Assembly (NCBI GenBank): GCA_016219005.1 | Contig: JACRCN010000033.1 | Span: 7,595 to 71,594, forward strand | Reading direction: 5' to 3' | Length of the DNA: 64,000 bases | Origin: Deltaproteobacteria bacterium | GTDB taxonomy: Bacteria > Desulfobacterota > Desulfobacteria > Desulfobacterales > SpSt-501 | In this document: one piece after another, positions 1 through 64,000 of the stretch | How positions within the stretch are numbered: position 1 is the first letter of the stretch | Layout: each line of letters opens with the position of its first letter | Notes under the pieces: model-generated | Told to the model about the DNA's origin: nothing | The model's database searches: none | The model's input: the letters and a program-made list of their open reading frames with translations, nothing else | Position numbers and translations under genes: made by a program

Positions 1-1152
1 GCCCAGTCCCAGGAAATTCCTGATTCCTGGCCGGGTGTCCTTGAAAAAGCCAGGGGTCAGACCGTCTATTTTAATGCCTGGGCCGGCGACGAGAACACCA
101 ATGCTTTCATCGCCTGGGTCGGGCAGCGCGTGCGCGAAGCGCACGGCATCGAACTCAAGCACGTGAAAATCACGCTCACCTCGGAGGCCGTTGCCAGAGT
201 AATCGCCGAAATGGCCGCCGGCCGGCACACGGGCGGGTCGGTCGATTTGATCTGGATCAACGGGGAGAACTTCCTCGCGATGAAGGAGCAGAAGCTGCTC
301 TTCGGGCCCTTCACCCAGCGGCTGCCCAACACGTCCCTGGTGGACACGGCCGGCAAACCCACCACCGTCATCGACTTCACCGTGCCGGTGGACGGCCTGG
401 AGTCGCCCTGGCGGATGGCGCAAATCGTCTATGCCTATGACTCCGCCCGTTTGCAGAATCCACCGCGCTCGATTCCGGCGATGCTCGACTGGGCCCGCCG
501 GAACCCCGGCCGCATCACGCATCCGCGGATCCGCAACTTTCTCGGGTCCACCTTCCTAAAGCAGGCTCTGCATGAGCTGGCCGACGACCCGAAGGTGCTG
601 CTGGAGCCGGCTACCGAGGCCAGCTTCATCGCCGTGACGGCGCCGCTCTGGCGCTGGTACGAACAGCTCAAGCCCACCATGTGGCGCAAAGGCGAGCAGT
701 TCCCGGAGACCGGCCCCGCCATGCGCCAGCTTCTGGCGGACGGCGAGATCGACATCATGATCTCCTTCAACCCCAACGAGGCCTCCACCGCCATCGGCAA
801 GGGCATCCTGCCGGACAGTGTGCGGACCTTCGTGCTGGAGAAAGGCACCATCGGCAACACCAGCTTCGTGGCCATCCCCACCAATGCGGCGCACAAGGAA
901 GGCGCTATGGCGGTGGCGAACTTCCTGCTTTCGCCCGAATCCCAGGCCCACGCCATGCATCCGAACAGCATGGGCAATTTTACCGTCCTCGACCTGAACC
1001 GCCTGACGCCCGCGGACCGCAAACGCTTCGAGGACCTGCCCCGGGGGGTGGCCACGCTAAGCGCCGCCGAACTGGGCCGGCCGTTGCTCGAGCCGCACCC
1101 GTCCTGGATGAACCGCATCGTTGACGAATGGGAACGCCGCTACGCCAAGTGA
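1..1152 (+). CDS. ABC transporter periplasmic substrate-binding protein, YnjB-like (5' end outside window)
   Basis: Frame 1 is open from base 1. The translation (VYFNAWAGDENTNAFIAWV...GGSVDLIWINGENF) resembles the YnjB/thiamine-type binding-protein family. It is followed by an overlapping permease gene. Confidence 0.7.
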   Translation, partial: AQSQEIPDSWPGVLEKARGQTVYFNAWAGDENTNAFIAWVGQRVREAHGIELKHVKITLTSEAVARVIAEMAAGRHTGGSVDLIWINGENFLAMKEQKLLFGPFTQRLPNTSLVDTAGKPTTVIDFTVPVDGLESPWRMAQIVYAYDSARLQNPPRSIPAMLDWARRNPGRITHPRIRNFLGSTFLKQALHELADDPKVLLEPATEASFIAVTAPLWRWYEQLKPTMWRKGEQFPETGPAMRQLLADGEIDIMISFNPNEASTAIGKGILPDSVRTFVLEKGTIGNTSFVAIPTNAAHKEGAMAVANFLLSPESQAHAMHPNSMGNFTVLDLNRLTPADRKRFEDLPRGVATLSAAELGRPLLEPHPSWMNRIVDEWERRYAK

Positions 1153-2852
1153 CATCCCCGCGGTCCGCAGGGGATTCCGTGCTGCGGCTCTTCCCCGTCG
1201 TCACCCTGGCGGTGTTCCTCGCGCCGGTGGCTGCCGGGATGGTAGCCACCGCCCTGCCCGCCTTCGGCTATCTGCCCGCTCTCGGCGGGCATCAGGTCGG
1301 CGGCGCCCCCTGGCAGCGCCTGCTCGCCACCCCGGGGTTCTGGACGTCGGTGCACCTGACGGTCCAGAGCGGTTTGCTCGCAACGCTTCTCGCACTGGCG
1401 ATCGTCATCGGCTTTTGCAGCGCGATGCACAACACCCGCCTGTTCCGGCGGGCCCAGGTCATCCTCTCGCCGCTGCTGGCCACCCCCCATGTCGCGGTCG
1501 CCATCGGCTTGGCGTTTCTCATCGCCCCGGCCGGATGGGCCAGCCGGCTGGTTTCCCCGGGGCTGACGGGCTGGCAGCGGCCGCCCGACCTGGCCATCGT
1601 GCATGATGCGGGCGGGCTGTCGTTCGTCCTCGGGCTGCTGCTCAAGGAAGTGCCTTACCTGATGTTCATGACCCTGTCCGCCCTCAATCAGATCCGTTCG
1701 GGGGAAACGCTGGTTGCGGCGCGCTCGCTCGGGTATCCGCCCGCCGCGGCCTGGCTCAAGACGGTTCTGCCGCAAATCTATCCGCAGATCCGTCTGCCGG
1801 TCTACGCGGTGCTGGCCTTTTCCATGTCGGTGGTGGACGTGGCCGTCGTGCTGGCGCCGACCAACCCGCCGCCGCTCAGCACGCTGGTCTTCCGCATGTT
1901 CACCGACCGGGACCTCGCCGTGGTCTTTCCGGCCTGCGCCGGGGCCTGCCTGCAGTTGCTGCTGGTGGTCGCAATGCTCGGCGTGTGGCGCGCGGGGGAA
2001 CTCGGATTCCCGATGCTGACCCGGCGCTGGCTTACCGCAGGCGGCACGCATAAAACAGGGGCTGGGCTGCGCGCAATGTGGACGGCGGTGATGGCGACGA
2101 TGGTGGCCCTTTCGATCCTGGGCACGCTGTCCCTGGCGGTCTGGTCTTTCACGCAAACGTGGTTCTACCCGCGCGCTCTCCCGGCCGCCTGGACGCTGTC
2201 CCACTGGGAACGGCACGCGGCGGACCTGGCCGGCCCCGGGGGCACGACCCTGGCAACCGGCCTGGCCGCGGCCCTCCTGGCCATGGTGCTCTCGCTCGGC
2301 TGCCTGCAAAACGAACGGGTCAACGGTTTAGGGTCCGCTGCGCGCGCGCTGTGGCTGCTGTACACGCCGCTGCTCGTCCCGCAAATCGCCTTTCTGTTCG
2401 GAGCCCAGATGCTGCTGGTGCGGATGGGCCTTGACGGCACCTGGATCGCCCTGATCTGGAGCCACCTGCTGTTTGTCTTCCCGTACGTATTCCTGTCGCT
2501 GGCGGACCCCTGGCGGTCCTTCGACCTGCGCTACCGGAACTCGGCTCTCGCGCTCACCGGCTCGCCGCTCAGAACCTTCCTGCGAATCGAGCTGCCGCTG
2601 ATGGGCAGGCCCGCGCTCTTCGCGCTGGCCATCGGGTTCGCCGTCAGCGTGGGGCAGTACCTGCCGACGATCTTTGCCGGCGGAGGGCGTTTCACCACGC
2701 TGACGGTGGAAGCCGTAACACTCTCCAGCGGGAGCGACGCGCGGGTCACCGGCATCTACGCGCTGGTGCAGGCTGGACTGCCGCTCTTGGCCTACATGCT
2801 GGCGATCGCCTATCCCGCCTGGAGATACCGCCACCGCAAGGGCATGGGTTGA
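1128..2852 (+). CDS. ABC transporter permease, duplicated-domain YnjC-like
   Basis: 574-aa polytopic hydrophobic ORF with two permease-like halves, overlapping the binding-protein gene. An alternative GTG start lies at 1179. No cognate ATPase gene follows. Confidence 0.75.
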   Translation: MGTPLRQVTSPRSAGDSVLRLFPVVTLAVFLAPVAAGMVATALPAFGYLPALGGHQVGGAPWQRLLATPGFWTSVHLTVQSGLLATLLALAIVIGFCSAMHNTRLFRRAQVILSPLLATPHVAVAIGLAFLIAPAGWASRLVSPGLTGWQRPPDLAIVHDAGGLSFVLGLLLKEVPYLMFMTLSALNQIRSGETLVAARSLGYPPAAAWLKTVLPQIYPQIRLPVYAVLAFSMSVVDVAVVLAPTNPPPLSTLVFRMFTDRDLAVVFPACAGACLQLLLVVAMLGVWRAGELGFPMLTRRWLTAGGTHKTGAGLRAMWTAVMATMVALSILGTLSLAVWSFTQTWFYPRALPAAWTLSHWERHAADLAGPGGTTLATGLAAALLAMVLSLGCLQNERVNGLGSAARALWLLYTPLLVPQIAFLFGAQMLLVRMGLDGTWIALIWSHLLFVFPYVFLSLADPWRSFDLRYRNSALALTGSPLRTFLRIELPLMGRPALFALAIGFAVSVGQYLPTIFAGGGRFTTLTVEAVTLSSGSDARVTGIYALVQAGLPLLAYMLAIAYPAWRYRHRKGMG

Positions 2853-3314
2853 ACGTCCGCGGGCTCCGCCCAGACCGCTGCCCCTCCCTTCGTAACGGAT
2901 CTGTCTCAGTTCCATCACGCAGCCACGGTCAGCGATGGTCAGCGTTCGACGTTCGTTCTGTTCTATTGGCAGAATCGTGGTGCCGGCCCTGTTTATGGCC
3001 TCAATTTTCTCAAATTAAATAAGGTCGTACGCAAGATTATCCAGGCATTCGGGTTTCAGACTTCTGCTTATACAATGCTTTCGATTCACATGCGTCGAAT
3101 TGCTTTTAAGATCCAGCACCCCATCTGGCCTGTCCTTGTGTGGCTTAAATAAACCAGGGTCTTGGGTCGAGCCATTTCCCAATCCGCATTTGCAGTGTCA
3201 ATCGGCCACCCCCAATCGATTTAGATTATCTATTTGACATATGCATTTAAACAATAATAAAAGTGCGCCAATTAATTTCATTGGCATGGCCTTCTATCTC
3301 GAAAAGCTACGGCT

Positions 3315-3788
3315 ATGGTCAACACATTGACATCGATTTGGACCTATCGACTCATCCGCTGGCTGCTGTCGTTTATATTTCTGTATGCCGGCGCGACCAA
3401 ACTTGCGGACCCCCAGGCATTTGCCGCCCTGATCGACGCCTACGGCATCGTTGCCGATCCCTTGTTGATGCCGGTTGCGGTCGGGCTGCCGTTGCTTGAA
3501 GTGCTGGCGGCGATCGGTTTGATGGCCGATATCCGCGGATCGCTTGCCGCGGTTTCCGGGCTCATGGCGATTTTTATAACCATACTGATTTATGGCATTC
3601 GGATGGGCCTCGATGTGGACTGCGGCTGCTTCGGCCCGGAGGACATCGAGTCCCGGGCCTATCACGGCCTTTGGGAAGCACTCTACCGCGACCTCGTGAT
3701 GGCGACCGGGATCGTTTATCTCTATGGATGGCGCCGCTTCCGGTCTGCCGGTTCGGCAAACTGTCACAGTTACTTCAATGCATGCTGA
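3315..3788 (+). CDS. MauE/DoxX family redox-associated membrane protein
   Basis: 157-aa protein with four hydrophobic segments and the MauE-type DCGCFG motif. Confidence 0.75.
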   Translation: MVNTLTSIWTYRLIRWLLSFIFLYAGATKLADPQAFAALIDAYGIVADPLLMPVAVGLPLLEVLAAIGLMADIRGSLAAVSGLMAIFITILIYGIRMGLDVDCGCFGPEDIESRAYHGLWEALYRDLVMATGIVYLYGWRRFRSAGSANCHSYFNAC

Positions 3789-3802
3789 GAGGAGAATTGA
3801 AG

Positions 3803-4327
3803 ATGGGGAATTGGGCTAAATCCGGTCTCATTCTGTGCGTTTTCGTTTTCATTGGCGCCGGTGTCGTTATGGCCGCGGATAAGTTCGAAGAGGAATTCAA
3901 CTGGGAGAAGATCAGCATCGGCCTTTACAACCAGACCAAGGCCGGTGGCTACAAGCTGGTCGGCACCGAAGAACTGAAGGGCTGGATCGATGCCAGGAAG
4001 GAGATGCTGATCGTCGACACGATGCCTTACGAGGACAGCTACAAGAAGGAACACATCCCCGGCGCCAAGCAGTTCCTCTTCCCCATTCCGGACATGAAAA
4101 CCTGGGACGTTAAGGAGACCGCCGGCAAGAGCGAGCAGGATTTCGTACAGATCCTGGGGCCCGACAAAAATAAGCTGATCGTGATCTACTGCGGATTCGT
4201 CAAGTGCACCCGCAGCCACAACGGGGCCGTCTGGGCGGTCAAGAACGGCTACACCAACGTGTATCGATACCCGGGTGGGATCTTCGCCTGGAAAGGAGCG
4301 AAGTACCCGACGGCGGACGTTAAATAG
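3803..4327 (+). CDS. exported rhodanese-domain sulfurtransferase
   Basis: ATG at 3803 is preceded by GAGAGGAG. It has an N-terminal signal peptide (LILCVFVFIGAGVVMAADK) and a rhodanese fold with an active-site region IYCGFVKCTRS. The longer ORF starting at 3671 was rejected. Confidence 0.75.
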   Translation: MGNWAKSGLILCVFVFIGAGVVMAADKFEEEFNWEKISIGLYNQTKAGGYKLVGTEELKGWIDARKEMLIVDTMPYEDSYKKEHIPGAKQFLFPIPDMKTWDVKETAGKSEQDFVQILGPDKNKLIVIYCGFVKCTRSHNGAVWAVKNGYTNVYRYPGGIFAWKGAKYPTADVK

Positions 4328-4339
4328 AGGTTTTCAGGG

Positions 4340-4900
4340 GTGAATGATTCGGTCATAACGCCGGTCGATGTGCCCGTATTCATCGGCGAGCGGGCGCAAA
4401 ACCTTTTTCGCAGCCGGCAGATGTACTGCTCGGAGGCGGTCTTGGTTGTGTTGAACAATGTGCTGGGCGGAGGGCTCACGGAAAACCAAGCTTCTGCCCT
4501 TGCGGCACCGTTTGCGGAAGGCGTCGGGAAAAACGGATGCCTTTGCGGGGCTCTGGCGGGGGCACTCTTGGCTGTGGGGCTCTTCCTCGGATCGTCCAAC
4601 CCTGTAGGGCGCCGAAAACCCGTTCAAGTTGCGTCGGGTATTTTGATGAAACGCTTCAAACTGCGATTCGGCGCCTCATGTTGCCGGATCCTATCCAGGA
4701 AAGATCAAGGCGATCCCGTTCCGGTTTTCGATCGGTGCGCGCAGCAGACCGCCGAAGCCGCCGCCATGGCCGCATCGCTGATCATGGAACATCGACCGGA
4801 AGTGAAACAGCATGCGGATATTGATTATTTAAATGCCCGCGATTCGGTAGTCAGCGGGTTTTTCAAGAATTCACTCCGGCGCACGGGTTGCCGGATCTAA
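4340..4900 (+). CDS. C_GCAxxG_C_C family putative redox-active protein
   Basis: Conserved pattern YCSEAV ... GCLCGALAGA ... FGASCCRIL, typical of the C_GCAxxG_C_C family. GTG start. Confidence 0.7.
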   Translation: MNDSVITPVDVPVFIGERAQNLFRSRQMYCSEAVLVVLNNVLGGGLTENQASALAAPFAEGVGKNGCLCGALAGALLAVGLFLGSSNPVGRRKPVQVASGILMKRFKLRFGASCCRILSRKDQGDPVPVFDRCAQQTAEAAAMAASLIMEHRPEVKQHADIDYLNARDSVVSGFFKNSLRRTGCRI

Positions 4901-5125
4901 CATCGGAAGAATGGCCCTTCATCTAATGTTGTTCACTGCTTCCATCAAAAGCCACAAGATGGCCATCGTTGATTTATACCCTGGCTTTACCTGAGTGAAT
5001 TGCCTGGACGCGATCCGGGTGAGCTTCGCGCAGGATCAGGCCGAGGTTCCCGCTTTCCTTCCCTGTTAATCACCACATCTCCAAATCACCTCTGCCTGAA
5101 TCCAAATCGGTCCCAACAGATATAA

Positions 5126-5217
5126 AGGGGCAATGGTGCTGGGCACCCCGCGGTCTTCAAAACCGTCGGCCTCGTCTTAACAACGTGGAGGAGGTTCGAT
5201 TCCCCTTGCCCCTTCCA
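5126..5217 (+). tRNA. selC: tRNA-Sec (anticodon UCA)
   Basis: Anticodon loop CUUCAAA on a GCGGU/ACCGU stem, with a long variable arm, a GGTTCGATTCC T-loop and encoded CCA. The acceptor arm AGGGGCAA pairs with TTGCCCCT (8 bp). It ends 23 nt before selB. The exact 5' end and the 8/5 versus 7/5 stem partition are uncertain. Confidence 0.8.
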
Positions 5218-5240
5218 AAAGGATTGGCCATCGGTTCGAT

Positions 5241-7163
5241 ATGGAAAGCCATTACACAATCGGTTTTGCCGGCCATGTCGATCACGGCAAAACGTCGCTG
5301 GTACGCTGTTTAACCGGTGTCGACACCGATCGAAAACCCGAGGAAAAACTGCGTGGAATGTCAATCGAAGCGGGTGTGGCACCCCTCAATCTGCCCTCCG
5401 GCAGGCAAGTCGCAGTAATCGATGTTCCCGGGCACACCGATTTTCTAAAAAACACCATCCGGGGACTCAACAGCGTCGATTTGGGTGTTCTGGTCGTTGC
5501 CGCCGATGACGGCGTCATGCCGCAAACGCGAGAGCATCTTGAGATACTCAAATTTTTCAAGGCGACATCCGGATTTGTCGTATTGAGCAAAACGGATCTG
5601 GTGGACCAAGATACGGTTGAGTTGGCAGAGCTCGAAGTGCGCGAACTGCTGAGTGGGACATTTCTTGATAATCGCCCCTTTTTCAAGTTCACCACAATGA
5701 ACCCGAAGCTTTCAACCGACATTATTCAGGGCATCGATGCCGCTCTCATCGAGCTTCCGACAAAGAAATCCGACCCACCTTTCAGGCTATGGATCGACCA
5801 AGTGCGAACGCTCGTCGGTCACGGCACCGTGGTGAGTGGCACCGTATCCTCCGGGTGCATCCAGTGCGATGACGTAATAGAGCTTTTGCCTTCCGGCAAC
5901 AAGATTCGTGCCCGATCATTGGAAACACACGGAGCCGCGATTTCCAAAGCCGTTGCAGGTCAGAGAGTCGGAATCAATCTCCACCGGGTTCCCATCAATG
6001 AAATTGCTCGAGGGATGGCACTCGTGACGCCTAGCGCGATCCCTCCTGTTAATATGCTGAATGCGGATATCCACGTTTTAGAAAAAGCCAAAAGGGGCCT
6101 CAAAAACCGCCAGAAAGTTAAAATCTACCTCGGCACATCCATAACCAATGCCATGATCATCCTGATGGGTGGGGACCGGCTTGATCCGGGAGAAACCGGT
6201 CTTGCCCAAATTCGGCTGATGAGGCCGGTTGCCGCTACGCCGCAGGAAGCATTCGTTGTTTCGCCGCTAAACATCAACACGGTGATCGCCGGCGGCCGAG
6301 TGCTGGAGGCGGCGCAAGAGAAATATCGAATATCAAAATCCGGTTCGCTCCTTCCGCTTTTGACAGCTCTCCGACTGGCGGATGTTGGCGCATACGTTGA
6401 AACAGTGTTCGCCCATTCCACGGGGTACCTGATCACCGCAAGGGATTTATCCATAAAAACAGGTCTGCCGCATTCTGAGTTCGAGTCGCTGATCAGTTCC
6501 AAGGTACAAAAAGGTGAATTTATCTACATCAAGGGTTACGGCGCCATAAAGAAGACCCATGTGGCCGCGATCAAAACCGGATTTCTGGCCGTTGTGGAGG
6601 AGACATTCAAGAAAGATCCTCTGAAAAAGACCATTCTAATTTCAGAAGCGGCAGAGCGCCTGGAAAATCGGGTTGCGATTGTTCTGCTGCAAATTGTTGC
6701 CGATGAGCTTTGCGCGGAGAACAAGCTGATTCGGCTCCATGGCGGTTACCACACTCCCCTTACCGAAAAATCACTTGATGCGCATCGTGAATCCCTGATT
6801 TCACAACTGCTGGAATATGCACAAAGCTCCGGAGTCACCCCCTTCAGCGCGGACACTTTCTGGAAACTGCACCGGCCGAAGTTCAAGAAAGAGGATATCC
6901 AGCAGTTGCTCAATTATCTTTTTTCACAAGACAAAATGGTGCGGTTGAACGATCAGCGGTTTTTATCCATTGAAGCCCTGGATGAAATCAAGAGGCGCGT
7001 AACACGGACCGCAACGTCAAAAGGGTTCATCACCGTCAACGACTGTAAGGAAGTGCTGGGCTATGGGAGATCGGGCGGCACCCATGTTTTGGATCACCTG
7101 GATAAAACCGGCTTCACCGTGCGGCGGGAAGACAAACACTACCTCATGAAGAGCCTCGCCTGA
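5241..7163 (+). CDS. selB: selenocysteine-specific translation elongation factor SelB
   Basis: 640 aa. GTPase motifs GHVDHGKTSL, DVPGH and SKTD, followed by a long C-terminal winged-helix region typical of SelB. Adjacent to tRNA-Sec. Confidence 0.9.
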   Translation: MESHYTIGFAGHVDHGKTSLVRCLTGVDTDRKPEEKLRGMSIEAGVAPLNLPSGRQVAVIDVPGHTDFLKNTIRGLNSVDLGVLVVAADDGVMPQTREHLEILKFFKATSGFVVLSKTDLVDQDTVELAELEVRELLSGTFLDNRPFFKFTTMNPKLSTDIIQGIDAALIELPTKKSDPPFRLWIDQVRTLVGHGTVVSGTVSSGCIQCDDVIELLPSGNKIRARSLETHGAAISKAVAGQRVGINLHRVPINEIARGMALVTPSAIPPVNMLNADIHVLEKAKRGLKNRQKVKIYLGTSITNAMIILMGGDRLDPGETGLAQIRLMRPVAATPQEAFVVSPLNINTVIAGGRVLEAAQEKYRISKSGSLLPLLTALRLADVGAYVETVFAHSTGYLITARDLSIKTGLPHSEFESLISSKVQKGEFIYIKGYGAIKKTHVAAIKTGFLAVVEETFKKDPLKKTILISEAAERLENRVAIVLLQIVADELCAENKLIRLHGGYHTPLTEKSLDAHRESLISQLLEYAQSSGVTPFSADTFWKLHRPKFKKEDIQQLLNYLFSQDKMVRLNDQRFLSIEALDEIKRRVTRTATSKGFITVNDCKEVLGYGRSGGTHVLDHLDKTGFTVRREDKHYLMKSLA

Positions 7164-8473
7164 TGGGCATTCACGTTTACAATACACTGACCCGGAAAGA
7201 GGAGCCGCTGGAACTCATCTCACCGGGAAAAGTAAGCATCTACGTTTGCGGCCCCACCGTCTACGACGATCCGCATCTGGGACACGCCCGCCCCGCCGTG
7301 GTGTTCGATGTGATAACCCGTTACCTCAAGGCGCAAGGGCATGCCGTTACGTATGTTCGCAACCTCACCGACATAGACGATAAAATCATCGAAAAAGCCC
7401 GCCAACAAAACCGGGATTTTAAGACATTGGGCGGGCACTACGCCAATCGATATCATGAAGCCATGCGGCGCTTGAATGTCGCCGCACCCGACGCTGAGCC
7501 CAAAGCCACTGACCACATCCTCCACATGCGAGATTTCATTTCGAAACTGATCCAACGCGATCATGCCTATCAGTCCCGCGGCAATGTTTACTTCGCGGTT
7601 GAATCTTTCAAAAATTACGGAAGGCTTTCACGCCGCACGGTCCCATCTATTTCCTCGAACTTCTCCGTGGAGCAGGGCAAACGGCACCCGGCCGATTTTG
7701 CCTTATGGAAAGAGGCCAAACCGGAAGAGCCTTCATGGGCGAGCCCCTGGGGGTCTGGACGTCCCGGTTGGCATATCGAATGTTCGGCCATGAGTTCACG
7801 CTTGCTGGGGGAGAACTACGACATCCACGGCGGCGGTGCCGATCTTGTCTTCCCGCATCATGAAAATGAAATCGCGCAGTCGGAGAGCCTTTTCGGGAAA
7901 ACTCCTGCCAATTATTGGATGCATAACGGCCTTGTCTACATCGCCGGCGAGAAGATGTCCAAGTCCCTTGGAAATGCCCTTAATCTTCATGGCCTCCTTG
8001 AAATCCACCGGCCGGAGGCACTGCGCCTGTTTCTGCTGACGAAGCATTATCGGCATCCGATGGAAGTGACCCATCCGGCCTTGCATGAAGCATCCGCCCG
8101 CCTGTCGAAACTTTACCGTTTCCTTTTTCGCAGCGCATGGTCAGACGCTGAATCAGGCGAGCTTGGAATCAACCGAGGCGCCTTATGGACCCGCTTCTGC
8201 AACGCCATGGGAAAAGACTTCAACTTCCCCATGGCCCTGTCCGTTCTCTTCGAGGGTATCCGGCAGGTAAATCTTGTCTCCGGAAACAGCCGGGATGCAG
8301 TGGGTGCCGATCCCGCCTGCCGCGCGATAAGCCTTGTATCGGATATATTCTTCATTTGCCGGGATGTTCTCGGAATTGCGCCGGAGCCATCCATGGATGC
8401 ATGGCCATATGAAACCGAGACAAAATTGAGTGATGGCAAACTGCAAACCGCTACTTTTAGGAGGGCATCATGA
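7163..8473 (+). CDS. cysS: cysteine--tRNA ligase
   Basis: Class I motifs HLGH (HIGH) and KMSKS, with Zn/Cys-site residues CGPTVYD, GWHIECS and FPHHENE. Its start overlaps the selB stop (TGATG). Confidence 0.9.
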   Translation: MGIHVYNTLTRKEEPLELISPGKVSIYVCGPTVYDDPHLGHARPAVVFDVITRYLKAQGHAVTYVRNLTDIDDKIIEKARQQNRDFKTLGGHYANRYHEAMRRLNVAAPDAEPKATDHILHMRDFISKLIQRDHAYQSRGNVYFAVESFKNYGRLSRRTVPSISSNFSVEQGKRHPADFALWKEAKPEEPSWASPWGSGRPGWHIECSAMSSRLLGENYDIHGGGADLVFPHHENEIAQSESLFGKTPANYWMHNGLVYIAGEKMSKSLGNALNLHGLLEIHRPEALRLFLLTKHYRHPMEVTHPALHEASARLSKLYRFLFRSAWSDAESGELGINRGALWTRFCNAMGKDFNFPMALSVLFEGIRQVNLVSGNSRDAVGADPACRAISLVSDIFFICRDVLGIAPEPSMDAWPYETETKLSDGKLQTATFRRAS

Positions 8474-9747
8474 GTGAAGACTATCGCAGCATGTGGCAGA
8501 ACCTGGGGCTTGATCTGGTCGCTCACGACGCGCTTCTGGGCGTTCTTGGAAAATTCTACCAGGACATCTACCTGGCGCAGAAAAACCGCCCGGCAGGGAT
8601 GCAGTATTTCGATTTTGTCATGAGCGAGGTTCACGGTCTTCGAATCAGGGAACTGCTGGATGAAAAGAAAACCGGCCGCAAAGTGATCGGCACATATTGC
8701 GTGTTTGTCCCGGAGGAGATCGCGCTCGCAGGCAATGCCACGATGGTCGGCCTCTGCGCGGGCGCGGATTTCGCCATGGAAGAGGTGGAGAAAATCCTAC
8801 CCCGCAACACCTGCGCGCTGATCAAGTCCACCTTCGGCTTCAAGCTGGGGAAAGTGTGCCCTTATCTCGAAGCCTCTGACATGATCGTCGGAGAAAATAC
8901 ATGCGACGGGAAGAAGAAGGCTTACGAGTCGCTGGGTTCCCTTGTTTCCAACCTTTACGTGATGGACATCCCGCAAATGAAGTCGGCCCAAGGCCGGGCT
9001 CTGCTCAAATCCGAATACCGGCGCTTCAAGGAGGCCATTGAGAAGCTGACCGGTGTCACCATCGACGGCGCACGCCTCAAACAGGCCATCGAGATCGTCA
9101 ACAACAAGCGAAAGGCCATTCACCGTCTTTCCAAGCTGCGTCAGGCCGACCCGGCACCGATTTCGGGCCTGGATGCACTCCTGGCCAATCAGGTATTTTT
9201 CTACGACAACCCGCAGCGCTTCACGGATTCGGTCAATAAAATCTGCGATGAGTTGGAGAAGCGCGTAGAGCAAAAGCAGGGTGTGTTTCCTGCCGGCACC
9301 CCGCGCATCCTGATGTCCGGCTGCCCCATGGCAGTACCCAACTGGAAACTGCCCTGGATCGTCGAAACCTCGGGCGCCGTCATTGTCGGCGAGGAGTCCT
9401 GCGTAGGCGAACGTGGCACCCGCAACCTGGTGAATGCCTCCGGCAACACGCTGGACGAACTCATGGAGGCCATCATCGACCGCTATTTCCAGGTCGACTG
9501 CGCCATCTTCACCCCGAACCCCGATCGGCTCAAGCATGTCGAGGAGATGGTGAAAGCCTATAAGGCCGACGGCGTTATCCACTACGGACTGCAGTTCTGC
9601 CAGCCCTATCTGATGGAGGCGATTCCGGTCGCAAAAGCGCTTGAAGACCGGAATATCCCGACTCTGAGGATCGAAACCGACTACGGCATGGAAGACGTCG
9701 GTCAGCTGAAAACCAGGGTCGAAGCTTTCATCGAAATGCTGAAATAA
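8470..9747 (+). CDS. 2-hydroxyacyl-CoA dehydratase (HgdB/BcrC/BadD) family Fe-S protein, single-subunit YjiM/double-cubane-cluster-protein-like
   Basis: 425 aa with multiple conserved Cys (YCVFVPEE, CPYLEASDMIVGENTCDGKKK, SGCPM, ESCVGERG). Family recognised from memory. Its start overlaps the cysS stop (ATGA). Confidence 0.75.
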   Translation: MSEDYRSMWQNLGLDLVAHDALLGVLGKFYQDIYLAQKNRPAGMQYFDFVMSEVHGLRIRELLDEKKTGRKVIGTYCVFVPEEIALAGNATMVGLCAGADFAMEEVEKILPRNTCALIKSTFGFKLGKVCPYLEASDMIVGENTCDGKKKAYESLGSLVSNLYVMDIPQMKSAQGRALLKSEYRRFKEAIEKLTGVTIDGARLKQAIEIVNNKRKAIHRLSKLRQADPAPISGLDALLANQVFFYDNPQRFTDSVNKICDELEKRVEQKQGVFPAGTPRILMSGCPMAVPNWKLPWIVETSGAVIVGEESCVGERGTRNLVNASGNTLDELMEAIIDRYFQVDCAIFTPNPDRLKHVEEMVKAYKADGVIHYGLQFCQPYLMEAIPVAKALEDRNIPTLRIETDYGMEDVGQLKTRVEAFIEMLK

Positions 9748-9768
9748 AATGGATTCGGTACATTCTCT

Positions 9769-10518
9769 ATGCGTTGCGCAGGCATTGATATCGGCTCCCG
9801 GGCCATCAAGCTGGTAGTAGTCGAAAACGGAACTATCGGAGAGCACCGCCAGGTCGACACCGGCTATAATCCCATGGCCGCAGCCCGCAAGCTGCTGCAG
9901 GGTTTGGCTTACGACCGCATTCTCGCCACGGGTTACGGCCGCGGCCAGTTCGAAGTGGACTTCGATGCTCCCACCGTGACGGAGATCAAGGCCCATGCCG
10001 CAGGCGCGCGGTTTTTCTTTCCAGAGGTCGCCACCGTGATGGACATCGGCGGTCAGGACAGTAAAGCCATTGCGATGAACGCTGCGGGCAAAGTCGTCAA
10101 GTTCGAAATGAACGACCGCTGTGCCGCCGGCACCGGCAAGTTTTTGGAGATCATGGCGAAGTCGCTGGGATTTAGCCTGGAACAATTTGCATCCCAGGCA
10201 CTTCAGGCCGAGAAGGACATCCAGGTCAACAGCATGTGCACGGTGTTCGCCGAGTCCGAGGTCACTTCTTTGGTGGCCCGGGGTGAAGACCGGCGCAACA
10301 TCGCTTTGGGACTGCATAAGTCCGTGGTCCGGCGCGCGGCAGGGATGCTGCGGAGGGTCTCGATCGAAGGACCGGTGGTCTTTTCAGGCGGTGTGGCCAA
10401 AAACCGCTGCATGCAACGGCTTATGGAGGAGACCTTGCAGCAACCGATTCTGACGGCGGAAGACCCCCAAATGACCGGCGCTTTGGGCGCGGCGATGCTA
10501 GCCGGCTGCAGCGCTTAA
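9769..10518 (+). CDS. acyl-CoA dehydratase activase / BcrAD-BadFG-HgdC family ATPase
   Basis: 249 aa. ASKHA-fold N-terminus GIDIGSRAIKLVV, DIGGQDSK, and cluster-bridging CAAGTGKF. Confidence 0.85.
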   Translation: MRCAGIDIGSRAIKLVVVENGTIGEHRQVDTGYNPMAAARKLLQGLAYDRILATGYGRGQFEVDFDAPTVTEIKAHAAGARFFFPEVATVMDIGGQDSKAIAMNAAGKVVKFEMNDRCAAGTGKFLEIMAKSLGFSLEQFASQALQAEKDIQVNSMCTVFAESEVTSLVARGEDRRNIALGLHKSVVRRAAGMLRRVSIEGPVVFSGGVAKNRCMQRLMEETLQQPILTAEDPQMTGALGAAMLAGCSA

Positions 10519-10536
10519 GGTTTTGCACGGAGGGGC

Positions 10537-10971
10537 ATGATCCTGATTGAGGCTGAAAATATCCGCAAGACGTTCGCCGAGGACAAGGGCGGGCAGCTGC
10601 CTGCGATTGAAGACCTGAGCCTGCGAGTCCGAAAAAACGAGTTGTTTCCATCGTAGGACCGAGCGGATGCGGCAAATCGACCTTTCTGCTGATGGTCGCG
10701 GGGTTGGAGCGACTCAGTCAGGGTCGACTGCTGATCGAGGGCAAACCGGTCAACGGCCCGGATCACAGACGGGCACTGGTGTTTCAGGAATACCACCTGT
10801 TTCCGTGGAAAGGTGATGATGAGTCGGCGGCCAGGGCGGATCATCACGGACGTCCGTATCGACCTGCCGCGCCCCCGGACTCGAGAAATGCTGTTGTCCG
10901 ACGAGTTCCGCGATTATGAGCGCCATCTCAAGAAACTGGTCTGGGCCGAATTTCAAGGGGATGTGCAATGA
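10537..10971 (+). pseudogene. ABC transporter ATP-binding protein relic (NitT/TauT, SsuB-like)
   Basis: N-terminus MILIEAENIRKTF... hits a stop at 10654. Walker A VSIVGPSGCGKST continues in another frame and runs to FQEYHLFPWK. The signature and Walker B regions are missing. The C-terminal end RIDLPRPRTREML...FQGDVQ returns to the first frame. Confidence 0.7.
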
Positions 10972-11201
10972 GGACGGATACAAGAAAGTTGATGTCACCG
11001 TTGGGTCTTCTCATTGTCTGGGAGATGATCGCCAGACTCAACTGGGTGGACCCGTTCTTTCTGCCGGCTCCCAGAGCCGTATGGGGCGAGCTTCAGAAAA
11101 TGGTGGTCTCCGGCGAGATCTTCCCGCACATCGGCGTCAGTCTGGCCCGTGCGGTGAGCGGCTATCGGTGGACGCGGCCGGCAGGAAGCGCTTGGATATG
11201 A
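10968..11201 (+). pseudogene. ABC transporter permease relic (SsuC/TauC-like N-terminal ~65 aa only)
   Basis: The ATGA overlap with the ATPase relic is preserved. The sequence LLIVWEMIARLNWVDPFFLPAPRAVW...SLARAVSGY is typical of a NitT/TauT permease N-terminus, and the ORF then terminates. Confidence 0.55.
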
Positions 11202-11342
11202 AGGTTCAATTGTCCACCCCTTGCCCGTTTTGCGGCGAGCTGCATATTTACGCCGCGGCTGAATTGGCGTGTCCGCTGACCGGCAACCTTGCATGACCAT
11301 GAGGGGCAGAGGGTGACAAGTCGCGAGAAAGGCAGGTTATTA

Positions 11343-12392
11343 ATGACTGACATCAAGAACATACGTTTGACTACCACCGTGGCCGGAGCCGGCTGAGCGT
11401 CCAAGCTGGCTCCAGGGGACCTGGATCGGGCCCTGTGCGGCATGGTGTTTCCAGCGGATGCGAATGTTATCGTCGGCCTGGACCGGGCGGATGACGCCGG
11501 TGTTTATCGGATTTCAGATGACCTGGCCATAATCCAGACAGTGGATTTTTTCACTCCCATCGTGGACGACCCATACTGGTTCGGGCAAATCGCGGCTGCT
11601 AACGCACTGAGCGATATCTACGCCATGGGTGGGACCCCGAAAACCGCAATGAACCTGGTGGCCTTCCCGGTCAGGGAGATGGACATTTCCGTCCTGCGCC
11701 GGATCATCCAGGGCGGGGTCGACAAACTCACGCAGGCGGGTGTTGTTTTGCTGGGAGGTCACAGCATCGAGGACCGGGAGCTCAAATACGGGCTGTCGGT
11801 TACGGGATTCGTGCACCCGCGGCGCGTACTCACCAAGAAAAACCTCCAGGCGGGTGACCGGTTGGTCCTGACGAAACCGCTCGGCATGGGCATCGTCACC
11901 ACCGCCGTCAAGGCGGGCATGGCGCCGGCAGGACTCGTGGAATACGTCACGCACCTGATGGCTCTGCTTAACCGAAGCGCTGCAGAAATTATGTCGGGTT
12001 TCGATGTCAATGCCTGCACCGATGTAACTGGCTTCGGTCTGCTGGGGCATTTGGCTGAAATGGTATGCGGCTCCAACATGGCGGTGCGGGTCTTTTCGCG
12101 GCAAGTGCCGGTGATTCCGGAAGCATTGGAATATGCTTCCATGGGGCTTATTCCTGCCGGTGCTTACAAGAACAAGGAATTCCGGGAGTCGATGATTGCT
12201 TTCGCGGACACGGTGGAGCGCTCGCACCGGGATGTGCTCTTCGATCCGCAGACCTCGGGCGGATTGTTGATCAGCGTCAAGGCCGATCAATCCATGGAAC
12301 TCGTGGCGGCATTTAAAAACGCCGGTATCAGTGATGCAGCGGAAATCGGTGAAGTGCTGCACGGCCACGAAGAGAAAATAGTGGTGTTATAA
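11343..12392 (+). CDS. selD: selenide, water dikinase (selenophosphate synthetase), selenocysteine-containing
   Basis: The ORF track starts at 11442. In-frame upstream sequence reads MTDIKNIRLTTTVAGAG-TGA-ASKLAPGDLDRAL, matching the SelD N-terminal GxG(C/U)xxK active-site loop. TGA is at 11394..11396. The rest of the protein is a canonical AIR-synthase-like SelD. Confidence 0.9.
11408..11432 (+). promoter_or_regulatory. putative bacterial SECIS hairpin for selD
   Basis: UCCAGG-GGA-CCUGGA stem-loop at 11411..11425, extendable by GGC/GCC. It starts about 15 nt after the UGA and has a G-rich apical loop. Confidence 0.5.
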
Positions 12393-12459
12393 GGGGCCTG
12401 TTACCCGGTACGCCAAATAAACACCGGACACGAAACACCTAACACGATGAGGCGATATC

Positions 12460-13056
12460 ATGAAAGAAATCGATGCAAGAGGACTGGCCTGCCCCGCTCC
12501 GGTGCTACACACAAAAGCCACGCTGCAGGAGGAGAAACCTGCTGCCGTGAAGGTCCTTGTCGATAATGGGGCCTCTCAGCAGAACGTGCAAAGGTTCCTG
12601 GAGTCACAAGGGTTTCAGACGGCGCTCAAACAGCAAGGGTCTGATTACATAATTATCGGAACCTGCGGTTCTGAGCCCGGCGAGCATGCCCAGGCGTCCA
12701 CTGTGCCGGAAGCTGACGTCAAGAAGATCATGGTGCTGTGCGCCACCGACCGAATGGGGTTCGGGGATGACGAACTGGGCTTGAAGCTGATGGTCAATTT
12801 CTTGCGGACGCTGAAAGAAATGGGCTCCGACCTGTGGCGTCTGGTGTTTGTGAACAATGGCGTAAAGCTCGCCATCGACGGGTCGGAGGTTCTTGAAGAC
12901 CTCAAGGCCTACGAGAAGGCCGGACTGAAAATTCTGGTGTGTGGAACCTGCCTGAACCATTTCAAACTTCTGGATCGAAAGCAGGTCGGTGAAACAACCA
13001 ACATGCTCGACATTGTCACAGGTGCGCAACTCGCCGACAAAGTGATCAGTCTTTGA
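12460..13056 (+). CDS. yedF: selenium metabolism protein YedF-like (TusA/SirA domain + DsrE-like domain)
   Basis: N-terminal DARGLACPAPV (CPxP TusA motif) and a C-terminal DsrE/F-like domain, about 198 aa. Located immediately after selD. Confidence 0.75.
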   Translation: MKEIDARGLACPAPVLHTKATLQEEKPAAVKVLVDNGASQQNVQRFLESQGFQTALKQQGSDYIIIGTCGSEPGEHAQASTVPEADVKKIMVLCATDRMGFGDDELGLKLMVNFLRTLKEMGSDLWRLVFVNNGVKLAIDGSEVLEDLKAYEKAGLKILVCGTCLNHFKLLDRKQVGETTNMLDIVTGAQLADKVISL

Positions 13057-13446
13057 TGCAGCCTGTCTTTATTTTCGGGTCAAAGTATGTTCTTCAATAG
13101 CGGAGCGAAAGCCTTACGAGGCCTGTGAAAGAATAGGTCATACCATCACTTATGCAAACGCCTGAAGACCTGTTCTGATCATACGATTGCAGATGCCTCT
13201 TTGATCTTGACGGATTGAGGAAGTTGTGTCATTTTAGACTGGCTATATCAAAAATGGCATAACTATCTCTCGGACATTTTCACGAGAGAATACTCGCCCG
13301 TCTACAGTTCGTCCTTCAACCCGGGTTGAGGGGAAGCCGACTATCCATGCAGCACTTCCCTATACAAATTTCAGTTAGACGATGGGGTGGCTTTCCGCCA
13401 AGAAAAAGCTTTTACTCACCTGCAACTCAAGAAGAGAAACAAAGCG

Positions 13447-14997
13447 ATGAAACGTCCCTCTATCTCTGAAACTCTGGCAGCCTTGGGAGTCCAGGAAGAA
13501 AACGCCGGCACTGCAACCGGCTTGAAATGGCTGGAGGCCTGCGGTGCCGGCAAACTCCACAGTGATTCTCCGGTGGACGGCAAACGCATCGCCGCGGTTT
13601 GCCCGGCAACCGCGGAAGCATACGAACAGGTGATGCAGACTGCGACGGCGGCCTTTCTTCGGTGGCGCGCCGTGCCGGCCCCGCGACGTGGCGAAATCGT
13701 CCGTCAAATAGGTCATCAGCTCCGGGAATACAAGGGACCTCTCGGCCGCTTGGTCAGCTACGAGATGGGCAAATCCCTTCAGGAGGGCTGGGGCGAAGTC
13801 CAGGAGATGATCGATATCGCCGACTTCGCGCTGGGCCAGTCCCGTCAGCTCTATGGGTACACGATGCATTCCGAGCGTCCCGGCCATCGCATGTACGACC
13901 AGTACCATCCCTTGGGTGTTGTAGGGGTTATCACCGCTTTCAATTTTCCTGTGGCCGTCTGGGCGTGGAATGCGCTGATCGCGGCAGTGTGCGGCGATGT
14001 CGTGGTGTGGAAACCGGCTTCAAAGGTGCCCCTGACAGCAATTGCCGTCCAGCGCATCATCGGAAACGTTCTGCGCCAAAACGGCCTGCCCGAAGGTATC
14101 TTTAATCTCGTCATCGGCAATGGATCGGTGATCGGAGACCGGATGCTGAACGACCGCCGCATCGCCCTGCTTTCGCTCACTGGCTCAACCCGGGTGGGCC
14201 GGCATGCGGCGGCGGTCGTCGCCGGCCGGATGGGCAAAGCCCTCTTGGAGCTTGGCGGCAACAATGCTATCATTCTGACCGAAAACGCTGAATTGGAATT
14301 AGCGATTCCCTCAGTGGTGTTCGGGGCCGTGGGTACGGCCGGGCAGCGCTGCACCACTACCCGGCGGTTGATCGTCCACGAGTCGATTTTCGATCGTGTG
14401 AGAGAATCGCTCGTCAAGGCATACAGAGGTTTGAGAATCGGCGATCCATTGGACGAATCCAACCACGTGGGTCCGCTGATCGACCGGCAGGCAGTCGCGC
14501 AGTTCCTGTCAGCACTTGAAAAAATCCGCCAGGAGGGTGGCCGGATTCTCTATGGCGGCCAGGCTCTTGAAGGCAAGGGCTACGAATCCGGATGTTACGT
14601 CGTACCGGCGATTGCGGCGGCCGAAAACCATTACGAGGTCGTCCAGGAGGAAACGTTCGCGCCGATCCTTTACCTGATCCGCTATTCGGGGAGTGTGGAG
14701 AACGCCATCGCTCTTCAGAATGACGTGCCGCAGGGGCTTTCCTCAGCCATATTCACGACGGACCTGCGCCAGGCGGAAAGATTTTTGTCCGCCTGGGGCT
14801 CGGACTGCGGGATCGCCAACGTCAACATCGGGACATCCGGGGCCGAGATCGGAGGCGCGTTTGGGGGCGAAAAAGAGACCGGCGGCGGCCGCGAGTCCGG
14901 ATCTGACGCCTGGAAAGCCTATATGCGGCGTCAAACCAACACCATAAACTTCGGCACGGAACTGCCGTTGGCACAGGGCATCCGGTTCGAGATTTGA
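13447..14997 (+). CDS. NAD-dependent aldehyde dehydrogenase (ALDH7 / aminoadipate-semialdehyde dehydrogenase-like)
   Basis: ELGGNNA and GTAGQRCTT catalytic motifs. The start at 13447 (MKRPS) is preferred over the ORF-track start at 13387. Confidence 0.85.
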   Translation: MKRPSISETLAALGVQEENAGTATGLKWLEACGAGKLHSDSPVDGKRIAAVCPATAEAYEQVMQTATAAFLRWRAVPAPRRGEIVRQIGHQLREYKGPLGRLVSYEMGKSLQEGWGEVQEMIDIADFALGQSRQLYGYTMHSERPGHRMYDQYHPLGVVGVITAFNFPVAVWAWNALIAAVCGDVVVWKPASKVPLTAIAVQRIIGNVLRQNGLPEGIFNLVIGNGSVIGDRMLNDRRIALLSLTGSTRVGRHAAAVVAGRMGKALLELGGNNAIILTENAELELAIPSVVFGAVGTAGQRCTTTRRLIVHESIFDRVRESLVKAYRGLRIGDPLDESNHVGPLIDRQAVAQFLSALEKIRQEGGRILYGGQALEGKGYESGCYVVPAIAAAENHYEVVQEETFAPILYLIRYSGSVENAIALQNDVPQGLSSAIFTTDLRQAERFLSAWGSDCGIANVNIGTSGAEIGGAFGGEKETGGGRESGSDAWKAYMRRQTNTINFGTELPLAQGIRFEI

Positions 14998-15000
14998 TTT

Positions 15001-15141
15001 GAAGCCATCTCAAAAATAGCAGATCATAGCCGAGGGCAAGGCGCACGCCGATGAAAAGCGCAAGCCGCGTCAGGTGCTGAGCATTTTTCAGAGGCGTGCA
15101 ACGCCGCCATCGACGGCCAGACGCATTTTTGAGATAGCTTC
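15001..15141 (+). repeat. ~140-bp MITE-like repeat, copy A
   Basis: Terminal inverted repeats GAAGCCATCTCAAAAAT ... ATTTTTGAGATAGCTTC. Near-identical over its whole length to 15842..15985 and to the reverse complement of 21295..21434. Confidence 0.85.
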
Positions 15142-15210
15142 TAAATCGTTTCGGCAGGAACAACGAACGATCCGGTTGCCTCCCGCAGCCCCACTCGATG
15201 AGAATGCCCG

Positions 15211-15906
15211 ATGAATTTTCTTGCCCACGCTTTTCTTGCCGGCACAGACGATGATGCCATTCTTGGCAGCCTGCTGGGTGATTTTGTCAAAGGGTGTCCC
15301 GAAGGCCGTTTCAGCGCCGCAGTCTCGGAGGCGATCCGACTTCATCGGAGAATCGATTCGTATTCGGACGCCCATCGCATCACCCGCCGGAGTCGAAATC
15401 GCATCACCCCCTCGCGGCGCCGCTTCGCGGGAATTATCGTCGATGTAGGTTATGACCATTTTCTGAGCCGCCATTGGCGCCGATTCAGCTCCATGGAGCT
15501 GGGCCCGTTCGTCCACCGGGTTTATACTGTTTTGAGCAGGCATTGCCCGCTGCTCCCGGAACGCCTGAGCCACATCCTGCCCCGCATGATCTCGGAGAAC
15601 TGGCTTGGAAGTTACATCCGCCTGGAGCACGTGGGCGATGCGCTCGACCGGATCGCCGGCCGGCTTTCCCGGGGCGGTCGTTTCCTCCACGCCGTCACCG
15701 AGATCGAAGACAACTACGAGACTCTTGAGGCGGACTTTCTGACCTTTTTCCCCGAACTCGTTTCCTTTTGCACGGACGCGAAACAGAGAGGTGAAATCGA
15801 CCCCGGCAAAAGGCCGGCCGGCTCCCATCCCGGGGACGTTGGAAGCCATCTCAAAAATTGCAGATCACAGCCGAGGGCAGGACGCACGCCGATTAAAAAT
15901 ACGTAG
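15211..15906 (+). CDS. acpH: acyl carrier protein phosphodiesterase
   Basis: N-terminus MNFLAHAFLAG...LGDFVKG...HRRIDSYSD matches AcpH. The last ~22 codons and the stop lie inside repeat copy B. Confidence 0.75.
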   Translation: MNFLAHAFLAGTDDDAILGSLLGDFVKGCPEGRFSAAVSEAIRLHRRIDSYSDAHRITRRSRNRITPSRRRFAGIIVDVGYDHFLSRHWRRFSSMELGPFVHRVYTVLSRHCPLLPERLSHILPRMISENWLGSYIRLEHVGDALDRIAGRLSRGGRFLHAVTEIEDNYETLEADFLTFFPELVSFCTDAKQRGEIDPGKRPAGSHPGDVGSHLKNCRSQPRAGRTPIKNT

Positions 15907-15985
15907 CCGCGTCAGCTTGTGAGCATTTTTCAGAGGTGGGCACAATACCGCCGGCGACTGTCGGATGCATTTTTAAGATAGCTTC
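15842..15985 (+). repeat. ~140-bp MITE-like repeat, copy B
   Basis: Same element as 15001..15141, with the same TIRs. It overlaps the 3' end of acpH. Confidence 0.85.
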
Positions 15986-16146
15986 TCGCAGATCGTCGGG
16001 AGGTCGCGGGAGGGAGCGTCGGGCCGCAGCGCGCCGGGAAAGCTCATCGCGAGGATCGGGGTAAAAGGGGATTGTGTTGGCGGGCTGCCATACACATTAC
16101 ACCGCGCTTTACACCCACTTCGGCATGGCGTGAGGAGCCTTCCACC

Positions 16147-16377
16147 GTGGCAGAAAGACAGATACTCTGCAGGAACACTCCGAGCGACGCCTACGGAAAA
16201 GGCCCGGAAGACACAGACATTGACCCTCCAAAGACCGTCAGCGGAAATCAGGCCAAGATACAAATCTTCGGGAAAGAGATGATCGAGAAAAGGGTCAAGG
16301 CCAGTGCCAACAGCGGCAGGGTCTACCTGCCTCCGGACTGGATCGGGCATAAAGTGAAAATAATCCGTATCGATTAA
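16147..16377 (+). CDS. small DUF2080/AbrB-like protein (start uncertain)
   Basis: The C-terminal KIQIFGKEMIEKRVKASANSGRVYLPPDWIGHKVKIIRID resembles the DUF2080 pattern (GNSgrvylP..WiGkkVkv). A GTG at 16147 follows GAGGAG. Only the last ~40 aa are recognisable. Confidence 0.35.
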   Translation: MAERQILCRNTPSDAYGKGPEDTDIDPPKTVSGNQAKIQIFGKEMIEKRVKASANSGRVYLPPDWIGHKVKIIRID

Positions 16378-16437
16378 ATCTGTTGTTTGAATTCCGAATT
16401 CTAAATCTTTCGATATGGACTGGACGCCGAACTATAA

Positions 16438-17277
16438 ATGAAAATATACCGGCCACAAATGACCCAAGCGGGTATGTCTCTGACCTTTTCGGTGGATGCC
16501 ATTAATGCATCGGGAAAACAGACCTGTGTTGAAATTCCATACGAATTTGCCCTGACAATTCACCTCGACGGTCATGAAGTTGCCACGCTCATGACCTTGG
16601 GCACACATCCGGAAGAGCTCGTGCTGGGATATCTGCGAAATCAGGGGATGATTCGGGTTATCGAAGATATCGCATCCGTCATGGTCAACTGGGAGGAAGA
16701 AACGGCGCGGGTTGCCACTTTTCACGGAACCCCCGGGGTCGATGAGGCGAAAATGATGAGCCACCGGATTGTGACCAGCGGCTGCGGCCAAGCAATGATG
16801 TTCGACTGCCTGCTTCAGTCTGTCTACGCGGCAAAACTCCCTACACGAAAAATTCGACAGTCCGCCATCTATTCAATACTGCGAAAGCTTTCCAATCAAA
16901 ACACAATTTACCGGATAGCTGGTTCAGTGCACGGGTGTGGCTTGTGCACAGATTCTGATGTTCTGTTTTTTGTGGAAGACGTGGGCAGGCATAATGCGGC
17001 AGACGTGATTTCAGGCAGAATGTGGCTGGAGCGGATTTGCGGCGAGGGTAAGCTTCTATATACTACGGGCCGGTTGACTTCAGAAATTGTAATAAAAGCT
17101 GCATTAATGGGTATTTCCGTGCTGATTTCCAAATCCGGGACAACGCGGATGGGTCTGGAATTGGCCCAAGATTTAGGGCTGACTATGATCGGACGCGTGA
17201 AAAAAAGCCGTTTTTTAGTTTACAGCGGCGCGGAAAATCTCATTTTCGACGCACTATCTGACCGGACTGAAGAATGA
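16438..17277 (+). CDS. fdhD: formate dehydrogenase accessory sulfurtransferase FdhD
   Basis: FdhD signature EDVGRHNAADVISG, 279 aa. Confidence 0.85.
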   Translation: MKIYRPQMTQAGMSLTFSVDAINASGKQTCVEIPYEFALTIHLDGHEVATLMTLGTHPEELVLGYLRNQGMIRVIEDIASVMVNWEEETARVATFHGTPGVDEAKMMSHRIVTSGCGQAMMFDCLLQSVYAAKLPTRKIRQSAIYSILRKLSNQNTIYRIAGSVHGCGLCTDSDVLFFVEDVGRHNAADVISGRMWLERICGEGKLLYTTGRLTSEIVIKAALMGISVLISKSGTTRMGLELAQDLGLTMIGRVKKSRFLVYSGAENLIFDALSDRTEE

Positions 17278-17701
17278 TAGAAAATTTAGAGGAAGTTTTT
17301 ATCGACCTACCTTTTTTATTTTTCCCTCGTGACACGCAAAATCGTGTAATGGATTTTTTGATTTAATACATTCCCCATCCGCTTTTGGAGCTAAACAGGT
17401 TGACTTGACTTTGATGCATCAGGCTGCCATCATCAGAGCCTCTCAGCAATTCGGCTTTTCCGCTTCATAGCTTCCCCTGGTTGCTGCATCTTCACTAGAT
17501 TCCACACCCCCTGTCGCAGGAGGGGAGGGATGAGGTGCGATGAAAAGGGAAGCTAACTTGAATTACAGATATTGACAAAGGTCGAAAACTGATCACAGAT
17601 AGACGTCATTCCGGTGATTTCATCCGACCTATCAAGCGCATTGCAGGGGTTGGGTTTATTGATGGAAATTTTCCGTTGGGTGACCCTTGGTTTAATACTT
17701 C

Positions 17702-18154
17702 ATGATTAAGCATATCCTCACGAATACTAAGATCTGTTTAGTTTTTTTGGCCGCTCTGTGGGGGCTGACGCTTTCGGCTCCTCTGGAGGCGGCCGATTTC
17801 CTATTCAGCTGGGAGGCCAGCACGGACGCGTCCACCACCGCCTACCGCGTCTACCAGCGCACCGGGGATTCCCCCTACGAAATGATCGACGAAGTGCAAG
17901 TGGAAGATCTCAACAACCCAGCCTACCCCAGTTATCAGGTCGTTGGTTTGGGCGACGGCAACAGCTACTGGTTCGCGGCGACCTCCATTTCCGCTTCCAG
18001 CACGGAAAGCGACTTTTCCAACCAGACCTGCATCACGGTGAACGGCCAGGTCGTCGAATGCAACGACAATGACGAGAACGGCGCCACTGTTTTTCTCAGC
18101 TGTTTCATCAGCACGGTCAGCGAAGGACTTTATCCGGGAACCACGGGTCGCTAA
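17702..18154 (+). CDS. secreted fibronectin type III-like domain protein
   Basis: Signal peptide (LVFLAALWGLTLSAPLEA), then an FN3-like pattern FSWEASTDASTTAYRVY...YWFAATSIS. Confidence 0.55.
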   Translation: MIKHILTNTKICLVFLAALWGLTLSAPLEAADFLFSWEASTDASTTAYRVYQRTGDSPYEMIDEVQVEDLNNPAYPSYQVVGLGDGNSYWFAATSISASSTESDFSNQTCITVNGQVVECNDNDENGATVFLSCFISTVSEGLYPGTTGR

Positions 18155-18230
18155 CCGGTTGATGGACGAAGGATAGACGGATAGGCGGTCCATCGCCCTT
18201 GGACCGTGTCGTCGCTGCATTTCGATTCTG

Positions 18231-19010
18231 TTACTTTTCTTTCCAGATCGGCTTTCGTTTTTGGAAAAATGCTTCAACGCCTTCTTTGGCATCATCCGTC
18301 GTGCACAATCGGGCAAAGGCTTCGTTCATGTACGCAAACTGCTTCGCATAGTCCATGTCTTCGGCGTAGTAAAAGGCACTTTTTGCAATTTGAACCGCCA
18401 TAGGGCTCTTTTTCGCCAGTTCATCCGCGGACTGGCGGGCCTGCGATTCCAATTCATCCTTCGGCACTATTTTGTTAATCAAGCCCAAGGCGAGGGCTTC
18501 GGAAGCTGAAATCAAATTACCGTAAAGCAACAGTTCGAGTGCTTTCTTGCGACCGACGCATCGGGCAACGGGAAGGACAGGCCCGACACAATTGAGGCCC
18601 ACGTTGATGGCCGTCAGTCCCATGCGGGCATTATCTGCAGAAATGACCAGATCTGCTGAGGCGACCAGCCCCATGCCGTTAGCGGCAGCCACGCCATGCA
18701 GTTGAGCGATGACCGGCTTCTTCATCTTCGAAATTGCGACAAGGGGGCGCTCCATTCGTTCGATCCATTCGCGGTATTCCAGCGCCGTCTTGTCAGACAG
18801 TTCATTGACGTCTATGCCCACACAAAAGGATTTGCCGGCACCTTTCAAAAGAACAACCCGAACCTTCGGATTGGCGTCCAGTTCCACAAGTGCCTGATAA
18901 AGCTCCTCAGCCATCTGGCTGTCGAGCGCATTCAATTGTTCCGGCCGGTTTAAGGTGATCTCCGCCACATGGTTCTGGCCTACTTCAACAATCACTTTTT
19001 CATACCTCAT
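18231..19010 (-). CDS. enoyl-CoA hydratase/isomerase family protein
   Basis: Crotonase fold: LNRPEQLNALD, FCVGIDV, AQLHGVAAANGMGL. Confidence 0.85.
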   Translation of the reverse strand: MRYEKVIVEVGQNHVAEITLNRPEQLNALDSQMAEELYQALVELDANPKVRVVLLKGAGKSFCVGIDVNELSDKTALEYREWIERMERPLVAISKMKKPVIAQLHGVAAANGMGLVASADLVISADNARMGLTAINVGLNCVGPVLPVARCVGRKKALELLLYGNLISASEALALGLINKIVPKDELESQARQSADELAKKSPMAVQIAKSAFYYAEDMDYAKQFAYMNEAFARLCTTDDAKEGVEAFFQKRKPIWKEK

Positions 19011-19137
19011 TTTAAGACCTCCCCATTCAGACCCGTTTTGAAGTTGCCGACATGATCAGGTCGTACGCTCCTTGCCATTGCCCCCGGATTGCACCGTTGC
19101 TCATTTCATATGGAATATTTCAATATTTTGCAACGAA

Positions 19138-19344
19138 TCAACAGGAGACGGTTCTCACAGATATTTCTTGAGAGCCCCGGTCCACGAACTGGCCGCCGGC
19201 ATCCGTGGGGTCCACGTGGCGCCAGAACACCTGAAGCAGCTGCGCATAGGTCACCTGGTCCGGGTCGTAGACCACCTTCACGGCCTCGGCGTGGCCGCTG
19301 CCGCCGGCCGAGACCTGCTCGTAGGTAGGGAAATACGGCGTCAA
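19138..19344 (-). pseudogene. msrA: peptide-methionine (S)-S-oxide reductase MsrA relic
   Basis: [42 protein letters not shown] matches the MsrA core. The N-terminal catalytic GCFWC region is absent because the fragment begins at the kinase stop codon. The C-terminus is out of frame. Confidence 0.6.
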
Positions 19345-20426
19345 CCGGCCCGGGTTGCCGGATTGATGGGCAGTTCGAACCAGACCACGACTCGTTCACC
19401 GCTTAACTCGGCGCCCACCCTGCCGCCGTGAGCCTCAACCAGCTCCTTGACGATGGCCAAGCCGATCCCGGCGCCGCCGTGTTGTCGCGACCGTGATTTT
19501 TCACCGCGGTAAAAACGCTCGAAAATGTAGGGCAGATCCCCGGGGGCCAGTTCCCCGCCGTTGTTGGTGTAGTCGACCCGAACATTTTCGGGGCCGGCCT
19601 CGATGCGGATGTCGAGTGCACCGTTTTGCGGCGTGTACCGGGCGGCATTGTCGGTCAGGTTGCGCAGCACGCGGGCGACCCGGCGCCGATCAGCCGACAC
19701 GGTCACCGGGCCTTCCGGGGCATGGATGTCCACCCGAATGGATTTTTGGGTAAAGGAGCGTGAAAAGGGCTCCAGAGCCGCGTTGATCTCGGCCCGCAGG
19801 TCGGTAGGCTCGCGGTGCAGGTCGCCGCGGGCCGCATCGGCCCTGGCGAGCTGGAGCACGTCCTCCGTGAGCTGGACCAGCCGCAGGGTTTCATCCTGAA
19901 GCATGGAAAAGGTCTCGGGTGACGGGGGAAGGACGCCGTCGTTGAGGGCTTCCAGGTATCCGCGGATGTTGGTGAGCGGGGTTCGGAGCTCGTGCGCCAC
20001 GTCGATCATCAGATTGCGGCGCAGGTTTTGTATCTTCTCCAGACTTTCGGCCATCCGGTTGAAGGCATGGGCGAGCTGGCCCACCTCGTCCTCGGTGGCG
20101 GTCGGCACCCGGACGGCGAAGTTGCCGGCGGCAATCTCCCGGCTGATCACGGTCATGCGGGTCAGGGGGGCGAGAACCTTGCGCATCATTACAAAACTGA
20201 GCACCACGGTCAGGACGACGGCCGATAGACTAGCCCAAATCAGGTAGCGGTGCACGGCGCTGATGAACATGCTGTGGGCGGGCTTGGGGGAGATGTTGTA
20301 CTTTTCCATGAGGGTGACGAAATAGCCAGCGGCCAGGGTGTCGATGGAGAACCACACGACCGCCATGACAAAGCCTATGACCGCCAGGTTGATGGCCAGG
20401 AGCTTGAGGATCAGGTGCCGTTTCAT
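19341..20426 (-). CDS. sensor histidine kinase (2 TM, HAMP, HisKA, HATPase_c)
   Basis: H-box [14 protein letters not shown]-box [11 protein letters not shown]-box [14 protein letters not shown]. Confidence 0.85.
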
Positions 20427-20452
20427 CAGAGGCTCCTCGTGTCCTGCGGCTG

Positions 20453-21151
20453 CTACTCGGTAAACTTATACCCCACGCCGCGCACGGTCAGGATGTACCT
20501 TGGGGCGGACGGGTCCGTTTCGATTTTCTGCCGCAGCTTGCCGATGTGAACGTCCACCACGCGATCGATCACCACCGTTTCGCCCTGGGGATAGAGGCGG
20601 TTCAGCAGTTCGTCCCGGGTCAATATCCGGCCTGGAACGGACATCAGCGCCTCCAATAGGGCGAACTCGTGCGGGGTGACGGACACCGACCGACCGGCCA
20701 CGCTGAGCTGGCGCTTTTCCAGGTCCAGCAGGACATCCGCGTGCGATAGAATCGCTTTCCGGCCGGGGTCCGGGCGGGGTGCCCGCCGCAGGACCGCCTT
20801 GACGCGCGCCACCAGTTCCCGGGGGCTGAAGGGTTTCACCATGTAGTCATCGGCCCCCAGGGTGAGCCCGGAGACCCGATCGATCTCCTCACCCCGGGCG
20901 GTGAGCATGATAATCGGTACCTCGGATTTCTGCCGCAAACGTCGGCAGACCTCCCACCCATCTGTCTTGGGCAACATCAGGTCCAGGATGATCAGGTCCG
21001 GGTGCCGGCGCTCGGCCAAGGATAGACCCGTTTCGCCATCACCGGCCGTTAATACCCGGAAATTTTCACGCTTCAGGTAGAGCGCCACCAAGTCGGCGGT
21101 GTTGCGGTCGTCTTCGATAACGAGAACGGTTTTTTCGTTGGTTTGGCTCAT
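20453..21151 (-). CDS. OmpR/PhoB-family response regulator
   Basis: Receiver domain VLVIEDD...ILDLMLPKTDG and winged helix TVRGVGYKF. The ATG at 21151 is preferred over the ORF-track start at 21202. Confidence 0.9.
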   Translation of the reverse strand: MSQTNEKTVLVIEDDRNTADLVALYLKRENFRVLTAGDGETGLSLAERRHPDLIILDLMLPKTDGWEVCRRLRQKSEVPIIMLTARGEEIDRVSGLTLGADDYMVKPFSPRELVARVKAVLRRAPRPDPGRKAILSHADVLLDLEKRQLSVAGRSVSVTPHEFALLEALMSVPGRILTRDELLNRLYPQGETVVIDRVVDVHIGKLRQKIETDPSAPRYILTVRGVGYKFTE

Positions 21152-21294
21152 GGGCGTTGCTCGATGGTTCAAAGAGATCCCCCACCGGAGATGCCGGACC
21201 ATCTCTTGGGGGAGCCTGCGCTAAGCCGGAAGGTACGCGGCTGACGTTGATTATTTCAAACCTCGGGACAACGCAGCCATGGAGCGTCAGATGA

Positions 21295-21434
21295 GAAGTT
21301 ATCTCAAAAATGCATTTAACGGTCGAGGGCGGCGTTGTACGCCTCTGAAAAATGCTCACCACCTGACGCGGATAGGCTTTTTATCGGTGTGCGCCTTGCC
21401 CGCGTCCGTGATCTGCTATTTTTGAGATGGCTTC
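21295..21434 (-). repeat. ~140-bp MITE-like repeat, copy C (inverted orientation)
   Basis: Its reverse complement aligns end to end with 15001..15141, including both TIRs. Confidence 0.85.
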
Positions 21435-21441
21435 GAGTCTT

Positions 21442-22191
21442 TCAAGCCGGTTTCAGCGTGAAACGCCAGGCGCAATACCACTCCTCGGAGTGTGGGTCGG
21501 GCGGGCAGCCGATGCACTCGGTCTCGATCCGGTCGTCGATGCTGCGCGCAAAGTAGGCGTACTCCACCAGGCCCGCGGACTTGCAGGGGTAATCCGCAAG
21601 GCCTTTGCGTCTGCGGGTGGACTGCACCCGGCACTCGTTCATCTGGAACACCAGGCTGCCGGGGCTCTCCTCGATGATGGACTGGGTGTTGATTTGCGCG
21701 TAGATCCGGAAATCGAGGGCTTTTTTGAGCCCCATCAGCCCCGGTCGCTCGGGCAGATTGAGAAAGCGCTTGATGGACCAGGCCTCGATGGGCGAAAACT
21801 GGCCCCACACGGAGTCGTTGCAGCGCTTGGCGTCGTTCATGCCGTCTTTGAACTCCACCGCCTGAAACCATACCCCGTCGTTGGCGAGCCAATTGGTGCA
21901 GAACCCTTCCAGCAGTTTATTCAGCGCGCCCCGGTCCATATCGAGCAGGACCTGCGGCAGGCCGTCTTTCAGCTCGAATCCGAACACCTTGGACAACCGG
22001 TTCATCTGAATGTCCATGCTGCGCTCGTAGGCCGTCTTCAGAATCCCCAGTGCCCGCGCGGTCCCCATCTGGTGCCGCACCTCGGTGAACCACAAGCCGT
22101 AATGCAGGAGGGATCGGTGGAGGATGTCCAAAATAAACCGAACGAGTTCGGTCTGGTTCAAGTCGTCGATGCGCTGGCTATCGTCTGGCAT
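21442..22191 (-). CDS. hypothetical protein with Cys-rich C-terminus
   Basis: About 249-aa ORF with coding-like composition and GAGG 5 nt before the ATG at 22191. The C-terminus carries CRV...C...CIGCP. No confident family assignment. Confidence 0.55.
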   Translation of the reverse strand: MPDDSQRIDDLNQTELVRFILDILHRSLLHYGLWFTEVRHQMGTARALGILKTAYERSMDIQMNRLSKVFGFELKDGLPQVLLDMDRGALNKLLEGFCTNWLANDGVWFQAVEFKDGMNDAKRCNDSVWGQFSPIEAWSIKRFLNLPERPGLMGLKKALDFRIYAQINTQSIIEESPGSLVFQMNECRVQSTRRRKGLADYPCKSAGLVEYAYFARSIDDRIETECIGCPPDPHSEEWYCAWRFTLKPA

Positions 22192-22306
22192 GTCCACCTC
22201 GGTCTGGTGATGGGCAACGAGTTGAAAACCTTACACCCGGGAAGTGCAGCGGCCTGTACCTATTTGTCCTTTTCTCCTTACGCGTTACTCATTTCTTGCT
22301 ATTTCT

Positions 22307-23476
22307 TCAACGGGCCCTATACTTCTCCGGCAGAGTCGCCTTGGGGTTCCAGTCCCTGGGCCATTTCTGTCCGTCGCTTTCAGCGAGCTTTTTCTTGGCC
22401 GCCGTGAGGCCGGGCCGGGCGAACTTGGGGTGTCCCTGCTTCAAGGTGCGGCCGTTGATGGCGGCCTCGGAGCGCAGCCGGTGGCCGACGGTCCGCTCCA
22501 TCTGCCGGCCGAGCCACAGAATGCGGTCCACGTTGTACCCATGCTCGATGCCCATTTCGTCGATCTGGACCAGTGTGTCTTCGAGGCAGACAAGGCCGAC
22601 GTAGCGCGGGTCGTCATAGTAGTAGGCCCCTGTACCCGGCACCGGGCAGTCGTCCAGGAAGTTGGCCGGCTGGCCGCCCATGCCGCCGAGGGTAGCTTCG
22701 AAGCGGGTGATCCCCGCCTGCAGCGCCGCCAGGATCGACGCCGAGGCCACGCGCTTGGTCTCGTGGAAGTGGGCCACGTGCAGGTTCGGGTCGGGGATCT
22801 CGTCCAGGATCATCGAGTAGTACCGGTAAACCTGCGCGGCCGACGCGCTGCCGTCGTGGTCGGCATGCTCGATGTCGTAGGCGCCGATCTCAAGCCAGCG
22901 TTTGGTGAACTCGACCGCATCCTTCATGTCTGTCGCGCCGCCGATGGGGCTGCCCCAGATGGTGCTGACCGTGCCGCACATCTTCATGCCGGCATCGTTG
23001 CACTTCCGAATGGCGCGCTCGCACTCCTTCCAATACTGGGGCAGCGTGCAGCCGGAATTGGCAAAATGGTGCTCCTCTTCGGTGGACACCATCATGAGCA
23101 GCCGGTCCGGGCCGATGCCGCGTTGCTTCAGTTCGACCGCCTGGTCCACCGCTGACTCGCGGATCGTGATCGCCGTGAAGGTGACGTCATCGATGTTGAT
23201 ACCCTTGCGTTCACAGCGTTTGCGGAACTGGTCGCTGCGCACGTGGATCAGCATCTCTTCCGCGTCCCTGAACTGGGGCATCAAAAAGGGATTGCCCAGG
23301 TTGGTGATCTCGATGTGGCGGCAGCCGGCGAAAATGAGCTCTTCCAGGTAAAATTTCTTGGCGCGGGTGGAAATGAATTTTTCAAGATGCTGAAACCCGT
23401 CCCGCACGGTGATGTCGCCGATCTGAACCTTCTGGGGCATTCTGGGGAAAATCTTCCAGTAGTCGTGCTCTGTCAT
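22307..23476 (-). CDS. HMGL-like (pyruvate carboxyltransferase / HMG-CoA lyase family) protein
   Basis: N-terminal IGDITVRDGFQ motif of the DRE-TIM HMGL-like family, about 389 aa. An alternative GTG start lies at 23482. Confidence 0.75.
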   Translation of the reverse strand: MTEHDYWKIFPRMPQKVQIGDITVRDGFQHLEKFISTRAKKFYLEELIFAGCRHIEITNLGNPFLMPQFRDAEEMLIHVRSDQFRKRCERKGINIDDVTFTAITIRESAVDQAVELKQRGIGPDRLLMMVSTEEEHHFANSGCTLPQYWKECERAIRKCNDAGMKMCGTVSTIWGSPIGGATDMKDAVEFTKRWLEIGAYDIEHADHDGSASAAQVYRYYSMILDEIPDPNLHVAHFHETKRVASASILAALQAGITRFEATLGGMGGQPANFLDDCPVPGTGAYYYDDPRYVGLVCLEDTLVQIDEMGIEHGYNVDRILWLGRQMERTVGHRLRSEAAINGRTLKQGHPKFARPGLTAAKKKLAESDGQKWPRDWNPKATLPEKYRAR

Positions 23477-23678
23477 GGCCACTTTTCCTTTCTCGATTGA
23501 TCGCAGTTCTCAGATTCTTTCATTTCGTCGTGACGGTTCTCTACAGGGATCAGGTCAAGCGACCGACATTGAGAAGGCCCGGGCGAATCCATTTGGGCAA
23601 ACACACTAGCAAGGTTCAGGTAGAATGGTTGATAATTTTTTCACCCGACCCCTTGACCCCTCGATCTCATGCACCCTT

Positions 23679-24461
23679 TTATTTCCCCTTGTACACCGGT
23701 TTTCTCTTCTCCCGGAACGCGGATAGGCCCTCCAGGCGGTCCTCGGTGGGGATGGTGACCCAGTAGGCGTTGGATTCGATCGCCAGCCCCGTGGCGATGT
23801 CGGTCTCGATCCCGTGGTTGATGGCGTACTTGGCCTGCTCGATGGCGATGGGGCCGGTCTCGCAGATCATGGTGGCTATTTTAAGGCATTCGCTCAAAAG
23901 GCCCTGCGGTTCAGCCACCTGGTTCACGAGTCCGATGCGCTCGGCCTCGGCTGCATCCACCCGCCGGCCGGTGAAAATGAGCTCCTTGGCTTTGCCGCGG
24001 CCCACCAGCCGCGGCAACCGCTGGGTGCCGCCCGCCCCCGGGATGATGGCCAACCGCGTTTCGGTCAACCCCATCGTCGCGGTTTTCGATGCGAGACGGA
24101 TGTCACAGGCCAGCGCCAACTCGGTTCCGCCGCCGAGGGCGATGCCATTCACCGCGGCTATAACCGGCTTGTTCAACTGCTCGATTGCGGTGAAAAGATT
24201 GCGGATGGTGTAAATGTATTCCTTGACTTTTTCCGGCGCCAAGGTGGCACGTTCCTTTAAATCCGCCCCGGAACAAAAGGCCTTTTGTCCGGCGCCGGTG
24301 ATGATGATGACCCGGATATCGCGCCGGAAGCGGACACTCTCGACCGTGTCCCGCAACGCAAACAAGAGCGGAAAGTTCAGCGAGTTCATGACCTCGGGCC
24401 GGTTCAGCGTCAGCGTCACGACCCCGTATGCCTCTTCAACCAGCAATACGTCTTCACTCAT
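23679..24461 (-). CDS. enoyl-CoA hydratase (crotonase)
   Basis: LNRPEVMNSLN, FCSGADLKE, AAVNGIALGGGTELALACD. Confidence 0.85.
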   Translation of the reverse strand: MSEDVLLVEEAYGVVTLTLNRPEVMNSLNFPLLFALRDTVESVRFRRDIRVIIITGAGQKAFCSGADLKERATLAPEKVKEYIYTIRNLFTAIEQLNKPVIAAVNGIALGGGTELALACDIRLASKTATMGLTETRLAIIPGAGGTQRLPRLVGRGKAKELIFTGRRVDAAEAERIGLVNQVAEPQGLLSECLKIATMICETGPIAIEQAKYAINHGIETDIATGLAIESNAYWVTIPTEDRLEGLSAFREKRKPVYKGK

Positions 24462-24592
24462 GCCGACCTCCTGTAGGATTGGTCCCTTGCAAATATAAAT
24501 CTATGCAAACTAGTTAAATTTTCCTGAAGCCATTGGCGCTTGAAGACCGATTGCGAAGAAGCGCTGGAGCATGCTGAGGGTGCTCCATCAAA

Positions 24593-24612
24593 ATGAGCGA
24601 GCGCTCGTTCAT
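24593..24612. promoter_or_regulatory. 20-bp imperfect palindrome, candidate TetR operator
   Basis: ATGAGCGAGC|GCTCGTTCAT (9/10 symmetric) lies in the divergent intergenic region between the crotonase and tetR. A related GAGCGCTCGCTC motif sits at 24737..24748. Confidence 0.3.
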
Positions 24613-24822
24613 GTTTAGACTATCTCATCCCCGTTTGTCAATCGCTTCATGCAACCGTTGGCCGGCATGCCGTGATGGCTTTTGAAGAGGAATGCTTGAC
24701 AACGGTTTCGGCGGTGTGTAAAGATTAAAAACGATTGAGCGCTCGCTCGGCGAGCGGGCCGGACGCCGGCGTTTCAAATCCAGCCCCATCCGGTGAAACC
24801 TCCGGGTGGATCGTGAGCTCCG

Positions 24823-25470
24823 ATGCAGAGAGTGAACCGCACGGCTACCATCCCCACCCAGGTCAAGAACCCCGATCTGGTCGAACGCCGGCGCCGCCAG
24901 ATTGCGGACGCGGCCGTCCGGCTGTTTATCGAGAGGGGCTTCCACAAGACCACCACGCGGCAGATTGCCCGTGCGGCCGGCATTTCCATCGGGTCCCTCT
25001 ACGAGTATTTCAACTGCAAGGAAGACATCCTGTACCTGGTGTGCGACTTCATCCATTCGGAAATGGAACAGGGGGTCACCCAGGCCATGACCAAAGCCAC
25101 CGGAGGACGGGATGCCTTGGCCAAGGTCATTCGGGAATATTTTATGGTCTGCCATCGGATGAGCGACTTCATCCTGATGATCTACCAGGAAACCCAGTCC
25201 TTGCCCGGGCAGTGGCAGAAAAGGGTCCTGGAAAACGAGCTGCGGATCACAGGCCTGCTGGTCGGCGTTCTCGCCCGGCTCTCGCAATCGGGAGATCTGC
25301 CGCATCGGGACGAGCGCTCCATCGAACTGACCGCCCACAACATCGTGGTGATGGGCCACATGTGGACCTTCCGCCGCTGGTTTCTCGGCAAGCACTACAG
25401 CATTGAAGACTACATCAAGCTCCAGACGGCGGCGGTTCTGCGGATGTGCACGGGCGGCCAGGGGAAATGA
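24823..25470 (+). CDS. TetR/AcrR family transcriptional regulator
   Basis: N-terminal HTH GFHKTTTRQIARAAGISIGSLYEYF. Confidence 0.85.
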   Translation: MQRVNRTATIPTQVKNPDLVERRRRQIADAAVRLFIERGFHKTTTRQIARAAGISIGSLYEYFNCKEDILYLVCDFIHSEMEQGVTQAMTKATGGRDALAKVIREYFMVCHRMSDFILMIYQETQSLPGQWQKRVLENELRITGLLVGVLARLSQSGDLPHRDERSIELTAHNIVVMGHMWTFRRWFLGKHYSIEDYIKLQTAAVLRMCTGGQGK

Positions 25471-25633
25471 TGCGTCCCGCGTGACGAAGTGAAGGATGCC
25501 GGGTGCACGATGAAAAAATTTCTTTCCGCTTCTTCCCGCTATCCAGGATCGGGTATCCCGTGTCCCGGTCGCATCCATTTCGGGCCAATGGGCCAACGGA
25601 CCCATCGGCAAACGTTCTGATAAGGGGGATCGT

Positions 25634-28600
25634 ATGAACGCACTCGCCGAAACCTACAAACCCCAACACCCCATCCGGGTGGTGACGGCCACCTCGCTCT
25701 TCGACGGTCACGACGCGGCCATCAACATCATGCGCCGGATCATCCAGGACACCGGGGTCGAGGTGATCCATCTCGGCCACAACCGCTCCGTGCAGGAGAT
25801 CGTGGACGCAGCCGTCGAGGAGGACGTCCAGGGGGTGGCGGTTTCAAGCTACCAGGGCGGCCACATCGAATTTTTCAAATACCTGGTCGACCTCCTGCGC
25901 GAGCGCGGCGCCGCCCACGTCAAGGTCTTCGGCGGCGGCGGCGGTGTGATCGTGCCGGAGGAAATCCGGGAGCTCGAAGCTTACGGCGTCGCCAAGATCT
26001 ACGCGCCCGAAGACGGTACCCGCATGGGGCTGCAAGGCATGATCAACCACCTGGTCCAGGCGCTTGACTTCCCCACCGTGCGGGGCTTCGATTTCCCTTT
26101 CGATGCCCTCACGCCGGACAACAAACGCCTGGTGGCGAACCTGATCTCGGCCGCCGAGGTTGCCAAAGCCATTCAGAACGGCCACCTGGCCAAGCTGCGC
26201 GCGGAACTCGCGACGAAAATCGGCCAACGCCGGGTACCGGTCATCGGCATCACCGGCACCGGCGGGGCGGGCAAATCCTCCCTGACCGACGAGTTGATCG
26301 TGCGCCTCCTGCACGACCTCGAGCAGGTACGCGTGGCGGTGCTGAGCTGCGACCCGTCGCGCCGGAAAACCGGCGGGGCGCTCTTGGGGGACCGCATCCG
26401 CATGAACGCCATCGGCAGTCCGAGGGTCTACATGCGCTCGCTCGCCACCCGCGGCTCCGCCACGGAGGTGCCCGAGGCCCTGGCCGACGCCATTATGACC
26501 GTCAAAGCGGCGGGTTTTGATCTGGTCATCACCGAAACCGCCGGCATCGGCCAGGGCGACTCGAGCATCGTCGACCTCGTGGACGTGTCCATGTATGTCA
26601 TGACGAGCGAGTACGGGGCCGCCTCCCAGCTCGAGAAGATCGACATGCTGGATTTCGCCGACCTGGCGGTGGTCAACAAGTTCGAGAAGCGCGGCAGCGA
26701 CGACGCCGTGCAGCACGTGCGCAAGCAGGTCCAGCGCAACCGCAAGGCCTTTGACCGACGGCCCGAGGAGATGGCGGTCTTCGGCACCATCGCCTCCAAG
26801 TTTAACGACGACGGGGTGACCGCTCTCTACCACGCCCTGATGGACACCATCGCCGCCAAGACCGGGGTCCGGTTCGAAACGACCCTGCCCCGGCCTGACG
26901 GCAAGACCTCCTCCTCGAAGACCATCATCATCCCGCCGGAGCGGGTCCGTTACCTGAGCGAGATCGCCGACACGATTCGAGGCTATCATCGCGAGACCCG
27001 GCAGCAGATGCAGGCCCTGCGACGGGGCTGGCACCTCGAGGAGGCGGCCCGGGCGCTGACGGGCGAGGCGCCGCAGTTGCTCGCGCGGCTCCGGGAGGAG
27101 GCCCGCACGTCGGAAGAGGCGCTCGATCCCGAGACCCGCCGGGTCATGGCGGACTGGCGCGACGTAAAGGATCTCTATAGCGCGGATGAGCTGGTTTACA
27201 TGGTCCGGGAGCGCGAGATCCGGCTGCCGCTCTACACGGAATCCCTCGCCCACTCCCGCATCCCCAAGATCGTACTGCCGCGGTTCGAGGACCCGGCCGA
27301 GATCTACCGCTGGATGCGCGAGGAAAACGTTCCCGGCCGCTTCCCGTTCACCGCCGGCGTCTTCCCCCTCAAGCGTGCGGACGAGGACCCCACGCGCATG
27401 TTCGCCGGCGAAGGCGACCCGGCGCGCACCAACCGGCGCTTCAAGATGCTCTCGGCCAACTACGAGGCCACGCGCCTGTCGACCGCCTTCGACTCGGTGA
27501 CGCTTTACGGCTTCGACCCGGACATCCGGCCCGACATCTACGGCAAGGTGGGCACCTCGGGGGTCAGCATCTGCAGCCTGGACGACGTCAAGGTGCTCTA
27601 CGGCGGCTTCGAGCTCTGCGCGCCCAACACGTCGGTTTCCATGACGATCAACGGCCCGGCGCCCATCATGCTGGCCATGTTCCTCAACGCCGCCATCGAC
27701 CAGCAGATGGACGCGTTCGCGGCTCAAAACGGCCGCAGGCCGGACCCGGCCGAGCACGCGAAGATCCGCGCCACGGTCCTGTCCAACGTACGCGGTACGA
27801 TCCAGGCCGACATCCTCAAGGAGGACCAGGGCCAGAACACCTGCATTTTCTCGATCGACTTCGCCCTGAAGATGATGGGCGACATCCAAGAGTACTTCAT
27901 CCTCAACAATGTACGCAATTTCTACTCGGTCTCGATCTCGGGGTACCACATCGCCGAGGCCGGGGCGAACCCCATCACCCAACTGGCGCTCACCCTGGCG
28001 AACGGCTTCACCTACGTGGAGTACTATCTCTCCCGGGGGATGCCCATCGACAGCTTCGCCCCGAACCTGTCCTTCTTCTTCTCGAACGGCATGGAGCCCG
28101 AGTACACGGTCATCGGCCGCGTGGCCCGGCGCATCTGGGCCATTGCCATGAAGCAACGGTACGCCGGTTCCCTGCGCGCCCAGCAGCTCAAGTACCACAT
28201 CCAGACCTCGGGCCGCTCGCTGCACAGCCAGGACCTCCAGTTCAACGACATCCGCACCACCCTCCAGGCGCTGTGCGCAAACAACGACAACTGCAACAGC
28301 CTGCACACCAATGCCTTCGACGAGGCCATCACCACCCCCAGCACCGAGTCGGTGCGCCGGGCGCTCGCGATCCAGCTCATCATCAACCGCGAGTGGGGCC
28401 TCACCAAGAACGAGAACATGAATCAGGGCAGCTTCATCGTGGAGGAGCTGACCCGCTTGGTGGAGGAAGCAGTCCTGGCGGAGTTCGACCGCATCACCGA
28501 GCGCGGCGGGGTGCTGGGTGCCATGGAAACCGGCTACCAGAGGAGCAAGATCCAGGAAGAATCCCTCTATTACGAAGCCCTGAAGCACAACGGCGGGTTG

Positions 28601-28897
28601 CCGCTCATCGGCGTCAACACCTTCCGGGACCCCCACGCCTCCGAAGACCAGCTGAGCGAAGCCGTGGAACTCGCCCGGGCGACCGAGGAGGAAAAGCAGT
28701 CCCAGCTCCAGCGCCTGGCCGGCTTCCATCAGCGCAACGCAAATGAATCGGCGGCGGCTCTGCAACGGCTGCAGCAGACCGCCCTGAGCGGCGGGAATGT
28801 CTTTGGCGAGCTCATGAACTCGGTGCGCTTCTGCAGCCTGGGGCAGATCACCCAGGCGCTGTACGCGGTGGGGGGACAATACCGGCGCAACATGTAG
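25634..28897 (+). CDS. icmF: fused isobutyryl-CoA mutase (B12-binding domain + MeaB-like GTPase + mutase catalytic domain)
   Basis: 1087 aa. N-terminal B12-binding domain (DGHDAAINIM), P-loop GITGTGGAGKSSL and a C-terminal methylmalonyl-CoA-mutase-like barrel. Confidence 0.9.
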   Translation: MNALAETYKPQHPIRVVTATSLFDGHDAAINIMRRIIQDTGVEVIHLGHNRSVQEIVDAAVEEDVQGVAVSSYQGGHIEFFKYLVDLLRERGAAHVKVFGGGGGVIVPEEIRELEAYGVAKIYAPEDGTRMGLQGMINHLVQALDFPTVRGFDFPFDALTPDNKRLVANLISAAEVAKAIQNGHLAKLRAELATKIGQRRVPVIGITGTGGAGKSSLTDELIVRLLHDLEQVRVAVLSCDPSRRKTGGALLGDRIRMNAIGSPRVYMRSLATRGSATEVPEALADAIMTVKAAGFDLVITETAGIGQGDSSIVDLVDVSMYVMTSEYGAASQLEKIDMLDFADLAVVNKFEKRGSDDAVQHVRKQVQRNRKAFDRRPEEMAVFGTIASKFNDDGVTALYHALMDTIAAKTGVRFETTLPRPDGKTSSSKTIIIPPERVRYLSEIADTIRGYHRETRQQMQALRRGWHLEEAARALTGEAPQLLARLREEARTSEEALDPETRRVMADWRDVKDLYSADELVYMVREREIRLPLYTESLAHSRIPKIVLPRFEDPAEIYRWMREENVPGRFPFTAGVFPLKRADEDPTRMFAGEGDPARTNRRFKMLSANYEATRLSTAFDSVTLYGFDPDIRPDIYGKVGTSGVSICSLDDVKVLYGGFELCAPNTSVSMTINGPAPIMLAMFLNAAIDQQMDAFAAQNGRRPDPAEHAKIRATVLSNVRGTIQADILKEDQGQNTCIFSIDFALKMMGDIQEYFILNNVRNFYSVSISGYHIAEAGANPITQLALTLANGFTYVEYYLSRGMPIDSFAPNLSFFFSNGMEPEYTVIGRVARRIWAIAMKQRYAGSLRAQQLKYHIQTSGRSLHSQDLQFNDIRTTLQALCANNDNCNSLHTNAFDEAITTPSTESVRRALAIQLIINREWGLTKNENMNQGSFIVEELTRLVEEAVLAEFDRITERGGVLGAMETGYQRSKIQEESLYYEALKHNGGLPLIGVNTFRDPHASEDQLSEAVELARATEEEKQSQLQRLAGFHQRNANESAAALQRLQQTALSGGNVFGELMNSVRFCSLGQITQALYAVGGQYRRNM

Positions 28898-28968
28898 CCG
28901 GAAGCCGCTGACGCGGCTTTCGTAATTTGTCTTTCGCCGGAGGCGAAAAACAATCAGGAGAAAAAACA

Positions 28969-30144
28969 ATGAGAAGAGCGGTTATTGTCAGTGCCGTGAG
29001 AACGGCGCTGGGCAGCTTCAACGGCACCCTCAGCCCCATCGGTGCTACCCAGCTGGGTGCGATCGTCATCGAGGAAGCGGTCAAACGGGCGGGGATCGAA
29101 AAGAGCGCCGTCAACGAGGTCATCATGGGCATGGTGCTGCCCTGCGGCTACGGCCAGAACCCGGCCAAGCAGGCCGCCATCCTGGCCCGGCTGCCGTGGG
29201 AGGCGGAGTGCGTCACGGTCAACAAGGTCTGCGGTTCGGGACTCAAGTCCGTCATGCTGGCGGCCCAGGCGATTCAGGCCGGGGACGCCGACGTGGTGGT
29301 GGCCGGCGGCATGGAGAACATGAGCGCCGCGCCCTATTATCTCGAGAAGGCGCGCTTCGGCTACCGCATGGGGCCGGGGGCTATCCAGGACCACATGGTC
29401 CACGACGGGCTGTGGGACATCGTCAACGACTTCCACATGGGCATCTCCAACGACCTGTGTTCCCAGAAATACAATGTCAGCCGCGAGGACCAGGACCGCT
29501 ACGCGGCCGAATCCTACCGCCGGGCACTGGCGGCGGTCAAGGCCGGCAACTTCGCAGACGAGATCGTTCCGGTGAGGGTCCCCCAGCGCAAGGGCGACCC
29601 TCTGGCATTCACGCAGGACGAGTGCCCGCGGGAGACCCGCTATGAGCTGCTGGCCAAAATGGCGCCTGCGTTTCAGAAGAACGGCTTCGCCACCGCCGGC
29701 AACGCCTCGGTCATCAGTGACGGTGCGGCCGCGGTGGTGGTCATGGCCGAGGACAGGGCCAGTGCGCTCGGCTGCCGGATTCTGGCCACGGTCGGCGCCC
29801 AGGCCGCGGCCGGGCTGGACCTGAAGTATGTCCTGGTGGCCCCGATCCTGGCCGTGCCCAAGTGCCTCAGGAAAGAAGGCCTCGCGATCCAGGATGTGGA
29901 CCTGTTCGAAATCAACGAAGCCTTCAGCGGCTCCACGGTGGCGGTGATCCGCGAGCTCGGCCTGGATCCGACCCGCGTCAACGTCAACGGCGGCAGCGTG
30001 GCGCTGGGGCACCCCATCGGAGCGAGCGGCTGCCGGCTGCTGGTGACCCTGATCCACGAGATGATCCGGCAGAACCGGAAGACCGGCCTCGTGTCGCTGT
30101 GCCTGGGAGGAGGAGAGGCGGTGGCACTGGTGATAAAAAGATAG
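28969..30144 (+). CDS. acetyl-CoA C-acetyltransferase (thiolase)
   Basis: VNKVCGSGLKS active-site Cys and C-terminal CLGGGEAVA. The ATG at 28969 follows AGGAGA. Confidence 0.9.
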   Translation: MRRAVIVSAVRTALGSFNGTLSPIGATQLGAIVIEEAVKRAGIEKSAVNEVIMGMVLPCGYGQNPAKQAAILARLPWEAECVTVNKVCGSGLKSVMLAAQAIQAGDADVVVAGGMENMSAAPYYLEKARFGYRMGPGAIQDHMVHDGLWDIVNDFHMGISNDLCSQKYNVSREDQDRYAAESYRRALAAVKAGNFADEIVPVRVPQRKGDPLAFTQDECPRETRYELLAKMAPAFQKNGFATAGNASVISDGAAAVVVMAEDRASALGCRILATVGAQAAAGLDLKYVLVAPILAVPKCLRKEGLAIQDVDLFEINEAFSGSTVAVIRELGLDPTRVNVNGGSVALGHPIGASGCRLLVTLIHEMIRQNRKTGLVSLCLGGGEAVALVIKR

Positions 30145-30287
30145 GTATCCAGGGTCCCAGGGTTCGAGTGGCAAGACTAAAACAACCGCTTGAGCTCCGA
30201 CACGTTCGGCCCCTTGAACCCTCGACCCCTTTCCCTGAACGAAAACACAGAACACGAGTTGATAACTTAATCGCAGGAGGACTTCTG

Positions 30288-31139
30288 ATGGAGATTAAAA
30301 CTTTCGGTGTCATCGGCGCGGGGCAGATGGGCAACGGCATCGCCCAGGTGGCGGCCGCCAGCGGGCTGGATGTCATCATGAACGACGTCAAGCAGGAGTT
30401 CGTCGACAAGGGCCTGAAAACCATCGGCGGCATTCTGGCCCGCAATGTCGAAAAAGGCAAGATGACGGTGCCTGAAAAGGACGCCCTGCTCGCGAGAATC
30501 AAGGGCAGCATCAGCCTCAAGGACATGGCCGCGGCGGACTTCGTGGTGGAGGCCGCCACCGAGAAGCAGGACATCAAGTTCCAGATTTTCAGGGACCTGG
30601 ACCAGATCTGCAGGCCGGGAGCGATCCTGGCCACCAACACCTCATCCATCCCCATCGGCCGAATCGCGGCTCAGACCCGACGGCCGGACAAAGTCATCGG
30701 CATGCACTTCATGAACCCGGTCCCGGTCATGAAGCTCGTCGAAATCATCCCCGGCCTGCCGACCTCGGAGGCGACGCTGAACACCACCTGGGCGCTGGCC
30801 GAAAAGTTCGGCAAGACCCCGGCCAAGGCCAACGACTATCCCGGGTTCATCGCCAACCGCATTCTGTTGCCGATGCTCAACGAAGCGGTCTATTGCCTCT
30901 ATCACGGGGTCGGCACCCGGGAGGACATCGACACGGTGATGAAGCTCGGCATGAACCACCCCATGGGGCCGCTCGCCTTGGCCGACCTGATCGGCCTGGA
31001 CACCTGTCTCGCGATCATGGAGACTCTCTACGACGGCTTCAAAGATTCCAAGTACCGCCCCTGCCCGCTGCTGCGCAAGTACGTCGAGGCCGGCTGGCTC
31101 GGGCGCAAGACCGGCCGGGGGTTTTTCGAGTACAAATGA
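30288..31139 (+). CDS. hbd: 3-hydroxybutyryl-CoA dehydrogenase
   Basis: Rossmann motif GVIGAGQMGNGIAQVAA, with 3HCDH N- and C-terminal domains. Confidence 0.9.
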   Translation: MEIKTFGVIGAGQMGNGIAQVAAASGLDVIMNDVKQEFVDKGLKTIGGILARNVEKGKMTVPEKDALLARIKGSISLKDMAAADFVVEAATEKQDIKFQIFRDLDQICRPGAILATNTSSIPIGRIAAQTRRPDKVIGMHFMNPVPVMKLVEIIPGLPTSEATLNTTWALAEKFGKTPAKANDYPGFIANRILLPMLNEAVYCLYHGVGTREDIDTVMKLGMNHPMGPLALADLIGLDTCLAIMETLYDGFKDSKYRPCPLLRKYVEAGWLGRKTGRGFFEYK

Positions 31140-31233
31140 AAACAGGTAGAGCGCAAGGGGCTAAATGAAGATGTCGTTATCGATCTGAACCCTATACCCT
31201 TTGCCCTTTACACCATGCCATTACGGAGGCATC

Positions 31234-31785
31234 ATGCCAGTCAAGAAGGCCAGCAAAAATGAGCCCATCGGCAAGAAGATCAAACGTGTGCGCGCGGGCA
31301 AAAATGTACCGCTGGAACGCGTCGCCAACGAAACCGGTTTCTCCGTCGACTACCTCAGGCAGGTCGAATCCGGCCAGGCCATACCGCCCGTCGGTGCCAT
31401 CCTTCAGATCGCCCGCGCGCTGGAGATCGACTCCGCCTCGCTTCTGAAGGAATCGGGGTCCATGCTGGAAAAGCGCGTCAAGACCCATACGAAGCGCACC
31501 GAAAACTATGCCTACAAGACCCTGACGCCCGGCGCCGAAAACAAGCACCTCAAGGCCTTCAAGGTGGTGATCGATGCCCAGCAGGAACACAAAGGCGTCG
31601 ATTACCACCACGAGGGGGAAGAATTCGACTACGTGCTCACCGGGAAGGTCCAGGTGACCGTCGGCAGCCACGTGAACACCCTTGCGGCCGGTGATTGCCT
31701 GCATTTCAATTCCGGGATCCCTCACAAGCTTAAAAGCATCAGCGACGAGCGTGCCGAACTGATCGTGGTCATCTACACGCCATGA
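31234..31785 (+). CDS. XRE-family HTH + cupin domain transcriptional regulator
   Basis: HTH IKRVRAGKNVPLERVANETGFSVDYLRQVESG and a C-terminal cupin (GDCLHFNSGIPHK). The ATG at 31234 follows GGAGG. Confidence 0.8.
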   Translation: MPVKKASKNEPIGKKIKRVRAGKNVPLERVANETGFSVDYLRQVESGQAIPPVGAILQIARALEIDSASLLKESGSMLEKRVKTHTKRTENYAYKTLTPGAENKHLKAFKVVIDAQQEHKGVDYHHEGEEFDYVLTGKVQVTVGSHVNTLAAGDCLHFNSGIPHKLKSISDERAELIVVIYTP

Positions 31786-31904
31786 TCGGTTCCCCGCTGG
31801 GATCTCAAGGGCTCGCCGCACAAGGCGGAGATGTCCGTTAAATGTAAACTTACCGCCTGGCCTCAAATCGGTATCAGTCGGCGGCGCGGGCGGAGGAGAA
31901 GACG

Positions 31905-33059
31905 ATGTCCTTCAAACTCACCGAAGAGCAGTTCATGATCCAGTCCATGGTGCGGGAGCTGGCCCGCGAGGAGTTCGCGCCGCGGGCCATGGAACTCGAC
32001 CGAACGAAAACATTCCCCAAGGACAATTTGAACAAACTGGCCGAACTCGGTCTGATGGGGATGATGGTCCCTCCGGAGTACGGCGGTTCCGGAGCCGACA
32101 CCGTCAGCTATGTGCTGGCTCTCGCCGAAGTGGCCTATGCCTGCGCCTCCACGGCCGTGGTCATGTCGGTGCACAACTCGATCGTGTGCGAAAGCCTTCT
32201 GCATTACGGCTCCGACAAGCAGAAAGAGCGGTTTCTCAAGCGCCTGGCGGCCGGTGAGATCATCGGCGCGTTTGCCCTGACTGAGCCCAACGCCGGCTCG
32301 GATCCGTCCCGGCAGACCACGAAAGCCGTGCGCGACGGCAACAGTTACGTCCTCAATGGAACCAAGCGCTTCACCACCACGGGGAAGAACGCCGGCCTGA
32401 TCATCGTAACGGCGAAAACCGATGAGGGCAAGGCCCACCGCGGCATCAGTGCCTTCCTGGTGCAGCGGGGCACGCCGGGGCTTAAAACAGGGCCTCTGGA
32501 GGATAAGATGGGGCTGCGGGCCTCCGATACCTGCGATCTGATCCTGGAGGACTGCCGGATCCCCACCGATCACCGGCTGGGAAACGAGGGCGACGGCTTT
32601 CTGATCGCCATGACCGGCCTGGACTGCGGCCGGATCGGCATTGCTGCCCAGTCGGTCGGAGTGGCCCAGGCCGCGCTGGACGCGGCGGTGAGATACGTCC
32701 AGGAACGGGAGCAGTTCGGCCAGAAGATTGCCAAGTTCCAGGGCATCCGCTGGATCATCGCCGACATGGCCACCGAGATCGAGGCCGCGCGCCAACTGCT
32801 GCTCTCGGCGGCCCAAATGAAGGACGCCGGCGAAAACTACACTGCCCAAGCGTCGATGGCCAAGCTCTATGGCTCTGAGATGGTCAACCGGGTTACGGCC
32901 CAGGCGCTCCAGCTTCACGGCGGCTACGGTTTCACCAAGGAATACGCCGTGGAACGCTACTACCGGGACGCGCGGGTGTTCACCATTTACGAGGGCACTT
33001 CCGAGATCCAGCGCATTGTCATTTCCAACCATATTTTGAAAGACAAGCGCAGTCTTTGA
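31905..33059 (+). CDS. acyl-CoA dehydrogenase (short/butyryl-chain type)
   Basis: 384 aa with canonical ACAD N-terminal, middle and C-terminal regions (FALTEPNAGSD, YEGTSEIQR). Confidence 0.9.
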   Translation: MSFKLTEEQFMIQSMVRELAREEFAPRAMELDRTKTFPKDNLNKLAELGLMGMMVPPEYGGSGADTVSYVLALAEVAYACASTAVVMSVHNSIVCESLLHYGSDKQKERFLKRLAAGEIIGAFALTEPNAGSDPSRQTTKAVRDGNSYVLNGTKRFTTTGKNAGLIIVTAKTDEGKAHRGISAFLVQRGTPGLKTGPLEDKMGLRASDTCDLILEDCRIPTDHRLGNEGDGFLIAMTGLDCGRIGIAAQSVGVAQAALDAAVRYVQEREQFGQKIAKFQGIRWIIADMATEIEAARQLLLSAAQMKDAGENYTAQASMAKLYGSEMVNRVTAQALQLHGGYGFTKEYAVERYYRDARVFTIYEGTSEIQRIVISNHILKDKRSL

Positions 33060-33156
33060 TCCTGAAGCAAGCTGTATCGGACATAAGGCGGCCGACGATT
33101 GACGAAACTTCCCGATTCGCCTATATCTGTTGCAATCTCTTGTTGAGGAGCACACC

Positions 33157-33636
33157 ATGGTCCGAACCGAAATATCGTTATTCTTGAAAAACGTTCCGGG
33201 CGAGCTGGGCCGGTTGTCGGAGCTGCTGAGTGCGGCACGAATCAACATCGATGCCCTCACGATCCAGGACGCATCAAGCTACGTGCAGCAGCTGTTCCAG
33301 GCCCGTGGGAAATCCCTGCAGCGGATCGCCTCCGCCGCGAGCTACAACTCCATGCGCAAGGATTCGGCTGAGTTCGCGCTGATCCGCATTCTCGTCAACG
33401 ACACCGACAAGGCGGTCAACCTGCTCTCGGAGCACGAGTACGTCTTCGACATCATGCCGGTGATCGCTCTGCAGCTGGAAAACCGGCCCGGTGAGCTGGC
33501 CGCGATCGCCCAGAAATTCGGCCAGGAAGGGATCAATATCAACTACGTCTACGGGTCGGTCGCGGGCCCGGACGCCAAGTGCCTGTTTGTTTTCTGCCCG
33601 GAGAACATCGAACTGGCGGCGAAATTCTTCAAATAG
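33157..33636 (+). CDS. ACT domain-containing protein (two ACT-like repeats)
   Basis: EISLFLKNVPGELGRLSELL and ALQLENRPGELAAIAQKF are repeated ACT signatures. Confidence 0.7.
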   Translation: MVRTEISLFLKNVPGELGRLSELLSAARINIDALTIQDASSYVQQLFQARGKSLQRIASAASYNSMRKDSAEFALIRILVNDTDKAVNLLSEHEYVFDIMPVIALQLENRPGELAAIAQKFGQEGININYVYGSVAGPDAKCLFVFCPENIELAAKFFK

Positions 33637-33719
33637 GAATGATTTGATTTCTGCCATCGGATGGGTGTATCATATTTCTCAAATGGCAACGCTTGCCATT
33701 CCGCCTGGATCTAAAGTTG

Positions 33720-33749
33720 TTGCATTTTTTTTGGTATTCGGTTTATACT
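33720..33749 (+). promoter_or_regulatory. putative sigma70-type promoter for the RRM protein gene
   Basis: TTGCAT - 18 nt - TATACT, about 155 nt upstream of the ATG, implying a long 5' UTR. Confidence 0.3.
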
Positions 33750-33904
33750 CTGATCGCTCAACCCATTCGGTGCGCTGATTCCGTTTGATCCGAAGTCACC
33801 CGATCGCAGGCTGAATGAATCGTGGCCTGCCGCTGCAGCCTTCCAGGAACCCAGCGATTATTGCTTCCAACCTTACCCATGGCATTTAACAAAAGGAGAT
33901 CGGT

Positions 33905-34351
33905 ATGAAAATCTATGCAGGAAATTTGTCTTACGAAGTCACCGAAGAGGATTTGCGGCAGGCGTTCGCAGCATTCGGGGCGGTTGAATCCGTTGCGATC
34001 ATTAAAGACAGGAGCACCGGTCAATCCAAGGGATTTGGGTTCGTGGAGATGCCCTCTAAAGATGAAGGGCAGGCTGCCATCACCGGCATGAATGGCAAGG
34101 AACTCAAGGGCAGAACGCTCAACGTGAATGAGGCGCTCCCTCGTACTGAGAATCGCAGTGGCGGCGGCCGCGGTGGATATGGCGGCGGCGGTGGCGGCGG
34201 CCGAGGCGGATACGGCGGCGGTGGCGGCGGCGGTCGCGGCGGATATGGCGGCGGCGGTGGCGGCGGTGGCGGCGGTCGCGGTGGGTATGGCGGCGGCGGC
34301 GGCCGAGGCGGATATGGCGGCGGCGGTGGCGGCCGCGCCGGAAACAGATGA
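33905..34351 (+). CDS. RRM-type RNA-binding protein with glycine/arginine-rich tail
   Basis: RNP2 IYAGNL and RNP1 KGFGFVEM, with a C-terminal tail of (RGGYGGGGGGG)n repeats. Confidence 0.85.
   Translation: MKIYAGNLSYEVTEEDLRQAFAAFGAVESVAIIKDRSTGQSKGFGFVEMPSKDEGQAAITGMNGKELKGRTLNVNEALPRTENRSGGGRGGYGGGGGGGRGGYGGGGGGGRGGYGGGGGGGGGGRGGYGGGGGRGGYGGGGGGRAGNR
34160..34335 (+). repeat. coding tandem repeat (GGC-rich, ~33-bp unit) encoding RGGY-Gly repeats
   Basis: About five iterations of GGCGGCGGTGGCGGCGGCCGAGGCGGATA(T/C)-like units inside the RRM gene. Confidence 0.6.
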
Positions 34352-34440
34352 GGACACGGGGGCGCCGTCGTTTAGAGAACTGGTTTCAAGATCCTATCTG
34401 GCGCCCAATGGCCGCGTTTTACCGCGGCTTCAAATGCAAT

Positions 34441-34478
34441 AAAGAAGCGCGGAGTGAAGCATCATTCCGCGCTTCTTT
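34441..34478. terminator. bidirectional intrinsic terminator hairpin
   Basis: AAAGAAGCGCGGA - 12-nt loop - TCCGCGCTTCTTT, a 13-bp perfect stem with A/T-rich flanks, between convergent genes. Confidence 0.6.
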
Positions 34479-34506
34479 ATCCAACCGTTCCCAGCTAAAA
34501 TCCCAA

Positions 34507-36033
34507 CTACTTCTGGGCTCCCCCGAACTGCGCCTTGATCTTCACCCGATCGGGTGACCCGTTTGCCAGCAAGGGCATTTCCGCAACGAACTCGATCTGC
34601 TGGGGCTTCTTATAGCTGGCGATGCACTCGCCGACGAACTTGATAAGGTCCCTGGCGGCGAGTTTCTGTCCGGCCTTCAGCTTGCAGACGGCCTTGATGC
34701 CTTCCTTCCACTTGGGGTCGGGCACGCCGAAGACCACCGCCATCTCGACGGCGGGATGCTCGAGAATCGCCTTCTCCACCTCTGCCGGGTACACGTTCTC
34801 TCCGCCCGGCTTGATGAGTTCCTTCTCTGGCTTGCGCCCGGCATAAAAAAGAAAGCCGTCCTCGTCGAAACGCCCCAGATCGCCGGTGTGGTGCCAGCCG
34901 CCGCGGAACGTGTCAGCCGTGTCTTCGGGCAGGTTCCAGTAACCGCTGAAGACCATGGGGCCCTTCACGGCGATCTCGCCCACCTGCCCCGCCGGGACCT
35001 CCCGGTCGTTCTCGTCCACCAGCTTCACGTCGGCAAGAGGAATGGTTCGACCGGCGGAGCCGGGCCGGTCGTTGTAGCGGCCGAAGGTGGCAATGGCCGA
35101 GGTTTCGGTCTGGCCGTACATGCAGTAGAATACGCCTGCGGTCAGTTCCTGGTATTTTTCGATCGTCTCGGGCGCCTCCAGTCCAATCACGTGTTTGAGA
35201 GAGTCTAGGCGCTTTCCGGCCTTTTCCTGCTGTTCGAGGATGGCACCCAGGATCGGCGCAAAATCGAACATGACCGTGACCCGTTTCGTCTCGATCAGCG
35301 CGGCCGCTAGCGACGCGTCGAATTTGCTCATGTTGAGGTTGAGCGCGCCGGCGTGGAAGGCCATGGTGGCCATGAACAGCCCGCCCACGTGGAAGAGCGG
35401 CAAAATATTGAGATGCACGTCAGCGGGTGACAGCTGCATGAGCAGGTTCAGGTGGATGTTGGCGCTGATGAGGTTGCGGTGCGTCAGAAGCGCCCCGCGC
35501 GGCCGCCCGGCCACGGCCGCCGTGTGGATGATGACCAGGCCGTCCTCGTCGCTGACGTCGGCCGGCCGGAAGCCGGCCGACGATTTCAAAAGGTCACCAA
35601 AATCGCCAAAAACACCTCCCGGCGGCTTGAGGTTGAAATACCGTTGAACCGAGGGCAGCCGCCCTTTGGCCGAATCGATCATGGATTGATATTCGGGATC
35701 CGCGAACAGAAGCTTCGGCGTGCCGTCGTTGAGGTTGAAAATCACCTCGGCGGCCGATAGTCGCCAATTGATGGGCAGCACGATTGCGCCGATGGCGGCG
35801 GCGGCCCCGTAGAGCAGAAAATATTCCAGGCTGTTTTTACCCAGAACACCGACCCGCTCGCCCACTTGCACTCCCTGCTTCTGCAGCCCCGCCGCCAGCC
35901 GGTCCACCTGCTGCTTGATGTCGGTAAAGCTGAGCGCGCGCTGATCCTCGACATCGAGCCAGGCCGGGTGATTGCCGTAACAGACCGCGTTACGGTTGAT
36001 CAGGTCGTAGAAAGTGTAATCGTGGAGTGCCAT
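34507..36033 (-). CDS. AMP-dependent acyl-CoA synthetase/ligase
   Basis: AMP-binding motifs IIHTAAVAGRPRGALLTH, YGQTE and GDLGRFDEDGFL. The ATG at 36033 follows GAGGTGAG; the longer ORF starting at 36198 was rejected. Confidence 0.85.
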   Translation of the reverse strand: MALHDYTFYDLINRNAVCYGNHPAWLDVEDQRALSFTDIKQQVDRLAAGLQKQGVQVGERVGVLGKNSLEYFLLYGAAAAIGAIVLPINWRLSAAEVIFNLNDGTPKLLFADPEYQSMIDSAKGRLPSVQRYFNLKPPGGVFGDFGDLLKSSAGFRPADVSDEDGLVIIHTAAVAGRPRGALLTHRNLISANIHLNLLMQLSPADVHLNILPLFHVGGLFMATMAFHAGALNLNMSKFDASLAAALIETKRVTVMFDFAPILGAILEQQEKAGKRLDSLKHVIGLEAPETIEKYQELTAGVFYCMYGQTETSAIATFGRYNDRPGSAGRTIPLADVKLVDENDREVPAGQVGEIAVKGPMVFSGYWNLPEDTADTFRGGWHHTGDLGRFDEDGFLFYAGRKPEKELIKPGGENVYPAEVEKAILEHPAVEMAVVFGVPDPKWKEGIKAVCKLKAGQKLAARDLIKFVGECIASYKKPQQIEFVAEMPLLANGSPDRVKIKAQFGGAQK

Positions 36034-36210
36034 GGGCTCACCTCGTTGCCGGCGCCGGTCCCGCGTTGCGAGAAAAAAGACTCCCCCTTCCCCCTGCGCG
36101 GGAGTGCGCGGAGTTTTATTCGCCGACATGGTCAAAACAGGAGCAATGGGTGGTGTGGCCTCCGGGACGGTCGACCCGGAGGCTATTTTTAAATGCAATG
36201 ATCCGCTAAA

Positions 36211-36804
36211 TCACGGGTACTTCGCCTTGAAGGCGGCGACCTTGGTAAGGCCGTCCGCCTTGAACACGGCCGACCCGTCTCGGACTTCTATCGGGAACGA
36301 GAAATCCGGAGCGGCCGTCCACCACTTTTCGATGAGGTCCCAGGCCTTCAGATTCTTTTCTTTCAATTTGTACCCGCCTGCCAGCATAAGGGCGCCGGAG
36401 GCTTCTGCCATGCCCAGCACGCAGGGAACCCTCAGCTGCGTGGTTTTTCCGCCGGGTACCCAGGTCTGCTCCTGGGAGTTGACAGTGCTGAGATCGAAGC
36501 CTTCAAGCGCCACCGTAAATCTCAGGTTGTCCATCAACACCGGAAAGTCGTTGGGGTTCTTGATGTTGAAGATGAACGCATAGATCAGCGGCGAGCCGTT
36601 GTTGCCGGGCTTGCCGCGAACAGGTTGCACCTTGGCATCATAAAACCACATGCCGAAGTAGCTGGGAACTTCGGCGTGGCTCAGGATGACCTCCGGAGTC
36701 TTGTAGCTCGCCTCGGAGGCTTTGGTGGAATGCCCGGCGCAGCCTGCGATCAGGAAGGCCGCAGCCACGCCGAACAAGATCGCGACGATCGATTTCGTTT
36801 TCAT
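36211..36804 (-). CDS. lipoprotein of unknown function
   Basis: Lipobox LIAGC after a signal peptide, 197 aa. It lies inside the transporter operon. Confidence 0.65.
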   Translation of the reverse strand: MKTKSIVAILFGVAAAFLIAGCAGHSTKASEASYKTPEVILSHAEVPSYFGMWFYDAKVQPVRGKPGNNGSPLIYAFIFNIKNPNDFPVLMDNLRFTVALEGFDLSTVNSQEQTWVPGGKTTQLRVPCVLGMAEASGALMLAGGYKLKEKNLKAWDLIEKWWTAAPDFSFPIEVRDGSAVFKADGLTKVAAFKAKYP

Positions 36805-36829
36805 GACGTCCTCTCCTATAAACTGTGAG

Positions 36830-37642
36830 TTAGGTCAGCCATCGTTTGCGACGCTTGTAGTGCTTCACGTCGCGGAAACTCTTCCGGCCCCCAAGGTCGG
36901 TCATGCCCAGGTAGAAATCCTTGATGTCGGGGTTCTCCCGCAGTTTTTCAGCCGTGTCGTTCATCACGATGCGCCCGGTTTCCAGCACGAATGCGTAGGG
37001 CGCCACGTTCAAGGCGAGCTTGGCGTTCTGCTCCACGAGCAACATCGAGATCTTCTCCTCCGCGTTGAGACGCGTGATAATGTTGAAGATCTCATGGATC
37101 AGCAGCGGTGCGAGCCCCATGGACGGCTCGTCCAACAGGATGAGCTTGGGGCTGGTCATCAGGGCGCGGCCCACCACGGTCATCTGCTGCTCCCCACCGC
37201 TGATTAAGCCGGCGGTCTCGTTGCGCTTCTGGTAGAGCCTGGGGAAATAGTGGTAAACCATTTCCAGGCCCTCCTTGATGGAGCGGCCGAACTTGCGCAT
37301 GTGGGCACCCACCTTGAGGTTTTGCTCCACCGTCAGGTGCTCGAACACCCGGCGGCCCTCGATCACCTGCACGATGCCCATTTTGGCGATCTTCTCGGGG
37401 GGCATCCGGTCGATGCGCTGGCCCATGAACTCGATCGAACCGTCGGTCACCTGGCCGTCCTCGTGTTTCAGAAGCCCTGAGATGGCCTTGAGGATGGTGC
37501 TCTTGCCGGCCCCATTCGCCCCCAGCAGTGCCACGATGCCCCCCTCCGGGACCTCGATCGACACCCCTTTGATCACCAGGATGACCTCGTGATATTTTAC
37601 CTCGATGTTGTTGATCTTCAGAATGCTGTTCGTCGGCTGCAA
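36830..37642 (-). CDS. branched-chain amino acid-type ABC transporter ATP-binding protein (LivF-like)
   Basis: Walker A GANGAGKST, signature SGGEQQM, Walker B LILLDEPS. TTG start after AAGGAGG. Confidence 0.85.
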   Translation of the reverse strand: MQPTNSILKINNIEVKYHEVILVIKGVSIEVPEGGIVALLGANGAGKSTILKAISGLLKHEDGQVTDGSIEFMGQRIDRMPPEKIAKMGIVQVIEGRRVFEHLTVEQNLKVGAHMRKFGRSIKEGLEMVYHYFPRLYQKRNETAGLISGGEQQMTVVGRALMTSPKLILLDEPSMGLAPLLIHEIFNIITRLNAEEKISMLLVEQNAKLALNVAPYAFVLETGRIVMNDTAEKLRENPDIKDFYLGMTDLGGRKSFRDVKHYKRRKRWLT

Positions 37643-37678
37643 GGCTACCTGACCTCCTTGGGGGTTGTTACCGTGCGA

Positions 37679-38902
37679 TTACCAGCCCATCCAACTCGGC
37701 CATTTGTCCGGCCAGCGGCTCTTGATGTCGGTGACCTGCACCAGCTTGAACTTGCCGTCCTTGATCTCGTACACGGGCACCGACCCGGAAACCCGGTGGT
37801 CCGTGGCGGTGTAGGTCAGCTTGGCGCCGCCCAGGCCGAGGTCGAAGTCCTGCATGGTCTCAAAGCCCTTCTTGAGGATCCCCTCGCCGTTCAGGGCGCC
37901 GGCCTTGTCGGCCCGTTTCATGGCCTCCCAAAGCGCCAGCACGTTGGACCAGGCCTGGACCGTGCGGATCAGACGTTTTTCAGAAGGAACCCCGGGGTTG
38001 AACTTCTTGGCGTATTCCACAACCTTGGGCATCAGGGGTGTCTTCTCGCCGTAGAAGGCGCACACGGTGGCGCCCATCGCGCCTTCCGCGGCCTTTTCCG
38101 CCAGGCGCGGCAGGTTTTCATCCAGGCCCCAGAGGTTGACAATGTGCTGCGCCCCCAATCCCAGGGCATACGCATCCCGCATGAAGGCCGAGACCGACAT
38201 GGTGGTGTTGCCGTGCCAGACCACATCCGGCTTGAATTCCTTCAGACCGAGAACCTGGCTCTTGGTGTCGATGGCGAAAAGCGACACGTCCTGGTCCGGA
38301 CCGATGTCGAAGCCGAGCAGCGTCGCCTGGTCCTTGATGGCCTTGATGGGTGCGCTGGCGTACGGAGAGGCGAACATGTAGACGCAGGCGAACCGGGGCT
38401 TGCGCTTGCCGTTGTCCGCATGTTGCTTCCAACGTGTGTCATGCCAGGCCGTCAGCGTCGCCCGGGCGTTGGTGGAGTAATCGGTGGCGGCAAACAGGTT
38501 ATAGGGGGTTTTCTTGGGGTCGGTCAGGTGCCCGGAATAGGAGGCCGAGACATAGGGCATCTTGTCCGCGGTCACCGTCGGCGCGAGCGCCTCGGTATCG
38601 CCGGTGCCCCACCCCTCGATCGCCACGGCTTTCATCCGCTGGAAGAGCTTGTACTTGGTCAGGGCCTCCGGCACGCGGTAGCCGTAGTCGAACTGGATCA
38701 GCTTGATCGGCTTGCCGTTGACCCCGCCGTTGTCGTTACAGTAGTTGACGGCCTCGGCGACGCCGAGCGCGTAGTCCTTGCCCACGTCCGACGTGGCCCC
38801 CGTCATGTCGTTCAGGGCTCCGATCACCACTTCCTGCGCCATGGCCCCCGGCGAAAAAGCGAACGCGATCGCCAGAACCATCACCAATGCTCTTGCCTTC
38901 AT
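37679..38902 (-). CDS. ABC transporter substrate-binding protein (LivK/type I periplasmic binding fold)
   Basis: Signal peptide MKARALVMVLAIAFAFSPGAMA, about 407 aa. Sits within a Liv-type operon. Confidence 0.85.
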   Translation of the reverse strand: MKARALVMVLAIAFAFSPGAMAQEVVIGALNDMTGATSDVGKDYALGVAEAVNYCNDNGGVNGKPIKLIQFDYGYRVPEALTKYKLFQRMKAVAIEGWGTGDTEALAPTVTADKMPYVSASYSGHLTDPKKTPYNLFAATDYSTNARATLTAWHDTRWKQHADNGKRKPRFACVYMFASPYASAPIKAIKDQATLLGFDIGPDQDVSLFAIDTKSQVLGLKEFKPDVVWHGNTTMSVSAFMRDAYALGLGAQHIVNLWGLDENLPRLAEKAAEGAMGATVCAFYGEKTPLMPKVVEYAKKFNPGVPSEKRLIRTVQAWSNVLALWEAMKRADKAGALNGEGILKKGFETMQDFDLGLGGAKLTYTATDHRVSGSVPVYEIKDGKFKLVQVTDIKSRWPDKWPSWMGW

Positions 38903-38974
38903 GTTTCCCTCCTTTCGAAAGAAACGGGTTGGAAGTAACCGCCCTGGCCGTTATGACGGGGCGGGGAGCGGTTT

Positions 38975-40075
38975 CTAGTACGAGAACGGCCACAGGTTGA
39001 AATAGTTCTTGGCCTGCCACCAGCGGTAGGCCAATCCGTTGGGCTCAAAGACCATGAACGCACAGATCGCCAGGCCGAATGCGGCCTCCTTGATGAAGAG
39101 AAAATCCATCAGCAGCTTGGGGTAGCTGGAGGCTAGGGGGATGACGGCCATCTGCAGCAGCTCCATCACCACCACCATGAAGATCGAGCCGAAAATCGTG
39201 CCGTGGATCGAGCCGACCCCGCCGATGAGGATTACCCCCACCAGCCACAACGACCAGAACCAGGGGAAATGCTCCGGGCTGATCGCGGCCAGGTTGCTGA
39301 TCCAGAAGGCTCCGGCGACCCCGCCGATGAAGCCGGCCACGAAAAAGGCGAACAACTTGTACTGCACCACGTTGATGCCCATGACCTCGGCGGAGATGTC
39401 GTTGTCGCGGATCGCCACCCAGGCCCGGCCCACGCGGGACCGCAGCAGGTTCACCACCGCGGCAACGAGAAGGATGACCAGAACAAGCATCATGTAATAG
39501 ATCTTCAGGTCGCTGTCGATCACCCAGGGCCCGATCTTGATGGTCCCCGGGGGCAGTGAAAACGCCTGCCCGCGGCCGCCGATCTGGCTGATGTATTGGG
39601 TGATCACGAAATCCACGGTGACGAACTGGGCGGCCATGGTGGTCAGGATCAGGTAAAACCCCTTGACTTTGGCCGAGGGTAGACCGAAGAGCACGGACCA
39701 GACCCCGGCGACGACGGCGGCCGCCAGGATGCTGATGGGGTAGGCCAGCCCCAAATCCAGGAAAAACTTCGGCCAGGGGAACTCGAGGATCAACAGGGTG
39801 CTGGTGTAGGCCCCCACCGCCAGGAAGGCCGCGTGTCCGAGTGTCACCTGGCCGCAGAACCCGATGAGCAGCTGCACCCCCAAGGCGCCCAACACGGTGT
39901 AGCCGACCTGGTTGCAGACGCTGATCCAATAGGAATCGGCCATGTAGGGGATTCCCCCGAAAAGGACCAGCATCAGCAGGATCATCTTGCCCTTGATGAA
40001 CTTGGTCTGCCACCAGGCGTGATCTTCATGATAGCTCTGATGGTATTCGCCGCAGGGTAGAAACGTCGTGGACAT
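38975..40075 (-). CDS. branched-chain amino acid-type ABC transporter permease (LivM-like)
   Basis: 366-aa polytopic protein. LGQVTLGHAAFLAVGAY is typical of LivM. Confidence 0.85.
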   Translation of the reverse strand: MSTTFLPCGEYHQSYHEDHAWWQTKFIKGKMILLMLVLFGGIPYMADSYWISVCNQVGYTVLGALGVQLLIGFCGQVTLGHAAFLAVGAYTSTLLILEFPWPKFFLDLGLAYPISILAAAVVAGVWSVLFGLPSAKVKGFYLILTTMAAQFVTVDFVITQYISQIGGRGQAFSLPPGTIKIGPWVIDSDLKIYYMMLVLVILLVAAVVNLLRSRVGRAWVAIRDNDISAEVMGINVVQYKLFAFFVAGFIGGVAGAFWISNLAAISPEHFPWFWSLWLVGVILIGGVGSIHGTIFGSIFMVVVMELLQMAVIPLASSYPKLLMDFLFIKEAAFGLAICAFMVFEPNGLAYRWWQAKNYFNLWPFSY

Positions 40076-40248
40076 AAAATCACTCCATAATTTGATTCAG
40101 CTCAACTGGGTGCTGGAAAACAAGCATCGGGCCGTCAGCCAGGGCGCGTGGCGATTCGGAAAGCGCCGCATATGGGCTGACATGCGAACATTTGCATGAG
40201 CCACTCAAGGCCGGATCACGGACTGCGGCGCCGTTTTTCAACGCCCTG

Positions 40249-41133
40249 CTAAACCCGTTCGATCCGTTCCCACCCCCAGATCCCGTATGGTTTGAAGAGC
40301 AGGAAGACCGCCATGAACGCGAACGGGGCGACCTCCTTCACGCCGCCCGGGAAGTACCGGTCGAGGTAGGCGCCGCAGAAATTTTGCAGCACGCCGATGA
40401 TGAGTCCGCCGAGAATAGCGCCCGGCACCGAGTTGAGCCCGCCCAAGACCACCACGGGCAACACCAGGAGTCCGAGATAGCCGACGGAGATGTTGAGGCC
40501 GTTGATGTTGCCAAGCAGCGTGCCGCCCACGCCGGCCGCCATGAAGGCGATAGCCCAGGCGGCGGCATACACAAAGCGTGCGCTCACCCCCACGGACAGT
40601 GCGGCCATCTCGTCGTCGGCTGTCGCCTGCATGGCCAGGCCCCAGCGCGTATACTTGAAAAAGCACACGAAGACGACGAGCAGGATGATGGCCGCAACAA
40701 AGCTCCACAGGTACACTTCGCCTATGATCAGCGGTCCCAGCCGGACCGGCTCGATGGAAAACACCGGCGGCGCGAAAACGCGGGTGTCGGTGCCCCAGAT
40801 GAACTCCACCGTGCCCTTGAAGAAGAAGGATAATCCCACGGTCACCATGATGACGGTCAGGACCGGTTCGCCGATCAGCCGGTCGAGGAAAATCCGTTCG
40901 GTCAGTATCCCCAGGATGAACCCGATGATGAGCGAGAACAGGAGCGACAGCAGAAACGGCACACCCATGGAGTAGAAGCTCAAAGACACGTAGGCGCCGA
41001 TCAGGGTCATCTCGCCCATGGCCAGGTTCAGCACGCCCGAGCACTTGTAGATGAGCACCCAGCCCAGGGCCACCAAGGCATATATTCCCCCCACCATGAT
41101 CCCGGTGGTCAGGGTCATCAGCAGCAAATCCAT
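40249..41133 (-). CDS. branched-chain amino acid-type ABC transporter permease (LivH-like)
   Basis: Polytopic protein with IYKCSGVLNLAMGE typical of LivH. The ATG at 41133 follows AAGGAGA. Confidence 0.85.
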   Translation of the reverse strand: MDLLLMTLTTGIMVGGIYALVALGWVLIYKCSGVLNLAMGEMTLIGAYVSLSFYSMGVPFLLSLLFSLIIGFILGILTERIFLDRLIGEPVLTVIMVTVGLSFFFKGTVEFIWGTDTRVFAPPVFSIEPVRLGPLIIGEVYLWSFVAAIILLVVFVCFFKYTRWGLAMQATADDEMAALSVGVSARFVYAAAWAIAFMAAGVGGTLLGNINGLNISVGYLGLLVLPVVVLGGLNSVPGAILGGLIIGVLQNFCGAYLDRYFPGGVKEVAPFAFMAVFLLFKPYGIWGWERIERV

Positions 41134-41162
41134 CCGTCTTTCTCCTTTTTGATCCCGATCGA

Positions 41163-43115
41163 TCAATTCGCTATGGAGACGATGCGCATATCGGTGACAA
41201 TGTGGGCCTGCCGGCCGTCTTCGTATTTGATGAGGGTGTCGATGTGAACGCTGTCGTTTTGGGTATACAGCGCATCCACGATCTCCTTGTAGCGCTTCTC
41301 CACGAAGGCCCGGCGCAGCTTGCGCGTACGGGTGAGTTCGTCGTCGTCCGCGTCGAACTCCTTGTAGAGATTGGTGAACTTCCGGACTTTAGCCAAATCC
41401 GGCAAATCCTTGTTGGCCTGGCGAATCTGTTTTTCCACCAGGTCGTAGACCTCGGGCATCTGGGACAACTCCTGGTAACTCGTGTAATTGAGTTTGCGCT
41501 GATCGGCCCAATTGCTGACGACCGCATAATCGATGCACATGACGGCCGAGAGGTAGTCCCGTTTGTCCCCGATGACCCATCCGTCCTTGATGTAGGGGCT
41601 GAATTTCAGGCGGGTCTCCAGGTATTGGGGCGCAAAGGGGCGGCCGTCTTTTAGGGTGAACACGTCCTTGGTGCGGTCGAAGACGACCAGGTGGCCGTCG
41701 TCATCGATGAACCCCTTGTCGCCCGAGTAAAGCCAGCCGTCGATAAGGGTCTTCGCAGTGGCCTCGGGGTTCTTGTAGTAGCCCTGGAACACCGACGGGC
41801 TGCGGGTGAGAATTTCGCCATCCTGATTGATGCGCACCTCTGTTCCGGGGATGGGGGTGCCGACCGTGTCGAACTTGATGTCGCCTCTGCGGTGGACGAC
41901 CGATATCCCGGCCACCTCGGTCTGTCCGTAGATCTGCTTCAGGTTGACGCCCAGCGAGTGGAAAAACCGGAAGTGGTCCGGGCCCATGGCCGCTCCACCC
42001 GTGTAGGCGTTGCGCACCCGGCTCATCCCCAGGTTATCCTTCAGCTTCTTTTGCACCGTCGCGTAGACCAGCCCATGCAGGGCCTGCCAGTAAAAGGGTA
42101 CCGGCTTTTTGGCGAATTTCATGTCCGCCACGCGGTAGCCGACCCATGTAGCGAACTGGTAAAAGGTGCGCTTCAGCCAGGTGGCATCCAGGTATTTGAC
42201 CTGGACGGTTCGGGTCATCTGCTCGTACATGCGGGGCGGGGCGAACATGACATGCGGGCCGATCTCGCGGATGTTGGCCTGGGCGGTCTCCGGTGCTTCC
42301 GGGAAGTTCAACGTGTAACCCATCTGAAGGCCGCAGGAGATCGACATCATCTGCTCGCCGATCCATGCAAACGGCAGATAGGACACGTAATCGTCGCTGT
42401 CCTGGCAAGGGTCCACCTCCATCAGGTGCTTGCCCATGGACAGCATGTTGTGGTGGGAGAGCAGCGCCCCCTTGGGCAGCGCGGTCGTGCCGGACGTGTA
42501 GAAGAGCAGCGCGATCTCCTCGCCGTGGCCCTTGTTGATGAGCTCTTCGAACAGATGCGGCTTTTCCTTTTCGAGTTCCCGGCCCAGATCCTGCACGTCT
42601 CTGAGGCTGATGAGACACTCCTGATGGTATTGGCGCAACCCCTTGGGGTCGTCCCAGATGATCTTCTTCAGCTTGGGGCAGTCCTTGATAATGGAAAGCG
42701 TCTTGTCTACTTCCTCCTGACCTTCGCCGAAGACGAACTTGGCATCGGAGTGGTCGATGATGTAACGGACTTCGTCCATCAGGCAGTCCTGAAAGAGCCA
42801 TACGCCCACGCCCCGGGCACACAGGGCCGCCATCTCCGCCATCAGGCCCTCGGGCCGGTTGTCGCCGATCATGGCGACCTTGTCTCCCTCCTGCAGCCCG
42901 AGCTTGATCAGGCCCAAGGCGAGATATTTGACGTTGTCCAGGTAATCCTGCCAGGTGATGGGGCGCCAGATCCCGAATTCCTTCTCGCGCATCGCCACAC
43001 GGTCTTTGCCGTAGCGTTTGGCCTGTTGATGGAAAAGCTTGGGGATCGTGAGGTCCTTGGGAAATTCCTGGGCGTCTTCCGCTTTCACGCCGATCGCTTT
43101 ATCTCCGTGTGGCAT
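41163..43115 (-). CDS. long-chain acyl-CoA synthetase (AMP-forming) embedded in the ABC operon
   Basis: YTSGTTALPKGALLSH, YGQTE and GDKGFIDDDGHL. The ATG at 43115 follows AAGAGGA. Confidence 0.85.
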   Translation of the reverse strand: MPHGDKAIGVKAEDAQEFPKDLTIPKLFHQQAKRYGKDRVAMREKEFGIWRPITWQDYLDNVKYLALGLIKLGLQEGDKVAMIGDNRPEGLMAEMAALCARGVGVWLFQDCLMDEVRYIIDHSDAKFVFGEGQEEVDKTLSIIKDCPKLKKIIWDDPKGLRQYHQECLISLRDVQDLGRELEKEKPHLFEELINKGHGEEIALLFYTSGTTALPKGALLSHHNMLSMGKHLMEVDPCQDSDDYVSYLPFAWIGEQMMSISCGLQMGYTLNFPEAPETAQANIREIGPHVMFAPPRMYEQMTRTVQVKYLDATWLKRTFYQFATWVGYRVADMKFAKKPVPFYWQALHGLVYATVQKKLKDNLGMSRVRNAYTGGAAMGPDHFRFFHSLGVNLKQIYGQTEVAGISVVHRRGDIKFDTVGTPIPGTEVRINQDGEILTRSPSVFQGYYKNPEATAKTLIDGWLYSGDKGFIDDDGHLVVFDRTKDVFTLKDGRPFAPQYLETRLKFSPYIKDGWVIGDKRDYLSAVMCIDYAVVSNWADQRKLNYTSYQELSQMPEVYDLVEKQIRQANKDLPDLAKVRKFTNLYKEFDADDDELTRTRKLRRAFVEKRYKEIVDALYTQNDSVHIDTLIKYEDGRQAHIVTDMRIVSIAN

Positions 43116-43920
43116 ACATGTCCTCTTCACCCAGATACGCCTTGATCACTTGGGGGTTGTTCTGGACCTCCTGCGGGGTCCCATTCATAATCATGTTGCC
43201 GAAATTGAGCACGAACACCTGATGGGAAAGGTCCATGACGACCCCCATGTCGTGCTCGACGAGCAGACAGGTGACCTTCCAGCGCTTGTCCTCGTTGACG
43301 TCTATGACGAACCGCGCCATGTCCTCGGTCTCCTCGAGGTTGAGGCCGGCCAAGGGCTCATCGAGGATCAGAAGCTCCGGTTCCAGCGCCAGGGCGCGGC
43401 CCAGCTCCACCCGTTTTTGAAGCCCGTAGGGCAGCATCCCCACGGGCTTGTGCCGGATGTGCTCGATCTCCAGCAGGTCGATGATCTCCTCTTCGATAAA
43501 CCGGCGATGCTCGATCTCTTCGCGCGCGACCCGGCCGGCATAGATGGCACCGCTGAGGATGCCGGATTTGAAGTGGATATGCCGTCCGAGCCGGATGTTG
43601 TCCAGGACCGTCATGCCGCCGAACACCTCCACTTTCTGGAAGGTCCGGGCCATGCCCAAGGACGCCCGCTGATAGGGTCTGATATTGTTGATGAGCTGGC
43701 CCTTGAAACGGATCTCGCCTTTCTGGGGCCGATACAGACCGTTGATGATGTTCATCATGACAGTCTTGCCGGCACCGTTGGGGCCGATAACGGAGTGGAT
43801 ATCCCCTTTGCGGACCTGGAGGCTGACTCCGGACAGGGCCGCCACTTTGCCGAAATACATATGGATGTCTTTCAGGTCGAGCAGGACGTCATCCGCTTTG
43901 ATGGCTGTGGTTCCCCCCAC
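43099..43920 (-). CDS. branched-chain amino acid-type ABC transporter ATP-binding protein (LivG-like)
   Basis: Walker A GPNGAGKT, signature-equivalent region YGLQKRVELGRAL, Walker B LLILDEP. A GTG at 43920 lies 8 nt after GGAGG. Confidence 0.85.
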   Translation of the reverse strand: MGGTTAIKADDVLLDLKDIHMYFGKVAALSGVSLQVRKGDIHSVIGPNGAGKTVMMNIINGLYRPQKGEIRFKGQLINNIRPYQRASLGMARTFQKVEVFGGMTVLDNIRLGRHIHFKSGILSGAIYAGRVAREEIEHRRFIEEEIIDLLEIEHIRHKPVGMLPYGLQKRVELGRALALEPELLILDEPLAGLNLEETEDMARFVIDVNEDKRWKVTCLLVEHDMGVVMDLSHQVFVLNFGNMIMNGTPQEVQNNPQVIKAYLGEEDMYATRR

Positions 43921-44219
43921 TAGCAAATCCTCCCGTTTTTAATTCTAAAATATGAAGCCAATTCATTTCATTGAATGTTTTCTATAAGGTACCGAGTGTT
44001 TAGTCAACACTTTTGTTAGTAAAACGGTGCGATGCATTAATTTTGAATAAACCAAGCAACTTATATATCTAATTGACAGCGCGGAAACCGGCCATGATTT
44101 TTGGGTTATTTTATTTATCTAACTGAAATTTTTATAAATTAACAATTAAGCCCAACGACCCTGAAGATAGCCCCGAAATAATAATGAATAAATAGCTGGT
44201 AAATAGCGGCTAAATGCCG

Positions 44220-45830
44220 CTATATTTCGAAGGCGAGCAGGTGCGCGCGCAGGTTCTTCTTGCTTTTCCGGAGGCCCAGTTTGGTGCGAATATTGTACCG
44301 ATGAAACAGGATGGTGTTCTTGGAAAGGTAGAGCAGTGCGGCGATTTCCTTGTTTGTTTTACCCTCCTTCACGAGGTTGGCCACACGGATTTCCGTAGGG
44401 GTGAGGTTGACATAGTTCGATGACAGATGGCTGATGAACGGCGAGATGATGTTGCCGAGGTTCGTTTCGAGAATGTCGGCCAGCGCCTTCTGGGTCGAAG
44501 TCAGCCGTCCCTTTTTCAACTGCTCCAGGTAGGGGCTGATGAGCTCCTTGACGTTGGAGCGCACCACTTCGCCGAATTCCTTCCGGTCGTCCTCGCGCTG
44601 CTTCAACAGCACCTTCAGGGCGGTGTTGACCTCCTTCAGGTGAAGCGACTGGGCCTTGAGCTCCTTTTCGCGTTTCCTCAGCTGGCCCTCGGCTCTTTTA
44701 CGGTCCTCGACCTCCTGGGCCAGTTCCGCCGTTCGCGCGGCGACTCTTTCTTCCAACTGGTCCTGATACTCTAAAAGCTTCCGCTCCGCGCGTTTCTGGG
44801 CGCTGATGTCGCGCAGGGTTACGATGTTGCCGGCGGGTTTGCCGTCCCGGTCGAAGAACAGGGTGGAGCTCAGCTGCACATCCAACGTGCGTCCGTCCCT
44901 GGTGTTGCGCCGGGTCTCGAAGAGCTGAATCTTGTCGCCCTTCAGCATGTTGCCGATCGCCGCGCGGGTTTCGGGCCAGCTCTCCTCCGGCACGAAATCG
45001 ATCGGCTTGCCGAGGAGTTCATCCCGCCTGAGCCCGAAGGTCTGTTCGAAGGCCGGGTTCACGTACTGGGCCGCCCCCTGAACGTCGTAGACCACGACCG
45101 GGTCCGGCGACGACTCCAGCAGGAGTCGATAGCGCGCCTCGCTCTCCCGGAGGGTTTCCTCGGTACGCTTGCGCTCGGCCAGCTCCCGGATGGCCTCCGC
45201 GTAGAGGCGCGCCTTGTCGAGGGCAACGGTGGCCAGCTCGGCGAAACGCTCGAGCACCACGATGTCCTCGGCCTGGAACCCTTTGCCGGCCTCCACCTGC
45301 GCCAGGCCGATGACCCCCTCGACCCGGCCCCGGTACTTCAAGGGGATCCCCACCACGGCGCGCAGCGCATCCAGGGATTTGTCCGCCAGGCGGCCCGCCC
45401 ACGTGCGGTAGTCATCGATCAGCAGGAAGGTTTCGCTCTCCCAGACCCGGCCGCCCACGCCCTCCCCCGGCCGGACGCGCAACCCCAGCTGGTGCTTGAA
45501 GAACCCCATTCCCACCCGCATCTGCATGGCGGCCGCGTCGGGCTCGAGCAGGTAGATGTAGCCGTGCTCGGTGCGGGTCAGGCGTGCGGCCCGGTGCAGG
45601 ACGGCTTCCAGAAGTTCTTCCTTGTCCAGGCGGTCGATCAGGCCGAGCGAGGTCGCGTGCAGGGCCGCCAGGCACTCGTTTTGCCGCCGCAGGACGGCCG
45701 CCCCGTCGGTGAGACGCAGCAGGGCCGCCTCGAGCTGCTCCACTCGGCGCTGCCGGGCGTTTCGTTCCGAAGGGCTCGCCGACACGTCGGCCTCTTTTCC
45801 GTTGCTTCGGCATCCAGCCGAAAAGGTCAC
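44220..45830 (-). CDS. GAF-PAS-coiled coil-LuxR HTH transcriptional regulator
   Basis: C-terminal LTPTEIRVANLVKEGKTNKEIAALLYLSKNTILFHRYNIRTKLG (LuxR/GerE HTH). Upstream lie GAF-like and PAS-like regions and a Lys/Glu-rich coiled coil. GTG start. Confidence 0.8.
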   Translation of the reverse strand: MTFSAGCRSNGKEADVSASPSERNARQRRVEQLEAALLRLTDGAAVLRRQNECLAALHATSLGLIDRLDKEELLEAVLHRAARLTRTEHGYIYLLEPDAAAMQMRVGMGFFKHQLGLRVRPGEGVGGRVWESETFLLIDDYRTWAGRLADKSLDALRAVVGIPLKYRGRVEGVIGLAQVEAGKGFQAEDIVVLERFAELATVALDKARLYAEAIRELAERKRTEETLRESEARYRLLLESSPDPVVVYDVQGAAQYVNPAFEQTFGLRRDELLGKPIDFVPEESWPETRAAIGNMLKGDKIQLFETRRNTRDGRTLDVQLSSTLFFDRDGKPAGNIVTLRDISAQKRAERKLLEYQDQLEERVAARTAELAQEVEDRKRAEGQLRKREKELKAQSLHLKEVNTALKVLLKQREDDRKEFGEVVRSNVKELISPYLEQLKKGRLTSTQKALADILETNLGNIISPFISHLSSNYVNLTPTEIRVANLVKEGKTNKEIAALLYLSKNTILFHRYNIRTKLGLRKSKKNLRAHLLAFEI

Positions 45831-45835
45831 ACCCC

Positions 45836-46054
45836 TCAGGAGCCGCCGTCAAACCCGATGATGACCTGTCCGCGGTCGACGATCACCGGTATCCGGCGTT
45901 GCTGCTTGGAATAGACCAGCATATCCTTCAGCCGGGCCGCATCGTCCAGAACGTCTGCGTACTCGACCCGGCGACCCTTCTTGGCATAGGCTTCACGAGC
46001 TGCCCGGGTGTGGGGTCAGCTCCGCTTCCCGTAGATTACGACCCGGTCGACCAT
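45836..46054 (-). CDS. glutaredoxin-like selenoprotein (Sec at codon 13)
   Basis: Not in the ORF track. The ATG at 46054 lies 7 nt after GAGGAG. The translation is MVDRVVIYGKRS-U-PHTRAAREAYAKKGRRVEYADV...RRIPVIVDRGQVIIGFDGGS. TGA (46016..46018) aligns with the first Cys of the Grx CPYC motif, and the fold hallmarks (beta1 VVIYGK, cis-Pro region IPVIV, GG) are intact downstream of it. Confidence 0.65.
45983..46022 (-). promoter_or_regulatory. candidate SECIS region of the Grx-like gene
   Basis: Two alternative hairpins. One is GAGCUG(A)CCC-CACACCC-GGGCAGCUC, which includes the UGA (45997..46022). The other is GGCAGC-UCGUGAA-GCC(UA)UGCC (45983..46004). Which one, if either, binds SelB cannot be decided by eye. 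Confidence 0.35.
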
Positions 46055-46268
46055 CGCCGCACTCCTCGAGAGGGGGGTGGTTTTGTCCTCAGGGCACACC
46101 GTGCCGCTCCTTAACGTCCCGCGCAGGATAGCCTGCTCCTCAAGGCGCACGGCACGGTTTCCCTAGCGCGAACACCTACCAGTCGTTTCTCTCCTTGTCA
46201 ACGCACACGGATTGGTCTATAGATTTTCAGGTACGATGCGTTAATTTCGAGAGGATTCGGGCACCGGC

Positions 46269-46547
46269 GTGGCGTCAAGCAGCGATCTGTCGAGAAAGGT
46301 TACCATCGTCAACGAACTCGGACTGCACGCCCGCCCGGCGGCCAAGATCGCCCAGATCGCCCGCAACGCCGCCGCCACCGTCTGGGTCATCCGGGGCCCG
46401 GAGCAAGTGGACGCATCCAGCATCATGGAGCTCCTGACCCTCGCCTGCGAAAAGGGAACGACGTTGACGTTTACCGCTGCGGATCCAGCGGATCGTCACA
46501 TTCTCGATGCGCTGGTGCAGCTGGTCGAGAGCGGTTTCGAGGAATAG
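46269..46547 (+). CDS. ptsH: phosphocarrier protein HPr
   Basis: GLHARPAAKIA phospho-His motif, 92 aa, GTG start. Confidence 0.85.
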   Translation: MASSSDLSRKVTIVNELGLHARPAAKIAQIARNAAATVWVIRGPEQVDASSIMELLTLACEKGTTLTFTAADPADRHILDALVQLVESGFEE

Positions 46548-46553
46548 CGGAGG

Positions 46554-48326
46554 ATGAAACAGTCCCATTCGACAGAAGTCGTTTTAAAGGGCATCAGCGC
46601 CTCTCCGGGCATCTGCATCGGCAAGGCATATCTCGTCGACCGCGAAGGGGTGGACGTGGTCGACCGGTATGCCATCTCCGAAAAAGGCGTGAAAAGCGAA
46701 GTCAAGCGCTTCAAGTCGGCGGTCCAGAACGCCAAGCAGGACCTGCGGGCCATCATTGAAAACAGTCCCACGGGGCTGCAGAAGGCCAACATACTCGAGA
46801 CCCACGTGGTGCTGCTGAACGACAAGCTGCTCTATGGCCGCACGATCGAAGCCATCGAGAAGGAACGCGTGAACGCCGAGTGGGCGCTCAAGACCGTCGT
46901 CAATCAGATCAAGGCCGTGTTCCAGGAGATGCCCGACCCCTATCTCAAGGAACGCGTGTCGGATATCATCCACGTCTCCAATCTCGTCATGCACAACCTG
47001 ATGGGGGCGGAAACGCAAAGCATCGGCGCGATCGACAAGCGGGTGATCCTGGTGGCGCGCGACCTGTCGGCGGCCGACACCAGCCAGATCAACCTCGAGC
47101 GCATCAAGGGCTTCATCACCGACCTCGGCGGTAAGACCTCGCACACCGGCATCATCGCCCGCAGCCTGGAGATCCCGGCCGTCGTCGGGCTGGAGCAGGC
47201 CACCCGCATGGTCGCCAACGACGACCTCGTCATCGTCGACGGCACGACGGGGGCCGTGATCGTGCATCCCTCCGAGCAGACGCTGATGGAGTATACGGAG
47301 CGCCAGGTCAGCTATGAACGCTACCGCGCCGTCATCACGCGCGACAGCCACCTGGAGGCCAAGACCCTCGATGGGCACCACATCGATGTCATGGCCAACA
47401 TCGAGCTGCCGGAGGAGGTCGTGGCCGTCCTGAACTACGGCGGCGACGGGATCGGCCTGTACCGTACCGAGTTCCAATACCTGAACCGCACCAGCTTCCC
47501 CTCGGAGAACGAGCTGCTCGAAAGCTACAGGGACGTGATCGAGGTGATGGGCACCCGGCCGGTGACGTTCCGCACGTTGGACATCAACGGCGACAAGGCC
47601 ATGGCCATCGACACCGGTTTCGCGGAAGTCAACCCCGCCCTGGGGCTCAGGGCCATCCGGTACTGCCTGAAGCGGCCCGCGGTGTTTAAAACCCAGTTGC
47701 GGGCGATCCTGCGGGCGGCGGCCTTGGGCAGCGTGCGCATCATGTTCCCCATGATCTCGATCTACTTCGAGATCTGTGAGGCCAAGCGCCTGCTCGACGA
47801 GGCGGCCGAGTCCCTTGAAAAAGACGGGCTGCCCTACAAGCGCGACATCCCGGTGGGCGCCATGGTGGAGGTGCCTTCGGCCGTGGTCATCGCCGACCTG
47901 CTGGCCCGGGAGGTGGACTTCTTCAGCATCGGCACCAACGACCTGATTCAATTCGCGCTCGCCATCGACCGCGGCAACAAGCAGGTCGCGCACCTGTTTC
48001 AGCCCCTCGACCCGGCCGTCCTGCGCCTGATCAAGCGCACGGCGGATGTGGGCAGAGATAACGGGATCGCGGTGTGCATGTGCGGCGAAATGGCCAACCA
48101 GCCGCTGTACACCCCGCTCTTGCTCGGCATGGGGCTGCACGAGCTCAGCATGAATCCGCAGGCCATCCCGGTGGTCAAGCGCATGATCCGCTCGGTCCGG
48201 ATCGCCGACGCCCATGCGGTCGTCCAGGAAGCATTGAAGCAGCCGACCGCCCTGAAGGTGCTGGCGGTCTTGCGGGGGGCCTACGGGGAGCTGGTGACCA
48301 ATCACCGGCAGGCCCTGAAGGACTGA
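46554..48326 (+). CDS. ptsI: phosphoenolpyruvate-protein phosphotransferase (Enzyme I)
   Basis: GGKTSHTGIIARSLEIPAVVG phospho-His loop and a C-terminal PEP-utilising TIM barrel (GIGLYRTEF, SIGTNDL), 590 aa. Confidence 0.92.
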   Translation: MKQSHSTEVVLKGISASPGICIGKAYLVDREGVDVVDRYAISEKGVKSEVKRFKSAVQNAKQDLRAIIENSPTGLQKANILETHVVLLNDKLLYGRTIEAIEKERVNAEWALKTVVNQIKAVFQEMPDPYLKERVSDIIHVSNLVMHNLMGAETQSIGAIDKRVILVARDLSAADTSQINLERIKGFITDLGGKTSHTGIIARSLEIPAVVGLEQATRMVANDDLVIVDGTTGAVIVHPSEQTLMEYTERQVSYERYRAVITRDSHLEAKTLDGHHIDVMANIELPEEVVAVLNYGGDGIGLYRTEFQYLNRTSFPSENELLESYRDVIEVMGTRPVTFRTLDINGDKAMAIDTGFAEVNPALGLRAIRYCLKRPAVFKTQLRAILRAAALGSVRIMFPMISIYFEICEAKRLLDEAAESLEKDGLPYKRDIPVGAMVEVPSAVVIADLLAREVDFFSIGTNDLIQFALAIDRGNKQVAHLFQPLDPAVLRLIKRTADVGRDNGIAVCMCGEMANQPLYTPLLLGMGLHELSMNPQAIPVVKRMIRSVRIADAHAVVQEALKQPTALKVLAVLRGAYGELVTNHRQALKD

Positions 48327-48788
48327 ATGGAAAAAAGCCCCATCAAGATCGTCGCCGAAAACCGCAAGGCCCGCTTCGATTACACCGTCATCGACCAATA
48401 CGAAGCCGGGATCGTGCTGACGGGCACCGAGGTCCAGTCCCTGCGAATGGGCAAGGCCAACCTGAAGGATTCCTACGCCAAAGTCAAAAACGGCGAGGTG
48501 TTTCTGTACCAGATGCACATCGGCCCCTACCCGTTCGCCTACTACAACAACCACGAACCGCTGCGGCCGCGAAAACTCCTGCTCCACAAACGCGAGATCA
48601 ATCGCCTGTTTGCCAAGGCAAACGAGCAGGGGCACACCCTCGTTCCTCTCAAGATCTACTTCAAGCAGGGCAAGGCCAAGGTCCTCATCGCTCTCGTCAA
48701 GGGCCGGCGCGAATTCGACAAACGCGAAAATATCCGCGAGCGCGAGCAAAAGCGCGAGATGGACCGCGCCCGCAAGCACCGATCTTGA
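48327..48788 (+). CDS. smpB: SsrA-binding protein
   Basis: IAENRKARFDY...GTEVQSLR...PRKLLLHKREI is canonical SmpB. tmRNA follows. Confidence 0.92.
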   Translation: MEKSPIKIVAENRKARFDYTVIDQYEAGIVLTGTEVQSLRMGKANLKDSYAKVKNGEVFLYQMHIGPYPFAYYNNHEPLRPRKLLLHKREINRLFAKANEQGHTLVPLKIYFKQGKAKVLIALVKGRREFDKRENIREREQKREMDRARKHRS

Positions 48789-48910
48789 CAAACCGCCCGA
48801 AATCCTTTATTTTTTGGTATTCGATCTTTTACATACCCTCCCATCGGCTGTCGGCTCGAACCCTTTTCCTCTCTTCGAGCTTTCAGCGTTGAGCGATACG
48901 CTTCACTATT

Positions 48911-49267
48911 GGGGGCGATACGGTTTCGACGGGGACAATGAAATTCAAGCTGCATACCGAGCGTCCTGTCGGCTCGTAAATCCTGATGGGGCTAAACATA
49001 ATCGCAGACGATTATGCGTACGCCGTAGCTGCCTAAGGCAGCTACCGTCCTGCCGGTTCTCCTCCTGCTGATCCGGTAAAGGGCGTCGACTCGCGGGATA
49101 GTTGATCCAGAGTGCCTGCGGCTGGATCGGCGAACGTCAGCGGGCTGGCCGATTGCGCATCCCGCTTGGAGGAGTCGCAAGAGGCGAGATTCAAACTCCA
49201 AGATAAGTATGTAGATGCTTGAGTGGAATGTTTTCGGACGCGGGTTCGACTCCCGCCGCCTCCACCA
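48911..49267 (+). ncRNA. ssrA: transfer-messenger RNA (tmRNA)
   Basis: The 5' GGGGGCGAUACGGUUUCGACGGGG pairs with the 3' ...GGACGCGGGUUCGACUCCCGCCGCCUCCACCA, including a G3-U wobble. The tag ORF GCA GAC GAT TAT GCG TAC GCC GTA GCT GCC TAA (49004..49036) encodes ADDYAYAVAA. Confidence 0.9.
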
Positions 49268-49270
49268 TTT

Positions 49271-49540
49271 TTATCCTGTTTTTTCAGACACTTGCGAATC
49301 AGCATCCTTTGACACTGGTAGAATACTGGTAGAATTCCAAGCATCTTCCAGCCGATTTCCATCGTCTGGCGCGGGCACGTGCCGGTAATAATGGTCCACG
49401 ATCATGCGTGTCGTGGTGTGCCCGACCTGCTTCTGGATGAAGCTCATGCGCTCATTCTGATCCAGCGCGTTGGTGATGTAGGACGGCCAGTCCGCCCTGA
49501 TGTTGTGTGCGCCCAGGCTGCGACACATTGCCTCCAGCAA
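49271..49540 (-). pseudogene. tyrosine recombinase/phage integrase relic (C-terminal catalytic part only)
   Basis: AHNIRADW...QKQVGHTTTRMIVDHYYRH matches the HxxR ... GH ... Y box II region. There is an in-frame stop 5 codons upstream and no N-terminal domains. It ends 4 nt from the tmRNA 3' end. Confidence 0.65.
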
Positions 49541-50155
49541 ATGAGGATAGAAGCGCTATCTCAATATGGACCTTCTCAAAGGTCAAGAGCTGGAAGAACA
49601 AATCGAGGCGGCCTCAGCTTGATACGCAATGGGCGCTGCCAAAAAGAAAGAACGAAAAATTCTTTACACTACCAATAAGCCTCGACGATCTGGCTTCGGC
49701 CGCTGTTGTGCCGGCAGATAATGAGCACATTCAGTTGGTCTGACATGAGGTCCTCTTAAAAAAAATACCGCCTGGATAGGCTTTTCCTACACAGCTCGGG
49801 ATGGATCGAAACAAAGATGGATCAGCATCGAAATCCTTTCCGAGAGGAAGGCTCATACATAAATCTAAAGCAGCTATCCGAAACTTGGTTTAAACCGCGC
49901 GGCACGATTCATGAGAATCTTCGATCCATCGCAAATATGCTGATGACGAAACATACTCCGATAATCAGGACTACCAGCCAGTCAGCCACAAAGACCTCCT
50001 CAGCCATGCGTGCCTCGTTTGGCTAAACTAAATTTTTCTATGACCTCGATAGCCCCAGCGAGTTAGGAGGAGGTTAGGAAACCATTAGTTGTTGATGAAG
50101 CCTTGAAAACATAAAGCGGAAAGATGGCGGGTGGAGCTTGATTGCAAAGGGAAGT

Positions 50156-50308
50156 GGTCCCCTCTCAGCTCGTTGGCGTCGGCGCCACCCGCAGGTTGAC
50201 CAGCATCAAGTGGGACGTCACCACCCGCATTCTCTTGGCATGGGTCGTCACGATTCCCTGTTCGGCCTTCATCGCTGTGCCGGCCTTCTTAGCCATTACT
50301 GCTATGTG
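50156..50308 (+). pseudogene. PiT-family phosphate transporter relic (C-terminal ~50 aa)
   Basis: VPSQLVGVGATRRLTSIKWDVTTRILLAWVVTIPCSAFIAVPAFL matches the conserved C-terminal PiT repeat. No upstream part of the gene is present. Confidence 0.5.
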
Positions 50309-50636
50309 ATAGCGCAAGCGATTGAGCTTTGCAGCTCAACCCACTGTTGGCCAACTTTTGGAAATCGACCCATGTTTGTTTTGCTCAAAATATTCCTGCA
50401 AGATTGGTTCCCCTCTGCCGGCAACCGAGAATCTGTATGCTCATCACAGGAAGATGGGAATCACACAGATTCCCATCTTTCATTTTGGGTCAAATTTTCA
50501 GGTGTTCTCTTTTCCCCCTCCTCCTGAAGGCCTTGGCTCGACCCAACATCTGGCTACTTTTGAAAATGTTCCTTGACATGGCTGCCGGTCTTGATAATAT
50601 TACCTACATAAATTTATAAGTGTAGGTTGTTATATC

Positions 50637-51263
50637 ATGAAGCTCCTATCAACAAACACCCAAGATTCCCGGTTCGACAGGGCGGCTGCAGTCTTCAAAA
50701 AGCACAGCGGCATCCTGCACACGGCACAGGCGCTTCGTGCAGGAATCCACCCCAGCACGATCTACGCTATGCGCAACTCTGGAGCGCTGGAGGTGGTAAG
50801 CCGCGGCGTGTACCGTCTTGCCGACAGCCCCCCTCTGGGCAACCCGGACCTGGTGACCGTCGCGACCCGCGTTCCAAGCGGGGTGATTTGCCTGATTTCT
50901 GCGCTGGCCTTTCACAAGCTCACCACCCAGATACCTCACGAGGTGCACGTGGCCCTGCCGCGCGGCGCGGAGGAGCCACGTGTGGCTCACCCACCGATCA
51001 AGACCTACAGGTTCACCGGGGATGCGTTTACGGAGGGAGTGAAGACGCATGAACTTGACGGTATCGGCGTGCGCATCTACAGCCCGGAGAAGACGCTCTC
51101 CGACTGCTTCAAGTTTCGAAATAAAATCGGCCTCGATACAGCGGTAGAGGCAGTTCGCTTTTACCGTGAACGCAAACGCGTCAAGGTGGACGACCTAATG
51201 CGATACGCATCGATCTGCCGGGTTGAAAAGATCATCCGCCCATACCTGGAGGCGCTTCTGTAA
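50637..51263 (+). CDS. type IV toxin-antitoxin system AbiEi family antitoxin
   Basis: N-terminal wHTH pattern LHTAQALRAGIHPSTIYAMRNSGALEVVSRGVYRL and a C-terminal AbiEi domain. Its stop overlaps the toxin start (TAATG). Confidence 0.8.
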   Translation: MKLLSTNTQDSRFDRAAAVFKKHSGILHTAQALRAGIHPSTIYAMRNSGALEVVSRGVYRLADSPPLGNPDLVTVATRVPSGVICLISALAFHKLTTQIPHEVHVALPRGAEEPRVAHPPIKTYRFTGDAFTEGVKTHELDGIGVRIYSPEKTLSDCFKFRNKIGLDTAVEAVRFYRERKRVKVDDLMRYASICRVEKIIRPYLEALL

Positions 51264-52174
51264 TGGCAAGGAATATCAAGAACTCTGCCGCCTCGGTTCA
51301 TCAACGCCTTCTCAACAAGGCCAAGGAGGCATCCCGCCCCTTCAACGAATTTTTGCAGCACTTCGCCAACGAGCGGTTTATCTACCGGCTCTCCAAAAGC
51401 CCCCACGCAGACAGGTTCATCCTCAAGGGGGCCTTGATGCTCGCAGCGTGGAGCGCACCAGCATCACGCCCCACAATGGACATCGATCTGCTCGGAAGAA
51501 TCGACAACAGCCTCGAAGTGATCGTCTCAGCAGTGAAGGACGCCTGCCGGATGGATGTCGAGGCGGATGGCACATCCTACCACGCGGAAACGGTGACTGC
51601 CGCGCGGATCACGGAAGATGCCGAATACCAAGGCATACGCGTCCATGTCCAAGGCAGCCTGGGCAACGCCCGCGTCCCCCTGCAGATTGACATCGGATTC
51701 GGGGATGTGATCGTGCCGTGTCCCAGCAGGGTCGCCTATCCTGTTCTACTCGACTTTTCACGCCCCGAGTTGGACGGCTACAGCATGGAGAGCACCATCG
51801 CCGAGAAGTTCCAGACCATGGTAAGGCTTGGCGTTCTGAACAGCCGGATGAAGGATTTCCACGACATTTGGATGCTGAGCCGAACGTTTGATTTCAGGGG
51901 CGAACTATTGGCCGAGGCGGTCAAGAAGACTTTCGAGAACCGAAACACGCTGGTCTCCGTTGACTCTGCGGTCTTCAATCCTTCTTTTGTGAAGGATGGG
52001 AACAAGAAGGTTCAGTGGCAGGGGTTTATCAAGAAAGCCAAGCTGACCGATGCGCCAGAGGACTTCGAGGATGTGGTCGCGGTCGTCAAGCTGTTCCTCG
52101 CGCCTGTCGCAGTTTCCTTTTTTAAGCGAGGGGTGTTCCGTAGCATTTGGAACGCTCCTGGACCGTGGCGATGA
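51263..52174 (+). CDS. nucleotidyltransferase AbiEii/AbiGii toxin family protein
   Basis: DUF1814-type motifs FILKGALMLAAW...RPTMDIDLLG and DIGFGD, 303 aa. Confidence 0.85.
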   Translation: MARNIKNSAASVHQRLLNKAKEASRPFNEFLQHFANERFIYRLSKSPHADRFILKGALMLAAWSAPASRPTMDIDLLGRIDNSLEVIVSAVKDACRMDVEADGTSYHAETVTAARITEDAEYQGIRVHVQGSLGNARVPLQIDIGFGDVIVPCPSRVAYPVLLDFSRPELDGYSMESTIAEKFQTMVRLGVLNSRMKDFHDIWMLSRTFDFRGELLAEAVKKTFENRNTLVSVDSAVFNPSFVKDGNKKVQWQGFIKKAKLTDAPEDFEDVVAVVKLFLAPVAVSFFKRGVFRSIWNAPGPWR

Positions 52175-52223
52175 TTGATGCCTTCAATAAAAACTGTGCC
52201 TCATTTCAATGATGCCTGTCAAC

Positions 52224-54626
52224 TTATCGGTCATTCCACGACCGGATCTGGTACCCCATTGCCCTGTACCCTCGCTGGCGCTTCTCCCACATCCGGGTAA
52301 GCTGTGGGTGGTCAAGTTCAACGTAATCGTAGATGCGTACGTCCCGCTTGTCTGCATGCTCCCGGTGCAGGCGGCCTGCATACTGCTGCAGGGTTCCTTT
52401 CCAGGAAATCGGCATGCCCAGCACCAGCGTATCAAGGGGCGGATGGTCAAAGCCCTCGCCGATCAGGCGGCCGGTGGCCAACAGCACCCGTGGGGCAAAA
52501 TCATCCAGTTCGGCAAGCTCTGAAAGGGTAGCCATGCGCTGCTTTTTCGACAGCCGCCCGTGCAGAATAAAACAGCGCATGACTTCATCCCCAAGGGCAT
52601 TACGCAGCAGGTCCAGGTGCTCGGTCCGTTCAGTCAGAACCAAGACTTTTCGGCCCTCCTGATATGCGGCCAGAATATCTTGCGCGACGCGCCGGGTGCG
52701 GTTGGTGTCGTTGGCGAGCATGCGAAACACATCCTGGATGCCAGACTCCGGGGGGATATTCGGTGTGGGTAAGCTTTGCGGCCACACCTCCAGCTGGGCG
52801 GGAGCACTTTCAGGTCGTGAGGCGCTGTGTTGGATCGGACCGCACTGCATAAAAATAATCGGCTGATGCCCATCTCGTCGGATCGGCGTGGCAGTCAGGC
52901 CGATTACGTACTTTGCCTTGGCTTGTTTGAGAATCGCCTCAAAGGAAAAAGCCGAAAGATGATGGCATTCGTCAACAATAATCTGGCCGTACTCATCGAG
53001 CAATTCCGGTAAATCATCGATCCTTGACAGCGACTGCATGACTGCGATGTCGATCTTTCCAGTCGGGTTCTTCTTGCCAGCGCCGAAAACACCCAGAGTA
53101 CCCTTGGATAGTTTAAGAAAGGTCGTCAGCTGCTCCTGCCATTGCCGGAGCAGTTCAGTGCGGTGCACCAGGATCAGGGTGCTCAACTTGCGCCGAGCAA
53201 TCAACGCAGCAGCAGTGACCGTTTTGCCGAAGGCTGTCGGGGCGCATAGGATTCCCACCTCCTGCTTCAGCATCACCCTGACGGCCGTCTTCTGATCTTT
53301 TCTAAGCTCGCCAGTGAATTTGACCGGGACCCTACACCCCGCGACCCGCTCGTCCTGAATCTCTGCCCGGATGTCATTGTGTTCCAGCAGCTCCAGCAAC
53401 GCATCCATGCATCCCCGGGGTAGGCCAATGTATTGGGGAAAATTCTCGGCGCAGCCGATGATGCGCGGTTTGTTCCAGACCGGCAGACGCATGGCCTGGG
53501 CCTTGTAGAATTCCGGGTTTTGAAAAGCAGCCAGGCGGATCAAGCGGTTTGCCAGCGGCTGGGACAGATCAGCTTTAGCGATGAAAATCTGATTGGCCCG
53601 CACCAGTGTCAGAGATTCCGGCAGTGGGCCGGATATCCGGCTGGAGGCTTGCGCTGGCTGTTTCCATGGCTCCCGTCCTTCCTCTTCCGAGACAAAGGCC
53701 ACATCGAGCAGATGTCTGCCGCCTGTGGTCCGCAGAATGGCTCTCTCCAACTCAAACCGAGGCATGGGCCTGATCGACGTCAGAAAGCCCCACTGGTCCG
53801 GATAGGGAACGAAGGCTTCATCGACAAATAGGCTGCGCCCTTGCTCGCGGGGCTGCTTCTGCAAAGGAAGTGCGATCAGATTGCCGAATCCACCCTTGGG
53901 CAAAGTGTCCTGGTTGGGAAAAAACCGGTCGTAGCTGGACAGGGAGAGCTGCCGGGTGCGGTCACAGGTGTGACTGATCAGGGCCGCGCCGAGCTGCCGC
54001 GCCTCGCGGGCCGGGATCGGGTCGGTAAAAAATATCCAGACATGCGCACCCTTTCCGGAGCGTGATATTTCCAGTACTGCAGGGATGCTAAGTTCCCGGC
54101 ACGAATCCATGAAGGCCCGGGCATCCTCGCGCCAGTCGTCTTCGTCGAAGTCCGCTGCAAGAAAAAAACAGGTGTCGTCGGCAAGGAGCGGATAGACGCC
54201 CACCGTGTGTTGACCGACCAGATGGTCGTAAATCACCTGATCGGTGACCGGCAACAACAAGCGCTGGTCGCAGTCGCCGCACTTGCCCCTTGGCTTATAA
54301 CAGATGCCGGGCCGCCACTCGTTGCCGCAGGCGGGCGAATAGCCCGACTTGCCCTTGGCTGACTCCCAGCGCAGCGGGTACGCATCGCTGCGACCACGAA
54401 ACAGACGACGGAAGAGTGCGACTTTTTCCGCAGGTTCCAAAAGTCGGTGCTGCTTTTCGCACGGATAGCGTGCGGTGGTTTCGTGAAGAATAGTTGCGGT
54501 ATCCTCCGGCTCCCAGGGGATGCCATGCTTTTCTAGCAGGGTCACCAGGCGGGCGATTTCAGCCCGCAGGCGCTCGCACTCCTCGCAGGACCAGGACTTG
54601 CCGTCAGCAGCAGCGTCACTTTTCAT
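52224..54626 (-). CDS. archaeo-eukaryotic primase (PrimPol)-like domain fused to SF2 DEAD/DEAH-box helicase (conflict-system type)
   Basis: The N-terminal half carries RGRSDAYPLRWESAKGKSGYSPACGNEW...C..C...FLAADFDEDDW...SRSGKGAHVWIFF (AEP-like). The C-terminal half has helicase motifs APTAFGKTV (I), VDECHH (II), TATP (III) and QYAGRLHR (VI). Confidence 0.8.
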   Translation of the reverse strand: MKSDAAADGKSWSCEECERLRAEIARLVTLLEKHGIPWEPEDTATILHETTARYPCEKQHRLLEPAEKVALFRRLFRGRSDAYPLRWESAKGKSGYSPACGNEWRPGICYKPRGKCGDCDQRLLLPVTDQVIYDHLVGQHTVGVYPLLADDTCFFLAADFDEDDWREDARAFMDSCRELSIPAVLEISRSGKGAHVWIFFTDPIPAREARQLGAALISHTCDRTRQLSLSSYDRFFPNQDTLPKGGFGNLIALPLQKQPREQGRSLFVDEAFVPYPDQWGFLTSIRPMPRFELERAILRTTGGRHLLDVAFVSEEEGREPWKQPAQASSRISGPLPESLTLVRANQIFIAKADLSQPLANRLIRLAAFQNPEFYKAQAMRLPVWNKPRIIGCAENFPQYIGLPRGCMDALLELLEHNDIRAEIQDERVAGCRVPVKFTGELRKDQKTAVRVMLKQEVGILCAPTAFGKTVTAAALIARRKLSTLILVHRTELLRQWQEQLTTFLKLSKGTLGVFGAGKKNPTGKIDIAVMQSLSRIDDLPELLDEYGQIIVDECHHLSAFSFEAILKQAKAKYVIGLTATPIRRDGHQPIIFMQCGPIQHSASRPESAPAQLEVWPQSLPTPNIPPESGIQDVFRMLANDTNRTRRVAQDILAAYQEGRKVLVLTERTEHLDLLRNALGDEVMRCFILHGRLSKKQRMATLSELAELDDFAPRVLLATGRLIGEGFDHPPLDTLVLGMPISWKGTLQQYAGRLHREHADKRDVRIYDYVELDHPQLTRMWEKRQRGYRAMGYQIRSWNDR

Positions 54627-54702
54627 GCCAGATTCCAGCTTTCACGAGCCGTTGCACAAGCGCTTTGCGCCGATGTCCAGGCTTAGGGGAACAGGCCTGT
54701 TT

Positions 54703-55053
54703 TTATGCGTTTAGTCTTTCGAACAGTTCAAGACTATTAGCGGCAGCGATTGCCTCGCCCCGATAAGCCGCTCGGGTTACGGCCGACTGGCTGATTCCAA
54801 GTAATATGGACTTTACCGCGCTCCACCCGCCCAGGCTGCGAATCAATCCGCCGCCGATCAGCTCCGGCCGTCTTCCCAGGGCAATTCCCCGTTCAACGAA
54901 ATGCCGATACTGCCGCCGCGCCTTGGAGACCGACTTCCCAAAAAGACGCAGCACCGCATCGTTCGGCTGCCATTCGTGTGGTAAACCATAAACCGCATCG
55001 GGCCTTGGTTGGTCAGCGTGGAGATCAACCCAATGCTTTCTTTGCGGGCACAA
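54703..55053 (-). pseudogene. Y1 (IS200-like/HUH) transposase-like protein relic, C-terminal part
   Basis: EWQPNDAVLRLFGKSVSKARRQYRHFVERGIALGRRPELIGGGLIRSLGGWSAVK then LGISQSAVTRAAYRGEAIA. This matches the C-terminal half and the DnaA-C-like HTH of a ~300-aa transposase-like family common in deltaproteobacteria, with an internal deletion. Confidence 0.5.
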
Positions 55054-55328
55054 AACCGTATCGCCGAAGTCTGTCCCATCGGAGCGTAGCTGCGACCGTA
55101 TTGGTAGCGCAGTGCTGCTGCGCCTCAGGTTTCAGTTTGCGTGCATCAGCTATTTCCATGCACGCCTCTCTATCACAGCTTAACTATGTCTGCCATATTT
55201 ATTGCCGCGGTAATAATATGCCGAAGACCTTAACCATTATCGCTCCGGCAATAAAATATGCCAATTTTCAGAGGGTTGAGGGCAGGCAACTCCGTGAGCC
55301 TGCGCGCGGTGAAGAATTGGCGGATTCA

Positions 55329-57128
55329 TTAAGCTCTGGCGTAATAACTGATTAGAGCAGTCATTCCTAAGGCGTGAAAAAGTATAGCAGGGAAAACGCT
55401 TTGCGCTCTTTCTCTGACAAAACCGGTGGATAGTCCGAGCACAAATGCCGCACACAGGCACTCAGCAGTTGCGCGGGCCTGAAAACCATTCTGGAGATAG
55501 TCCGGATAAAGCAGAATGTAAACCATGAATAAAGAATATAACGTGGCAGCAGCGACAGATGGAAACGAAAAAAACCAACGGCTGTTGTGGCTTTGAATGT
55601 TATTGGGGTTCACTAAAATTCCGTGAGTTAAACTGCGGAACAAGAGCTCTGAAGCTAAAGGAACAGCCATAATAAGATAAATTGCGCCTTCACGAGTGGG
55701 AAGCAATTTCATCCCCTTGTATGGGAAATAAACTCCGATTCCCATCACGAAAAAAAATACAAATGGCAATAAGATCCACCAGCTTTTGCCCACAGGAGCT
55801 GCAAATCCAAACTGCCAGGGCCTTCTATGGGCAAAAACGCTCAGGCACAATGTGGTAAAGAAAATCAATGTAGCAAAAAATATGAAATCAGTCATCGTGA
55901 AAAGATCACGTGCAGTTGTGCCGCTGAGCCGGGATCGTGAAATGAGATACGATGCGCAAAGAGTTGAAATTCCAATTATGGCACTTGTTAGGACCAGGCT
56001 GCGAATGAAAGGGATTACCTTGCTGCCAAGGCCGGGTTTCTGAAAAGCATCACGACACGCTTTTGCGATTTGCAGCGGCGCTAATTTGGTGCCGCCGCCT
56101 TCACGAGGGGAGCCGCCTATGTCAGCCGAACCGCCCCACTTATTGCCATCCGCACGACCTCTCACCGCCGGGTCGACGAAATTCAGAATATTATACACAG
56201 CATTCAAGTCCCCTGGCATGAAAGGGTCCCAGCTGCGTAATGTATAAGCTCCTTCTTCTTTCTTGAGCACTACCAACCCAAGGCTTTCACCATACAACCT
56301 GTCCAGATAGGGCTCTAACTCGTAGATACCTAACTGGGTCTCAACTACAACAGCGATTCGGTTATTGCCGAGCTCAATACGAGCCAGTTCTTTCACATCT
56401 TTTACGTCATCTAATTCCTCTGACTTGTAAATGATTCGGTCCACCTTATGCAATATCAGAGCGGTATGCTCCAGAAAGTCAGTTTCCTTCCAAAGTCCCT
56501 TGCTTTTTAAATCAACCTCATCCGCCCTTAAGTAATCTATCATTTTTTTTGTATTCATAAGAGGCTTGGGCTGGAAACCGCTTAAAGCAGTCATCTCCAG
56601 TCCGTGCGAATCGATTATGCCTTCCAGCCGGACCAGTGCACATAAACGATTCAGCCCACCAAATTCCTTTTGCTGTATCCTCACGTGATTCAAAATCAGC
56701 CAAATTGCAAGAATTGTGTCCAAATCAGGTTCGTTTGCAATGACTCTCCAGTCCCGGCCGCGTAGATCCATGCGCTTTAGAATCATCACTAAGACCTGTT
56801 CGCAGGTCGAGAGCGTGAACGGCCGCATGCACTTTTCATGGTGGTCGAAATTATAGATTTGTTTTTCGAGGTCCATAAAGGGTTCAGACTGTGCCACACC
56901 GTCGAGATATATCGTGCAGGGAGGCGATTTTCGCACGGCTGAGGATGAGACCGTCAAACCCGCCTCAACTTGAACCTCAATATTCGGGGCTTCAAGGCAA
57001 ATCAGGATTCTCTTGTTATCACGATCCTTTATTGTGTAGCGTTCGGGCTGGCTTCGAATAGAAGATAAACTCAACTTGGGTTCATCTTCGGATGAGCTAT
57101 TGCCCCCTGAATATTTCATATTGTTCAA
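55329..57128 (-). CDS. membrane protein: N-terminal DHH/DHHA1-like phosphoesterase-like domain fused to C-terminal CPBP (CAAX protease-like) multi-TM domain
   Basis: 599-aa ORF in an AT-rich segment. It has NFDHHE (DHH-like motif) and a GGSADIGGSPREGGG (GGGH-like) region, then about 7 TM helices with CPBP motifs SELLFRS...H and FPAILFHALGM. An alternative ATG start lies at 57119. Confidence 0.65.
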   Translation of the reverse strand: MNNMKYSGGNSSSEDEPKLSLSSIRSQPERYTIKDRDNKRILICLEAPNIEVQVEAGLTVSSSAVRKSPPCTIYLDGVAQSEPFMDLEKQIYNFDHHEKCMRPFTLSTCEQVLVMILKRMDLRGRDWRVIANEPDLDTILAIWLILNHVRIQQKEFGGLNRLCALVRLEGIIDSHGLEMTALSGFQPKPLMNTKKMIDYLRADEVDLKSKGLWKETDFLEHTALILHKVDRIIYKSEELDDVKDVKELARIELGNNRIAVVVETQLGIYELEPYLDRLYGESLGLVVLKKEEGAYTLRSWDPFMPGDLNAVYNILNFVDPAVRGRADGNKWGGSADIGGSPREGGGTKLAPLQIAKACRDAFQKPGLGSKVIPFIRSLVLTSAIIGISTLCASYLISRSRLSGTTARDLFTMTDFIFFATLIFFTTLCLSVFAHRRPWQFGFAAPVGKSWWILLPFVFFFVMGIGVYFPYKGMKLLPTREGAIYLIMAVPLASELLFRSLTHGILVNPNNIQSHNSRWFFSFPSVAAATLYSLFMVYILLYPDYLQNGFQARATAECLCAAFVLGLSTGFVRERAQSVFPAILFHALGMTALISYYARA

Positions 57129-57268
57129 AAGGCACCTCGTTCAATTTCCATGTTCTTAAAGTCGTCATGCAAGGGATGATATGGATGAATTCGGGCATTT
57201 CAAGCAGATTTAGGAATTGCTATAAGCTGCATTTCTCACCGGAAAGCATGTCTGACGGGGACGTTGTT

Positions 57269-57640
57269 TCAACGCTGCCTACCTTCGCGTTTGAGCGGAT
57301 CTATTGCAGCCAGCATCAATTTCGAATCGTGGTCCACTTGCTGAGCGGCCCGGCTGCCGGCCGAACGCACCTGCTTAAACCGCCGCGCCACATAGCTCCC
57401 GGGTATCGACAACTGCCGGCGGGCCATGGTACCGGTCAGTCCACGAACTTGCGCACCCGCCCCGGTGCGCAGCAGAAAATGGGCATAGCTGCTCACCAGC
57501 GTCCAGGCATGGCAAGGGGCTTGGCTATCCGTGAACAGATTCGATAGCCGCTCAAGAAAGTTCTCTCGGTCGCTCTCAGTGGATGCCCTATCGGGTATAT
57601 CGAAGATGGGGCTATCTTTGTTAGTAGTTGCTGCTTCCCT
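57269..57640 (-). pseudogene. Y1 (IS200-like/HUH) transposase-like protein relic, N-terminal part
   Basis: IFDIPDRASTESDRENFLERLSNLFTDSQAPCHAWTLVSSYAHFLLRTG...IDPLKREG matches the N-terminal half of the family seen at 54703..55053. The HUH motif is degenerate (SYAH), the first ~25 codons are missing and the ORF ends in a premature stop. Confidence 0.45.
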
Positions 57641-57684
57641 CTATCATATTTTATAACATATGAATTGGAATGCGATTTGGTTTT

Positions 57685-58011
57685 TTAACTGCGGTTCGCA
57701 ACCATTTCATAGCCTGCGCTATTCCAGGCCTCGACACCACCATCCAGGATTTCCACGTTGGTATATCCTATCATCATGTATTTAATTGCCTGACCGGCAG
57801 AAGTCACCTGGCCGGGTCAGGTACAATAAAAGATGATCTCCTGTCCCTTTTTAAGCTCTGATAATCTATCTTGAAACTCTGTGCGCGTGATCGCGCCCGG
57901 CAACCACATTTTGCTGCATGTCTCTTCATCCGGATAAGCACAGACCAAAATTGCACCTCCGTCCTTGGTCCGGCGATTAACCTCTTCTGGTGAAATGCGT
58001 ATAGGTTCCAT
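57685..58011 (-). CDS. single-domain rhodanese-like selenoprotein (Sec at codon 65)
   Basis: The ORF track stops at TGA 57817..57819. Read-through gives ...GQEIIFYCT-U-PGQVTSAGQAIKYMMIGYTNVEILDGGVEAWNSAGYEMVANRS. This completes a rhodanese domain, with the TGA placed in the active-site loop. GGAG lies 8 nt before the ATG. Confidence 0.7.
57789..57821 (-). promoter_or_regulatory. putative SECIS hairpin of the rhodanese selenoprotein
   Basis: mRNA CCUGACC(C)GGC(C)AG-GUGACUU-CUGCCGGUCAGG. It has a 12-bp stem with two bulged C, the UGA in the lower stem, and a GU-containing 7-nt loop. Confidence 0.5.
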
Positions 58012-58565
58012 TTTAGCGACTCCGTTTGAGTGTTGCGGATTCTAATTCGAACGAAACGATATATTAAGGATAAGATTAAAACTCGGAGAATGAAGTGGTC
58101 CTGTTCAATCAATCCAACCACCCGATATTGTGACCAAATGGCACCTCTTATTAATGGTTGCCGGCTCACATTCACGACTGCGTTGGGCTTGCATTACCCG
58201 CTCGCCAAAAGAAAGCAAACTCACAACTCCTTGGCGCGAATATTTCGGAAAGCCACAACTCCGGTGCGAGATTGCAGTCCGATGAAGCTCGGAACGCCAG
58301 GCGCGCTACCCAATCCGGCACCGTAATGAATTACCATTAACAATAAAGCATGCAATAGGCCGTGATGGCCGTTTATTTGGCAGCCCTGTTTTTGTGGAGT
58401 GGTCGATAACCCTTATGCTCCCAGGGTTTCGATGCTTTGCCGTTAAGACGGCGAACGGGTCGTCCGGATTTGCAGCGAGCGGGGCAGACCGCACAATTGT
58501 TTTCATGGACGAAGTGGTTATCATTTGTTCGTACCAATGCAACCTTCCGATAGGAAAGATGAAAG

Positions 58566-58739
58566 ATGCAGATGAAAACCTCATTGGTACTGCCTATTAC
58601 AATCTTTTTGGTGGCGATGGGTCTGCTGCACGACGCCTCTGCACAGGCTCAGAGCACATCCTGCTATATTTATACAGGCATCGTAACTACTCATGTTTTC
58701 GTCCGTGAGTTGGATATGGACAGTAATCCGAAAAAGTGA
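58566..58739 (+). CDS. small secreted peptide (57 aa), hypothetical
   Basis: MQMKTSLVLPITIFLVAMGLLHDASA|QAQ looks like a signal peptide. Below the ORF-track size cut-off, with no family recognised. Confidence 0.3.
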   Translation: MQMKTSLVLPITIFLVAMGLLHDASAQAQSTSCYIYTGIVTTHVFVRELDMDSNPKK

Positions 58740-58956
58740 AATTTTTTATAAAGGCTGGATAAATCAAAATCAGAAGGTGCCTATTTCAAGCAGCAGCGGA
58801 AAAATCGATACTAATTGTCGCCAGGCCTCTTCTGACCAAATTATTGGCGCGGATGAGGCAGGCTGCTCGGACGGCGGGTGATTTCCGTGCCATAGCAGTA
58901 ACTATTTGACCACTCGGCATTTTCCCGTTTGCGGTCCTAATTGAGGAGAAGAACCG

Positions 58957-59241
58957 ATGAAAAAGTCTATTTTTCTTTTGTTGCTTGCGGTCCTGGCTCC
59001 TTGTGTCGGTGGCCTGGCTGCAACACTGCAGAATACAGACTCGCAATCATATGAGTTGCAGATCCGGGAGTCTGGACGTCCTTATGACAGCAATTACAGC
59101 ATCATTGGCCATGCCAAGGTTGAGATTTGTTTTTACGGCTGCCAAATAGTATCGCTCAGCACCGGCCAGACGGTCACGGTCAACCCGATGGATTCGGTGC
59201 TCATAAGCTACGGAGTCATGTATGTAACTCCTGCACGATAG
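58957..59241 (+). CDS. small secreted protein (94 aa), hypothetical
   Basis: Signal peptide MKKSIFLLLLAVLAPCVGGLAA, with GAGGAG upstream. Confidence 0.45.
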   Translation: MKKSIFLLLLAVLAPCVGGLAATLQNTDSQSYELQIRESGRPYDSNYSIIGHAKVEICFYGCQIVSLSTGQTVTVNPMDSVLISYGVMYVTPAR

Positions 59242-59614
59242 GAGAAGCTGGCTTATACCCGTAATTTTTGAAAGCAACCAGAGCCTCTGCTTCGGTGTCA
59301 CTTTGTGCAACTTGGATCAGCTTCAAAAACTACCGGCACGTTGGAGAAATCTAAGGTATCACGGCTGAGCGCAGGGGAGCGCCGTTTTCGGCGCGTGCGC
59401 TGCAGGGCTGCGTTGGGCTGACCGTGTTCGATTGCTAATCCGGGGGCTGAAGGAACGAGTCAAAAATTGATCCCGCAAAATTGGGCTGGTGTATTTTCGC
59501 GTGCAGCACCAGCCCATTCATCCCAATTAGCCAGGCATTTCCGTGCAATGCCAACGCCACGATTCCAACTCAAGAGTCCAATCGCAATACCAGTCAGATT
59601 GCGCAATTCGCATA

Positions 59615-61000
59615 TCAAGGCTTGCTTTTATCCTTCTCCGCCATTGAGGGTGGCCAACCATGGTCGAAACAATAATAGAACTTCTGCAGCGGCAATCGGA
59701 AATCCTCAACATCCTTTCGAACCGAGCCAGGCTCCGCATTGTCAATTAACAGCCTTTCAAAAAAGCGTGAAACCGTATCCATGTCGGATTCCGTCAACCC
59801 TAATCGGGTGATCTCTATGGTGCCGATCCGCAAACCGCCCGGGTGATCCCAGTTTTCGGGAGAATCTCCGGGAATAAGGTTTTTATTGGTGATGATGCTG
59901 GCCTGAGCCAACTTTTCTGCAACGGCTAACCCTCCGCCGAACTTCGTGACATCAGCGATAACCTGGTGCGTTTGGGTGTAGCCGCGCTTGGCTCCGAGAA
60001 CCGGAATTCCCCTCTGGTCTAAGGCCTTGGCCAGTGCCTTTGAATTTTTTACGATCTGGGCCATATACACATTGCCATACTCAAGCATCTCAGCAGCTGA
60101 TACGGCTAACGCGGCCACCCGGTTCACCTGGTGCGTAGCAACCAAGACAGGGAAAATCGCATCCGTCAAAGGCTTGGTCAAATCCGGGTCATTCCAAAAG
60201 ATCATGCCGCTCTGCGGCCCGCTGAACGTTTTACCGGCTGAGCCGGTCAGGACGGCAGCGCCTTCGTTAAGTGGGTCTTGGAACTGCCCTCCGGCGATCA
60301 GACCGGCCTGATGCGCTCCGTCAAAGAAAAACTTGCCTCCCCAATCGGAAATAACTTCGCTCATCTCCCTCACCGGCAGTGCAAACAACGTCATCGACAT
60401 GCCAAGCGCCACAAGTTTGGGCTTCTCACGGCGAGCAATTTGAGTGAACGAGGCAAGGTCTACATCCAATTCGACAGGATCAAAAGGAACATCCACAATT
60501 TTCAGGCCACGCATACCGGCAGGACCATCCAGCCGGTTGCTGGAATGCCCCCCAAAAGGCTGTGGTGCCGCCATTATGGTATCCCCAGGTTGGGTCAAAG
60601 CATGATAGACGGCCATGTTTCCGAGCATGCTTCCCATCAGGCGGTGGTCCGCATAGCGGCACCGAAAGGCACGCTTCAAAAGCTCCACGCACAATGACTC
60701 GACTTCATCGATATATTGTGTGCCTGCGAACCAGCGGTTTACACGGCCGATGTGCCCTTCAGCAGCACGGGTGCCGATTTCGGCCGATAGCAGTTTGCGC
60801 ACGGTCGGGCTGGTGGGAGCCTCGGGGGCCAGAAGGTTCAGGCACCGCTTCCCGCGCCAATCCTCGTTGCGTTGAACGGCCCTCAAAACGGCATCCGCCA
60901 TTTTTTTGGGGGACGACTCTTGGTCCAACAGCGATTGGGCCGCTTTGAGGATTTCACGGTCATGGGCCTCAAAAACCTTTGCATCAGAACTTGCGATCAT
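59615..61000 (-). CDS. serine hydroxymethyltransferase-family PLP enzyme (divergent GlyA paralog)
   Basis: SHMT-like blocks LLAPEAPTSPTV, AEGH, HRLMGSMLGNMAVYHALTQPGDTI, GGH, DGAHQAGLIAGG and the PLP-Lys region GSAGKTFSGPQSG. Confidence 0.8.
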   Translation of the reverse strand: MIASSDAKVFEAHDREILKAAQSLLDQESSPKKMADAVLRAVQRNEDWRGKRCLNLLAPEAPTSPTVRKLLSAEIGTRAAEGHIGRVNRWFAGTQYIDEVESLCVELLKRAFRCRYADHRLMGSMLGNMAVYHALTQPGDTIMAAPQPFGGHSSNRLDGPAGMRGLKIVDVPFDPVELDVDLASFTQIARREKPKLVALGMSMTLFALPVREMSEVISDWGGKFFFDGAHQAGLIAGGQFQDPLNEGAAVLTGSAGKTFSGPQSGMIFWNDPDLTKPLTDAIFPVLVATHQVNRVAALAVSAAEMLEYGNVYMAQIVKNSKALAKALDQRGIPVLGAKRGYTQTHQVIADVTKFGGGLAVAEKLAQASIITNKNLIPGDSPENWDHPGGLRIGTIEITRLGLTESDMDTVSRFFERLLIDNAEPGSVRKDVEDFRLPLQKFYYCFDHGWPPSMAEKDKSKP

Positions 61001-61689
61001 GATTTCACTCCTTTTATCGTATGGTCACCTTGGTCGCAGAGAAAAACCACTAAACGACGGGAGGCTCGACTCAGATGCTGTTGCAGGATCTTTACCGCCC
61101 GGTCGACATCCCTTTTTTGACAGGCCTGAAGAATCTTTTTGTGCTCGGCTTGTGATGCATCTCTGGCGGATAGTCCGCCCAAATAGATCAAAAGATACCG
61201 CCCAACGTTATTGTGCAGCACCCGTATCGTGTTCAGGAGACGGGGCCATTCGGCTGCCTGATACAGGGTAGAGTGAAACTCCCAATTAAGCTCGCCCCAC
61301 TGCGAGCGATCTTCTTCGGTCTCGCTGATTTCCAAAACACTCGCAGCTCGAATCAAGTCAGCGGACCGAAGTTTGGGTATGGCCCTTTCGAGTGCTTTGG
61401 TCTCCAAGGCCATCCGCATCACATAGATTTCCTCGACCTCGGCAGGCGACAGTTCGGAAACAACAAAACCGCGATTTGGGGCGAATTCAATCAAACCCTC
61501 GGCCCTGAGTTGGACCATGGCCTCGCGCACAGGAATCTTGCTGACGCCGAACAGTTCAGCGATTTGATCCTGCCGTAAGGGCTGGTTAGATTCTAACCGG
61601 CCTTGCAAAATTGCGGTACGCAGGGAAGCGGCTATAAGCTCCGGAGTATTGCCGGGATTCTTGGTTTGGATGGAGAGTGTTTTTGGCAT
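60997..61689 (-). CDS. GntR family transcriptional regulator (FCD domain)
   Basis: wHTH LRQDQIAELFGVSKIPVREAMVQLRAEGLI and an FCD-like helical C-terminus. The ATG at 61689 is preferred. Its stop overlaps the SHMT-like start. Confidence 0.85.
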   Translation of the reverse strand: MPKTLSIQTKNPGNTPELIAASLRTAILQGRLESNQPLRQDQIAELFGVSKIPVREAMVQLRAEGLIEFAPNRGFVVSELSPAEVEEIYVMRMALETKALERAIPKLRSADLIRAASVLEISETEEDRSQWGELNWEFHSTLYQAAEWPRLLNTIRVLHNNVGRYLLIYLGGLSARDASQAEHKKILQACQKRDVDRAVKILQQHLSRASRRLVVFLCDQGDHTIKGVKS

Positions 61690-61971
61690 GCCAGTTAAAG
61701 TATAATCGTATACGATAATTGTCAAGCCCCACTTTCCCCGCCGAACAGAAATCGGAAGAATTGGTCAAAGTTGATCTTCTGTTCGTGGGATTGATGCCCT
61801 TTGGGTTTGAGAGAACCAGGCTGAGGGACGTAACAATTTGATATTCGGAGCTGATCGGAAATGATTCTTGGTTTTTGGGTATCTTAAAGATCATCCGAAT
61901 GATAAGGTTATGGATATCGTCCGATATTGACACTTCCATTAGCCGACGCCAAAGATACGGAGAAGCATCCC

Positions 61972-62967
61972 ATGAAGATTTCAATTCTCGATGACTATTT
62001 CGATACGCTTCGCACTCTCGCGTGTTTTCAGAAGCTGGTAGGACACGAGGTAACGGTCTGGAACGATCACACGCAGGATATCGATGCACTCGCTCCACGC
62101 CTTAAGGACACGGAGGTGCTGGTGTTGATTCGAGAGCGCACGCAGATCCGTGAGCCGTTGCTCGAACGGCTCGATGCTCTTCGGCTCATCAGCCAGCGCA
62201 GCGTCTACCCTCATATCGACATCGACGCGTGTACGCGTCGCGGAATCATCGTATCGTCCGATCAGCACGCTGGCAGCCCGTCCTATGCCGCAGCGGAACT
62301 CACGTGGGGTTTGATCATCGCTGCAATGCGTCAGATTCCCCAGCAGATGTCCGCGCTTCGCGCCGGAAACTGGCAGATCGGTGTCGGCAGCAACTTGCGC
62401 GGCAAGACACTGGGGATCTACGGATATGGAAGAATCGGCGCGACGGTAGCAGGCTATGGAAGAGCCTTCGGTATGAATGTTCTGGTATGGGCTCGCGAAG
62501 CATCGCTGCAACGCGCGCGAAGTGAGGGATACGCTGTGGCGCAGAGCAAGCGTGAGTTCTTTGAATCTGGCGACGTGATCTCCTTGCACATGAGGCTGGT
62601 CAAGGAAACGCGAGGCATAGTCACTAAGAATGACTTGTCGCGCATGAAGCCCTCCGCCTTGTTAGTCAACACTAGCCGGGCACCGCTTATTGAGCCGGGA
62701 GCGCTTGTCGGTGCTTTGCGTGCAGGGAGGCCATGCATGGCTGCCATCGACGTTTACGAAGAAGAACCGTTGCGAGACCCCGACCACCCGCTGCTGAAAA
62801 TGGAAAACGTTGTGTGCACGCCGCACATCGGATACGTGACTCGGGACGAGTACGAAGTCCAGTTTGCCGATATCTTCGATCAGATTATTGCTTATGCGGC
62901 GGGTACTCCCATCAACGTGGTGAACCCGAAAGTCTTCGACACTTTGAAAAACCGGGGGGCCTCTTAG
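61972..62967 (+). CDS. D-isomer-specific 2-hydroxyacid dehydrogenase family protein
   Basis: NAD motif [14 protein letters not shown], with the catalytic region SLHMRL...R and TPHIGY. Confidence 0.85.
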
Positions 62968-63137
62968 CGGTAATCGCCTATTGGGCGTCGAGCCACCGCT
63001 CGATAAGAAGAGCAGTGGTCGTATCTCAAATATTAATTATTTTCTTGAGGATACTGGTGGAGCAACTGGTTGGATAACTGGTGGCCTGGCGGGAGATCGA
63101 AAAGAAAACCCCCCGCCTGAACCGTTCACGGCAGCTT

Positions 63138-63848
63138 CTACTGAATCCAGCCCTGCTCCTTAAACCGCGTCTTGAGCTGATCGGCAATCTCCTTGGCGGT
63201 CTGCTTGGCCCGCCCCTGGATCTTGGCACTGCCGGAAAGCTCCCCGTAACCCTGCACACCGGCCTGGACGGCGAGCCCTACAGGGTTGTGGGTGACCAAA
63301 AGGGCTGCAAGGCCAAGGGAACCGCCGGGCAACTTCCCTCCCCCGGCATCGATCGACCCTTGGCCGAGCTTACGGGGGCCGCTTGCCGTCATTTGGTAAC
63401 CTTCGACCAAGGTTTTAAGGTCGGAGGCACCGGAGCCAAACCCAAGGGTTACGCGTTTCAGCTCGCTTCCCTTGCTAACAGACAAAAGATACCCGCGAAT
63501 CATGATATCGTTTACCTGGGGAATAGTCCGGGAGGTCGCCCGGACGGCAGGCAGGCCCATCTCCCGGATGTCGGCGGCAAGCTCCTCGGCTATCTGCATA
63601 CCAAGCTGCTTTTCAAGTTCGACCTGTTCGGCTGTCGGCGGTGTGGCCGGTGTCGCAGTCTGTCCGGCAATGGCCGAGTCGGGGGCGACACCATCGGGGG
63701 TTGCTACAAAATCATGCACGATGATCTGGGCGGGCTTAGGAAGCGGCCCTCCTGAGTACGTCTCGCGGTCAGAAATCTTGGTCGAGGCGCAGCCGAACGC
63801 TAAAAACAGCACAAGCAGGAATGTGGTTAAAACAAAGTATCTTTTCAT
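63138..63848 (-). CDS. lipoprotein (DUF4410-like)
   Basis: The ATG at 63848 follows GGAGG. Signal peptide plus lipobox LAFGC. The family name is from memory. Confidence 0.6.
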   Translation of the reverse strand: MKRYFVLTTFLLVLFLAFGCASTKISDRETYSGGPLPKPAQIIVHDFVATPDGVAPDSAIAGQTATPATPPTAEQVELEKQLGMQIAEELAADIREMGLPAVRATSRTIPQVNDIMIRGYLLSVSKGSELKRVTLGFGSGASDLKTLVEGYQMTASGPRKLGQGSIDAGGGKLPGGSLGLAALLVTHNPVGLAVQAGVQGYGELSGSAKIQGRAKQTAKEIADQLKTRFKEQGWIQ

Positions 63849-64000
63849 GGAAACCTCCGGATTGGGTTGGGGGTGCACTACTGCAAGAAATGCCGATATC
63901 GATCTTACAGAAAAATTGGTGCGGTCGTCAACGGGCGCAGGAAATCGGTTTGTTCATGCAAACTAAAAGGGGTCTGACAGGGTCGCTGTTTGACCGCCGC

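Follow-up and report, generated by a model that had tools for sequence, protein, structure and literature searches.

Double-cubane cluster proteins (DCCPs) belong, with the 2-hydroxyacyl-CoA dehydratases and class I benzoyl-CoA reductases, to the PF06050 superfamily, in which a PF01869 ATPase drives ATP-dependent injection of low-potential electrons. The solved DCCP and its reductase are from Carboxydothermus hydrogenoformans (PDB 6ENO, 7YYL; Jeoung and Dobbek). This enzyme is described with an [8Fe-9S] cluster bridged by a sulfido ligand and is active on acetylene, but reduces small molecules only with its ATPase and ATP, and no physiological substrate is known (PMC7317905). Two earlier papers hinted at a link with selenium. 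Haft and Gwadz (2022; bioRxiv 10.1101/2022.07.06.499078), who built the NF040772 model for this family, reported from phylogenetic profiles that 955 of 970 NF040772 proteins lie in SelD-encoding assemblies and proposed either selenium-compound processing or a selenium-bridged cofactor; they also found DCCPs within 5 kb of the SAO (selenocysteine-assisted organometallic) cassette in 21 of 52 species. Their text does not mention YedF, and we found no description there of DCCP genes adjacent to selD, yedE or selB*. Lin et al. (2015; PMC5322559, Table 1) list HgdB-like proteins and a 'CoA-substrate-specific enzyme activase' without comment in the selenium cluster of the actinobacterium Slackia heliotrinireducens, among the STRING partners of YedE, YedF and DUF3343 and alongside SelA, SelB, SelD and a Sec-lyase-like gene.

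A second relevant system is selC*-selB*-cysS*, in which a tRNA-Cys with a Sec-like fold, a SelB paralogue and a CysRS lacking its anticodon-binding domain insert cysteine at UGA (Mukai et al. 2017, PMC5389517); the tRNA is reportedly the tRNAReC of Vargas-Rodriguez et al. (2018). The main texts examined describe only the tRNA, selB* and cysS*, the word 'dehydratase' does not occur in them, and a conserved continuation into DCCP, activase, selD(UGA) and yedF is not mentioned. Here we describe a locus in which a DCCP and its ATPase lie within a selenium-handling gene cluster, an arrangement that recurs across sulfate-reducing bacteria and provides a testable lead on how anaerobes make the selenide they need.

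A DCCP-ATPase pair between selC*-selB*-cysS* and selD-yedF

The window analyzed is a 64,000-nucleotide stretch of a Deltaproteobacteria bacterium (Desulfobacterales) genome, contig JACRCN010000033.1 of assembly GCA_016219005.1. An initial annotation proposed that an HgdB/BcrC-family Fe-S protein and its HgdC/BcrAD-type activase are wired into a selB operon, between selB-cysS and selD-yedF. That observation is confirmed. The features of the region are as follows, with related loci recovered in our comparisons designated by L numbers.

3315..3788 (+), MauE/DoxX-like membrane protein, a putative accessory sulfur/selenium-trafficking neighbour (PF07291 MauE, 94 bits)
3803..4327 (+), rhodanese-domain protein, a candidate persulfide/perselenide carrier (PF00581, 60 bits)
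4340..4900 (+), C_GCAxxG_C_C family redox protein (PF09719, 78 bits; TIGR01909 'C-GCAxxG-C-C family (seleno)protein', 56 bits against a cutoff of 47)
5126..5217 (+), selC*-type tRNA-Cys(UCA) (tRNAReC) with a tRNA-Sec-like fold, A1:U72, U73 discriminator and encoded CCA
5241..7163 (+), selB*, a SelB paralogue beginning 23 nt after the tRNA (TIGR00475, 282 bits against 242)
7163..8473 (+), cysS*, a CysRS lacking the anticodon-binding domain (TIGR00435, 462 bits)
8470..9747 (+), DCCP of 425 aa, the predicted electron-accepting catalytic component (PF06050 HGD-D, 406 bits; NF040772 'double-cubane-cluster-containing anaerobic reductase', 477.1 bits against 350)
9769..10518 (+), HgdC/BcrAD-type ATPase of 249 aa, the predicted DCCP reductase or 'archerase' (PF01869 BcrAD_BadFG, 181 bits; TIGR00241, 235.8 bits against 125.4)
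10538..11296 (+), decayed NitT/TauT-type ABC transporter, with a frameshifted ATPase and a permease fragment
11343..12392 (+), selD with its true start at 11343 and an in-frame TGA at active-site codon 18, positions 11394-11396 (TIGR00476, 357 bits)
12460..13056 (+), yedF, a TusA + DsrE-like selenium metabolism protein (TIGR03527, 213 bits against 110; PF01206 and PF02635)

The three gene junctions are as the initial annotation described: cTGATGg at 7161-7165 between selB* and cysS*, ATGA at 8470-8473 between cysS* and the DCCP, and a TAA at 9745-9747 followed by 21 nt and the ATG at 9769. These junctions support the view that translation of the pair is coupled to the upstream genes. Two features had been missed, the tRNA(UCA) at 5126-5217 and about 825 nt of decayed ABC-transporter remnants that separate the activase from selD. 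In the latter, a 75-aa fragment matches TIGR01184 ntrCD and other ABC ATPases well below their cutoffs, and an in-frame stop and a frameshift are visible in the sequence.

The product of 8470-9747 is a true DCCP by family model, motif and full-length similarity. The next best family after NF040772 scores 125 bits, and residues 4-425 align to residues 3-422 of 7YYL_C/6ENO at 454.7 bits (about 60% identity by eye), including the N-terminal extension that PMC7317905 links to the narrow, small-molecule channel. The two proteins have the same length, and both have an adjacent HgdC-type ATPase. The published motif CX19CX18-19CX29CX166-170CX32-34CX32C is represented by C77, C96, C115, C145, C311, C344 and C377, with spacers of 18, 18, 29, 165, 32 and 32, two of which are one residue shorter than the published ranges; all seven columns are at least 99% Cys in 194 Desulfobacterota and 116 Firmicutes sequences. 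The Desulfobacterota clade has an invariant extra Cys285 and lacks the invariant Cys346 of the Firmicutes clade. The ATPase scores 167-175 bits to the solved activators 7YYL_E, 4EHT_A and 1HUX_A, and C118 (NDRCAAGTG) and C157 (SMCTVFAESE) align with the corresponding two Cys of 4EHT_A, which by analogy with HgdC are presumably the cluster-bridging ligands. Membership among the 2-hydroxyacyl-CoA dehydratases or class I benzoyl-CoA reductases is not supported, as the window encodes a single HGD-D subunit rather than an alpha/beta pair or four subunits, and scores fall far below the cutoffs (HadC 125 against 700, BzdN 85 against 454, BcrC 66 against 421).

The flanking selB-cysS genes, which the initial annotation took to be Sec-decoding, are instead part of the selC*-selB*-cysS* system. 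ARAGORN calls the tRNA as tRNA-SeC(tca), and Rfam tRNA-Sec (RF01852) scores 55.5 bits against 47. The cloverleaf shows an 8-bp acceptor stem from A1-U72 to A8-U65 and a short, bulged T stem, and the 3' end reads ...TTGCCCCT-T-CCA, so that the discriminator is U73, a CysRS identity element, rather than the G73 of a SerRS/SelA-compatible tRNA-Sec. All 14 related tRNAs next to selB* or DCCP genes also have U73. The UCA anticodon and A1:U72 likewise match the features given in PMC5389517 for loci with cysS*, and the Desulfobacterales lineage is also shared with that system. No selA lies among the annotated neighbours in the window. The 436-aa CysRS* matches TIGR00435 only over model positions 2-384 of 466, and DALR_2 only over positions 1-33 of 57. 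Without an alignment to the published sequences, its CP1 region appears to read SRRTVPSISS, where D. biacutus has PTVS and the canonical enzyme MSGA. Charging with Cys and delivery by SelB* are inferred for this locus from the homologues shown by Mukai et al. to function in E. coli, where Cys was inserted at the selD UGA. The N-terminus of SelD in the window reads MTDIKNIRLTTTVAGAG-TGA-ASKL, and all 17 linked selD orthologues also carry TGA at that position.

Recurrent linkage to selenium genes

To determine whether the pair is associated with selD, selB and yedF more widely, as the initial annotation had proposed examining, we compared gene neighbourhoods, and the result is strongly positive. 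We recovered 80 orthologous DCCP loci at 77-92% identity, with the ATPase adjacent in 74. Of the 43 loci with at least 9 kb on both sides, 23 carry selC*, selB*, cysS*, selD, yedF, yedE or DUF3343 within 10 kb; 33 of 35 nearest markers lie within 3 kb and only two between 3 and 10 kb. At least eight distinct gene orders occur. The pair thus recurs next to selenium genes in dozens of loci and its position is not due to chance, although loci from related genomes are not independent samples. In the reciprocal comparison, 8 of 9 loci found through selB* carry a DCCP-family gene within 7 kb. In five of these it is the next gene after selB*/cysS*, once with the two read as one ORF, and junctions range from a 4-nt overlap to a 51-nt gap.

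Neighbours identified with family models include YedE (TIGR04112, 480 bits), Se_S_carrier (PF11823), IscA_HesB_Se (NF038090), rhodanese, a DedA-HdrD-like fusion and Aminotran_5. A MauE-rhodanese(-C_GCAxxG_C_C) set recurs next to the DCCP in L001, L002, L025, L033, L041, L055 and L059, and rhodanese genes also lie between or after the DCCP and activase in L166, L168, L170 and L171. Other recurrent neighbours are unexplained and could point to a different substrate: a Pst-like ABC transporter, HdrD-like and MvhD genes, and a 180-aa protein of unknown family. About half of the orthologous loci with full flanks have no selenium gene within 10 kb. In the 28 loci without selenium genes the pair is a free-standing unit in unrelated contexts; no other pathway context recurs, and specifically no CoA-ester or aromatic-degradation genes. 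Three Firmicutes DCCP loci also lack selenium genes, including a 96%-identical Carboxydothermus relative of the crystallised enzyme in which the pair sits next to glycine-cleavage genes. The adjacency is therefore specific to one lineage.

Possible roles in selenium metabolism

The initial annotation's interpretation, that the pair reduces Se(0), a perselenide or an organoselenium compound to the selenide or carrier-bound Se needed by SelD, or alternatively recycles Sec, is partly supported: the family assignment, coupling and selenium association hold, but the neighbouring genes are not Sec-decoding, the selenium link had been anticipated in part, and the chemistry remains inference. We favour, with moderate confidence, the reading that the DCCP and its ATPase form a conserved working part of a selenium-assimilation module in Desulfobacterota. 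In this view the ATPase would take an electron from ferredoxin or flavodoxin and use ATP hydrolysis to push it onto the [8Fe-9S] double-cubane cluster, which would reduce a small selenium species more oxidised than selenide, most likely Se(0) held as a perselenide or selenotrisulfide on a carrier cysteine (rhodanese, the YedF TusA domain, DUF3343), with selenite a possible alternative. The product would be HSe-, which SelD converts to selenophosphate. The Se(0)/HSe- couple lies far below ferredoxin (about -0.7 V), and rhodanese-bound perselenide can feed SelD in vitro. The presumably co-transcribed selC*-selB*-cysS* genes would let the UGA-containing selD mRNA be read with cysteine when no selenium is available, so that the operon could start selenium assimilation from nothing. 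What our analysis establishes is the family membership of every gene, the operon-like junctions and a recurrent linkage to selenium genes that resists rearrangement; the substrate, the placement of the pair upstream of SelD, the selenium-starvation logic, and the cluster content and catalytic activity of the proteins are inferred from sequence and from homologues, without biochemical or expression data.

Gene linkage cannot show whether the DCCP acts before SelD or receives selenium from it, and adjacency to selD and yedF fits equally well the opposite direction, in which the double-cubane cluster carries a selenium atom, for example as the bridging ligand, installed from selenophosphate through YedF, DUF3343 or HesB-like carriers; this would be a further selenium-utilisation trait. 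Haft and Gwadz raise it as a formal possibility from the co-occurrence with SelD, and IscA_HesB_Se Fe-S carrier genes lie directly upstream of the DCCP in L044, L067 and L068 and near it in 10 loci. We consider this unlikely, because the same authors list nine DCCPs in methanogens that lack SelD, the solved enzyme is described with a sulfido-bridged cluster and is active on acetylene, and association with a system replacing Sec by Cys points, by inference, to selenium scarcity, an odd moment to build a selenium cofactor. It is somewhat less doubtful, but still unlikely, that the pair reduces a sulfur species or an unrelated small molecule and that the linkage reflects shared sulfur-trafficking proteins, shared anaerobic regulation or hitch-hiking in one lineage. 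Many neighbours are generic sulfur-transfer proteins (rhodanese, TusA, DsrE, MauE/DoxX and HdrD-like CCG proteins), Pst-like, NitT/TauT-like and CUT2-like ABC transporters are also linked, and the loci without selenium genes are consistent with this. However, the markers include the selenium-specific families selD with UGA, YedE TIGR04112, YedF TIGR03527 and selC*/selB*, distances are tight, gene orders are many, the reciprocal comparison agrees, and persulfide or S(0) reduction is not known to need ATP-boosted electrons.

Cleavage of carbon-selenium or metal-selenium bonds in imported organoselenium or organometallic compounds to release selenide, akin to the role Haft and Gwadz proposed for DCCPs next to the SAO system, is a more remote possibility. 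Related enzymes perform radical chemistry on carbon substrates, and importers recur beside the pair: the decayed NitT/TauT transporter in the window, intact NitT/TauT-type genes in L018 and L172, and YedE, DedA and Pst-like systems elsewhere. But the transporter types vary from locus to locus, no MerB-like lyase lies nearby, and no SAO family member is present, the only hit being a 30.5-bit match of a pseudogene fragment to SaoA against a cutoff of 360. Moreover, the transporter in the window is a pseudogene, while the DCCP remains under strong constraint, with 213 of 425 positions at least 97% conserved. Very unlikely, although not excluded, is that the DCCP acts with CysRS* on the aminoacyl-tRNA, either editing the aminoacyl group or using ATP-boosted electrons and a selenium donor to convert Cys-tRNA(UCA) into Sec-tRNA(UCA), which would be a SelA-independent route to selenocysteine. 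The hints are the 4-nt overlap of cysS* and the DCCP in the window, L167 and L168, their reading as a single 866-aa ORF in L164, which could be a 1-nt assembly error, and the position of the DCCP as the next gene after selB*/cysS* in most such loci. No chemical precedent is known, and the narrow substrate channel described for DCCP argues against a tRNA-bound substrate. Most DCCP orthologues (about 66 of 80 loci) have no selC* or selB* within 10 kb but often have selD, yedF or yedE, and L169 has selB*-cysS* with no DCCP nearby.

The DCCP-ATPase pair and its flanking genes

The observation made in the initial annotation, of an HgdB/BcrC-family protein gene and its activase gene placed between selB-cysS and selD-yedF, holds, and both open reading frames are present as described. 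The features of the region are as follows.

5126-5217, tRNA with a UCA anticodon, 23 nt upstream of selB*
7161-7165, TGATG junction of selB* and cysS*
8470-8473, ATGA junction of cysS* and the DCCP gene
8470-9747, double-cubane cluster protein (DCCP), 425 aa
9769-10518, BcrAD/BadFG ATPase (ACT), 249 aa, after a 21-nt gap
10538-11296, remnants of a NitT/TauT-type ABC transporter
11343, start of selD, with an in-frame TGA at the active-site position
12460, start of yedF

The product of ORF 8470-9747 matches Pfam HGD-D at 406 bits and passes the NCBIfam equivalog model for double-cubane-cluster-containing anaerobic reductases, NF040772, with a score of 477 bits against a cutoff of 350. It aligns end to end with the crystallised Carboxydothermus DCCP (7YYL_C/6ENO) at 454 bits (about 60% identity by eye), and the match includes the N-terminal extension. 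The seven motif cysteines (C77, C96, C115, C145, C311, C344, and C377) are present and are invariant or nearly so (at least 99%) in 310 relatives. A dehydratase or benzoyl-CoA reductase identity was considered but rejected, because those models score 125 bits or less against cutoffs of 420-700, the subunit count does not fit, and CoA-pathway neighbours are absent. The product of ORF 9769-10518 scores 236 bits to TIGR00241 against a cutoff of 125, and matches the solved activators at 167-175 bits with both cluster cysteines aligned. The junctions reported in the initial annotation are exact.

The initial annotation overlooked the tRNA, and regarded the adjacent selB and cysS as selenocysteine-decoding genes. 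ARAGORN and Rfam both call the tRNA as tRNA-Sec; however, its 3' end reads TTGCCCCT-T-CCA, giving an A1:U72 first pair, an 8-bp acceptor stem, and a U73 discriminator together with the UCA anticodon. The cysS product is 436 aa long and matches the CysRS model only over positions 2-384 of 466, and it thus lacks the anticodon-binding domain. This is exactly the selC* tRNA-Cys / selB* / cysS* arrangement described by Mukai et al. for a subgroup of Desulfobacterales, who showed in E. coli that such a tRNA inserts cysteine at the UGA of a selD gene (PMC5389517; reviewed in PMC7609411). By analogy, the upstream genes are therefore a Cys-at-UGA recoding system and not the standard selenocysteine decoder.

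Downstream, selD carries its in-frame TGA in the context VAGAG-TGA-ASK, and is followed by yedF (TIGR03527). Folding of the region after the selD UGA in search of a SECIS hairpin gave a z-score of 0.2, which is uninformative, as was a promoter and terminator scan over 2900-13500, in which the counts equalled those of shuffled controls. About 825 nt of decayed NitT/TauT-type ABC transporter, consisting of a frameshifted ATPase with an internal stop and a permease scrap, lie between the ATPase gene and selD. Intact transporters of this type sit beside the DCCP and ATPase genes in loci L018 and L172 (L numbers denote the loci recovered in our searches). Upstream of the tRNA there are genes for a MauE/DoxX-like protein, a rhodanese, and a C_GCAxxG_C_C protein.

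Linkage of DCCP genes to selenium genes

To determine whether the DCCP is tied to selenium genes we scanned species-representative genomes, which returned 80 loci with orthologues at 77-92% identity, nearly all from Desulfobacterota, with Desulfosarcina or Desulfonema strains among those carrying the locus (L030, L055). Each locus was searched with the window's proteins, all neighbouring ORFs were clustered, and the recurrent clusters were named with Pfam and NCBIfam. The ATPase gene is present in 74 of the 80 loci, and the other recurrent neighbours are listed below.

Table. Recurrent neighbours of the DCCP gene other than the ATPase, with the number of loci
~180-aa protein of unknown family: 30
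yedF: 20
selD: 17
selC*-type tRNA: 14
HdrD-like: 14
selB*: 13
Pst-like ABC transporter: 13
MvhD: 12
IscA_HesB_Se (NF038090): 10
YedE (TIGR04112, 480 bits): 9
DUF3343 Se/S carrier (PF11823): 9
MauE/DoxX-like protein: 8
rhodanese: 8

Among the 43 loci with at least 9 kb on both sides, 23 have a core selenium marker. The nearest marker lies within 3 kb in 33 of 35 cases and between 3 and 10 kb in only 2, a distance decay that serves as an internal control against a uniform background. At least eight different gene orders occur, including selC*-selB*-(cysS*)-DCCP-ACT, DCCP-ACT-selD-yedF, DCCP-ACT-yedF...selD, DCCP-ACT-yedE-DUF3343-CarbK-selD, HesB_Se-DCCP, and MauE-Rhod-CGCA-DCCP, and the linkage has therefore survived or re-formed through many rearrangements. 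All 14 tRNAs in the related loci have U73, and all 17 linked selD genes have TGA at the active-site codon. We also asked whether the DCCP or its ATPase might themselves be selenoproteins, but no in-frame stops were found in either among orthologues above 50% identity.

The linkage was also examined from the selB* side. A scan of metagenome contigs with selB* returned mostly GTPases of about 30% identity, picked up through the generic G-domain peptide, and was of no use for this purpose. We therefore used a protein search and inspected the surroundings of nine selB* homologues (50-75% identity) on long contigs. Eight of these have a DCCP-family gene within 7 kb, and in five of the eight the 425-aa DCCP is the next gene after selB* or cysS*, once with the two read as one ORF, with junctions running from a 4-nt overlap to a 51-nt gap. 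Six also have selD. The exception, L169, has selB*-cysS*-yedE-TusA-DUF3343-selD-yedF. In L164 (ERZ25039495 contig_78266, 8923-11523), cysS* and the DCCP read as one uninterrupted 866-aa ORF (junction ...SRRIIMSEDY...), which is either a natural CysRS*-DCCP fusion or a 1-nt assembly indel.

The linkage has limits. In the 28 loci without selenium genes the DCCP-ATPase pair is a free-standing unit in unrelated surroundings, and no alternative pathway recurs. Three Firmicutes DCCP loci, from a 96%-identical relative of the crystallised enzyme, Desulfosporosinus, and Thermincola, show no selenium genes, and physical linkage is therefore a feature of the Desulfobacterota clade. In Thermincola potens (L083), a protein with weak matches to the 2-thiouracil desulfurase families (PF04463, PF27735) is encoded divergently upstream of DCCP-ACT at 9213-9761, placing a sulfur-removal enzyme next to a Firmicutes DCCP. 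The Desulfobacterota clade is very constrained, with 213 of 425 positions at least 97% conserved across 194 sequences. Cys285 (window 9322-9324) is invariant in these 194 proteins and is never Cys in 116 Firmicutes DCCPs, which instead have an invariant Cys at the position of window Ile346 (9505-9507).

A proposed role in selenide supply

Two things are established about DCCPs: the ATPase uses ATP to inject a low-potential electron into the [8Fe-9S] cluster, and the enzyme reduces small molecules such as acetylene through a narrow channel that the review authors take to favour small molecules over CoA esters (PMC7317905). The same review reports that the natural substrate is not known. The linked genes described here cover selenium import (YedE, DedA), cysteine-based sulfur/selenium carriers (rhodanese, YedF, DUF3343, and an Aminotran_5 enzyme), and SelD, and given that set the most economical reading is that the pair reduces carrier-bound or otherwise oxidised selenium to selenide for SelD. 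The Se(0)/HSe- couple lies near -0.7 V, below ferredoxin, although our literature search yielded no citable value for this potential. Sulfide turns selenite into Se(0), and rhodanese perselenide can feed SelD in vitro. Together these would explain why sulfate reducers need ATP-boosted electrons at this step. In this view, the selC*-selB*-cysS* genes in the same operon would allow the UGA-containing selD to be translated with Cys when selenium is absent, breaking the circular dependence of SelD on its own product.

The interpretation offered in the initial annotation, that the pair belongs to a selenium-processing system and may reduce a selenium species to the form needed by SelD, is partly supported: the neighbourhood analysis favours the connection to selenium, but the upstream genes are not the selenocysteine-decoding genes they were taken to be. 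The family assignments, the gene junctions, and the recurrent linkage rest directly on the sequences, whereas the substrate, the chemistry, the placement of the pair upstream of SelD, the recoding activity at this locus, and its role under selenium starvation are inferred. We consider a functional link to selenium metabolism to be likely, but the full proposal, including its direction, is about as likely as not.

Other readings remain possible but are less favoured. Haft and Gwadz (2022) raised the formal possibility that the DCCP is a selenium client, with a selenium-containing cluster supplied by SelD. The adjacent HesB_Se genes support this, but DCCPs occur in SelD-lacking methanogens and the cluster of the solved enzyme is sulfido-bridged and active, and we regard it as unlikely. 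The pair could act on a sulfur or unrelated small-molecule substrate, with its linkage reflecting shared carriers or regulation, and although this is also unlikely it is slightly less so than the client model. Cleavage of organoselenium or organometallic compounds is more doubtful still; no SAO genes are present in the window, and when we asked whether the loci with the order DCCP-DCCP2-ABC-ACT are SAO systems, the transporter in L065 proved to be of the CUT2 type and no sao family scored. A role at the level of the tRNA together with CysRS* is the least likely of these.

The proteins are clear members of known families and the upstream recoding system is published. The association of DCCPs with selenium was foreshadowed at the level of genome co-occurrence (Haft and Gwadz 2022), and it appears without comment in a STRING table for Slackia (Lin et al. 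2015). Among the papers we could search, none characterises a DCCP with a selenium substrate, and we found no recent functional work on YedE/YedF. Nor do they describe the conserved, translationally coupled placement of the DCCP-ATPase pair directly after selC*-selB*-cysS* and before selD(UGA)-yedF or yedE, the reciprocal strength of that linkage, or the resulting view of a self-starting selenium-assimilation operon.

Two open questions meet at this locus: the natural role of the DCCPs, which have a nitrogenase-like cofactor and solved structures but no known physiological substrate (PMC7317905), and the means by which strict anaerobes, especially selenoprotein-rich sulfate reducers in sulfidic sediments, obtain the selenide that SelD needs. 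A conserved operon joining a DCCP-ATPase pair to SelD, YedF, YedE, and selenium carriers names a concrete, testable substrate class for an enzyme with a remarkable cofactor. The locus also extends the published selC*-selB*-cysS* system into a larger functional unit in which the UGA-containing selD would be the natural target of Cys recoding, suggesting a way round the problem that SelD is itself a selenoprotein. If the chemistry were confirmed, this would be the first physiological role for the [8Fe-9S] cofactor and a new step in the selenium pathway.

Additional features of the window and related loci

The commonest neighbour of the DCCP-ATPase pair is a protein of about 170-180 aa with no Pfam or NCBIfam match, which is found at L043 (12018-12560) and 29 other loci, either just after the ATPase or just before the DCCP, but is lacking from the window. 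By eye it shows a RelE/ParE-like motif. Unannotated ORFs that correspond in size and position only are found before selC*/selB* in L165 (6349-6864), L166 (6361-6840), and L169 (5926-6435). A second DCCP paralogue (27-37% identity) often follows the DCCP or the ATPase, as in L014, L018, L019, L033, L040, L041, L045, L055, L059, L065, L165, and L167; the L065 copy scores 440 bits to NF040772.

The trio of YedE, a DUF3343 carrier, and a YjeF_C-like 'carbohydrate kinase' protein of unknown role (a weak PF01256 hit) recurs as a block, often just before selD, in L024 (4128-7034), L015, L066, L067, L068, L071, L039, and L005. The PstS/PstA-like ABC transporter (TIGR02136 at 209 bits against a cutoff of 207) lies next to DCCP-ACT in 13 loci, among them L022, L036, L042, L055, L056, L064, L066, L072, and L079, and may import an oxyanion other than phosphate. 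HdrD-like (CCG domain), MvhD/FlpD, and large HdrA-like genes recur just upstream of selC*/selB* or the DCCP in L011, L032, L041, L044, L055, L067, L068, L170, and L172, and are a possible electron-supply or disulfide-reducing partner.

Within the window, positions 1-3000 are 64-70% G+C, against about 50-60% in the rest of the first 20 kb; this stretch encodes an ABC substrate-binding protein and a permease, and may be acquired DNA. Three unrelated features were also identified: FdhD/NarQ, the formate dehydrogenase sulfurtransferase (16438-17277; PF02634, 232 bits), a fused B12-binding-MeaB-mutase protein of 1087 aa that is IcmF-like (25634-28897), and a tmRNA with the tag ADDYAYAVAA (48911-49267).

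Follow-up and report, generated by a model that had tools for sequence, protein, structure and literature searches.

The 64,000-nt stretch of DNA analysed here (the window) contains, on the minus strand at 46054..45827, a gene for a 75-residue protein of the glutaredoxin (Grx) fold that appears to carry two selenocysteine (Sec) residues and to belong to UXX-star selenoprotein family 1, also listed as "Distant Grx-like protein 1". We put the probability of this explanation as a whole at about 90%, the chemistry being the part of it that we infer. With U read as C, the product scores 95.7 bits (E 1.4e-27) on NF041114, the NCBIfam model for "UXX-star selenoprotein family 1", whose curated equivalog cutoff is 72, and the match spans profile positions 1-66 of 70. 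The match to Pfam Glutaredoxin (PF00462; 32.9 bits against a cutoff of 22.9, E 7.6e-8, U read as C) covers all of the profile (positions 1-60 of 60), and the NCBIfam match is much the stronger and more specific of the two. Given both, the prediction of a selenoprotein gene at this position is far beyond chance. A sequence-only reading of the window had already proposed a glutaredoxin-like selenoprotein gene here, and the two profile matches bear it out. It had described the gene as unannotated. The family itself is not new: it has a curated model (NF041114) and appears in two reviews (PMC13188914, PMC9312934). The features on which the analysis rests are as follows.

46062..46067, minus strand: Shine-Dalgarno sequence GAGGAG, 7 nt before the ATG, read directly.
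46054..46052, minus strand: start codon ATG.
45827..46054, minus strand: revised coding sequence of 75 codons plus stop, from the translation, NF041114, Pfam Glutaredoxin and 68 homologous loci.
46016..46018, minus strand: first predicted Sec codon, UGA at codon 13, in the position of the Grx nucleophile, from homologous loci and protein alignment A1.
45836..45838, minus strand: second predicted Sec codon, UGA at codon 73, in a C-terminal U-G-V-stop, from the 68 loci and homolog P0045.
45827..45829, minus strand: true stop codon UGA, from the comparison of loci, 10 nt before the loop of SECIS2.
45983..46004, minus strand: SECIS1, a candidate hairpin within codons 18-24 of the coding sequence, GGCAGCU-CGUGA-AGC(CUA)UGCC, from its fold and synonymous constraint.
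45806..45822, minus strand: SECIS2, in the 3' untranslated spacer, UUCGGC-UGGAU-GCCGAA, from its fold and covariation.
44220..45785, minus strand: GAF-PAS-LuxR(GerE) regulator with a revised GTG start at 45785, from Pfam GAF_2, PAS and GerE.
5126..5217, plus strand: tRNA-Sec with anticodon TCA, from ARAGORN and Rfam RF01852 (55.5 bits, gathering score 47).
5241..7163, plus strand: SelB, the Sec-specific elongation factor, which binds SECIS hairpins, from Pfam GTP_EFTU, Beta-barrel_SelB and SelB-wing_3.

The Shine-Dalgarno sequence (46067..46062, with the ATG at 46054) lies where the sequence-only reading had placed it, and GAGGAG(T) is found at an equal distance from the start in the four closest relatives compared (L001-L004). 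The revised product of the coding sequence is MVDRVVIYGKRS-U-PHTRAAREAYAKKGRRVEYADVLDDAARLKDMLVYSKQQRRIPVIVDRGQVIIGFDGGS-U-GV-stop. The TGA at codon 13 stands in the context GKRS-U-PHT, with S-U-P-H-T occupying codons 12-16, and the 3' end of the gene reads …GGC TCC TGA GGG GTG TGA, which would be translated as …G-S-U-G-V-stop. As read from these codons, UGA is probably used with two meanings 9 nt apart, as UGA(Sec)-GGG-GUG-UGA(stop) at 45827..45838 on the minus strand. A promoter scan found no sigma-70-like promoter upstream of the selenoprotein gene. A terminator scan picked up a G+C-rich inverted repeat on the plus strand at 46060..46079 that overlaps the complement of the Shine-Dalgarno sequence, and in L001-L003 the Shine-Dalgarno sequence is preceded by a pyrimidine-rich stretch complementary to GAGGAG. 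The inverted repeat could be a stem that sequesters the Shine-Dalgarno sequence, or it could be due to chance.

The comparison took in 15 homologous loci from GTDB genomes and 80 from metagenomes, and the gene was readable in 68 of them. The N-terminal site is TGA in 59 of the 68 and TGC in the other 9, which confirms the Cys/Sec pairing anticipated for the nucleophilic position, and in the homologs conservation continues past this TGA, as had also been argued. The Thr noted at the resolving position is invariant in the homologs (protein alignment A1). At the C-terminal site TGA is present in 68/68 loci, in every case with exactly two codons between it and a stop; the two residues are themselves conserved ([GRKAED][VILA]). 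The 68 loci are therefore 59 U/U and 9 C/U forms, and homolog P0045 is a C/C form with Cys at both sites (CGYT…TCSV). By these counts the predicted Sec codon 73 is even more conserved than Sec codon 13. The closest genomes are Desulfobacteraceae/Desulfobacterales MAGs, and the locus is near-identical in a groundwater metagenome run; the sequencing runs matching the locus are DNA metagenomes only, with no RNA run among them.

Two in-frame TGAs in a frame of 76 codons might also be expected of a decaying Cys-glutaredoxin pseudogene with nonsense mutations, or of a gene in which TGA encodes Trp under an alternative code, and some public homolog calls do translate TGA as W. However, both TGAs recur in 59 distinct loci, down to a pairwise nucleotide identity of 57%, with amino-acid conservation on both sides of them. 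The aligned residue in homologs that lack the TGA is Cys and never Trp, and neighbouring genes, such as the regulator, use TGA as a stop. All three TGAs are kept in independent assemblies of the same strain and in strains that are 95-99% identical. The window further encodes tRNA-Sec and SelB, so that neither decay nor a changed code is needed to account for the TGAs. The comparative data appear effectively to refute both, and we regard either as hardly credible. The public calls that read TGA as W make both Sec sites visible (…GKDAWPYTRAAREAYAK…GFDGGTWGV).

Other glutaredoxin-like selenoprotein genes were seen in the scan of the related genomes. Locus L008 (6001..6200) contains a classical UxxC-type gene with ST-U-PHC, for which locus L005 (6001..6200), from a Thermodesulfobacteriota MAG, has ST-C-PHC, forming a clean Cys/Sec pair. 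A gene with T-U-PPC is present in locus L006 (3849..4040), from a Terriglobia MAG.

The sequence-only reading had described a gene of 72 codons and a protein of the monoselenol type, ending at the TGA at 45838..45836. Under such a reading this TGA is a legitimate stop, the product is a 72-residue glutaredoxin with a single Sec in U-P-H-T, and the hairpin downstream is a terminator, as hairpins after genes can be, or is incidental. Gene callers do end the Cys-13 homologs at this point (P0004, P0025 and others), and the public calls of these homologs extend only to …GFDGGT. Yet each of the 68 loci has exactly two sense codons between this TGA and a stop, with the [GRKAED][VILA] pair conserved and nothing conserved beyond it, and in one homolog (P0045) the position of codon 73 is occupied by Cys. 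No in-frame conservation is seen past the true stop, where L002 has a 1-nt indel. The hairpin lies at a fixed distance from the TGA, has an invariant loop G and covaries; it is not followed by the U-run of a terminator, the loci having an A-run there in most cases. The curated family model is, moreover, defined as UXX-star. A single-Sec protein is, in our judgement, very improbable. The match to UXX-star together with TGA GGG GTG TGA gives a gene of 75 codons with its stop at 45829..45827, and neither the 72 codons nor the single selenol is supported, codon 73 being a second predicted Sec codon that is TGA in 68/68 loci and has a covarying SECIS hairpin of its own.

The bacterial SECIS (bSECIS) model given in a review (PMC13188914) calls for a loop of 3-9 nt with G at its first or second position, on an upper stem of 4 bp or more. 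The loop should lie 16-37 nt from the UGA, and the minimum free energy (MFE) should be -7.5 kcal/mol or lower. SECIS2, with a 6-bp stem and a 5-nt loop (UGGAU) that begins 19 nt after UGA-73, falls within all of these limits (MFE -8.4 kcal/mol, z = -3.76). Across 46 distinct sequences (alignment A2), 98.2% of cells are paired, compensatory changes occur in 6/6 pairs, and the G at +24 in the loop never varies. The paired fraction of the alignment was not equalled by any of 500 shuffles, slid controls were 24-49% paired, and RNAalifold found the same helix. No U-run follows the hairpin, and most loci have an A-run in its place. We consider SECIS2 a convincing SECIS.

The sequence-only reading had suggested a search for a SECIS downstream of the first TGA, and a SECIS-like hairpin is indeed found in the proposed range, at 45983..46004. 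The loop of this hairpin, SECIS1 (CGUGA), begins 18 nt after UGA-13 and has G at its second position, followed by U. Its loop size, loop G and spacing agree with the bSECIS rules, and its upper stem has only 3-4 bp before a bulge. The MFE is -5.1 to -6.5 kcal/mol for the hairpin alone and -8.9 in a 44-nt segment, with z near 0, as in shuffles. In 25 distinct sequences 92-97% of cells are paired, with no significant covariation in either of the two stem registers tested. In one of the two possible registers the window has an A·C mismatch, and one strain variant restores an A-U pair in one of the tested registers.

Since its z-scores are indistinguishable from those of shuffles, SECIS1 was instead assessed by the constraint on synonymous sites. 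Among 51 distinct Sec forms, codons 18-24 show hardly any synonymous variation, with a normalised codon entropy of 0.18 against 0.61 elsewhere (permutation p about 3e-5). The frozen codons are GCT (51/51), CGT (48/51), GAA (51/51), TAT (50/51) and GCC (49/50), whereas invariant residues elsewhere in these genes are encoded by 3-4 codons. In the segment of codons 18-24 the 7 distinct Cys-13 sequences have other codons (GCC, GCG, CGC, GAC), which form no hairpin. We read the frozen codons 18-24 as probable RNA-level selection tied to UGA-13, and this constraint gives SECIS1 indirect support. Neither hairpin is matched in Rfam, in which no family was found at the locus even at E <= 10.

The two predicted Sec codons could be decoded by machinery encoded in the window itself. 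By analogy with established bacterial Sec decoding, SelB and Sec-tRNA(Sec), both window-encoded, would recode UGA-13 and UGA-73, each UGA being served by its own hairpin (SECIS1 for UGA-13 and SECIS2 for UGA-73), and translation would end at the third UGA, 9 nt past the second. This third UGA is only 10 nt from the loop of SECIS2, outside the 16-37 nt rule, which is plausibly why it terminates. SelA and SelD were not found among the ORFs scanned in the window. A scan of TGA-interrupted ORFs for further selenoprotein genes in the window gave, among the cases translated, only ordinary gene ends and non-coding frames. The tRNA-Sec gene has selB directly behind it, and after selB follows a gene for cysteinyl-tRNA synthetase (7163..8473, plus strand), the start of which overlaps the selB stop. 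Just upstream of tRNA-Sec (3315..4900, plus strand) lies a cluster of small genes for redox or sulfur handling, which encode a MauE-like membrane protein, a protein with a rhodanese domain and a C_GCAxxG_C_C protein; no in-frame TGA linking them was seen.

The name UXX-star stands for Sec, two residues and a stop, and the window gene shows every feature of family 1 that was tested. Its C terminus is U-x-x-stop (TGA GGG GTG TGA at 45838..45827), it has the U/C-x-x-T motif at the Grx active site, and it contains two Sec codons in total. It further shares with the family the length of about 70-75 aa and the Grx-like fold. Nothing of substance differs; the window copy has His for the usual Tyr in U-P-[YH]-T, and its final stop is UGA rather than the usual UAA. 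Among the 51 distinct Sec forms the stop is TAA in 42, with TGA in the window and in its closest relatives (L001-L004). In a 2026 review "Distant Grx-like protein 1" is entered as having 2 Sec and the motif UxxT (PMC13188914), and a 2022 review has the entry "Distant Grx-like protein 1, UxxT" (PMC9312934). The gene is an ordinary member of a catalogued double-Sec family, and its novelty is low. No published experiment on UXX-star family 1 was found in the literature searched, and the GOS paper does not use the UXX-star family name.

Several related groups share part of this architecture. UXX-star families 2 and 3 and the HUGP/GUXX-star fusion (NF041211, NF047338 and NF045501) also have a Grx-like domain that ends in G-U-x-x-stop, but the window protein scores below threshold with all three models (35.9 against 100, 45.4 against 97 and 34.3 against 325 bits, respectively), and family 2 is listed with one Sec (GxGU), unlike the two of family 1 (PMC13188914). 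Classical glutaredoxins (CPYC dithiol or CGFS monothiol) have in common with the window protein the fold, an active site at the N terminus of helix 1 and the cis-Pro loop. The window protein has neither a C-x-x-C or CGFS motif nor the C-terminal helix by which the glutathione site is completed, and the equivalog models for Grx3, GrxA and NrdH fall far below cutoff. Since the fold is that of Grx and the classical features fail, we file the protein as a Grx-like UXX-star selenoprotein and not as a glutaredoxin proper; it may nevertheless work like Grx. NrdH-redoxin and mycoredoxin are similar to it in size and fold (Foldseek TM 0.76-0.78), but have a CxxC dithiol and no Sec, and on their models, with cutoffs of 85.75 and 89.5 bits, it scores only about 13.6-13.7. 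NrdH is associated with genes for ribonucleotide reductase, and no nrd genes were found near the selenoprotein gene in the neighbourhood examined.

The closest solved structure is cGrx1 of Clostridium oremlandii (7c10, 7c12; TM about 0.73, 32% identity), which we take to be the Sec-containing Grx of Kim et al. 2011. It resembles the window protein in its Grx fold and in having Sec first in the active-site motif. It differs in its UxxC motif, which supplies a resolving Cys, in its single Sec and in the presence of a C-terminal helix, whereas the window protein has Thr at the resolving position, lacks the helix and has a second Sec three residues from the C terminus. The Sec-Grx motif is given as UxxC in PMC13188914, where Kim et al. 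2011 is cited for Sec-containing Grx.

A predicted model of the natural Cys/Cys homolog P0045 (AF2, pLDDT 81) shows beta1-alpha1-beta2-alpha2-beta3-beta4 and no third helix, with the protein ending 5-8 residues after beta4 and its last 4 residues at pLDDT < 50. The best Foldseek matches are cGrx1 (7c10, 7c12), mycoredoxin-1 (Mrx1) and NrdH, with TM of 0.72-0.78, and the IPV/VPV motif is conserved in the protein alignment. The modelled fold is that of a truncated glutaredoxin, in which the usual C-terminal helix is missing. Sec13 takes the place of the active-site nucleophile, and Sec73 lies on a short tail that leaves beta4 after GFDGG. In Grx structures the edge of the fold next to the beta4 tail borders the active site. 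The nucleophilic position of Sec13, the Thr at the resolving position and the placement of the Sec73 tail near the edge of the active site favour a redox couple of Sec13 and Sec73.

By analogy with thiol oxidoreductases of this fold, the protein is most likely a thiol/selenol oxidoreductase in which Sec13 would act on the substrate as the nucleophile. The resulting adduct would be resolved by Sec73, giving a selenenyl-selenide within the protein, or Se-S in the Cys-13 forms. The tail bearing Sec73 would in this respect be like the C terminus of thioredoxin reductase (TrxR), itself a mobile redox tail. In mammalian TrxR and TGR this tail reads …G-C-U-G-stop, and the likeness lies in a Sec of the penultimate region on a flexible C-terminal tail with a proposed role as a redox shuttle. 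In genes of this type only a few codons separate the UGA from the true stop, which leaves untranslated RNA as the place for the SECIS. The mammalian enzymes differ in their eukaryotic SECIS and machinery and in a tail that pairs Cys and Sec internally and is reduced by a flavin domain, whereas the proposed partner in the window protein is another Sec, which lies in the Grx active site. Among PDB entries, the Grx domain of TrxR3 (3h8q) matches the window protein best by sequence.

A diselenide between Sec13 and Sec73 is purely what we infer, from a model in which the tail has low confidence. The combined proposal, that a minimal 75-residue Grx uses a catalytic Sec13-Sec73 diselenide and that in this lineage the UGAs for Sec and stop are discriminated only by their distance from the hairpin, is tentative, and the balance of probability leans somewhat against it. 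The two-Sec architecture would also be compatible with selenolates that serve as soft metal or metalloid ligands, or as a selenium/sulfur carrier, and not as a redox pair in catalysis. Thr always stands in place of the resolving Cys, the alpha3 helix that completes the classical Grx glutathione site is missing, and the Sec residues of UXX-star proteins have been suggested as possible ligands of a metal or of another substrate (PMC13188914). Yet no Hg or As resistance or transport genes adjoin the gene in any context examined, and the fold and the position of Sec13 are typical of a thiol oxidoreductase. We regard a ligand or carrier role as unlikely, if a serious competitor, and retain the oxidoreductase as the preferred function.

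The GAF-PAS-LuxR regulator gene had been placed 5 nt after the selenoprotein gene, and the two had been taken for a redox-sensing pair. The longest ORF of the regulator opens at GTG 45830. However, this longer frame is broken in L002 by the 1-nt indel, the start is found at one and the same conserved position, 45785, as ATG in L003 and GTG in L001, L002 and L004, and tblastn matches to relatives begin at residue 1 of the GTG 45785 start, which is preceded by AAGAGG. The regulator most likely starts at GTG 45785, judging from these alignments, 41 nt after the true stop and not 5 nt after the gene. This start leaves a 41-nt spacer, largely filled by SECIS2.

The regulator is the next gene in 26 of the 42 relatives that have at least 900 nt of downstream sequence; an ABC ATPase follows directly in 9 of the 42, and 7 have neither. 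Upstream, divergent ptsH-ptsI-smpB are present in 51/56 loci; loci of the Desulfobacterales type have these genes in common and, usually, the regulator or an ABC ATPase. The Cys-13 forms, which belong to other lineages, adjoin ThyX, 4HBT thioesterase, deformylase and pentose-phosphate genes, and the regulator is absent from all Cys-form contexts. Because the regulator is missing in many relatives and the Cys forms have other neighbours, the adjacency is best seen as synteny within one lineage, and the redox-sensing pair is not supported. In the contexts examined, no neighbour is common to the Desulfobacterales-type and Cys-form loci, and gene context was for this reason rejected as evidence of function. 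Co-transcription of the selenoprotein gene and the regulator in this genome is possible.

Some further features of these neighbourhoods were observed. In the Cys-13/Sec C-terminal loci L096, L100 and L102-L104 the gene is repeatedly found beside an unusually long ThyX (509-532 aa), together with 4HBT thioesterase and peptide deformylase and, in some, 6-phosphogluconolactonase, 6PGD and G6PD. Downstream of the regulator in the window (41163..43926, minus strand) are an ABC ATPase (43099..43926) and an AMP-binding protein of 655 aa that resembles acyl-CoA synthetases (41163..43130). Most of the related loci conserve this pair, placed behind either the selenoprotein gene or the regulator. On the other side, smpB (48327..48788) is followed by tmRNA (48911..49267), directly after which a minus-strand ORF (49271..49540; …GHTTTRMIVDHYYRHV…) resembles, by its translation only, the C-terminal end of a tyrosine recombinase. 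This ORF may be what is left of an element that had inserted at the tmRNA gene.

For annotation, these results mean that 46054..45827 on the minus strand should be called as a 75-codon double selenoprotein gene, with the start of the regulator moved to 45785. Current understanding is unchanged by the gene, since the family was already catalogued, along with the UxxT motif and the two Sec residues; the gene is one more member of that family, from a groundwater Desulfobacterales-like population. It is a tidy case all the same, with two predicted SelB recoding events in a gene of 228 nt, one candidate SECIS in the coding sequence and one SECIS in the 3' UTR, and in the clade of the window the UGA stop follows only three codons after the UGA for Sec. 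If the proposed diselenide and the discrimination of Sec from stop by hairpin distance are true, the protein and its gene would provide a compact natural model for diselenide redox chemistry and for the SECIS spacing rule.

Follow-up and report, generated by a model that had tools for sequence, protein, structure and literature searches.

The window analysed here, a stretch of 64,000 nucleotides from a Desulfobacterales contig, carries on its minus strand a gene for a protein in which a soluble N-terminal domain is joined to a membrane domain of the CPBP type. The gene, its start signals and its immediate surroundings are the following:

55329..57128, minus strand: complete open reading frame (ORF) of 599 aa, with a TTG start at 57128 and a TAA stop at 55329-55331.
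57133..57138, minus strand: ribosome-binding site GAGGTG, separated from the TTG start by 4 nt.
57176..57203, minus strand: promoter-like element (TTGAAA, 16 nt, TATCAT) found by sequence scan, within an upstream block that is conserved with homologues.
55294..57245, minus strand: block of low GC content (0.463) made of the promoter, the ribosome-binding site, the ORF and about 35 nt of 3' sequence, the acquired unit.
57272..57616, minus strand: upstream half of a RayT/IS200-like Y1 transposase pseudogene, with clear homology at 57458-57574 (residues ~31-69).
54706..54978, minus strand: downstream half of the RayT/IS200-like Y1 transposase pseudogene, covering residues 153-210 and 293-338, with an internal deletion between them.

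The 599-aa ORF is a real and intact gene. A TTG or GTG start is kept among the homologue loci and the downstream ATG is not (it is CTG in locus L001), while the promoter-like element is identical in four loci whose overall identity is only 77-86%. The dN/dS of the whole ORF against close homologues is 0.17-0.22, and purifying selection acts on both halves, the N-terminal domain (0.12-0.13) being more constrained than the transmembrane (TM) domain (0.17-0.28). The possibility, raised in the initial annotation, that the ORF is an artefactual fusion of two genes can be ruled out because the architecture of ~600 aa is conserved across homologues: the full ORF of ~590 aa is carried by 78 of the 80 genome loci. 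The motifs on which that annotation was built are indeed in the protein, namely NFDHHE (aa 93-98), the glycine-rich segment WGGSADIGGSPREGGG (aa 331-346), and the CPBP-type motifs SELLFR (aa 493-498) and FHALGM (aa 584-589).

The gene had also been described as an AT-rich cassette lying between two halves of a transposase gene, and both observations hold. The GC content of the ORF is 0.464 against a window mean of 0.578, which places it in the lowest 0.3% of 1800-bp windows. By blastn, the low-GC block is 85.6% identical to a homologous locus (L005) over exactly the span 55294-57245, with nothing outside it. Pfam and NCBIfam did not recognise the flanking transposase fragments, but a direct homology search did: both flanks map to a single transposase of ~338 aa, and the joined fragments match one RayT/IS200-like Y1 family (PF01797) with E-values down to 2e-46. 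The borders of the block show neither terminal inverted repeats nor a target-site duplication. The low-GC unit of ~1.95 kb is inserted in a RayT-like transposase gene, and in our reading it came into this genome recently, promoter included, by horizontal transfer. In most other genomes the gene has native GC content, as expected of a vertically inherited core gene.

A search for relatives returned 648 homologues, and among the best 120 most are full length. The architecture of ~600 aa occurs in at least 196 species-level genomes, mostly of Desulfobacterales and including cultured Desulfosarcina species. The proteins are named only "CPBP protease", "Abi protein" or "hypothetical" by annotation pipelines, and we found no relevant literature on CPBP combined with DHH domains. 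Hence, the earlier statement that no protein of this architecture has been characterised appears correct, in that the available sources name only the CPBP half, but the architecture is not rare and represents a conserved gene of Desulfobacterales. The family is a widely conserved membrane protein of these sulfate-reducing bacteria, unstudied so far. Its N-terminal ~340 aa are an autonomous domain that also exists as separate proteins: of 87 diverse representatives, about 21 have this domain alone, in proteins of ~340-400 aa, and those examined have no CPBP partner gene nearby. A search with this domain gave 672 matches at E ≤ 1e-3 among cluster representatives at ≤50% identity.

The N-terminal domain and its candidate motifs are placed as follows:

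56031..57047, minus strand: cytoplasmic N-domain (aa 28-366), an orphan family with a predicted two-lobe alpha/beta fold, DHH/DHHA1-like by structure.
56901..56903, minus strand: D76, candidate DHH motif II, invariant, at the end of a beta-strand (TIYLD-G).
56838..56849, minus strand: F94-D95-H96-H97, candidate DHH motif III, with invariant D, H and H.
56718..56729, minus strand: P134-D135-L136-D137 (NEPDLDT), a DxD resembling motif I, after a strand and before a helix.
56610..56624, minus strand: E169-G-I-I-D173 (EGxIDxxG), candidate motif IV, with D173 and G176 invariant.
56103..56138, minus strand: W331-GGSADIGGSPR342, candidate counterpart of the DHHA1 GGGH motif, a loop rich in glycine that precedes the last helix of lobe 2.

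The initial annotation had likened this half to DHH/DHHA1 phosphoesterases. Searches based on sequence do not recover such a relationship. With E limits of 1-10, Pfam scans of 40 members (the window protein, 29 homologues and 10 stand-alone relatives) gave no match to DHH (PF01368) or DHHA1 (PF02272). The N-domain had no match in NCBIfam, PHROGs or PADLOC either, CPBP being the only family to emerge across these libraries and Pfam, and phmmer and profile searches against PDB sequences found nothing. When N-domain profiles of 16 and 88 sequences were aligned by hhalign to the DHH-DHHA1 family, P was 0.07 and 0.36, both non-significant and obtained with a template of 20-120 canonical DHH-DHHA1-CBS proteins that makes a narrow profile (Neff about 2); significance was never reached in global, local or relaxed mode.

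Structure searches give a different picture. The full-length AF2 model is poor around the FDHH loop, and the N-domain was re-modelled alone, which gave a confident model with a pLDDT of 88.8 and a pTM of 0.88. Foldseek searches of the PDB with this model matched GdpP (5xsp, E=1e-3, prob 0.84) and TmPDE (5o1u, E=5e-3), and lobe 2 matched the C-Ala domain of AlaRS, which has a DHHA1 fold (prob 0.95, TM about 0.4). In BFVD, the matches are phage and giant-virus DHH phosphohydrolases and NrnB, each over ~310-370 aligned columns: a phage phosphohydrolase (E=1.7e-4, prob 0.93), a "DHH family phosphohydrolase" (E=5e-4) and NrnB (E=1.8e-3). These scores are borderline, with TM-scores of ~0.2 (0.4 for the DHHA1-like lobe) and rmsd values above 14 Å, up to 17-20 Å. 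The proposed kinship thus stands on the structural side, where DHH enzymes are the top Foldseek matches in both PDB and BFVD, and in the content of the motifs; it gains nothing from the profiles, and the motif order is non-canonical. Going by these borderline matches, the N-domain looks like a distant and rearranged DHH-type phosphoesterase.

Across relatives down to 25% identity, twelve residues of the N-domain do not vary (D76, D95, H96, H97, N132, D135, D137, D173, G338, G339, P341 and R342), nor do W331 and G333 within the glycine-rich loop; R102 and C109-E110-Q111 are further invariant positions. In relaxed hhalign alignments, LD at D76 pairs with VVD, FDHH with wDHH, and the glycine-rich loop with mGG..GGHPR of the canonical DHHA1 domain, the His of which is Ser in the N-domain; these three pairs are collinear with a real DHH protein. 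The region of D173 pairs with GIYEDTG in one of the two relaxed runs and not in the other. The N-terminus has no motif I, and the DxD at 135-137 lies between candidate motifs III and IV, where it may be a relocated motif I. The invariant residues match the inventory of a DHH active site in non-canonical order and make up a candidate site.

The strongest rival to this interpretation is that the N-domain is unrelated to DHH enzymes and is a new alpha/beta hydrolase, dependent on metal or Cys, or a binding domain, in which the DHH tripeptide and the glycine-rich loop are convergent and the Foldseek matches reflect generic Rossmann-like lobes. The invariant C109 and R102, the uniformly negative sequence and profile tests, the TM-scores of about 0.2 and the unusual motif order all fit this alternative, as does the composition of the PDB matches, which include PTP/PRL phosphatases and, among the best, the uncharacterised structure 6mtz, itself not detectable as DHH by sequence. 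However, two independent structure libraries rank named DHH enzymes first, in near-full-length two-lobe alignments, the invariant residues (D, DHH, DxD, D and GG-x-PR) are those that a DHH/DHHA1 active site needs, and motifs II, III and DHHA1 keep the order of a real DHH protein. We consider an unrelated fold unlikely, although it is the alternative that we take most seriously.

The second half of the protein contains these features:

55332..56030, minus strand: seven-TM domain (aa 367-599), predicted N-in from AF2 helices and hydropathy, the last four helices being CPBP-like.
55368..55682, minus strand: match to PF02517 (Rce1-like/CPBP) at aa 483-587, E=2.2e-5, 25.1 bits against a gathering score of 22.4.
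55635..55652, minus strand: S493-E494-L-L-F-R498, degenerate CPBP motif 1 (EExxxR), whose first Glu is absent.
55362..55418, minus strand: V571-R-E-R574...S577...F584-H585-A-L-G-M589, a conserved RER/S cluster followed by a degenerate motif 3.

The multi-pass character of this half is borne out by the topology pattern: residues 1-360 have no hydrophobic segment, the boundary between the soluble part of ~366 aa and the membrane part lies at about aa 367, and seven helices follow, with loop K+R counts that alternate (2.5/0.7/3.9/1.3/1.8/0.8/1.1). The assignment to CPBP is supported, since PF02517 is matched above its gathering score in the window protein and is found in 30/30 aligned family members (best E 2.8e-9); the structural match to Rce1 (4cad) is weak (E=0.3). 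The altered Glu pair mentioned in the initial annotation is correct but understated: the family as a whole lacks three of the four canonical catalytic residues. The first position of motif 1 is Glu in 0/62 representatives, being S/V/L/W/C/I in 30 close members and A/L/C/T/M/V/I/F/G/S in the 62, while E494 and R498 do not vary among close relatives and are kept in 56/62 and 57/62 representatives. For motif 2 (FxxxH), no column with ≥30% His lies between motifs 1 and 3 apart from H502, on the helix of E494 and 8 residues further along. In motif 3 (HxxxN), H585 is present in 30/30 close members and in 46/62 (74%) of the broad set, and the position four residues further is M/I/V/L/F/A, never N or D. 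The nearby R572, E573, R574 and S577 are each kept in 53-58 of the 62 representatives. In CPBP proteases, it is the first Glu, the motif-2 His and the HxxxN Asn that keep the catalytic water in place and build the oxyanion hole (PMC11980579). Going by these substitutions, the CPBP half is probably not a canonical protease, and the conserved E494, R498 and H585 of the close family may serve a non-canonical proteolytic or other membrane-embedded activity.

This leads to the second rival, in which activity resides in the membrane domain, as a glutamic-type intramembrane protease whose catalytic set is altered (E494, H502/H585, R572-E573), and the N-domain has a non-catalytic role in substrate recognition or regulation. 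Such a role would have parallels, as the DHH-like fold of Cdc45 and the DHHA1-like C-Ala domain of AlaRS bind partners or nucleic acid without hydrolysis, and the latter is the lobe-2 structural match of best probability. A Pfam CPBP match above threshold in all members, the invariance of E494 and R498 together with that of H585 in close relatives, and the label "CPBP protease" given to the protein by both NCBI and JGI speak for it as well. Against it, the very residues with roles in catalysis (PMC11980579) are absent across the family, H585 itself drops out in part of the wider family, and selection constrains the N-domain more than the membrane half. Furthermore, the Asp/His set that is invariant in the N-domain is of a kind typical of metal catalysis, and the domain occurs alone, with no CPBP partner nearby. 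An active protease of this kind therefore seems to us rather improbable.

Considering both halves, we favour a stand-alone inner-membrane phosphoesterase, with a DHH-divergent (or analogous) N-domain and a non-protease CPBP module, and give this reading about an even chance of being right. The N-domain (aa 28-366) would be a very divergent member, or a structural analogue, of the two-lobe DHH/DHHA1 phosphoesterases. In lobe 1, the cluster of acidic residues and His (D76, D95-H96-H97, D135-x-D137 and D173) would bind a divalent metal, and in lobe 2 the substrate would be held, by its phosphate or its nucleotide, in the GGSPR loop, which is rich in glycine and includes R342. The reaction may then be hydrolysis of a phosphoester or phosphoanhydride bond, on the inner side of the membrane, with a small nucleotide-like molecule as substrate; the candidates are nanoRNA/pAp, a cyclic di- or oligonucleotide, or polyphosphate. 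The seven-TM CPBP-fold module would act as a membrane anchor, a regulator, or a module presenting the ligand or substrate; it is most likely not a protease because the catalytic Glu that opens motif 1, the His of motif 2 and the Asn of the oxyanion hole are lost. In the predicted topology, E494/R498 and R572-E573-R574-S577 would face the cytoplasmic leaflet, next to the N-domain.

A more specific version, which we regard as quite speculative and doubtful, combines a rearranged DHH phosphoesterase (with a strand-DxD-helix behind motif III) and a catalytically dead CPBP domain that presents the ligand. The protein would then be a membrane-gated hydrolase of a new kind, whose substrate in Desulfobacterales would be either a phosphate or pyrophosphate linked to a lipid or a nucleotide second messenger, for example c-di-AMP. 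The cavity of the dead CPBP domain would in that case bind a lipid-anchored or membrane-delivered ligand, as Rce1 binds prenyl-Cys.

A function in defence or immunity, which the initial annotation had thought conceivable, did not find support. It would have an Abi/CPBP membrane protein, coupled to a nuclease or phosphodiesterase acting on (cyclic) oligonucleotide signals, serve against phages or in self-protection from bacteriocins. CPBP/Abi proteins do include bacteriocin immunity factors, and in this window the gene, of foreign composition and inside a transposase gene, belongs to a mobile/defence islet in which an AEP-TOTE helicase and AbiEi/AbiEii are its neighbours. A phage-like scaffold of 228 kb carries one of the stand-alone homologues, membrane-associated DHH-DHHA1 nucleases degrade cyclic oligoadenylates (cOA), and phage DHH phosphodiesterases have been proposed to act in counter-defence (PMC7824862). 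Yet defence genes are neighbours in this window only; the examined homologues sit among housekeeping genes, no neighbour is conserved in the 80 genome loci (the commonest neighbouring family is found in 15), most genomes show native GC content for the gene, a PADLOC scan of the protein matched 0 families at E-values up to 10, and searches of INPHARED phages, PLSDB plasmids and IMG/VR gave no relatives, which makes a defence factor very unlikely.

These results have consequences for annotation. The N-domain is an uncatalogued domain, with hundreds of cluster representatives and yet outside every profile library scanned. If its relationship to DHH enzymes is true, the superfamily would gain a form with rearranged motifs, coupled to the membrane in a new architecture, with relevance to the turnover of nucleotide messengers or nanoRNA in sulfate reducers. 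In any case, members of the family should not be presumed to be active glutamic endopeptidases.

Comparison with known systems places the two halves more precisely. The PDB entry 6mtz, a protein of 344 aa from Helicobacter pylori G27 and thus of the same length as the stand-alone N-domain proteins, is a top Foldseek match for both AF2 models (E=1e-3 to 3e-3), with an identity of 10-12%. It was found neither by the N-domain profile nor by a DHH query, and our search returned no paper mentioning it; being uncharacterised, it adds no functional information. Among enzymes of known function, the stand-alone DHH-DHHA1 nanoRNases NrnA, NrnB and TM1595 (TmPDE) match the separate N-domain proteins in size (~320-340 aa) and two-lobe plan, and share with the N-domain the DHH tripeptide and a loop of the GG-x-[HS]-P-R type; NrnB of phage AR9 and TmPDE (5o1u) rank at the top of its structural matches. 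Unlike these enzymes, the N-domain has no N-terminal motif I (HxxxDxD) and no detectable sequence similarity to them, and its family adds the invariant R102, C109-E110-Q111 and N132.

A precedent for the arrangement as a whole is GdpP (YybT), which likewise has a membrane-tethered, cytoplasmic two-lobe module of the DHH/DHHA1 type, and whose catalytic domain (5xsp) is the best structural match in the PDB. GdpP consists of two N-terminal TM helices, a PAS domain, a degenerate GGDEF domain and a canonical DHH/DHHA1 region recognised by Pfam, whereas no PAS or GGDEF domain was matched in the Pfam scan of the window protein, in which the soluble domain comes first, a seven-TM CPBP fold at the C-terminus serves as anchor, and the DxD comes after DHH. 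A cytoplasmic two-lobe module of this type is also found in the archaeal membrane-associated DHH-DHHA1 nuclease that degrades cOA (cited in PMC7824862).

On the membrane side, the C-terminal half shares with the CPBP proteases of the Rce1/MrtX type the Pfam match, the motifs on the equivalents of TM4 and TM7, and the multi-pass fold, but it has xExxxR, lacks the motif-2 His and the Asn of HxxxN, and is preceded by a large cytoplasmic domain. In this respect it resembles the non-catalytic CPBP folds of Staphylococcus aureus SpdC/LyrA, of LnsB and of the gamma-secretase subunit APH-1 (PMC7387801), in which catalytic residues are lost as they are here and which are presumed to be scaffolds, regulators or substrate presenters. 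The partner enzyme of those proteins is a separate one (WalK, LnsA and presenilin, respectively), whereas here the putative partner is phosphoesterase-like and fused to the membrane module. The CPBP half thus becomes a further candidate non-protease CPBP, joined to its presumptive catalytic partner, and the functional coupling of the two is therefore directly testable in a single polypeptide.

The fusion ORF and every motif cited in the initial annotation are present as described in the translated window sequence:

55329-57128, minus strand: fusion ORF, 599 aa; start TTG at 57128, stop TAA at 55329-55331
aa 93-98 of the fusion protein (translated ORF): NFDHHE motif
aa 331-346 of the fusion protein (translated ORF): glycine-rich segment WGGSADIGGSPREGGG
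aa 493-498 of the fusion protein (translated ORF): SELLFR motif
aa 584-589 of the fusion protein (translated ORF): FHALGM motif

Hydrophobic segments are absent from aa 1-360 (19-residue Kyte-Doolittle mean, maximum 1.07), and residue 368 marks the start of seven hydrophobic helices. Homologues number 648 among the 5.8 billion proteins searched, and the best 120 are mostly full length (576-649 aa, 52-86% identity; about ten are shorter) and come chiefly from Desulfobacterales/Thermodesulfobacteriota metagenome bins. A scan of species-representative genomes gave 196 stretches coding for relatives, among them stretches in the cultured Desulfosarcina variabilis, D. widdelii, D. alkanivorans and D. 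cetonica, as well as in a genome bin of Desulfosudis oleivorans. Compared with its three nearest homologues, the protein has a dN/dS of 0.12-0.13 in the N-terminal domain and 0.17-0.28 in the membrane domain, which indicates that both halves are functional and that the N-terminal one is under tighter constraint. The possibility, raised at the outset, that the ORF is a fusion artefact of two genes is ruled out by these low values and by the full-length architecture kept in homologues (full ~590-aa ORF in 78 of the 80 loci fetched), and we regard the ORF as genuine.

The fusion of N-domain and CPBP-like domain spans several phyla, since the cluster of P0176, a 754-aa variant with an additional N-terminal extension of ~190 aa, includes proteins of Phototrophicaceae and Binatia MAGs, i.e., outside Thermodesulfobacteriota. 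In P0176 the DHH motif is altered to LDHPE, and some members of the family may thus be catalytically inactive. Copies of the N-domain at 55-88% identity also occur in MAGs labelled Bacillota, Hyphomicrobiales, Roseivirgaceae, Ignavibacteriales and Dadabacteria (loci L013, L048, L066, L069, L087), reflecting either horizontal gene transfer or contamination in MAG binning.

The N-domain is autonomous and uncatalogued. Among 1.84 billion cluster representatives, 672 proteins matched a profile built on aa 24-366 at E <= 1e-3. Among the 150 best-scoring matches, 87 have a nearly complete domain: it is followed by a CPBP-like C-terminus in 62 of these and by another or a divergent tail in four, while about 21 stand on their own at 320-410 aa. 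Genes of this last, stand-alone kind are complete, and their products are named "hypothetical protein" in every source. Pfam has no match in the N-domain region of the window protein, 29 homologues and 10 stand-alone relatives; NCBIfam, PHROGs and PADLOC have none for this region either, nor do PDB sequences by single-sequence or profile search. In sequences that share just 25-37% identity with the window protein, the invariant residues are D76, G77, P83, D95, H96, H97, R102, T105, C109, Q111, N132, D135, D137, D173, G176, D230, W331, G333, G338, G339, P341 and R342. In one lineage (L009:400-2075 and L090:5001-6685), a stand-alone N-domain gene overlaps a downstream gene for a HAD-superfamily hydrolase (PF00702) by 4 bp, which suggests an operon of two phosphoester-related enzymes. 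Another stand-alone homologue, P0532 (347 aa, L091:5001-6044), comes from a 228-kb metagenome scaffold that resembles a jumbo phage; around it lie DUF2828, dCTP deaminase, PP2C and dozens of small ORFs that share a strand and have no Pfam match. No relatives of the N-domain were found in deposited phage genomes or IMG/VR contigs.

The proposal that this domain is related to DHH/DHHA1 enzymes draws its plausibility from structure matches and from the residue inventory, whereas every sequence test failed. The full-length AlphaFold model is mediocre (pLDDT 74.6, FDHH loop below 50). Modelled alone with a diverse alignment, the N-domain reaches a pLDDT of 88.8 and a pTM of 0.88, has no segment below 50, and shows two alpha/beta lobes connected by long helices. 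Its top Foldseek match in the PDB is the GdpP catalytic domain (5xsp, E=1e-3, prob 0.84), followed by an uncharacterised H. pylori protein (6mtz); the matches also include the T. maritima DHH/DHHA1 phosphodiesterase 5o1u (E=5e-3) and the C-Ala domain of AlaRS (prob up to 0.95), which has the DHHA1 fold. In BFVD, an independent viral library, the top match is an Erwinia phage "Phosphohydrolase" (E=1.7e-4, prob 0.93), with further matches to "DHH family phosphohydrolase" (5e-4), "Putative phosphohydrolase", "Oligoribonuclease NrnB" (1.8e-3), "Phosphoesterase" and "Exopolyphosphatase", over 310-370 aligned columns. DHH enzymes thus rank high, but with borderline scores (TM-scores about 0.2, rmsd 17-20 Å); such values would be expected if the lobes were hinged differently, but they are weak in themselves.

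Profile comparison by hhalign with a bona fide DHH-DHHA1(-CBS) family, seeded from a gene in locus L006, was not significant (P=0.07 with 16 sequences, P=0.36 with 88) against this narrow template (Neff about 2). The relaxed, non-significant alignments pair the following motifs of the N-domain and the canonical DHH protein, in collinear order:

motif II: TIYLD76 with LIVVD
motif III: FD95HH with wDHH
DHHA1 glycine loop: GGSPR342 with GGHPR

The two relaxed runs disagree on the placement of motif IV, and the N-domain lacks an equivalent of canonical motif I, the N-terminal HxNxDFD. An invariant N132-x-x-D135-x-D137 is located after the DHH motif, in a strand-loop-helix context. Weighing these sequence results against the structure matches and the residue inventory, we moderately favour a very divergent DHH/DHHA1 relative with a relocated motif I, and consider a convergent or unrelated hydrolase fold unlikely.

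The C-terminal half belongs to the CPBP fold family, as initially assigned: PF02517 (Rce1-like/CPBP) matches aa 483-587 with 25.1 bits, over a gathering score of 22.4, and matches 30 of 30 aligned family members (best E 2.8e-9). In the summary of the MmRce1 structure work given in PMC11980579, the catalytic water is held by the motif-2 His together with the first Glu of EExxxR, and the oxyanion hole is made by the His and Asn of HxxxN. The change of this Glu noticed in SELLFR proves general, and the degeneracy goes beyond it. The position is S, V, L, W, C or I in close family members and Glu in none of 62 representatives differing by more than 50%; the family alignments have no His-rich column at the expected motif 2 position, and the position +4 after H585 is M, I, V or L in place of Asn. 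Among the 62, H585 is kept in 46, E494 in 56, R498 in 57, and the R572-E573-R574-S577 cluster in 53-58. The family therefore lacks the catalytic CPBP signature. The positive-inside alternation of the loops (mean K+R 2.5, 0.7, 3.9, 1.3, 1.8, 0.8, 1.1) points to an N-in, 7-TM topology, which would place the conserved polar residues near the cytoplasmic leaflet, adjoining the N-domain. Given the lost catalytic residues and the precedent of CPBP folds that serve as non-protease partners (SpdC/LyrA, LnsB, APH-1; PMC7387801), a role as anchor, regulator or presenter is more likely for the membrane half than one as a canonical protease.

The gene is indeed AT-rich (GC 0.464 vs 0.578 in the window, the lowest 0.3% of 1800-bp windows), and direct homology search confirmed the two transposase halves around it. 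It sits in a ~9-kb islet (window ~50.6-59.5 kb), flanked by housekeeping genes, that also holds a rhodanese gene:

50637-52174, plus strand: AbiEi antitoxin / AbiEii nucleotidyltransferase toxin pair (type IV TA / abortive infection)
52224-54626, minus strand: AEP-TOTE primase-helicase, 800 aa (PF22548, E=6e-100, and SF2/ResIII helicase)
54706-54978, minus strand: transposase pseudogene, downstream piece (residues 153-210 and 293-338)
within 55294-57245, minus strand: ribosome-binding site GAGGTG, kept in homologue loci
57203-57176, minus strand: promoter-like TTGAAA-16 nt-TATCAT, within the block shared with homologues
57272-57616, minus strand: transposase pseudogene, upstream piece (residues 31-69, then decayed)

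Both transposase pieces, unrecognised by Pfam and NCBIfam, derive from one RayT/IS200-like Y1 transposase gene (PF01797; PF08299 in some relatives) that is missing roughly residues 211-292 through an internal deletion and is split by a 1.95-kb low-GC block. DNA homology to the closest homologue (85.6%) covers 55294-57245 and ends there, with no terminal repeats or target duplication at the junctions. The promoter-like element and GAGGTG are identical across four loci otherwise 77-86% identical; the start codon is kept as TTG or GTG, and an in-frame ATG three codons downstream is not conserved. Just outside the shared block, between the 3' end of the ORF and the downstream transposase piece, lies an inverted repeat (55198-55255; 20-nt arms, 80% complementary, 18-nt spacer). 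The GC deficit, of 6-10 points, is common only to the closest relatives (L010-L012), and family-wide the GC of the gene equals that of its flanks (mean difference -0.01); a recent acquisition by this organism's clade, from a Desulfobacterales lineage of lower GC, is therefore probable.

The TOTE protein, a conflict-system component directly downstream of the split transposase, and AbiEi/AbiEii make up a small defence/mobile islet between housekeeping genes. Although these genes accompany the fusion gene in the window, the defence or immunity role initially suggested for it is unsupported and very improbable, as homologues do not share this context (five on long contigs, among them those 86% and 79% identical, each have different neighbours, mostly housekeeping genes, and with the commonest neighbouring family in only 15 of 80 loci there is no conserved one) and PADLOC has no match for the fusion protein. 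The rhodanese-domain ORF (57683-58011, minus strand, 108 codons) is broken by one in-frame TGA (57817-57819, in FYCT-TGA-PGQVTS). PF00581 matches it at E=3.6e-8 with the TGA read as Cys, at the position where, judging by GlpE, single-domain rhodaneses carry the catalytic Cys. The TGA lies within a hairpin of -19 kcal/mol (z=-2.5), and the ORF probably encodes a selenocysteine-containing rhodanese rather than being a pseudogene.

In the mechanism we propose, the lobe-1 Asp/His cluster of the cytoplasmic N-domain would bind a divalent metal and the lobe-2 GGSPR loop phosphate or nucleotide, and the domain, working at the inner face of the membrane, would hydrolyse a phosphoester or phosphoanhydride of a small nucleotide-like substrate. 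Anchoring the domain, and possibly gating it or presenting a ligand, would fall to the degenerate CPBP module. One genome encodes a canonical DHH-DHHA1-CBS protein 5 kb from the fusion homologue (L006:2959-4257, plus strand; 432 aa, "nanoRNase/pAp phosphatase"). This NrnA-like protein is itself widely conserved in Desulfobacterales, and its retention argues that the fusion protein is not simply the housekeeping nanoRNase. What is new here is an uncatalogued DHH-like domain family, joined to a pseudo-CPBP module in a conserved but unstudied architecture. Its nearest functional analogues would be the membrane-tethered DHH/DHHA1 enzymes, namely GdpP and the membrane-associated DHH/DHHA1 cOA nuclease cited in PMC7824862, and those of its membrane half the non-catalytic CPBP proteins (PMC7387801).

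Follow-up and report, generated by a model that had tools for sequence, protein, structure and literature searches.

A CxU-type rhodanese selenoprotein gene with a probable short-hairpin SECIS in a deltaproteobacterial genome

The rhodanese gene and its surroundings

The stretch of DNA analyzed here (64,000 nucleotides from a Deltaproteobacteria bacterium, hereafter the window) carries on its minus strand, at 57685..58011, a gene of 108 codons followed by a TAA stop, which encodes a single rhodanese domain with the motif FYC-T-U-PGQ. The start codon ATG is preceded by a Shine-Dalgarno sequence, GGAG (58020..58023, minus strand), which lies 8 nt upstream and is invariant in ten aligned upstream regions. 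The open reading frame itself spans only 64 amino acids (58011..57817, minus strand), as it stops at a TGA (57819..57817). Reading this TGA, codon 65, as selenocysteine (Sec) adds 43 residues, among them GYTNVEILDGGVEAWNSAGY (translation). The initial annotation proposed that these residues complete a rhodanese domain, and this is borne out by the Pfam Rhodanese match (PF00581), which runs across the TGA from residue 36 to residue 98 and scores 34.2 bits against a gathering threshold of 22.2. In the AlphaFold model of P0002, a 75%-identical homolog with W at the Sec site, the rhodanese fold is complete (pLDDT 83.9; TM 0.75-0.80 against 3nhv and 1gmx), and a helix (residues 69-80), a strand (86-89), and another helix (92-99) all lie C-terminal of the Sec site.

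The TGA had also been placed in the rhodanese active-site loop. It does fall within this loop, which is enlarged here, but not at the catalytic position: that position is occupied by Cys63 (codon TGT, 57823..57825, minus strand), which aligns with the active-site cysteine of solved rhodaneses, including 6mxv, and lies two residues N-terminal of Sec65. A further cysteine, Cys24 (57940..57942, minus strand), belongs to a VCAY motif, a hallmark of the family that stands in for the V-D-x-R strand usual in rhodaneses; this cysteine is unvarying in all 83 Sec-type sequences, and most C-x-C and C-x-S homologs have it as well.

As had been pointed out for this window, Sec machinery is encoded in it. 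It comprises a tRNA-Sec with the anticodon UCA (5126..5217, plus strand; detected by ARAGORN, and by Rfam RF01852 with 55.5 bits) and the Sec-specific elongation factor SelB (5241..7163, plus strand; Pfam GTP_EFTU, Beta-barrel_SelB, and SelB-wing_3), and neither SelA nor SelD was seen among the scanned ORFs of the 64-kb window. The gene was further thought to sit at the edge of an island at the tmRNA gene ssrA (48911-49267). The GC content, which drops from about 0.59-0.65 upstream of ssrA to 0.46-0.50 over approximately 55-59.5 kb, makes this plausible, but a search of the window for direct repeats of the tmRNA 3' end found none with up to three mismatches allowed, and no integrase-sized ORF was seen beside ssrA. 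The DNA derives from a groundwater metagenome, whose single RNA sequencing run has 7% of words in common with it. Seven longer loci of the family were scanned for their neighborhoods, and no gene neighbor is conserved across them; the genes found there include GNAT, GH15, beta-lactamase-like, aldo-keto reductase, Mo-hydroxylase, and thiolase genes.

The in-frame UGA as a selenocysteine codon

Codon 65 (57817..57819, minus strand) is TGA in all 99 related loci, which stem from Syntrophales, Geomonas, Desulfobacula, Acetomicrobium, and many metagenomes. The active-site motif is C-x-TGA in 95 of them and TGA-x-TGA (UxU) in four (L007, L008, L009, and L013, from Syntrophales and a 'delta proteobacterium' MAG), where it reads TGA-GCC/GGG-TGA. 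In every one of the 99 loci, the frame stays open for 36-43 codons past the TGA. Protein-level and codon conservation was assessed in 83 distinct sequences, and hairpin pairing and RNAalifold predictions (see below) in 77. Among the 83, the downstream residues G+17, G+26/27, W+31, and G+35 are conserved at approximately 1.0 and their third codon positions vary, a combination that indicates purifying selection on the protein. The central claim of the initial annotation, a rhodanese-domain selenoprotein, is upheld by these data.

Comparison with more distant, Cys-type homologs, which have TGT or TGC as this codon, likewise yields the expected Cys/Sec pair. The tabulated hits contain 36 C-x-C domains, and in one of these homologs, P0048 (45% identity, FYCTCPEE), the Cys codon aligned with the UGA was confirmed in the DNA as TGT (L099). 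In the wider family, the position of Sec65, at +2 from the catalytic cysteine, holds U, C, S, G, or T, whereas Cys63 is nearly invariant. Cys63 itself is Cys in 95% of the 83 sequences and TGA (Sec) in the remainder; these UxU forms indicate that Sec is tolerated at both positions.

Database annotation paints a different picture, since 25 of the 31 closest homologs have been called by gene finders as 63-64-aa fragments ending at the same TGA. If this were a true stop, the locus would be a pseudogene or would yield only the 64-aa N-terminal fragment, and it agrees with such a reading that the fragment alone has no family match of its own. The reading is nevertheless effectively refuted by the open downstream frame, in which amino acids are strongly conserved with free synonymous change across the 83 distinct sequences, by a constrained hairpin 3' of the UGA (see below), and by the dependence of the fold on its C-terminal part: judged by the structural model, the fragment would lose two helices and one strand.

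Five of the 31 homologs appear full-length with 'W' at the Sec site, as might be expected if the UGA were read through without Sec, be it under an alternative code (Trp or Gly), by near-cognate decoding, or by Cys insertion. In P0002 (locus L001), the one W entry with DNA checked, the codon is TGA, and a code-4 gene call would give Trp; homologs have Cys (or Ser) in this alignment column and in no case a genuine Trp. Moreover, TGA serves as an ordinary stop in the window, where it ends 29 of the 56 long ORFs, including those for SelB, CysRS, AbiEii, and an SHMT-like protein. The tRNA-Sec and SelB genes of the window also speak against decoding by anything but Sec, as does the occurrence of the Sec rhodanese family in cultured Geomonas species, which are not known to depart from the standard genetic code. 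We therefore consider such read-through very improbable.

Thus, the conserved TGA, the open and conserved frame that follows it, the Cys homologs, the presence of tRNA-Sec and SelB, and the use of TGA as a regular stop elsewhere in the window lead to the same conclusion: at the level of comparative sequence evidence, 58011..57685 is confirmed as a genuine rhodanese-domain selenoprotein gene of the CxU type.

Overlapping hairpins at and downstream of the UGA

Two hairpins can form around the recoded codon. The first had been described in the initial annotation as a 12-bp hairpin with a GUGACUU loop and the UGA in its lower stem. It is indeed present at 57789..57821 on the minus strand, with two 1-nt bulges and the sequence CCUGACC(C)GGC(C)AG[GUGACUU]CUGCCGGUCAGG. 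RNAfold assigns it -19.0 kcal/mol in a 53-nt context and -21.9 kcal/mol in a 66-nt context (z = -3.2, with 1/200 shuffles as stable). The second hairpin is much shorter (57787..57799, minus strand) and consists of a 4-bp stem, UGCC/GGCA, and a 5-nt loop, GGUCA (57795..57791), which begins 21 nt past the UGA. The short hairpin shares sequence with the 3' arm of the long one; the two folds are mutually exclusive.

Several features single out the short hairpin as the conserved element. Its consensus across the family is (C)UGCC-GGUCR-GGCA(G), and the stem extends to 5-7 bp in most relatives. At synonymous sites, codons +6 to +10 show a fixation of 0.77-0.98, compared with 0.3-0.6 elsewhere, and the codon GGT at the hairpin site is found in 75 of 77 sequences against a background of 25%. 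The bases of the short hairpin can pair in 87.9% of cells, as opposed to 22-51% in slid controls, and covariation is seen at two synonymous-site pairs (for pair 33-45: UA 58, UG 10, CG 5, and GU 1). Loop columns 37-40 are at least 90% conserved, and RNAalifold, applied to the 77 sequences, predicts this hairpin as the sole structure. Since the sequences are phylogenetically related, Fisher p-values for them are inflated.

We compared both hairpins with the bacterial SECIS model of bSECISearch, which specifies a loop of 3-9 nt, an upper stem of 4-16 bp, a minimum free energy of at most -7.5 kcal/mol, a G among the first two loop positions (usually G[G/U]), and a distance of 16-37 nt from UGA to loop (PMC13188914). 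The short hairpin agrees with this model in loop size, stem length, loop G, and spacing; with -5.9 kcal/mol on its own, it misses the energy threshold in the window, and four relatives reach -8.1 to -14.6 kcal/mol. Conversely, the long hairpin passes on energy, but its loop begins 9 nt past the UGA, outside the specified range. The region matches no Rfam family at gathering scores, nor when E-values up to 10 are admitted.

The initial annotation had likened the long hairpin to the SECIS of fdhF. Its favor as the functional element derives from its stability, which exceeds that of any other local structure in the window by a wide margin, from a loop that opens with G-U, and from a lower helix, CCUGACC/GGUCAGG, that can form in 77-95% of the 77 relatives; as the short hairpin has only 4 bp in the closest clade, a clade-specific replacement by the long one is conceivable. 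However, the complementarity of the lower helix mostly follows from the codons for Ala-Sec-Pro and Gly-Gln-Ala together with the conserved GGUCA loop, and the remainder of the structure is poorly preserved. Among the upper pairs, 19-36, 20-35, 21-34, and 24-32 can be made by just 27-48% of the 77 sequences; 23-33 can be made by 92%, but its 3' base is part of the conserved short hairpin. Loop codons +4 and +5 are without synonymous constraint, and the nearest relatives have GCAACUU, GCGACUU, or GCCACCU as the loop. RNAalifold does not recover the long hairpin, and with the UGA in the A site its 5' arm would lie inside the ribosome. A SECIS function of the long hairpin is thus quite improbable on our assessment; the long hairpin is probably not the element bound by SelB, and the short hairpin with its GGUCA loop is the probable SelB-binding SECIS.

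The same comparison brings out how the window differs from fdhF. In the Escherichia coli fdhF SECIS, the upper stem-loop starts 11 nt from the UGA, carries a bulged U17 and the loop nucleotides G23/U24, and stacks coaxially on a lower stem (PMC8659212). As in fdhF, the hairpin in the window lies within the coding sequence just past the UGA, its apical loop contains a G-U (nucleotides 26-27, counting the U of UGA as 1), and sequence farther 3' can base-pair with the region around the UGA. Unlike in fdhF, the stem starts 16 nt past the UGA and has no equivalent of the bulged U17, and the UGA-containing helix is a competing alternative to the putative SelB hairpin rather than a lower stem stacked beneath it.

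The short hairpin spans codons for S-A-G-Q-A, which partly favor a GCC...GGC palindrome. DNA of Cys-type homologs was available as a control for only six loci, several of which (L100, L103, and L105) fold a hairpin in the same place, that of L103 being identical and kept beside TGC. The small number of loci and the retention of these hairpins make the control weak, and the retention suggests either a fossil SECIS or a partial cause at the protein level; part of the hairpin signal could accordingly be ancestral or protein-driven.

In the reading of the recoding that we favor, the short-hairpin sequence would, in free mRNA of the clade to which the window belongs, be tied up in the more stable long hairpin together with the UGA. 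Once the UGA occupies the A site of a ribosome, the long hairpin's 5' arm would necessarily be unwound, and the freed 3' arm could then fold into the short hairpin at the mRNA entrance. There, SelB carrying Sec-tRNA(Sec) would bind UGCC[GGUCA]GGCA, whose loop start G-G-U lies 21 nt past the UGA.

The competition between the two folds also raises a regulatory possibility. The GGUCA loop of the candidate SECIS is complementary to CC-UGA-CC, and the alternative helix that includes the UGA can form in approximately 80% of the family. The codon before the UGA ends in a pyrimidine in 74 of 77 sequences, and 63 of the 64 Ala codons at this position end in C or T against a background of 46%, a bias that fits selection for GGUCA/CC-UGA-CC pairing. 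That this arrangement acts as a switch, opened by the ribosome and exposing the SelB site only on a ribosome that reaches the UGA, is a tentative idea, and we hold it to be rather unlikely.

Related selenoproteins, proposed chemistry, and significance

Rhodanese selenoproteins of the CxU type, as well as the UxU variant, were already predicted in 2005-2007, and the window gene is thus not new in kind. Its best NCBIfam match is the predicted selenoprotein family rhodanese_LYCAU (NF041203; E 6e-13 to 5e-15) (PMC9312934, PMC13188914). Both have a single rhodanese domain, occur in the same kinds of anaerobes, and share a hydrophobic-Y-C-x-U motif with Sec two residues past the catalytic Cys (FYCTU in the window protein and FYC[A/T/S/G/N]U across its family). 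However, the window protein scores only 48.5 bits (with X at the Sec position) or 55.3 bits (with C) against an equivalog cut-off of 115, and all seven relatives tested score 53-63 bits. Only its C-terminal half aligns (profile positions 55-123), its subfamily is shorter (approximately 105 aa versus 126), and the VCAY cysteine takes the place of the usual V-D-x-R, which is found in proteins of the LYC(A/T)U type, for instance P0110. The low score and the distinct N-terminal half indicate a sister subfamily of rhodanese_LYCAU.

The four UxU loci have a possible counterpart in the rhodanese-related sulfurtransferase of UxU type from the delta-symbionts of Olavius algarvensis (PMC1976440), a match by description rather than alignment; the window gene differs from it in being CxU. 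Among structurally characterized rhodaneses, GlpE (1gmx), BH2092 (3nhv), and YgaP have the same fold (TM 0.73-0.80), with the catalytic Cys after the same central strand. In contrast to these, the loop of the window protein is two residues longer (C-T-U-P-G-Q-V-T-S versus C-x-x-G-x-R-S), has a second chalcogen at +2 and lacks the loop Arg, and VCAY takes the place of VDxR.

From their positions we infer catalytic roles for Cys63 and Sec65. Cys63, at the canonical catalytic position, would carry the sulfane sulfur as a persulfide. Sec65, in an active-site loop that is two residues longer than usual, would provide a second redox-active chalcogen and may resolve the persulfide or accept its sulfur via a Cys-S-Se-Sec (or S-S-Se) intermediate. 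Such chemistry would make the protein a sulfur-transferase or a redox protein that reduces persulfides, as opposed to a simple thiosulfate:cyanide transferase. A three-chalcogen relay of Cys24, Cys63, and Sec65 is a separate proposal, as tentative as that of the ribosome-opened switch.

The initial annotation had hinted at a role in handling selenium, and rhodaneses are able to bind selenium in vitro. In such a role, the same selenoprotein would supply SelD with selenium as a perselenide carrier, and its presence in a Sec-using genome would be in keeping with this. Against it, the gene lies approximately 50 kb from the tRNA-Sec and SelB genes, none of the loci examined shows it linked to sel genes, its neighbors are unrelated metabolic genes, and one C-x-C homolog adjoins the sulfur carrier TusA. 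We consider selenium delivery unlikely. As a whole, a CxU rhodanese selenoprotein that is recoded through the short hairpin and employs Cys63/Sec65 chemistry is, with high probability, the best explanation of the locus.

For the annotation of selenoproteins, it is relevant that the VCAY/FYCxU subfamily stays below the cut-off of every curated NCBIfam model; the alignment, together with the hairpin consensus, could serve to correct the fragment and 'W' entries in databases. The understanding of Sec decoding stays as it is, unless the idea of the alternative helix proves true. Anaerobic bacteria that cycle sulfur and metals (Syntrophales, Geomonas, and Desulfobacula) repeatedly carry rhodaneses of the CxU and UxU types, and a selenol placed beside a persulfide-carrying Cys, as predicted from the protein sequences, may represent a testable design for fast turnover of sulfane sulfur and persulfides.

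A rhodanese gene read through an in-frame UGA

The rhodanese selenoprotein gene lies on the minus strand, from an ATG at 58011 (with a Shine-Dalgarno GGAG 8 nt upstream) to a TAA at 57685, and carries an in-frame TGA as codon 65 (57819..57817, minus strand). ORF finding under translation table 11 ends the product at this TGA after 64 aa, while read-through yields 108 residues, MEPIRISPEEVNRRTKDGGAILVCAYPDEETCSKMWLPGAITRTEFQDRLSELKKGQEIIFYCT-U-PGQVTSAGQAIKYMMIGYTNVEILDGGVEAWNSAGYEMVANRS, where U is selenocysteine (Sec). Re-reading the gene, the TGA, and the hairpin in the window bore out all strings and coordinates of the initial annotation. The Pfam Rhodanese domain spans the TGA (residues 36–98; 34.2 bits, cut-off 22.2). 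A structure model of P0002, a homolog 75% identical to the window protein, has a mean pLDDT of 83.9 and a pTM of 0.80, places a helix (69–80), a strand (86–89), and a second helix (92–99) after the Sec position, and matches BH2092 (3nhv; TM 0.80), GlpE (1gmx; 0.75), YgaP, and other single-domain rhodaneses. Judging from this model, the 64-aa fragment could not form a rhodanese domain.

A search of 5.8 billion proteins returned 31 close relatives, 25 of which, including the window's own product, comprise 63–64 aa and end at the same point. Another five (P0001–P0005) reach about 107–122 aa and show a 'W' at the Sec site. In P0002, the sole W entry whose DNA was checked, this residue is a TGA (locus L001:270-593), consistent with a gene call under genetic code 4 (Mycoplasma-type). 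The frame also continues beyond the TGA in the loci for the 64-aa entry P0008. We collected 94 additional loci from one-genome-per-species contigs and JGI metagenomes; with four fetched earlier and the window, 99 loci carry the QEIIFY motif. The following codons read TG[C/T]-NNN-TGA in 95 of them and TGA-NNN-TGA in four, and in all 99 the frame stays open for 36–43 more codons past the TGA. Among the hosts with a name are Syntrophales MAGs, five species of Geomonas, Desulfobacula, and a MAG of Acetomicrobium.

Among 83 distinct sequences, the post-TGA residues Gly+17, Gly+26/+27, Trp+31, and Gly+35 (counted from the UGA codon) are conserved at approximately 100%, whereas third codon positions of conserved downstream residues vary freely (majority base 0.30–0.63). 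This combination is the mark of a protein that is translated and under selection, as opposed to a pseudogene tail. Elsewhere in the window TGA is an ordinary stop, terminating SelB, CysRS, AbiEii, and an SHMT-like gene; it ends 29 of 56 long ORFs. A tRNA-Sec gene (5126-5217) is present in the window as well, directly 5′ of SelB (5241-7163). The selenoprotein gene call at 58011..57685 is correct.

The Sec/Cys pair and its place among rhodaneses

Searching 1.84 billion cluster representatives with an HMM gave 1706 relatives, and we tabulated the motif in the best 150 of these together with the 31 close relatives. In this set, the position of Cys63 is Cys in nearly all domains. Two residues further (+2), where the window protein has Sec65, we found Ser in 51 domains, Gly, Thr, or Ala in 47, Cys in 36, and 'W', taken as TGA, in 11, plus three W-x-W; in 59 the residue is missing since the entry stops there. 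One Cys-type homolog, P0048 (FYCTCPEE), shares 45% identity with the window protein across 101 residues (E = 5e-31), and its DNA reads TGT at the Sec site. The Cys/Sec pair proposed initially is thus upheld by an aligned Cys in homologs and by rhodanese similarity downstream of the TGA. Sec does lie in the active-site loop, as had been suggested, but not at the canonical catalytic position, which is Cys63 of FYC. Compared with solved rhodaneses, the loop has two extra residues (6mxv, FYC--GGGFRSA; window protein, FYCTUPGQVTSA).

In a UxU form, the catalytic Cys is also Sec: loci L007:6184-6192, L008:6184-6192, L009:3921-3929, and L013:6184-6192, from Syntrophales and a 'delta proteobacterium' MAG, read TGA-GCC/GGG-TGA. 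Here, one downstream hairpin would have to serve two UGAs 6 nt apart. A UxU form was already described in 2007 for Olavius symbionts (PMC1976440).

The selenoprotein family has already been predicted in the literature. The best NCBIfam match of the window protein is NF041203 (rhodanese_LYCAU), which scores 48–55 bits against a cut-off of 115 and covers the C-terminal half only. Scores reach 53–63 bits for three C-x-C homologs and seven further members of the family, and 88–94 bits for LYCTU-type proteins with the usual VDSR strand. Where ordinary rhodaneses have a V-D-x-R strand, this subfamily has VCAY, whose Cys24 (57940-57942) is invariant in 83 of 83 relatives and is retained across Sec, C-x-C, and C-x-S forms. 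This Cys might provide a third residue with redox activity close to the active site. The score below the cut-off therefore places the window protein in a sister subfamily, marked by the invariant VCAY Cys. It falls outside NF041203 by the model's own criterion, yet is the same kind of protein.

Two overlapping hairpins at the UGA

In a gapless alignment of the UGA region (77 distinct sequences, positions −12 to +59), nucleotide conservation exceeds protein constraint only at codons +6 to +10, where the majority third base reaches 0.90, 0.92, 0.94, 0.98, and 0.77 (0.3–0.6 elsewhere). Compared with the background of the same genes, a comparison in which kinship of the sequences inflates the p-values, the site favors GGT for Gly (75/77; background 25%), GCC (68/75; 32%) and GCT (42/48; 14%) for Ala, TCT for Ser (33/35; 12%), and CGG for Arg (18/18; 20%). 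The constrained bases, C-U-G-C-C [G-G-U-C-R] G-G-C-A-G, describe a 5-bp stem, extended to as many as 7 bp in some sequences, that closes a 5-nt loop, and unguided RNAalifold returned exactly this short hairpin and no other structure. Its cells are paired in 87.9%, against 22–51% with the partner slid by 1–3 columns. Columns 33 and 45, both synonymous sites, form UA 58, UG 10, CG 5, and GU 1 times, and pair 36-42 is CG in 70, UG in three, and UA in one. The most distant members keep the hairpin position with a changed sequence: CUGCCGC[AGGU]GCGGCAG and CUGCUGC[AGGU]GCAGCAG in two Desulfobacula MAGs, and UCUGCC[CGUGU]GGCGGA in Acetomicrobium.

The bacterial SECIS model (PMC13188914) specifies loop size, stem length, a G in the first two loop positions, a spacing of 16–37 nt, and a −7.5 threshold. 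The short hairpin agrees with the first four, at a spacing of 21 nt. In the window its stem is limited to 4 bp (57799..57796 with 57790..57787) and, at −5.9 kcal/mol, the hairpin misses the threshold; in four relatives it reaches −8.1 to −14.6 kcal/mol. In the fdhF element, 11 nt separate the stem from the UGA, U17 is bulged, and the loop carries G23/U24 (PMC8659212), whereas the short hairpin lacks the bulged U and places its loop G-U 3 nt farther downstream. From these sequence patterns, we read the short hairpin as the putative SelB site.

The 12-bp hairpin initially put forward as the SECIS does exist at 57821..57789, with two single-base bulges and a GUGACUU loop (RNAfold, 66-nt context: −21.9 kcal/mol, z = −3.2), but the short GGUCA hairpin should replace it as the proposed SECIS. 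Because its 3′ arm comprises the 5′ arm, the loop, and two 3′-stem bases of the short hairpin, the two structures are mutually exclusive. Across the 77 sequences, its lower helix (CCUGACC/GGUCAGG) can form in 77–95%, while the upper pairs 19-36, 20-35, 21-34, and 24-32 form in only 27–48%; the exception, pair 23-33 (92%), shares its 3′ base with the conserved short hairpin. Its loop begins 9 nt past the UGA, outside the 16–37 nt range, and the loop codons show no synonymous constraint. The lower-helix complementarity arises mostly because the codons Ala(GCC)-Sec(UGA)-Pro(CCN) face Gly(GGU)-Gln(CAG)-Ala(GCN). At the sole free site, the third base of codon −1, 74 of 77 sequences carry a pyrimidine; with Ala at this codon, 63 of 64 end in C or T (background 46%). 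A purine occupies the site in three of six Cys-type homologs. This preference may stem either from pairing with G42 or from an influence of codon context on recoding. We regard the long hairpin as a clade-specific alternative fold; a ribosome reaching the UGA would have to open it, and its 5′ arm would then, given the known ribosome footprint, lie within the mRNA channel.

Among six Cys-type homolog DNAs, L103 retains the hairpin UCUGCCGGUCAGGCAGA unchanged next to its TGC, while in L100 and L105 the corresponding position folds into hairpins of other sequence. Such structures may be SECIS fossils that outlasted a Sec-to-Cys conversion, or the S-A-G-x-A peptide may itself favor a palindrome. 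The frame of L103:360-638 appears to break soon after UCUGCCGGUCAGGCAGA; this locus might have switched from Sec to Cys recently or be in decay.

Genomic surroundings and proposed function

At 4340-8473, a C_GCAxxG_C_C redox protein, tRNA-Sec, SelB, and cysteinyl-tRNA synthetase genes stand head to tail, the last two overlapping by one base. The closest relatives (L001, L002, L019–L021) share about 125 nt of conserved DNA upstream of the rhodanese start codon (58012-58136, minus strand), including TGGATTGATTGAACA and TTTTAAA...CTTATT...TTAA. Rfam gave no match for this region, which may hold a promoter/operator or encode a leader RNA.

The tmRNA gene ssrA (48911-49267) adjoins a set of defence-type genes in DNA of lower GC (49300-57128): downstream of ssrA lie an AbiEi/AbiEii toxin–antitoxin pair (50637-52174), a TOTE-type archaeo-eukaryotic primase fused to a helicase (52224-54626, minus), and a 599-aa protein with a CPBP/Rce1-like membrane protease C-terminus (55329-57128, minus). 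Beyond it follow the rhodanese gene, some small ORFs, and, from 59615, metabolic genes. GC content falls from about 0.59–0.65 upstream of ssrA to 0.46–0.50 over about 55–59.5 kb, which makes the proposed location at the edge of an ssrA island plausible; no att-like repeat or integrase was seen near ssrA within the window.

Gene neighbors vary between loci, and the only functional hint from context is a C-x-C homolog (L101:3001-3669) that adjoins a convergent TusA sulfur-carrier gene. Selenium delivery by the rhodanese is possible, but gene context lends it no support. By position, Cys63 would carry sulfane sulfur, as in other rhodaneses, and Sec65 would be the resolving or accepting chalcogen via a selenenylsulfide, so that the protein would act as a redox module for fast sulfur transfer or persulfide reduction. 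An accessory redox role for Sec65, as opposed to a primary catalytic one, would be in keeping with the UxU forms and with the presence of U, C, or S at +2. The chief value of the finding would lie in mending a widespread mis-annotation and in a putative enzyme design.
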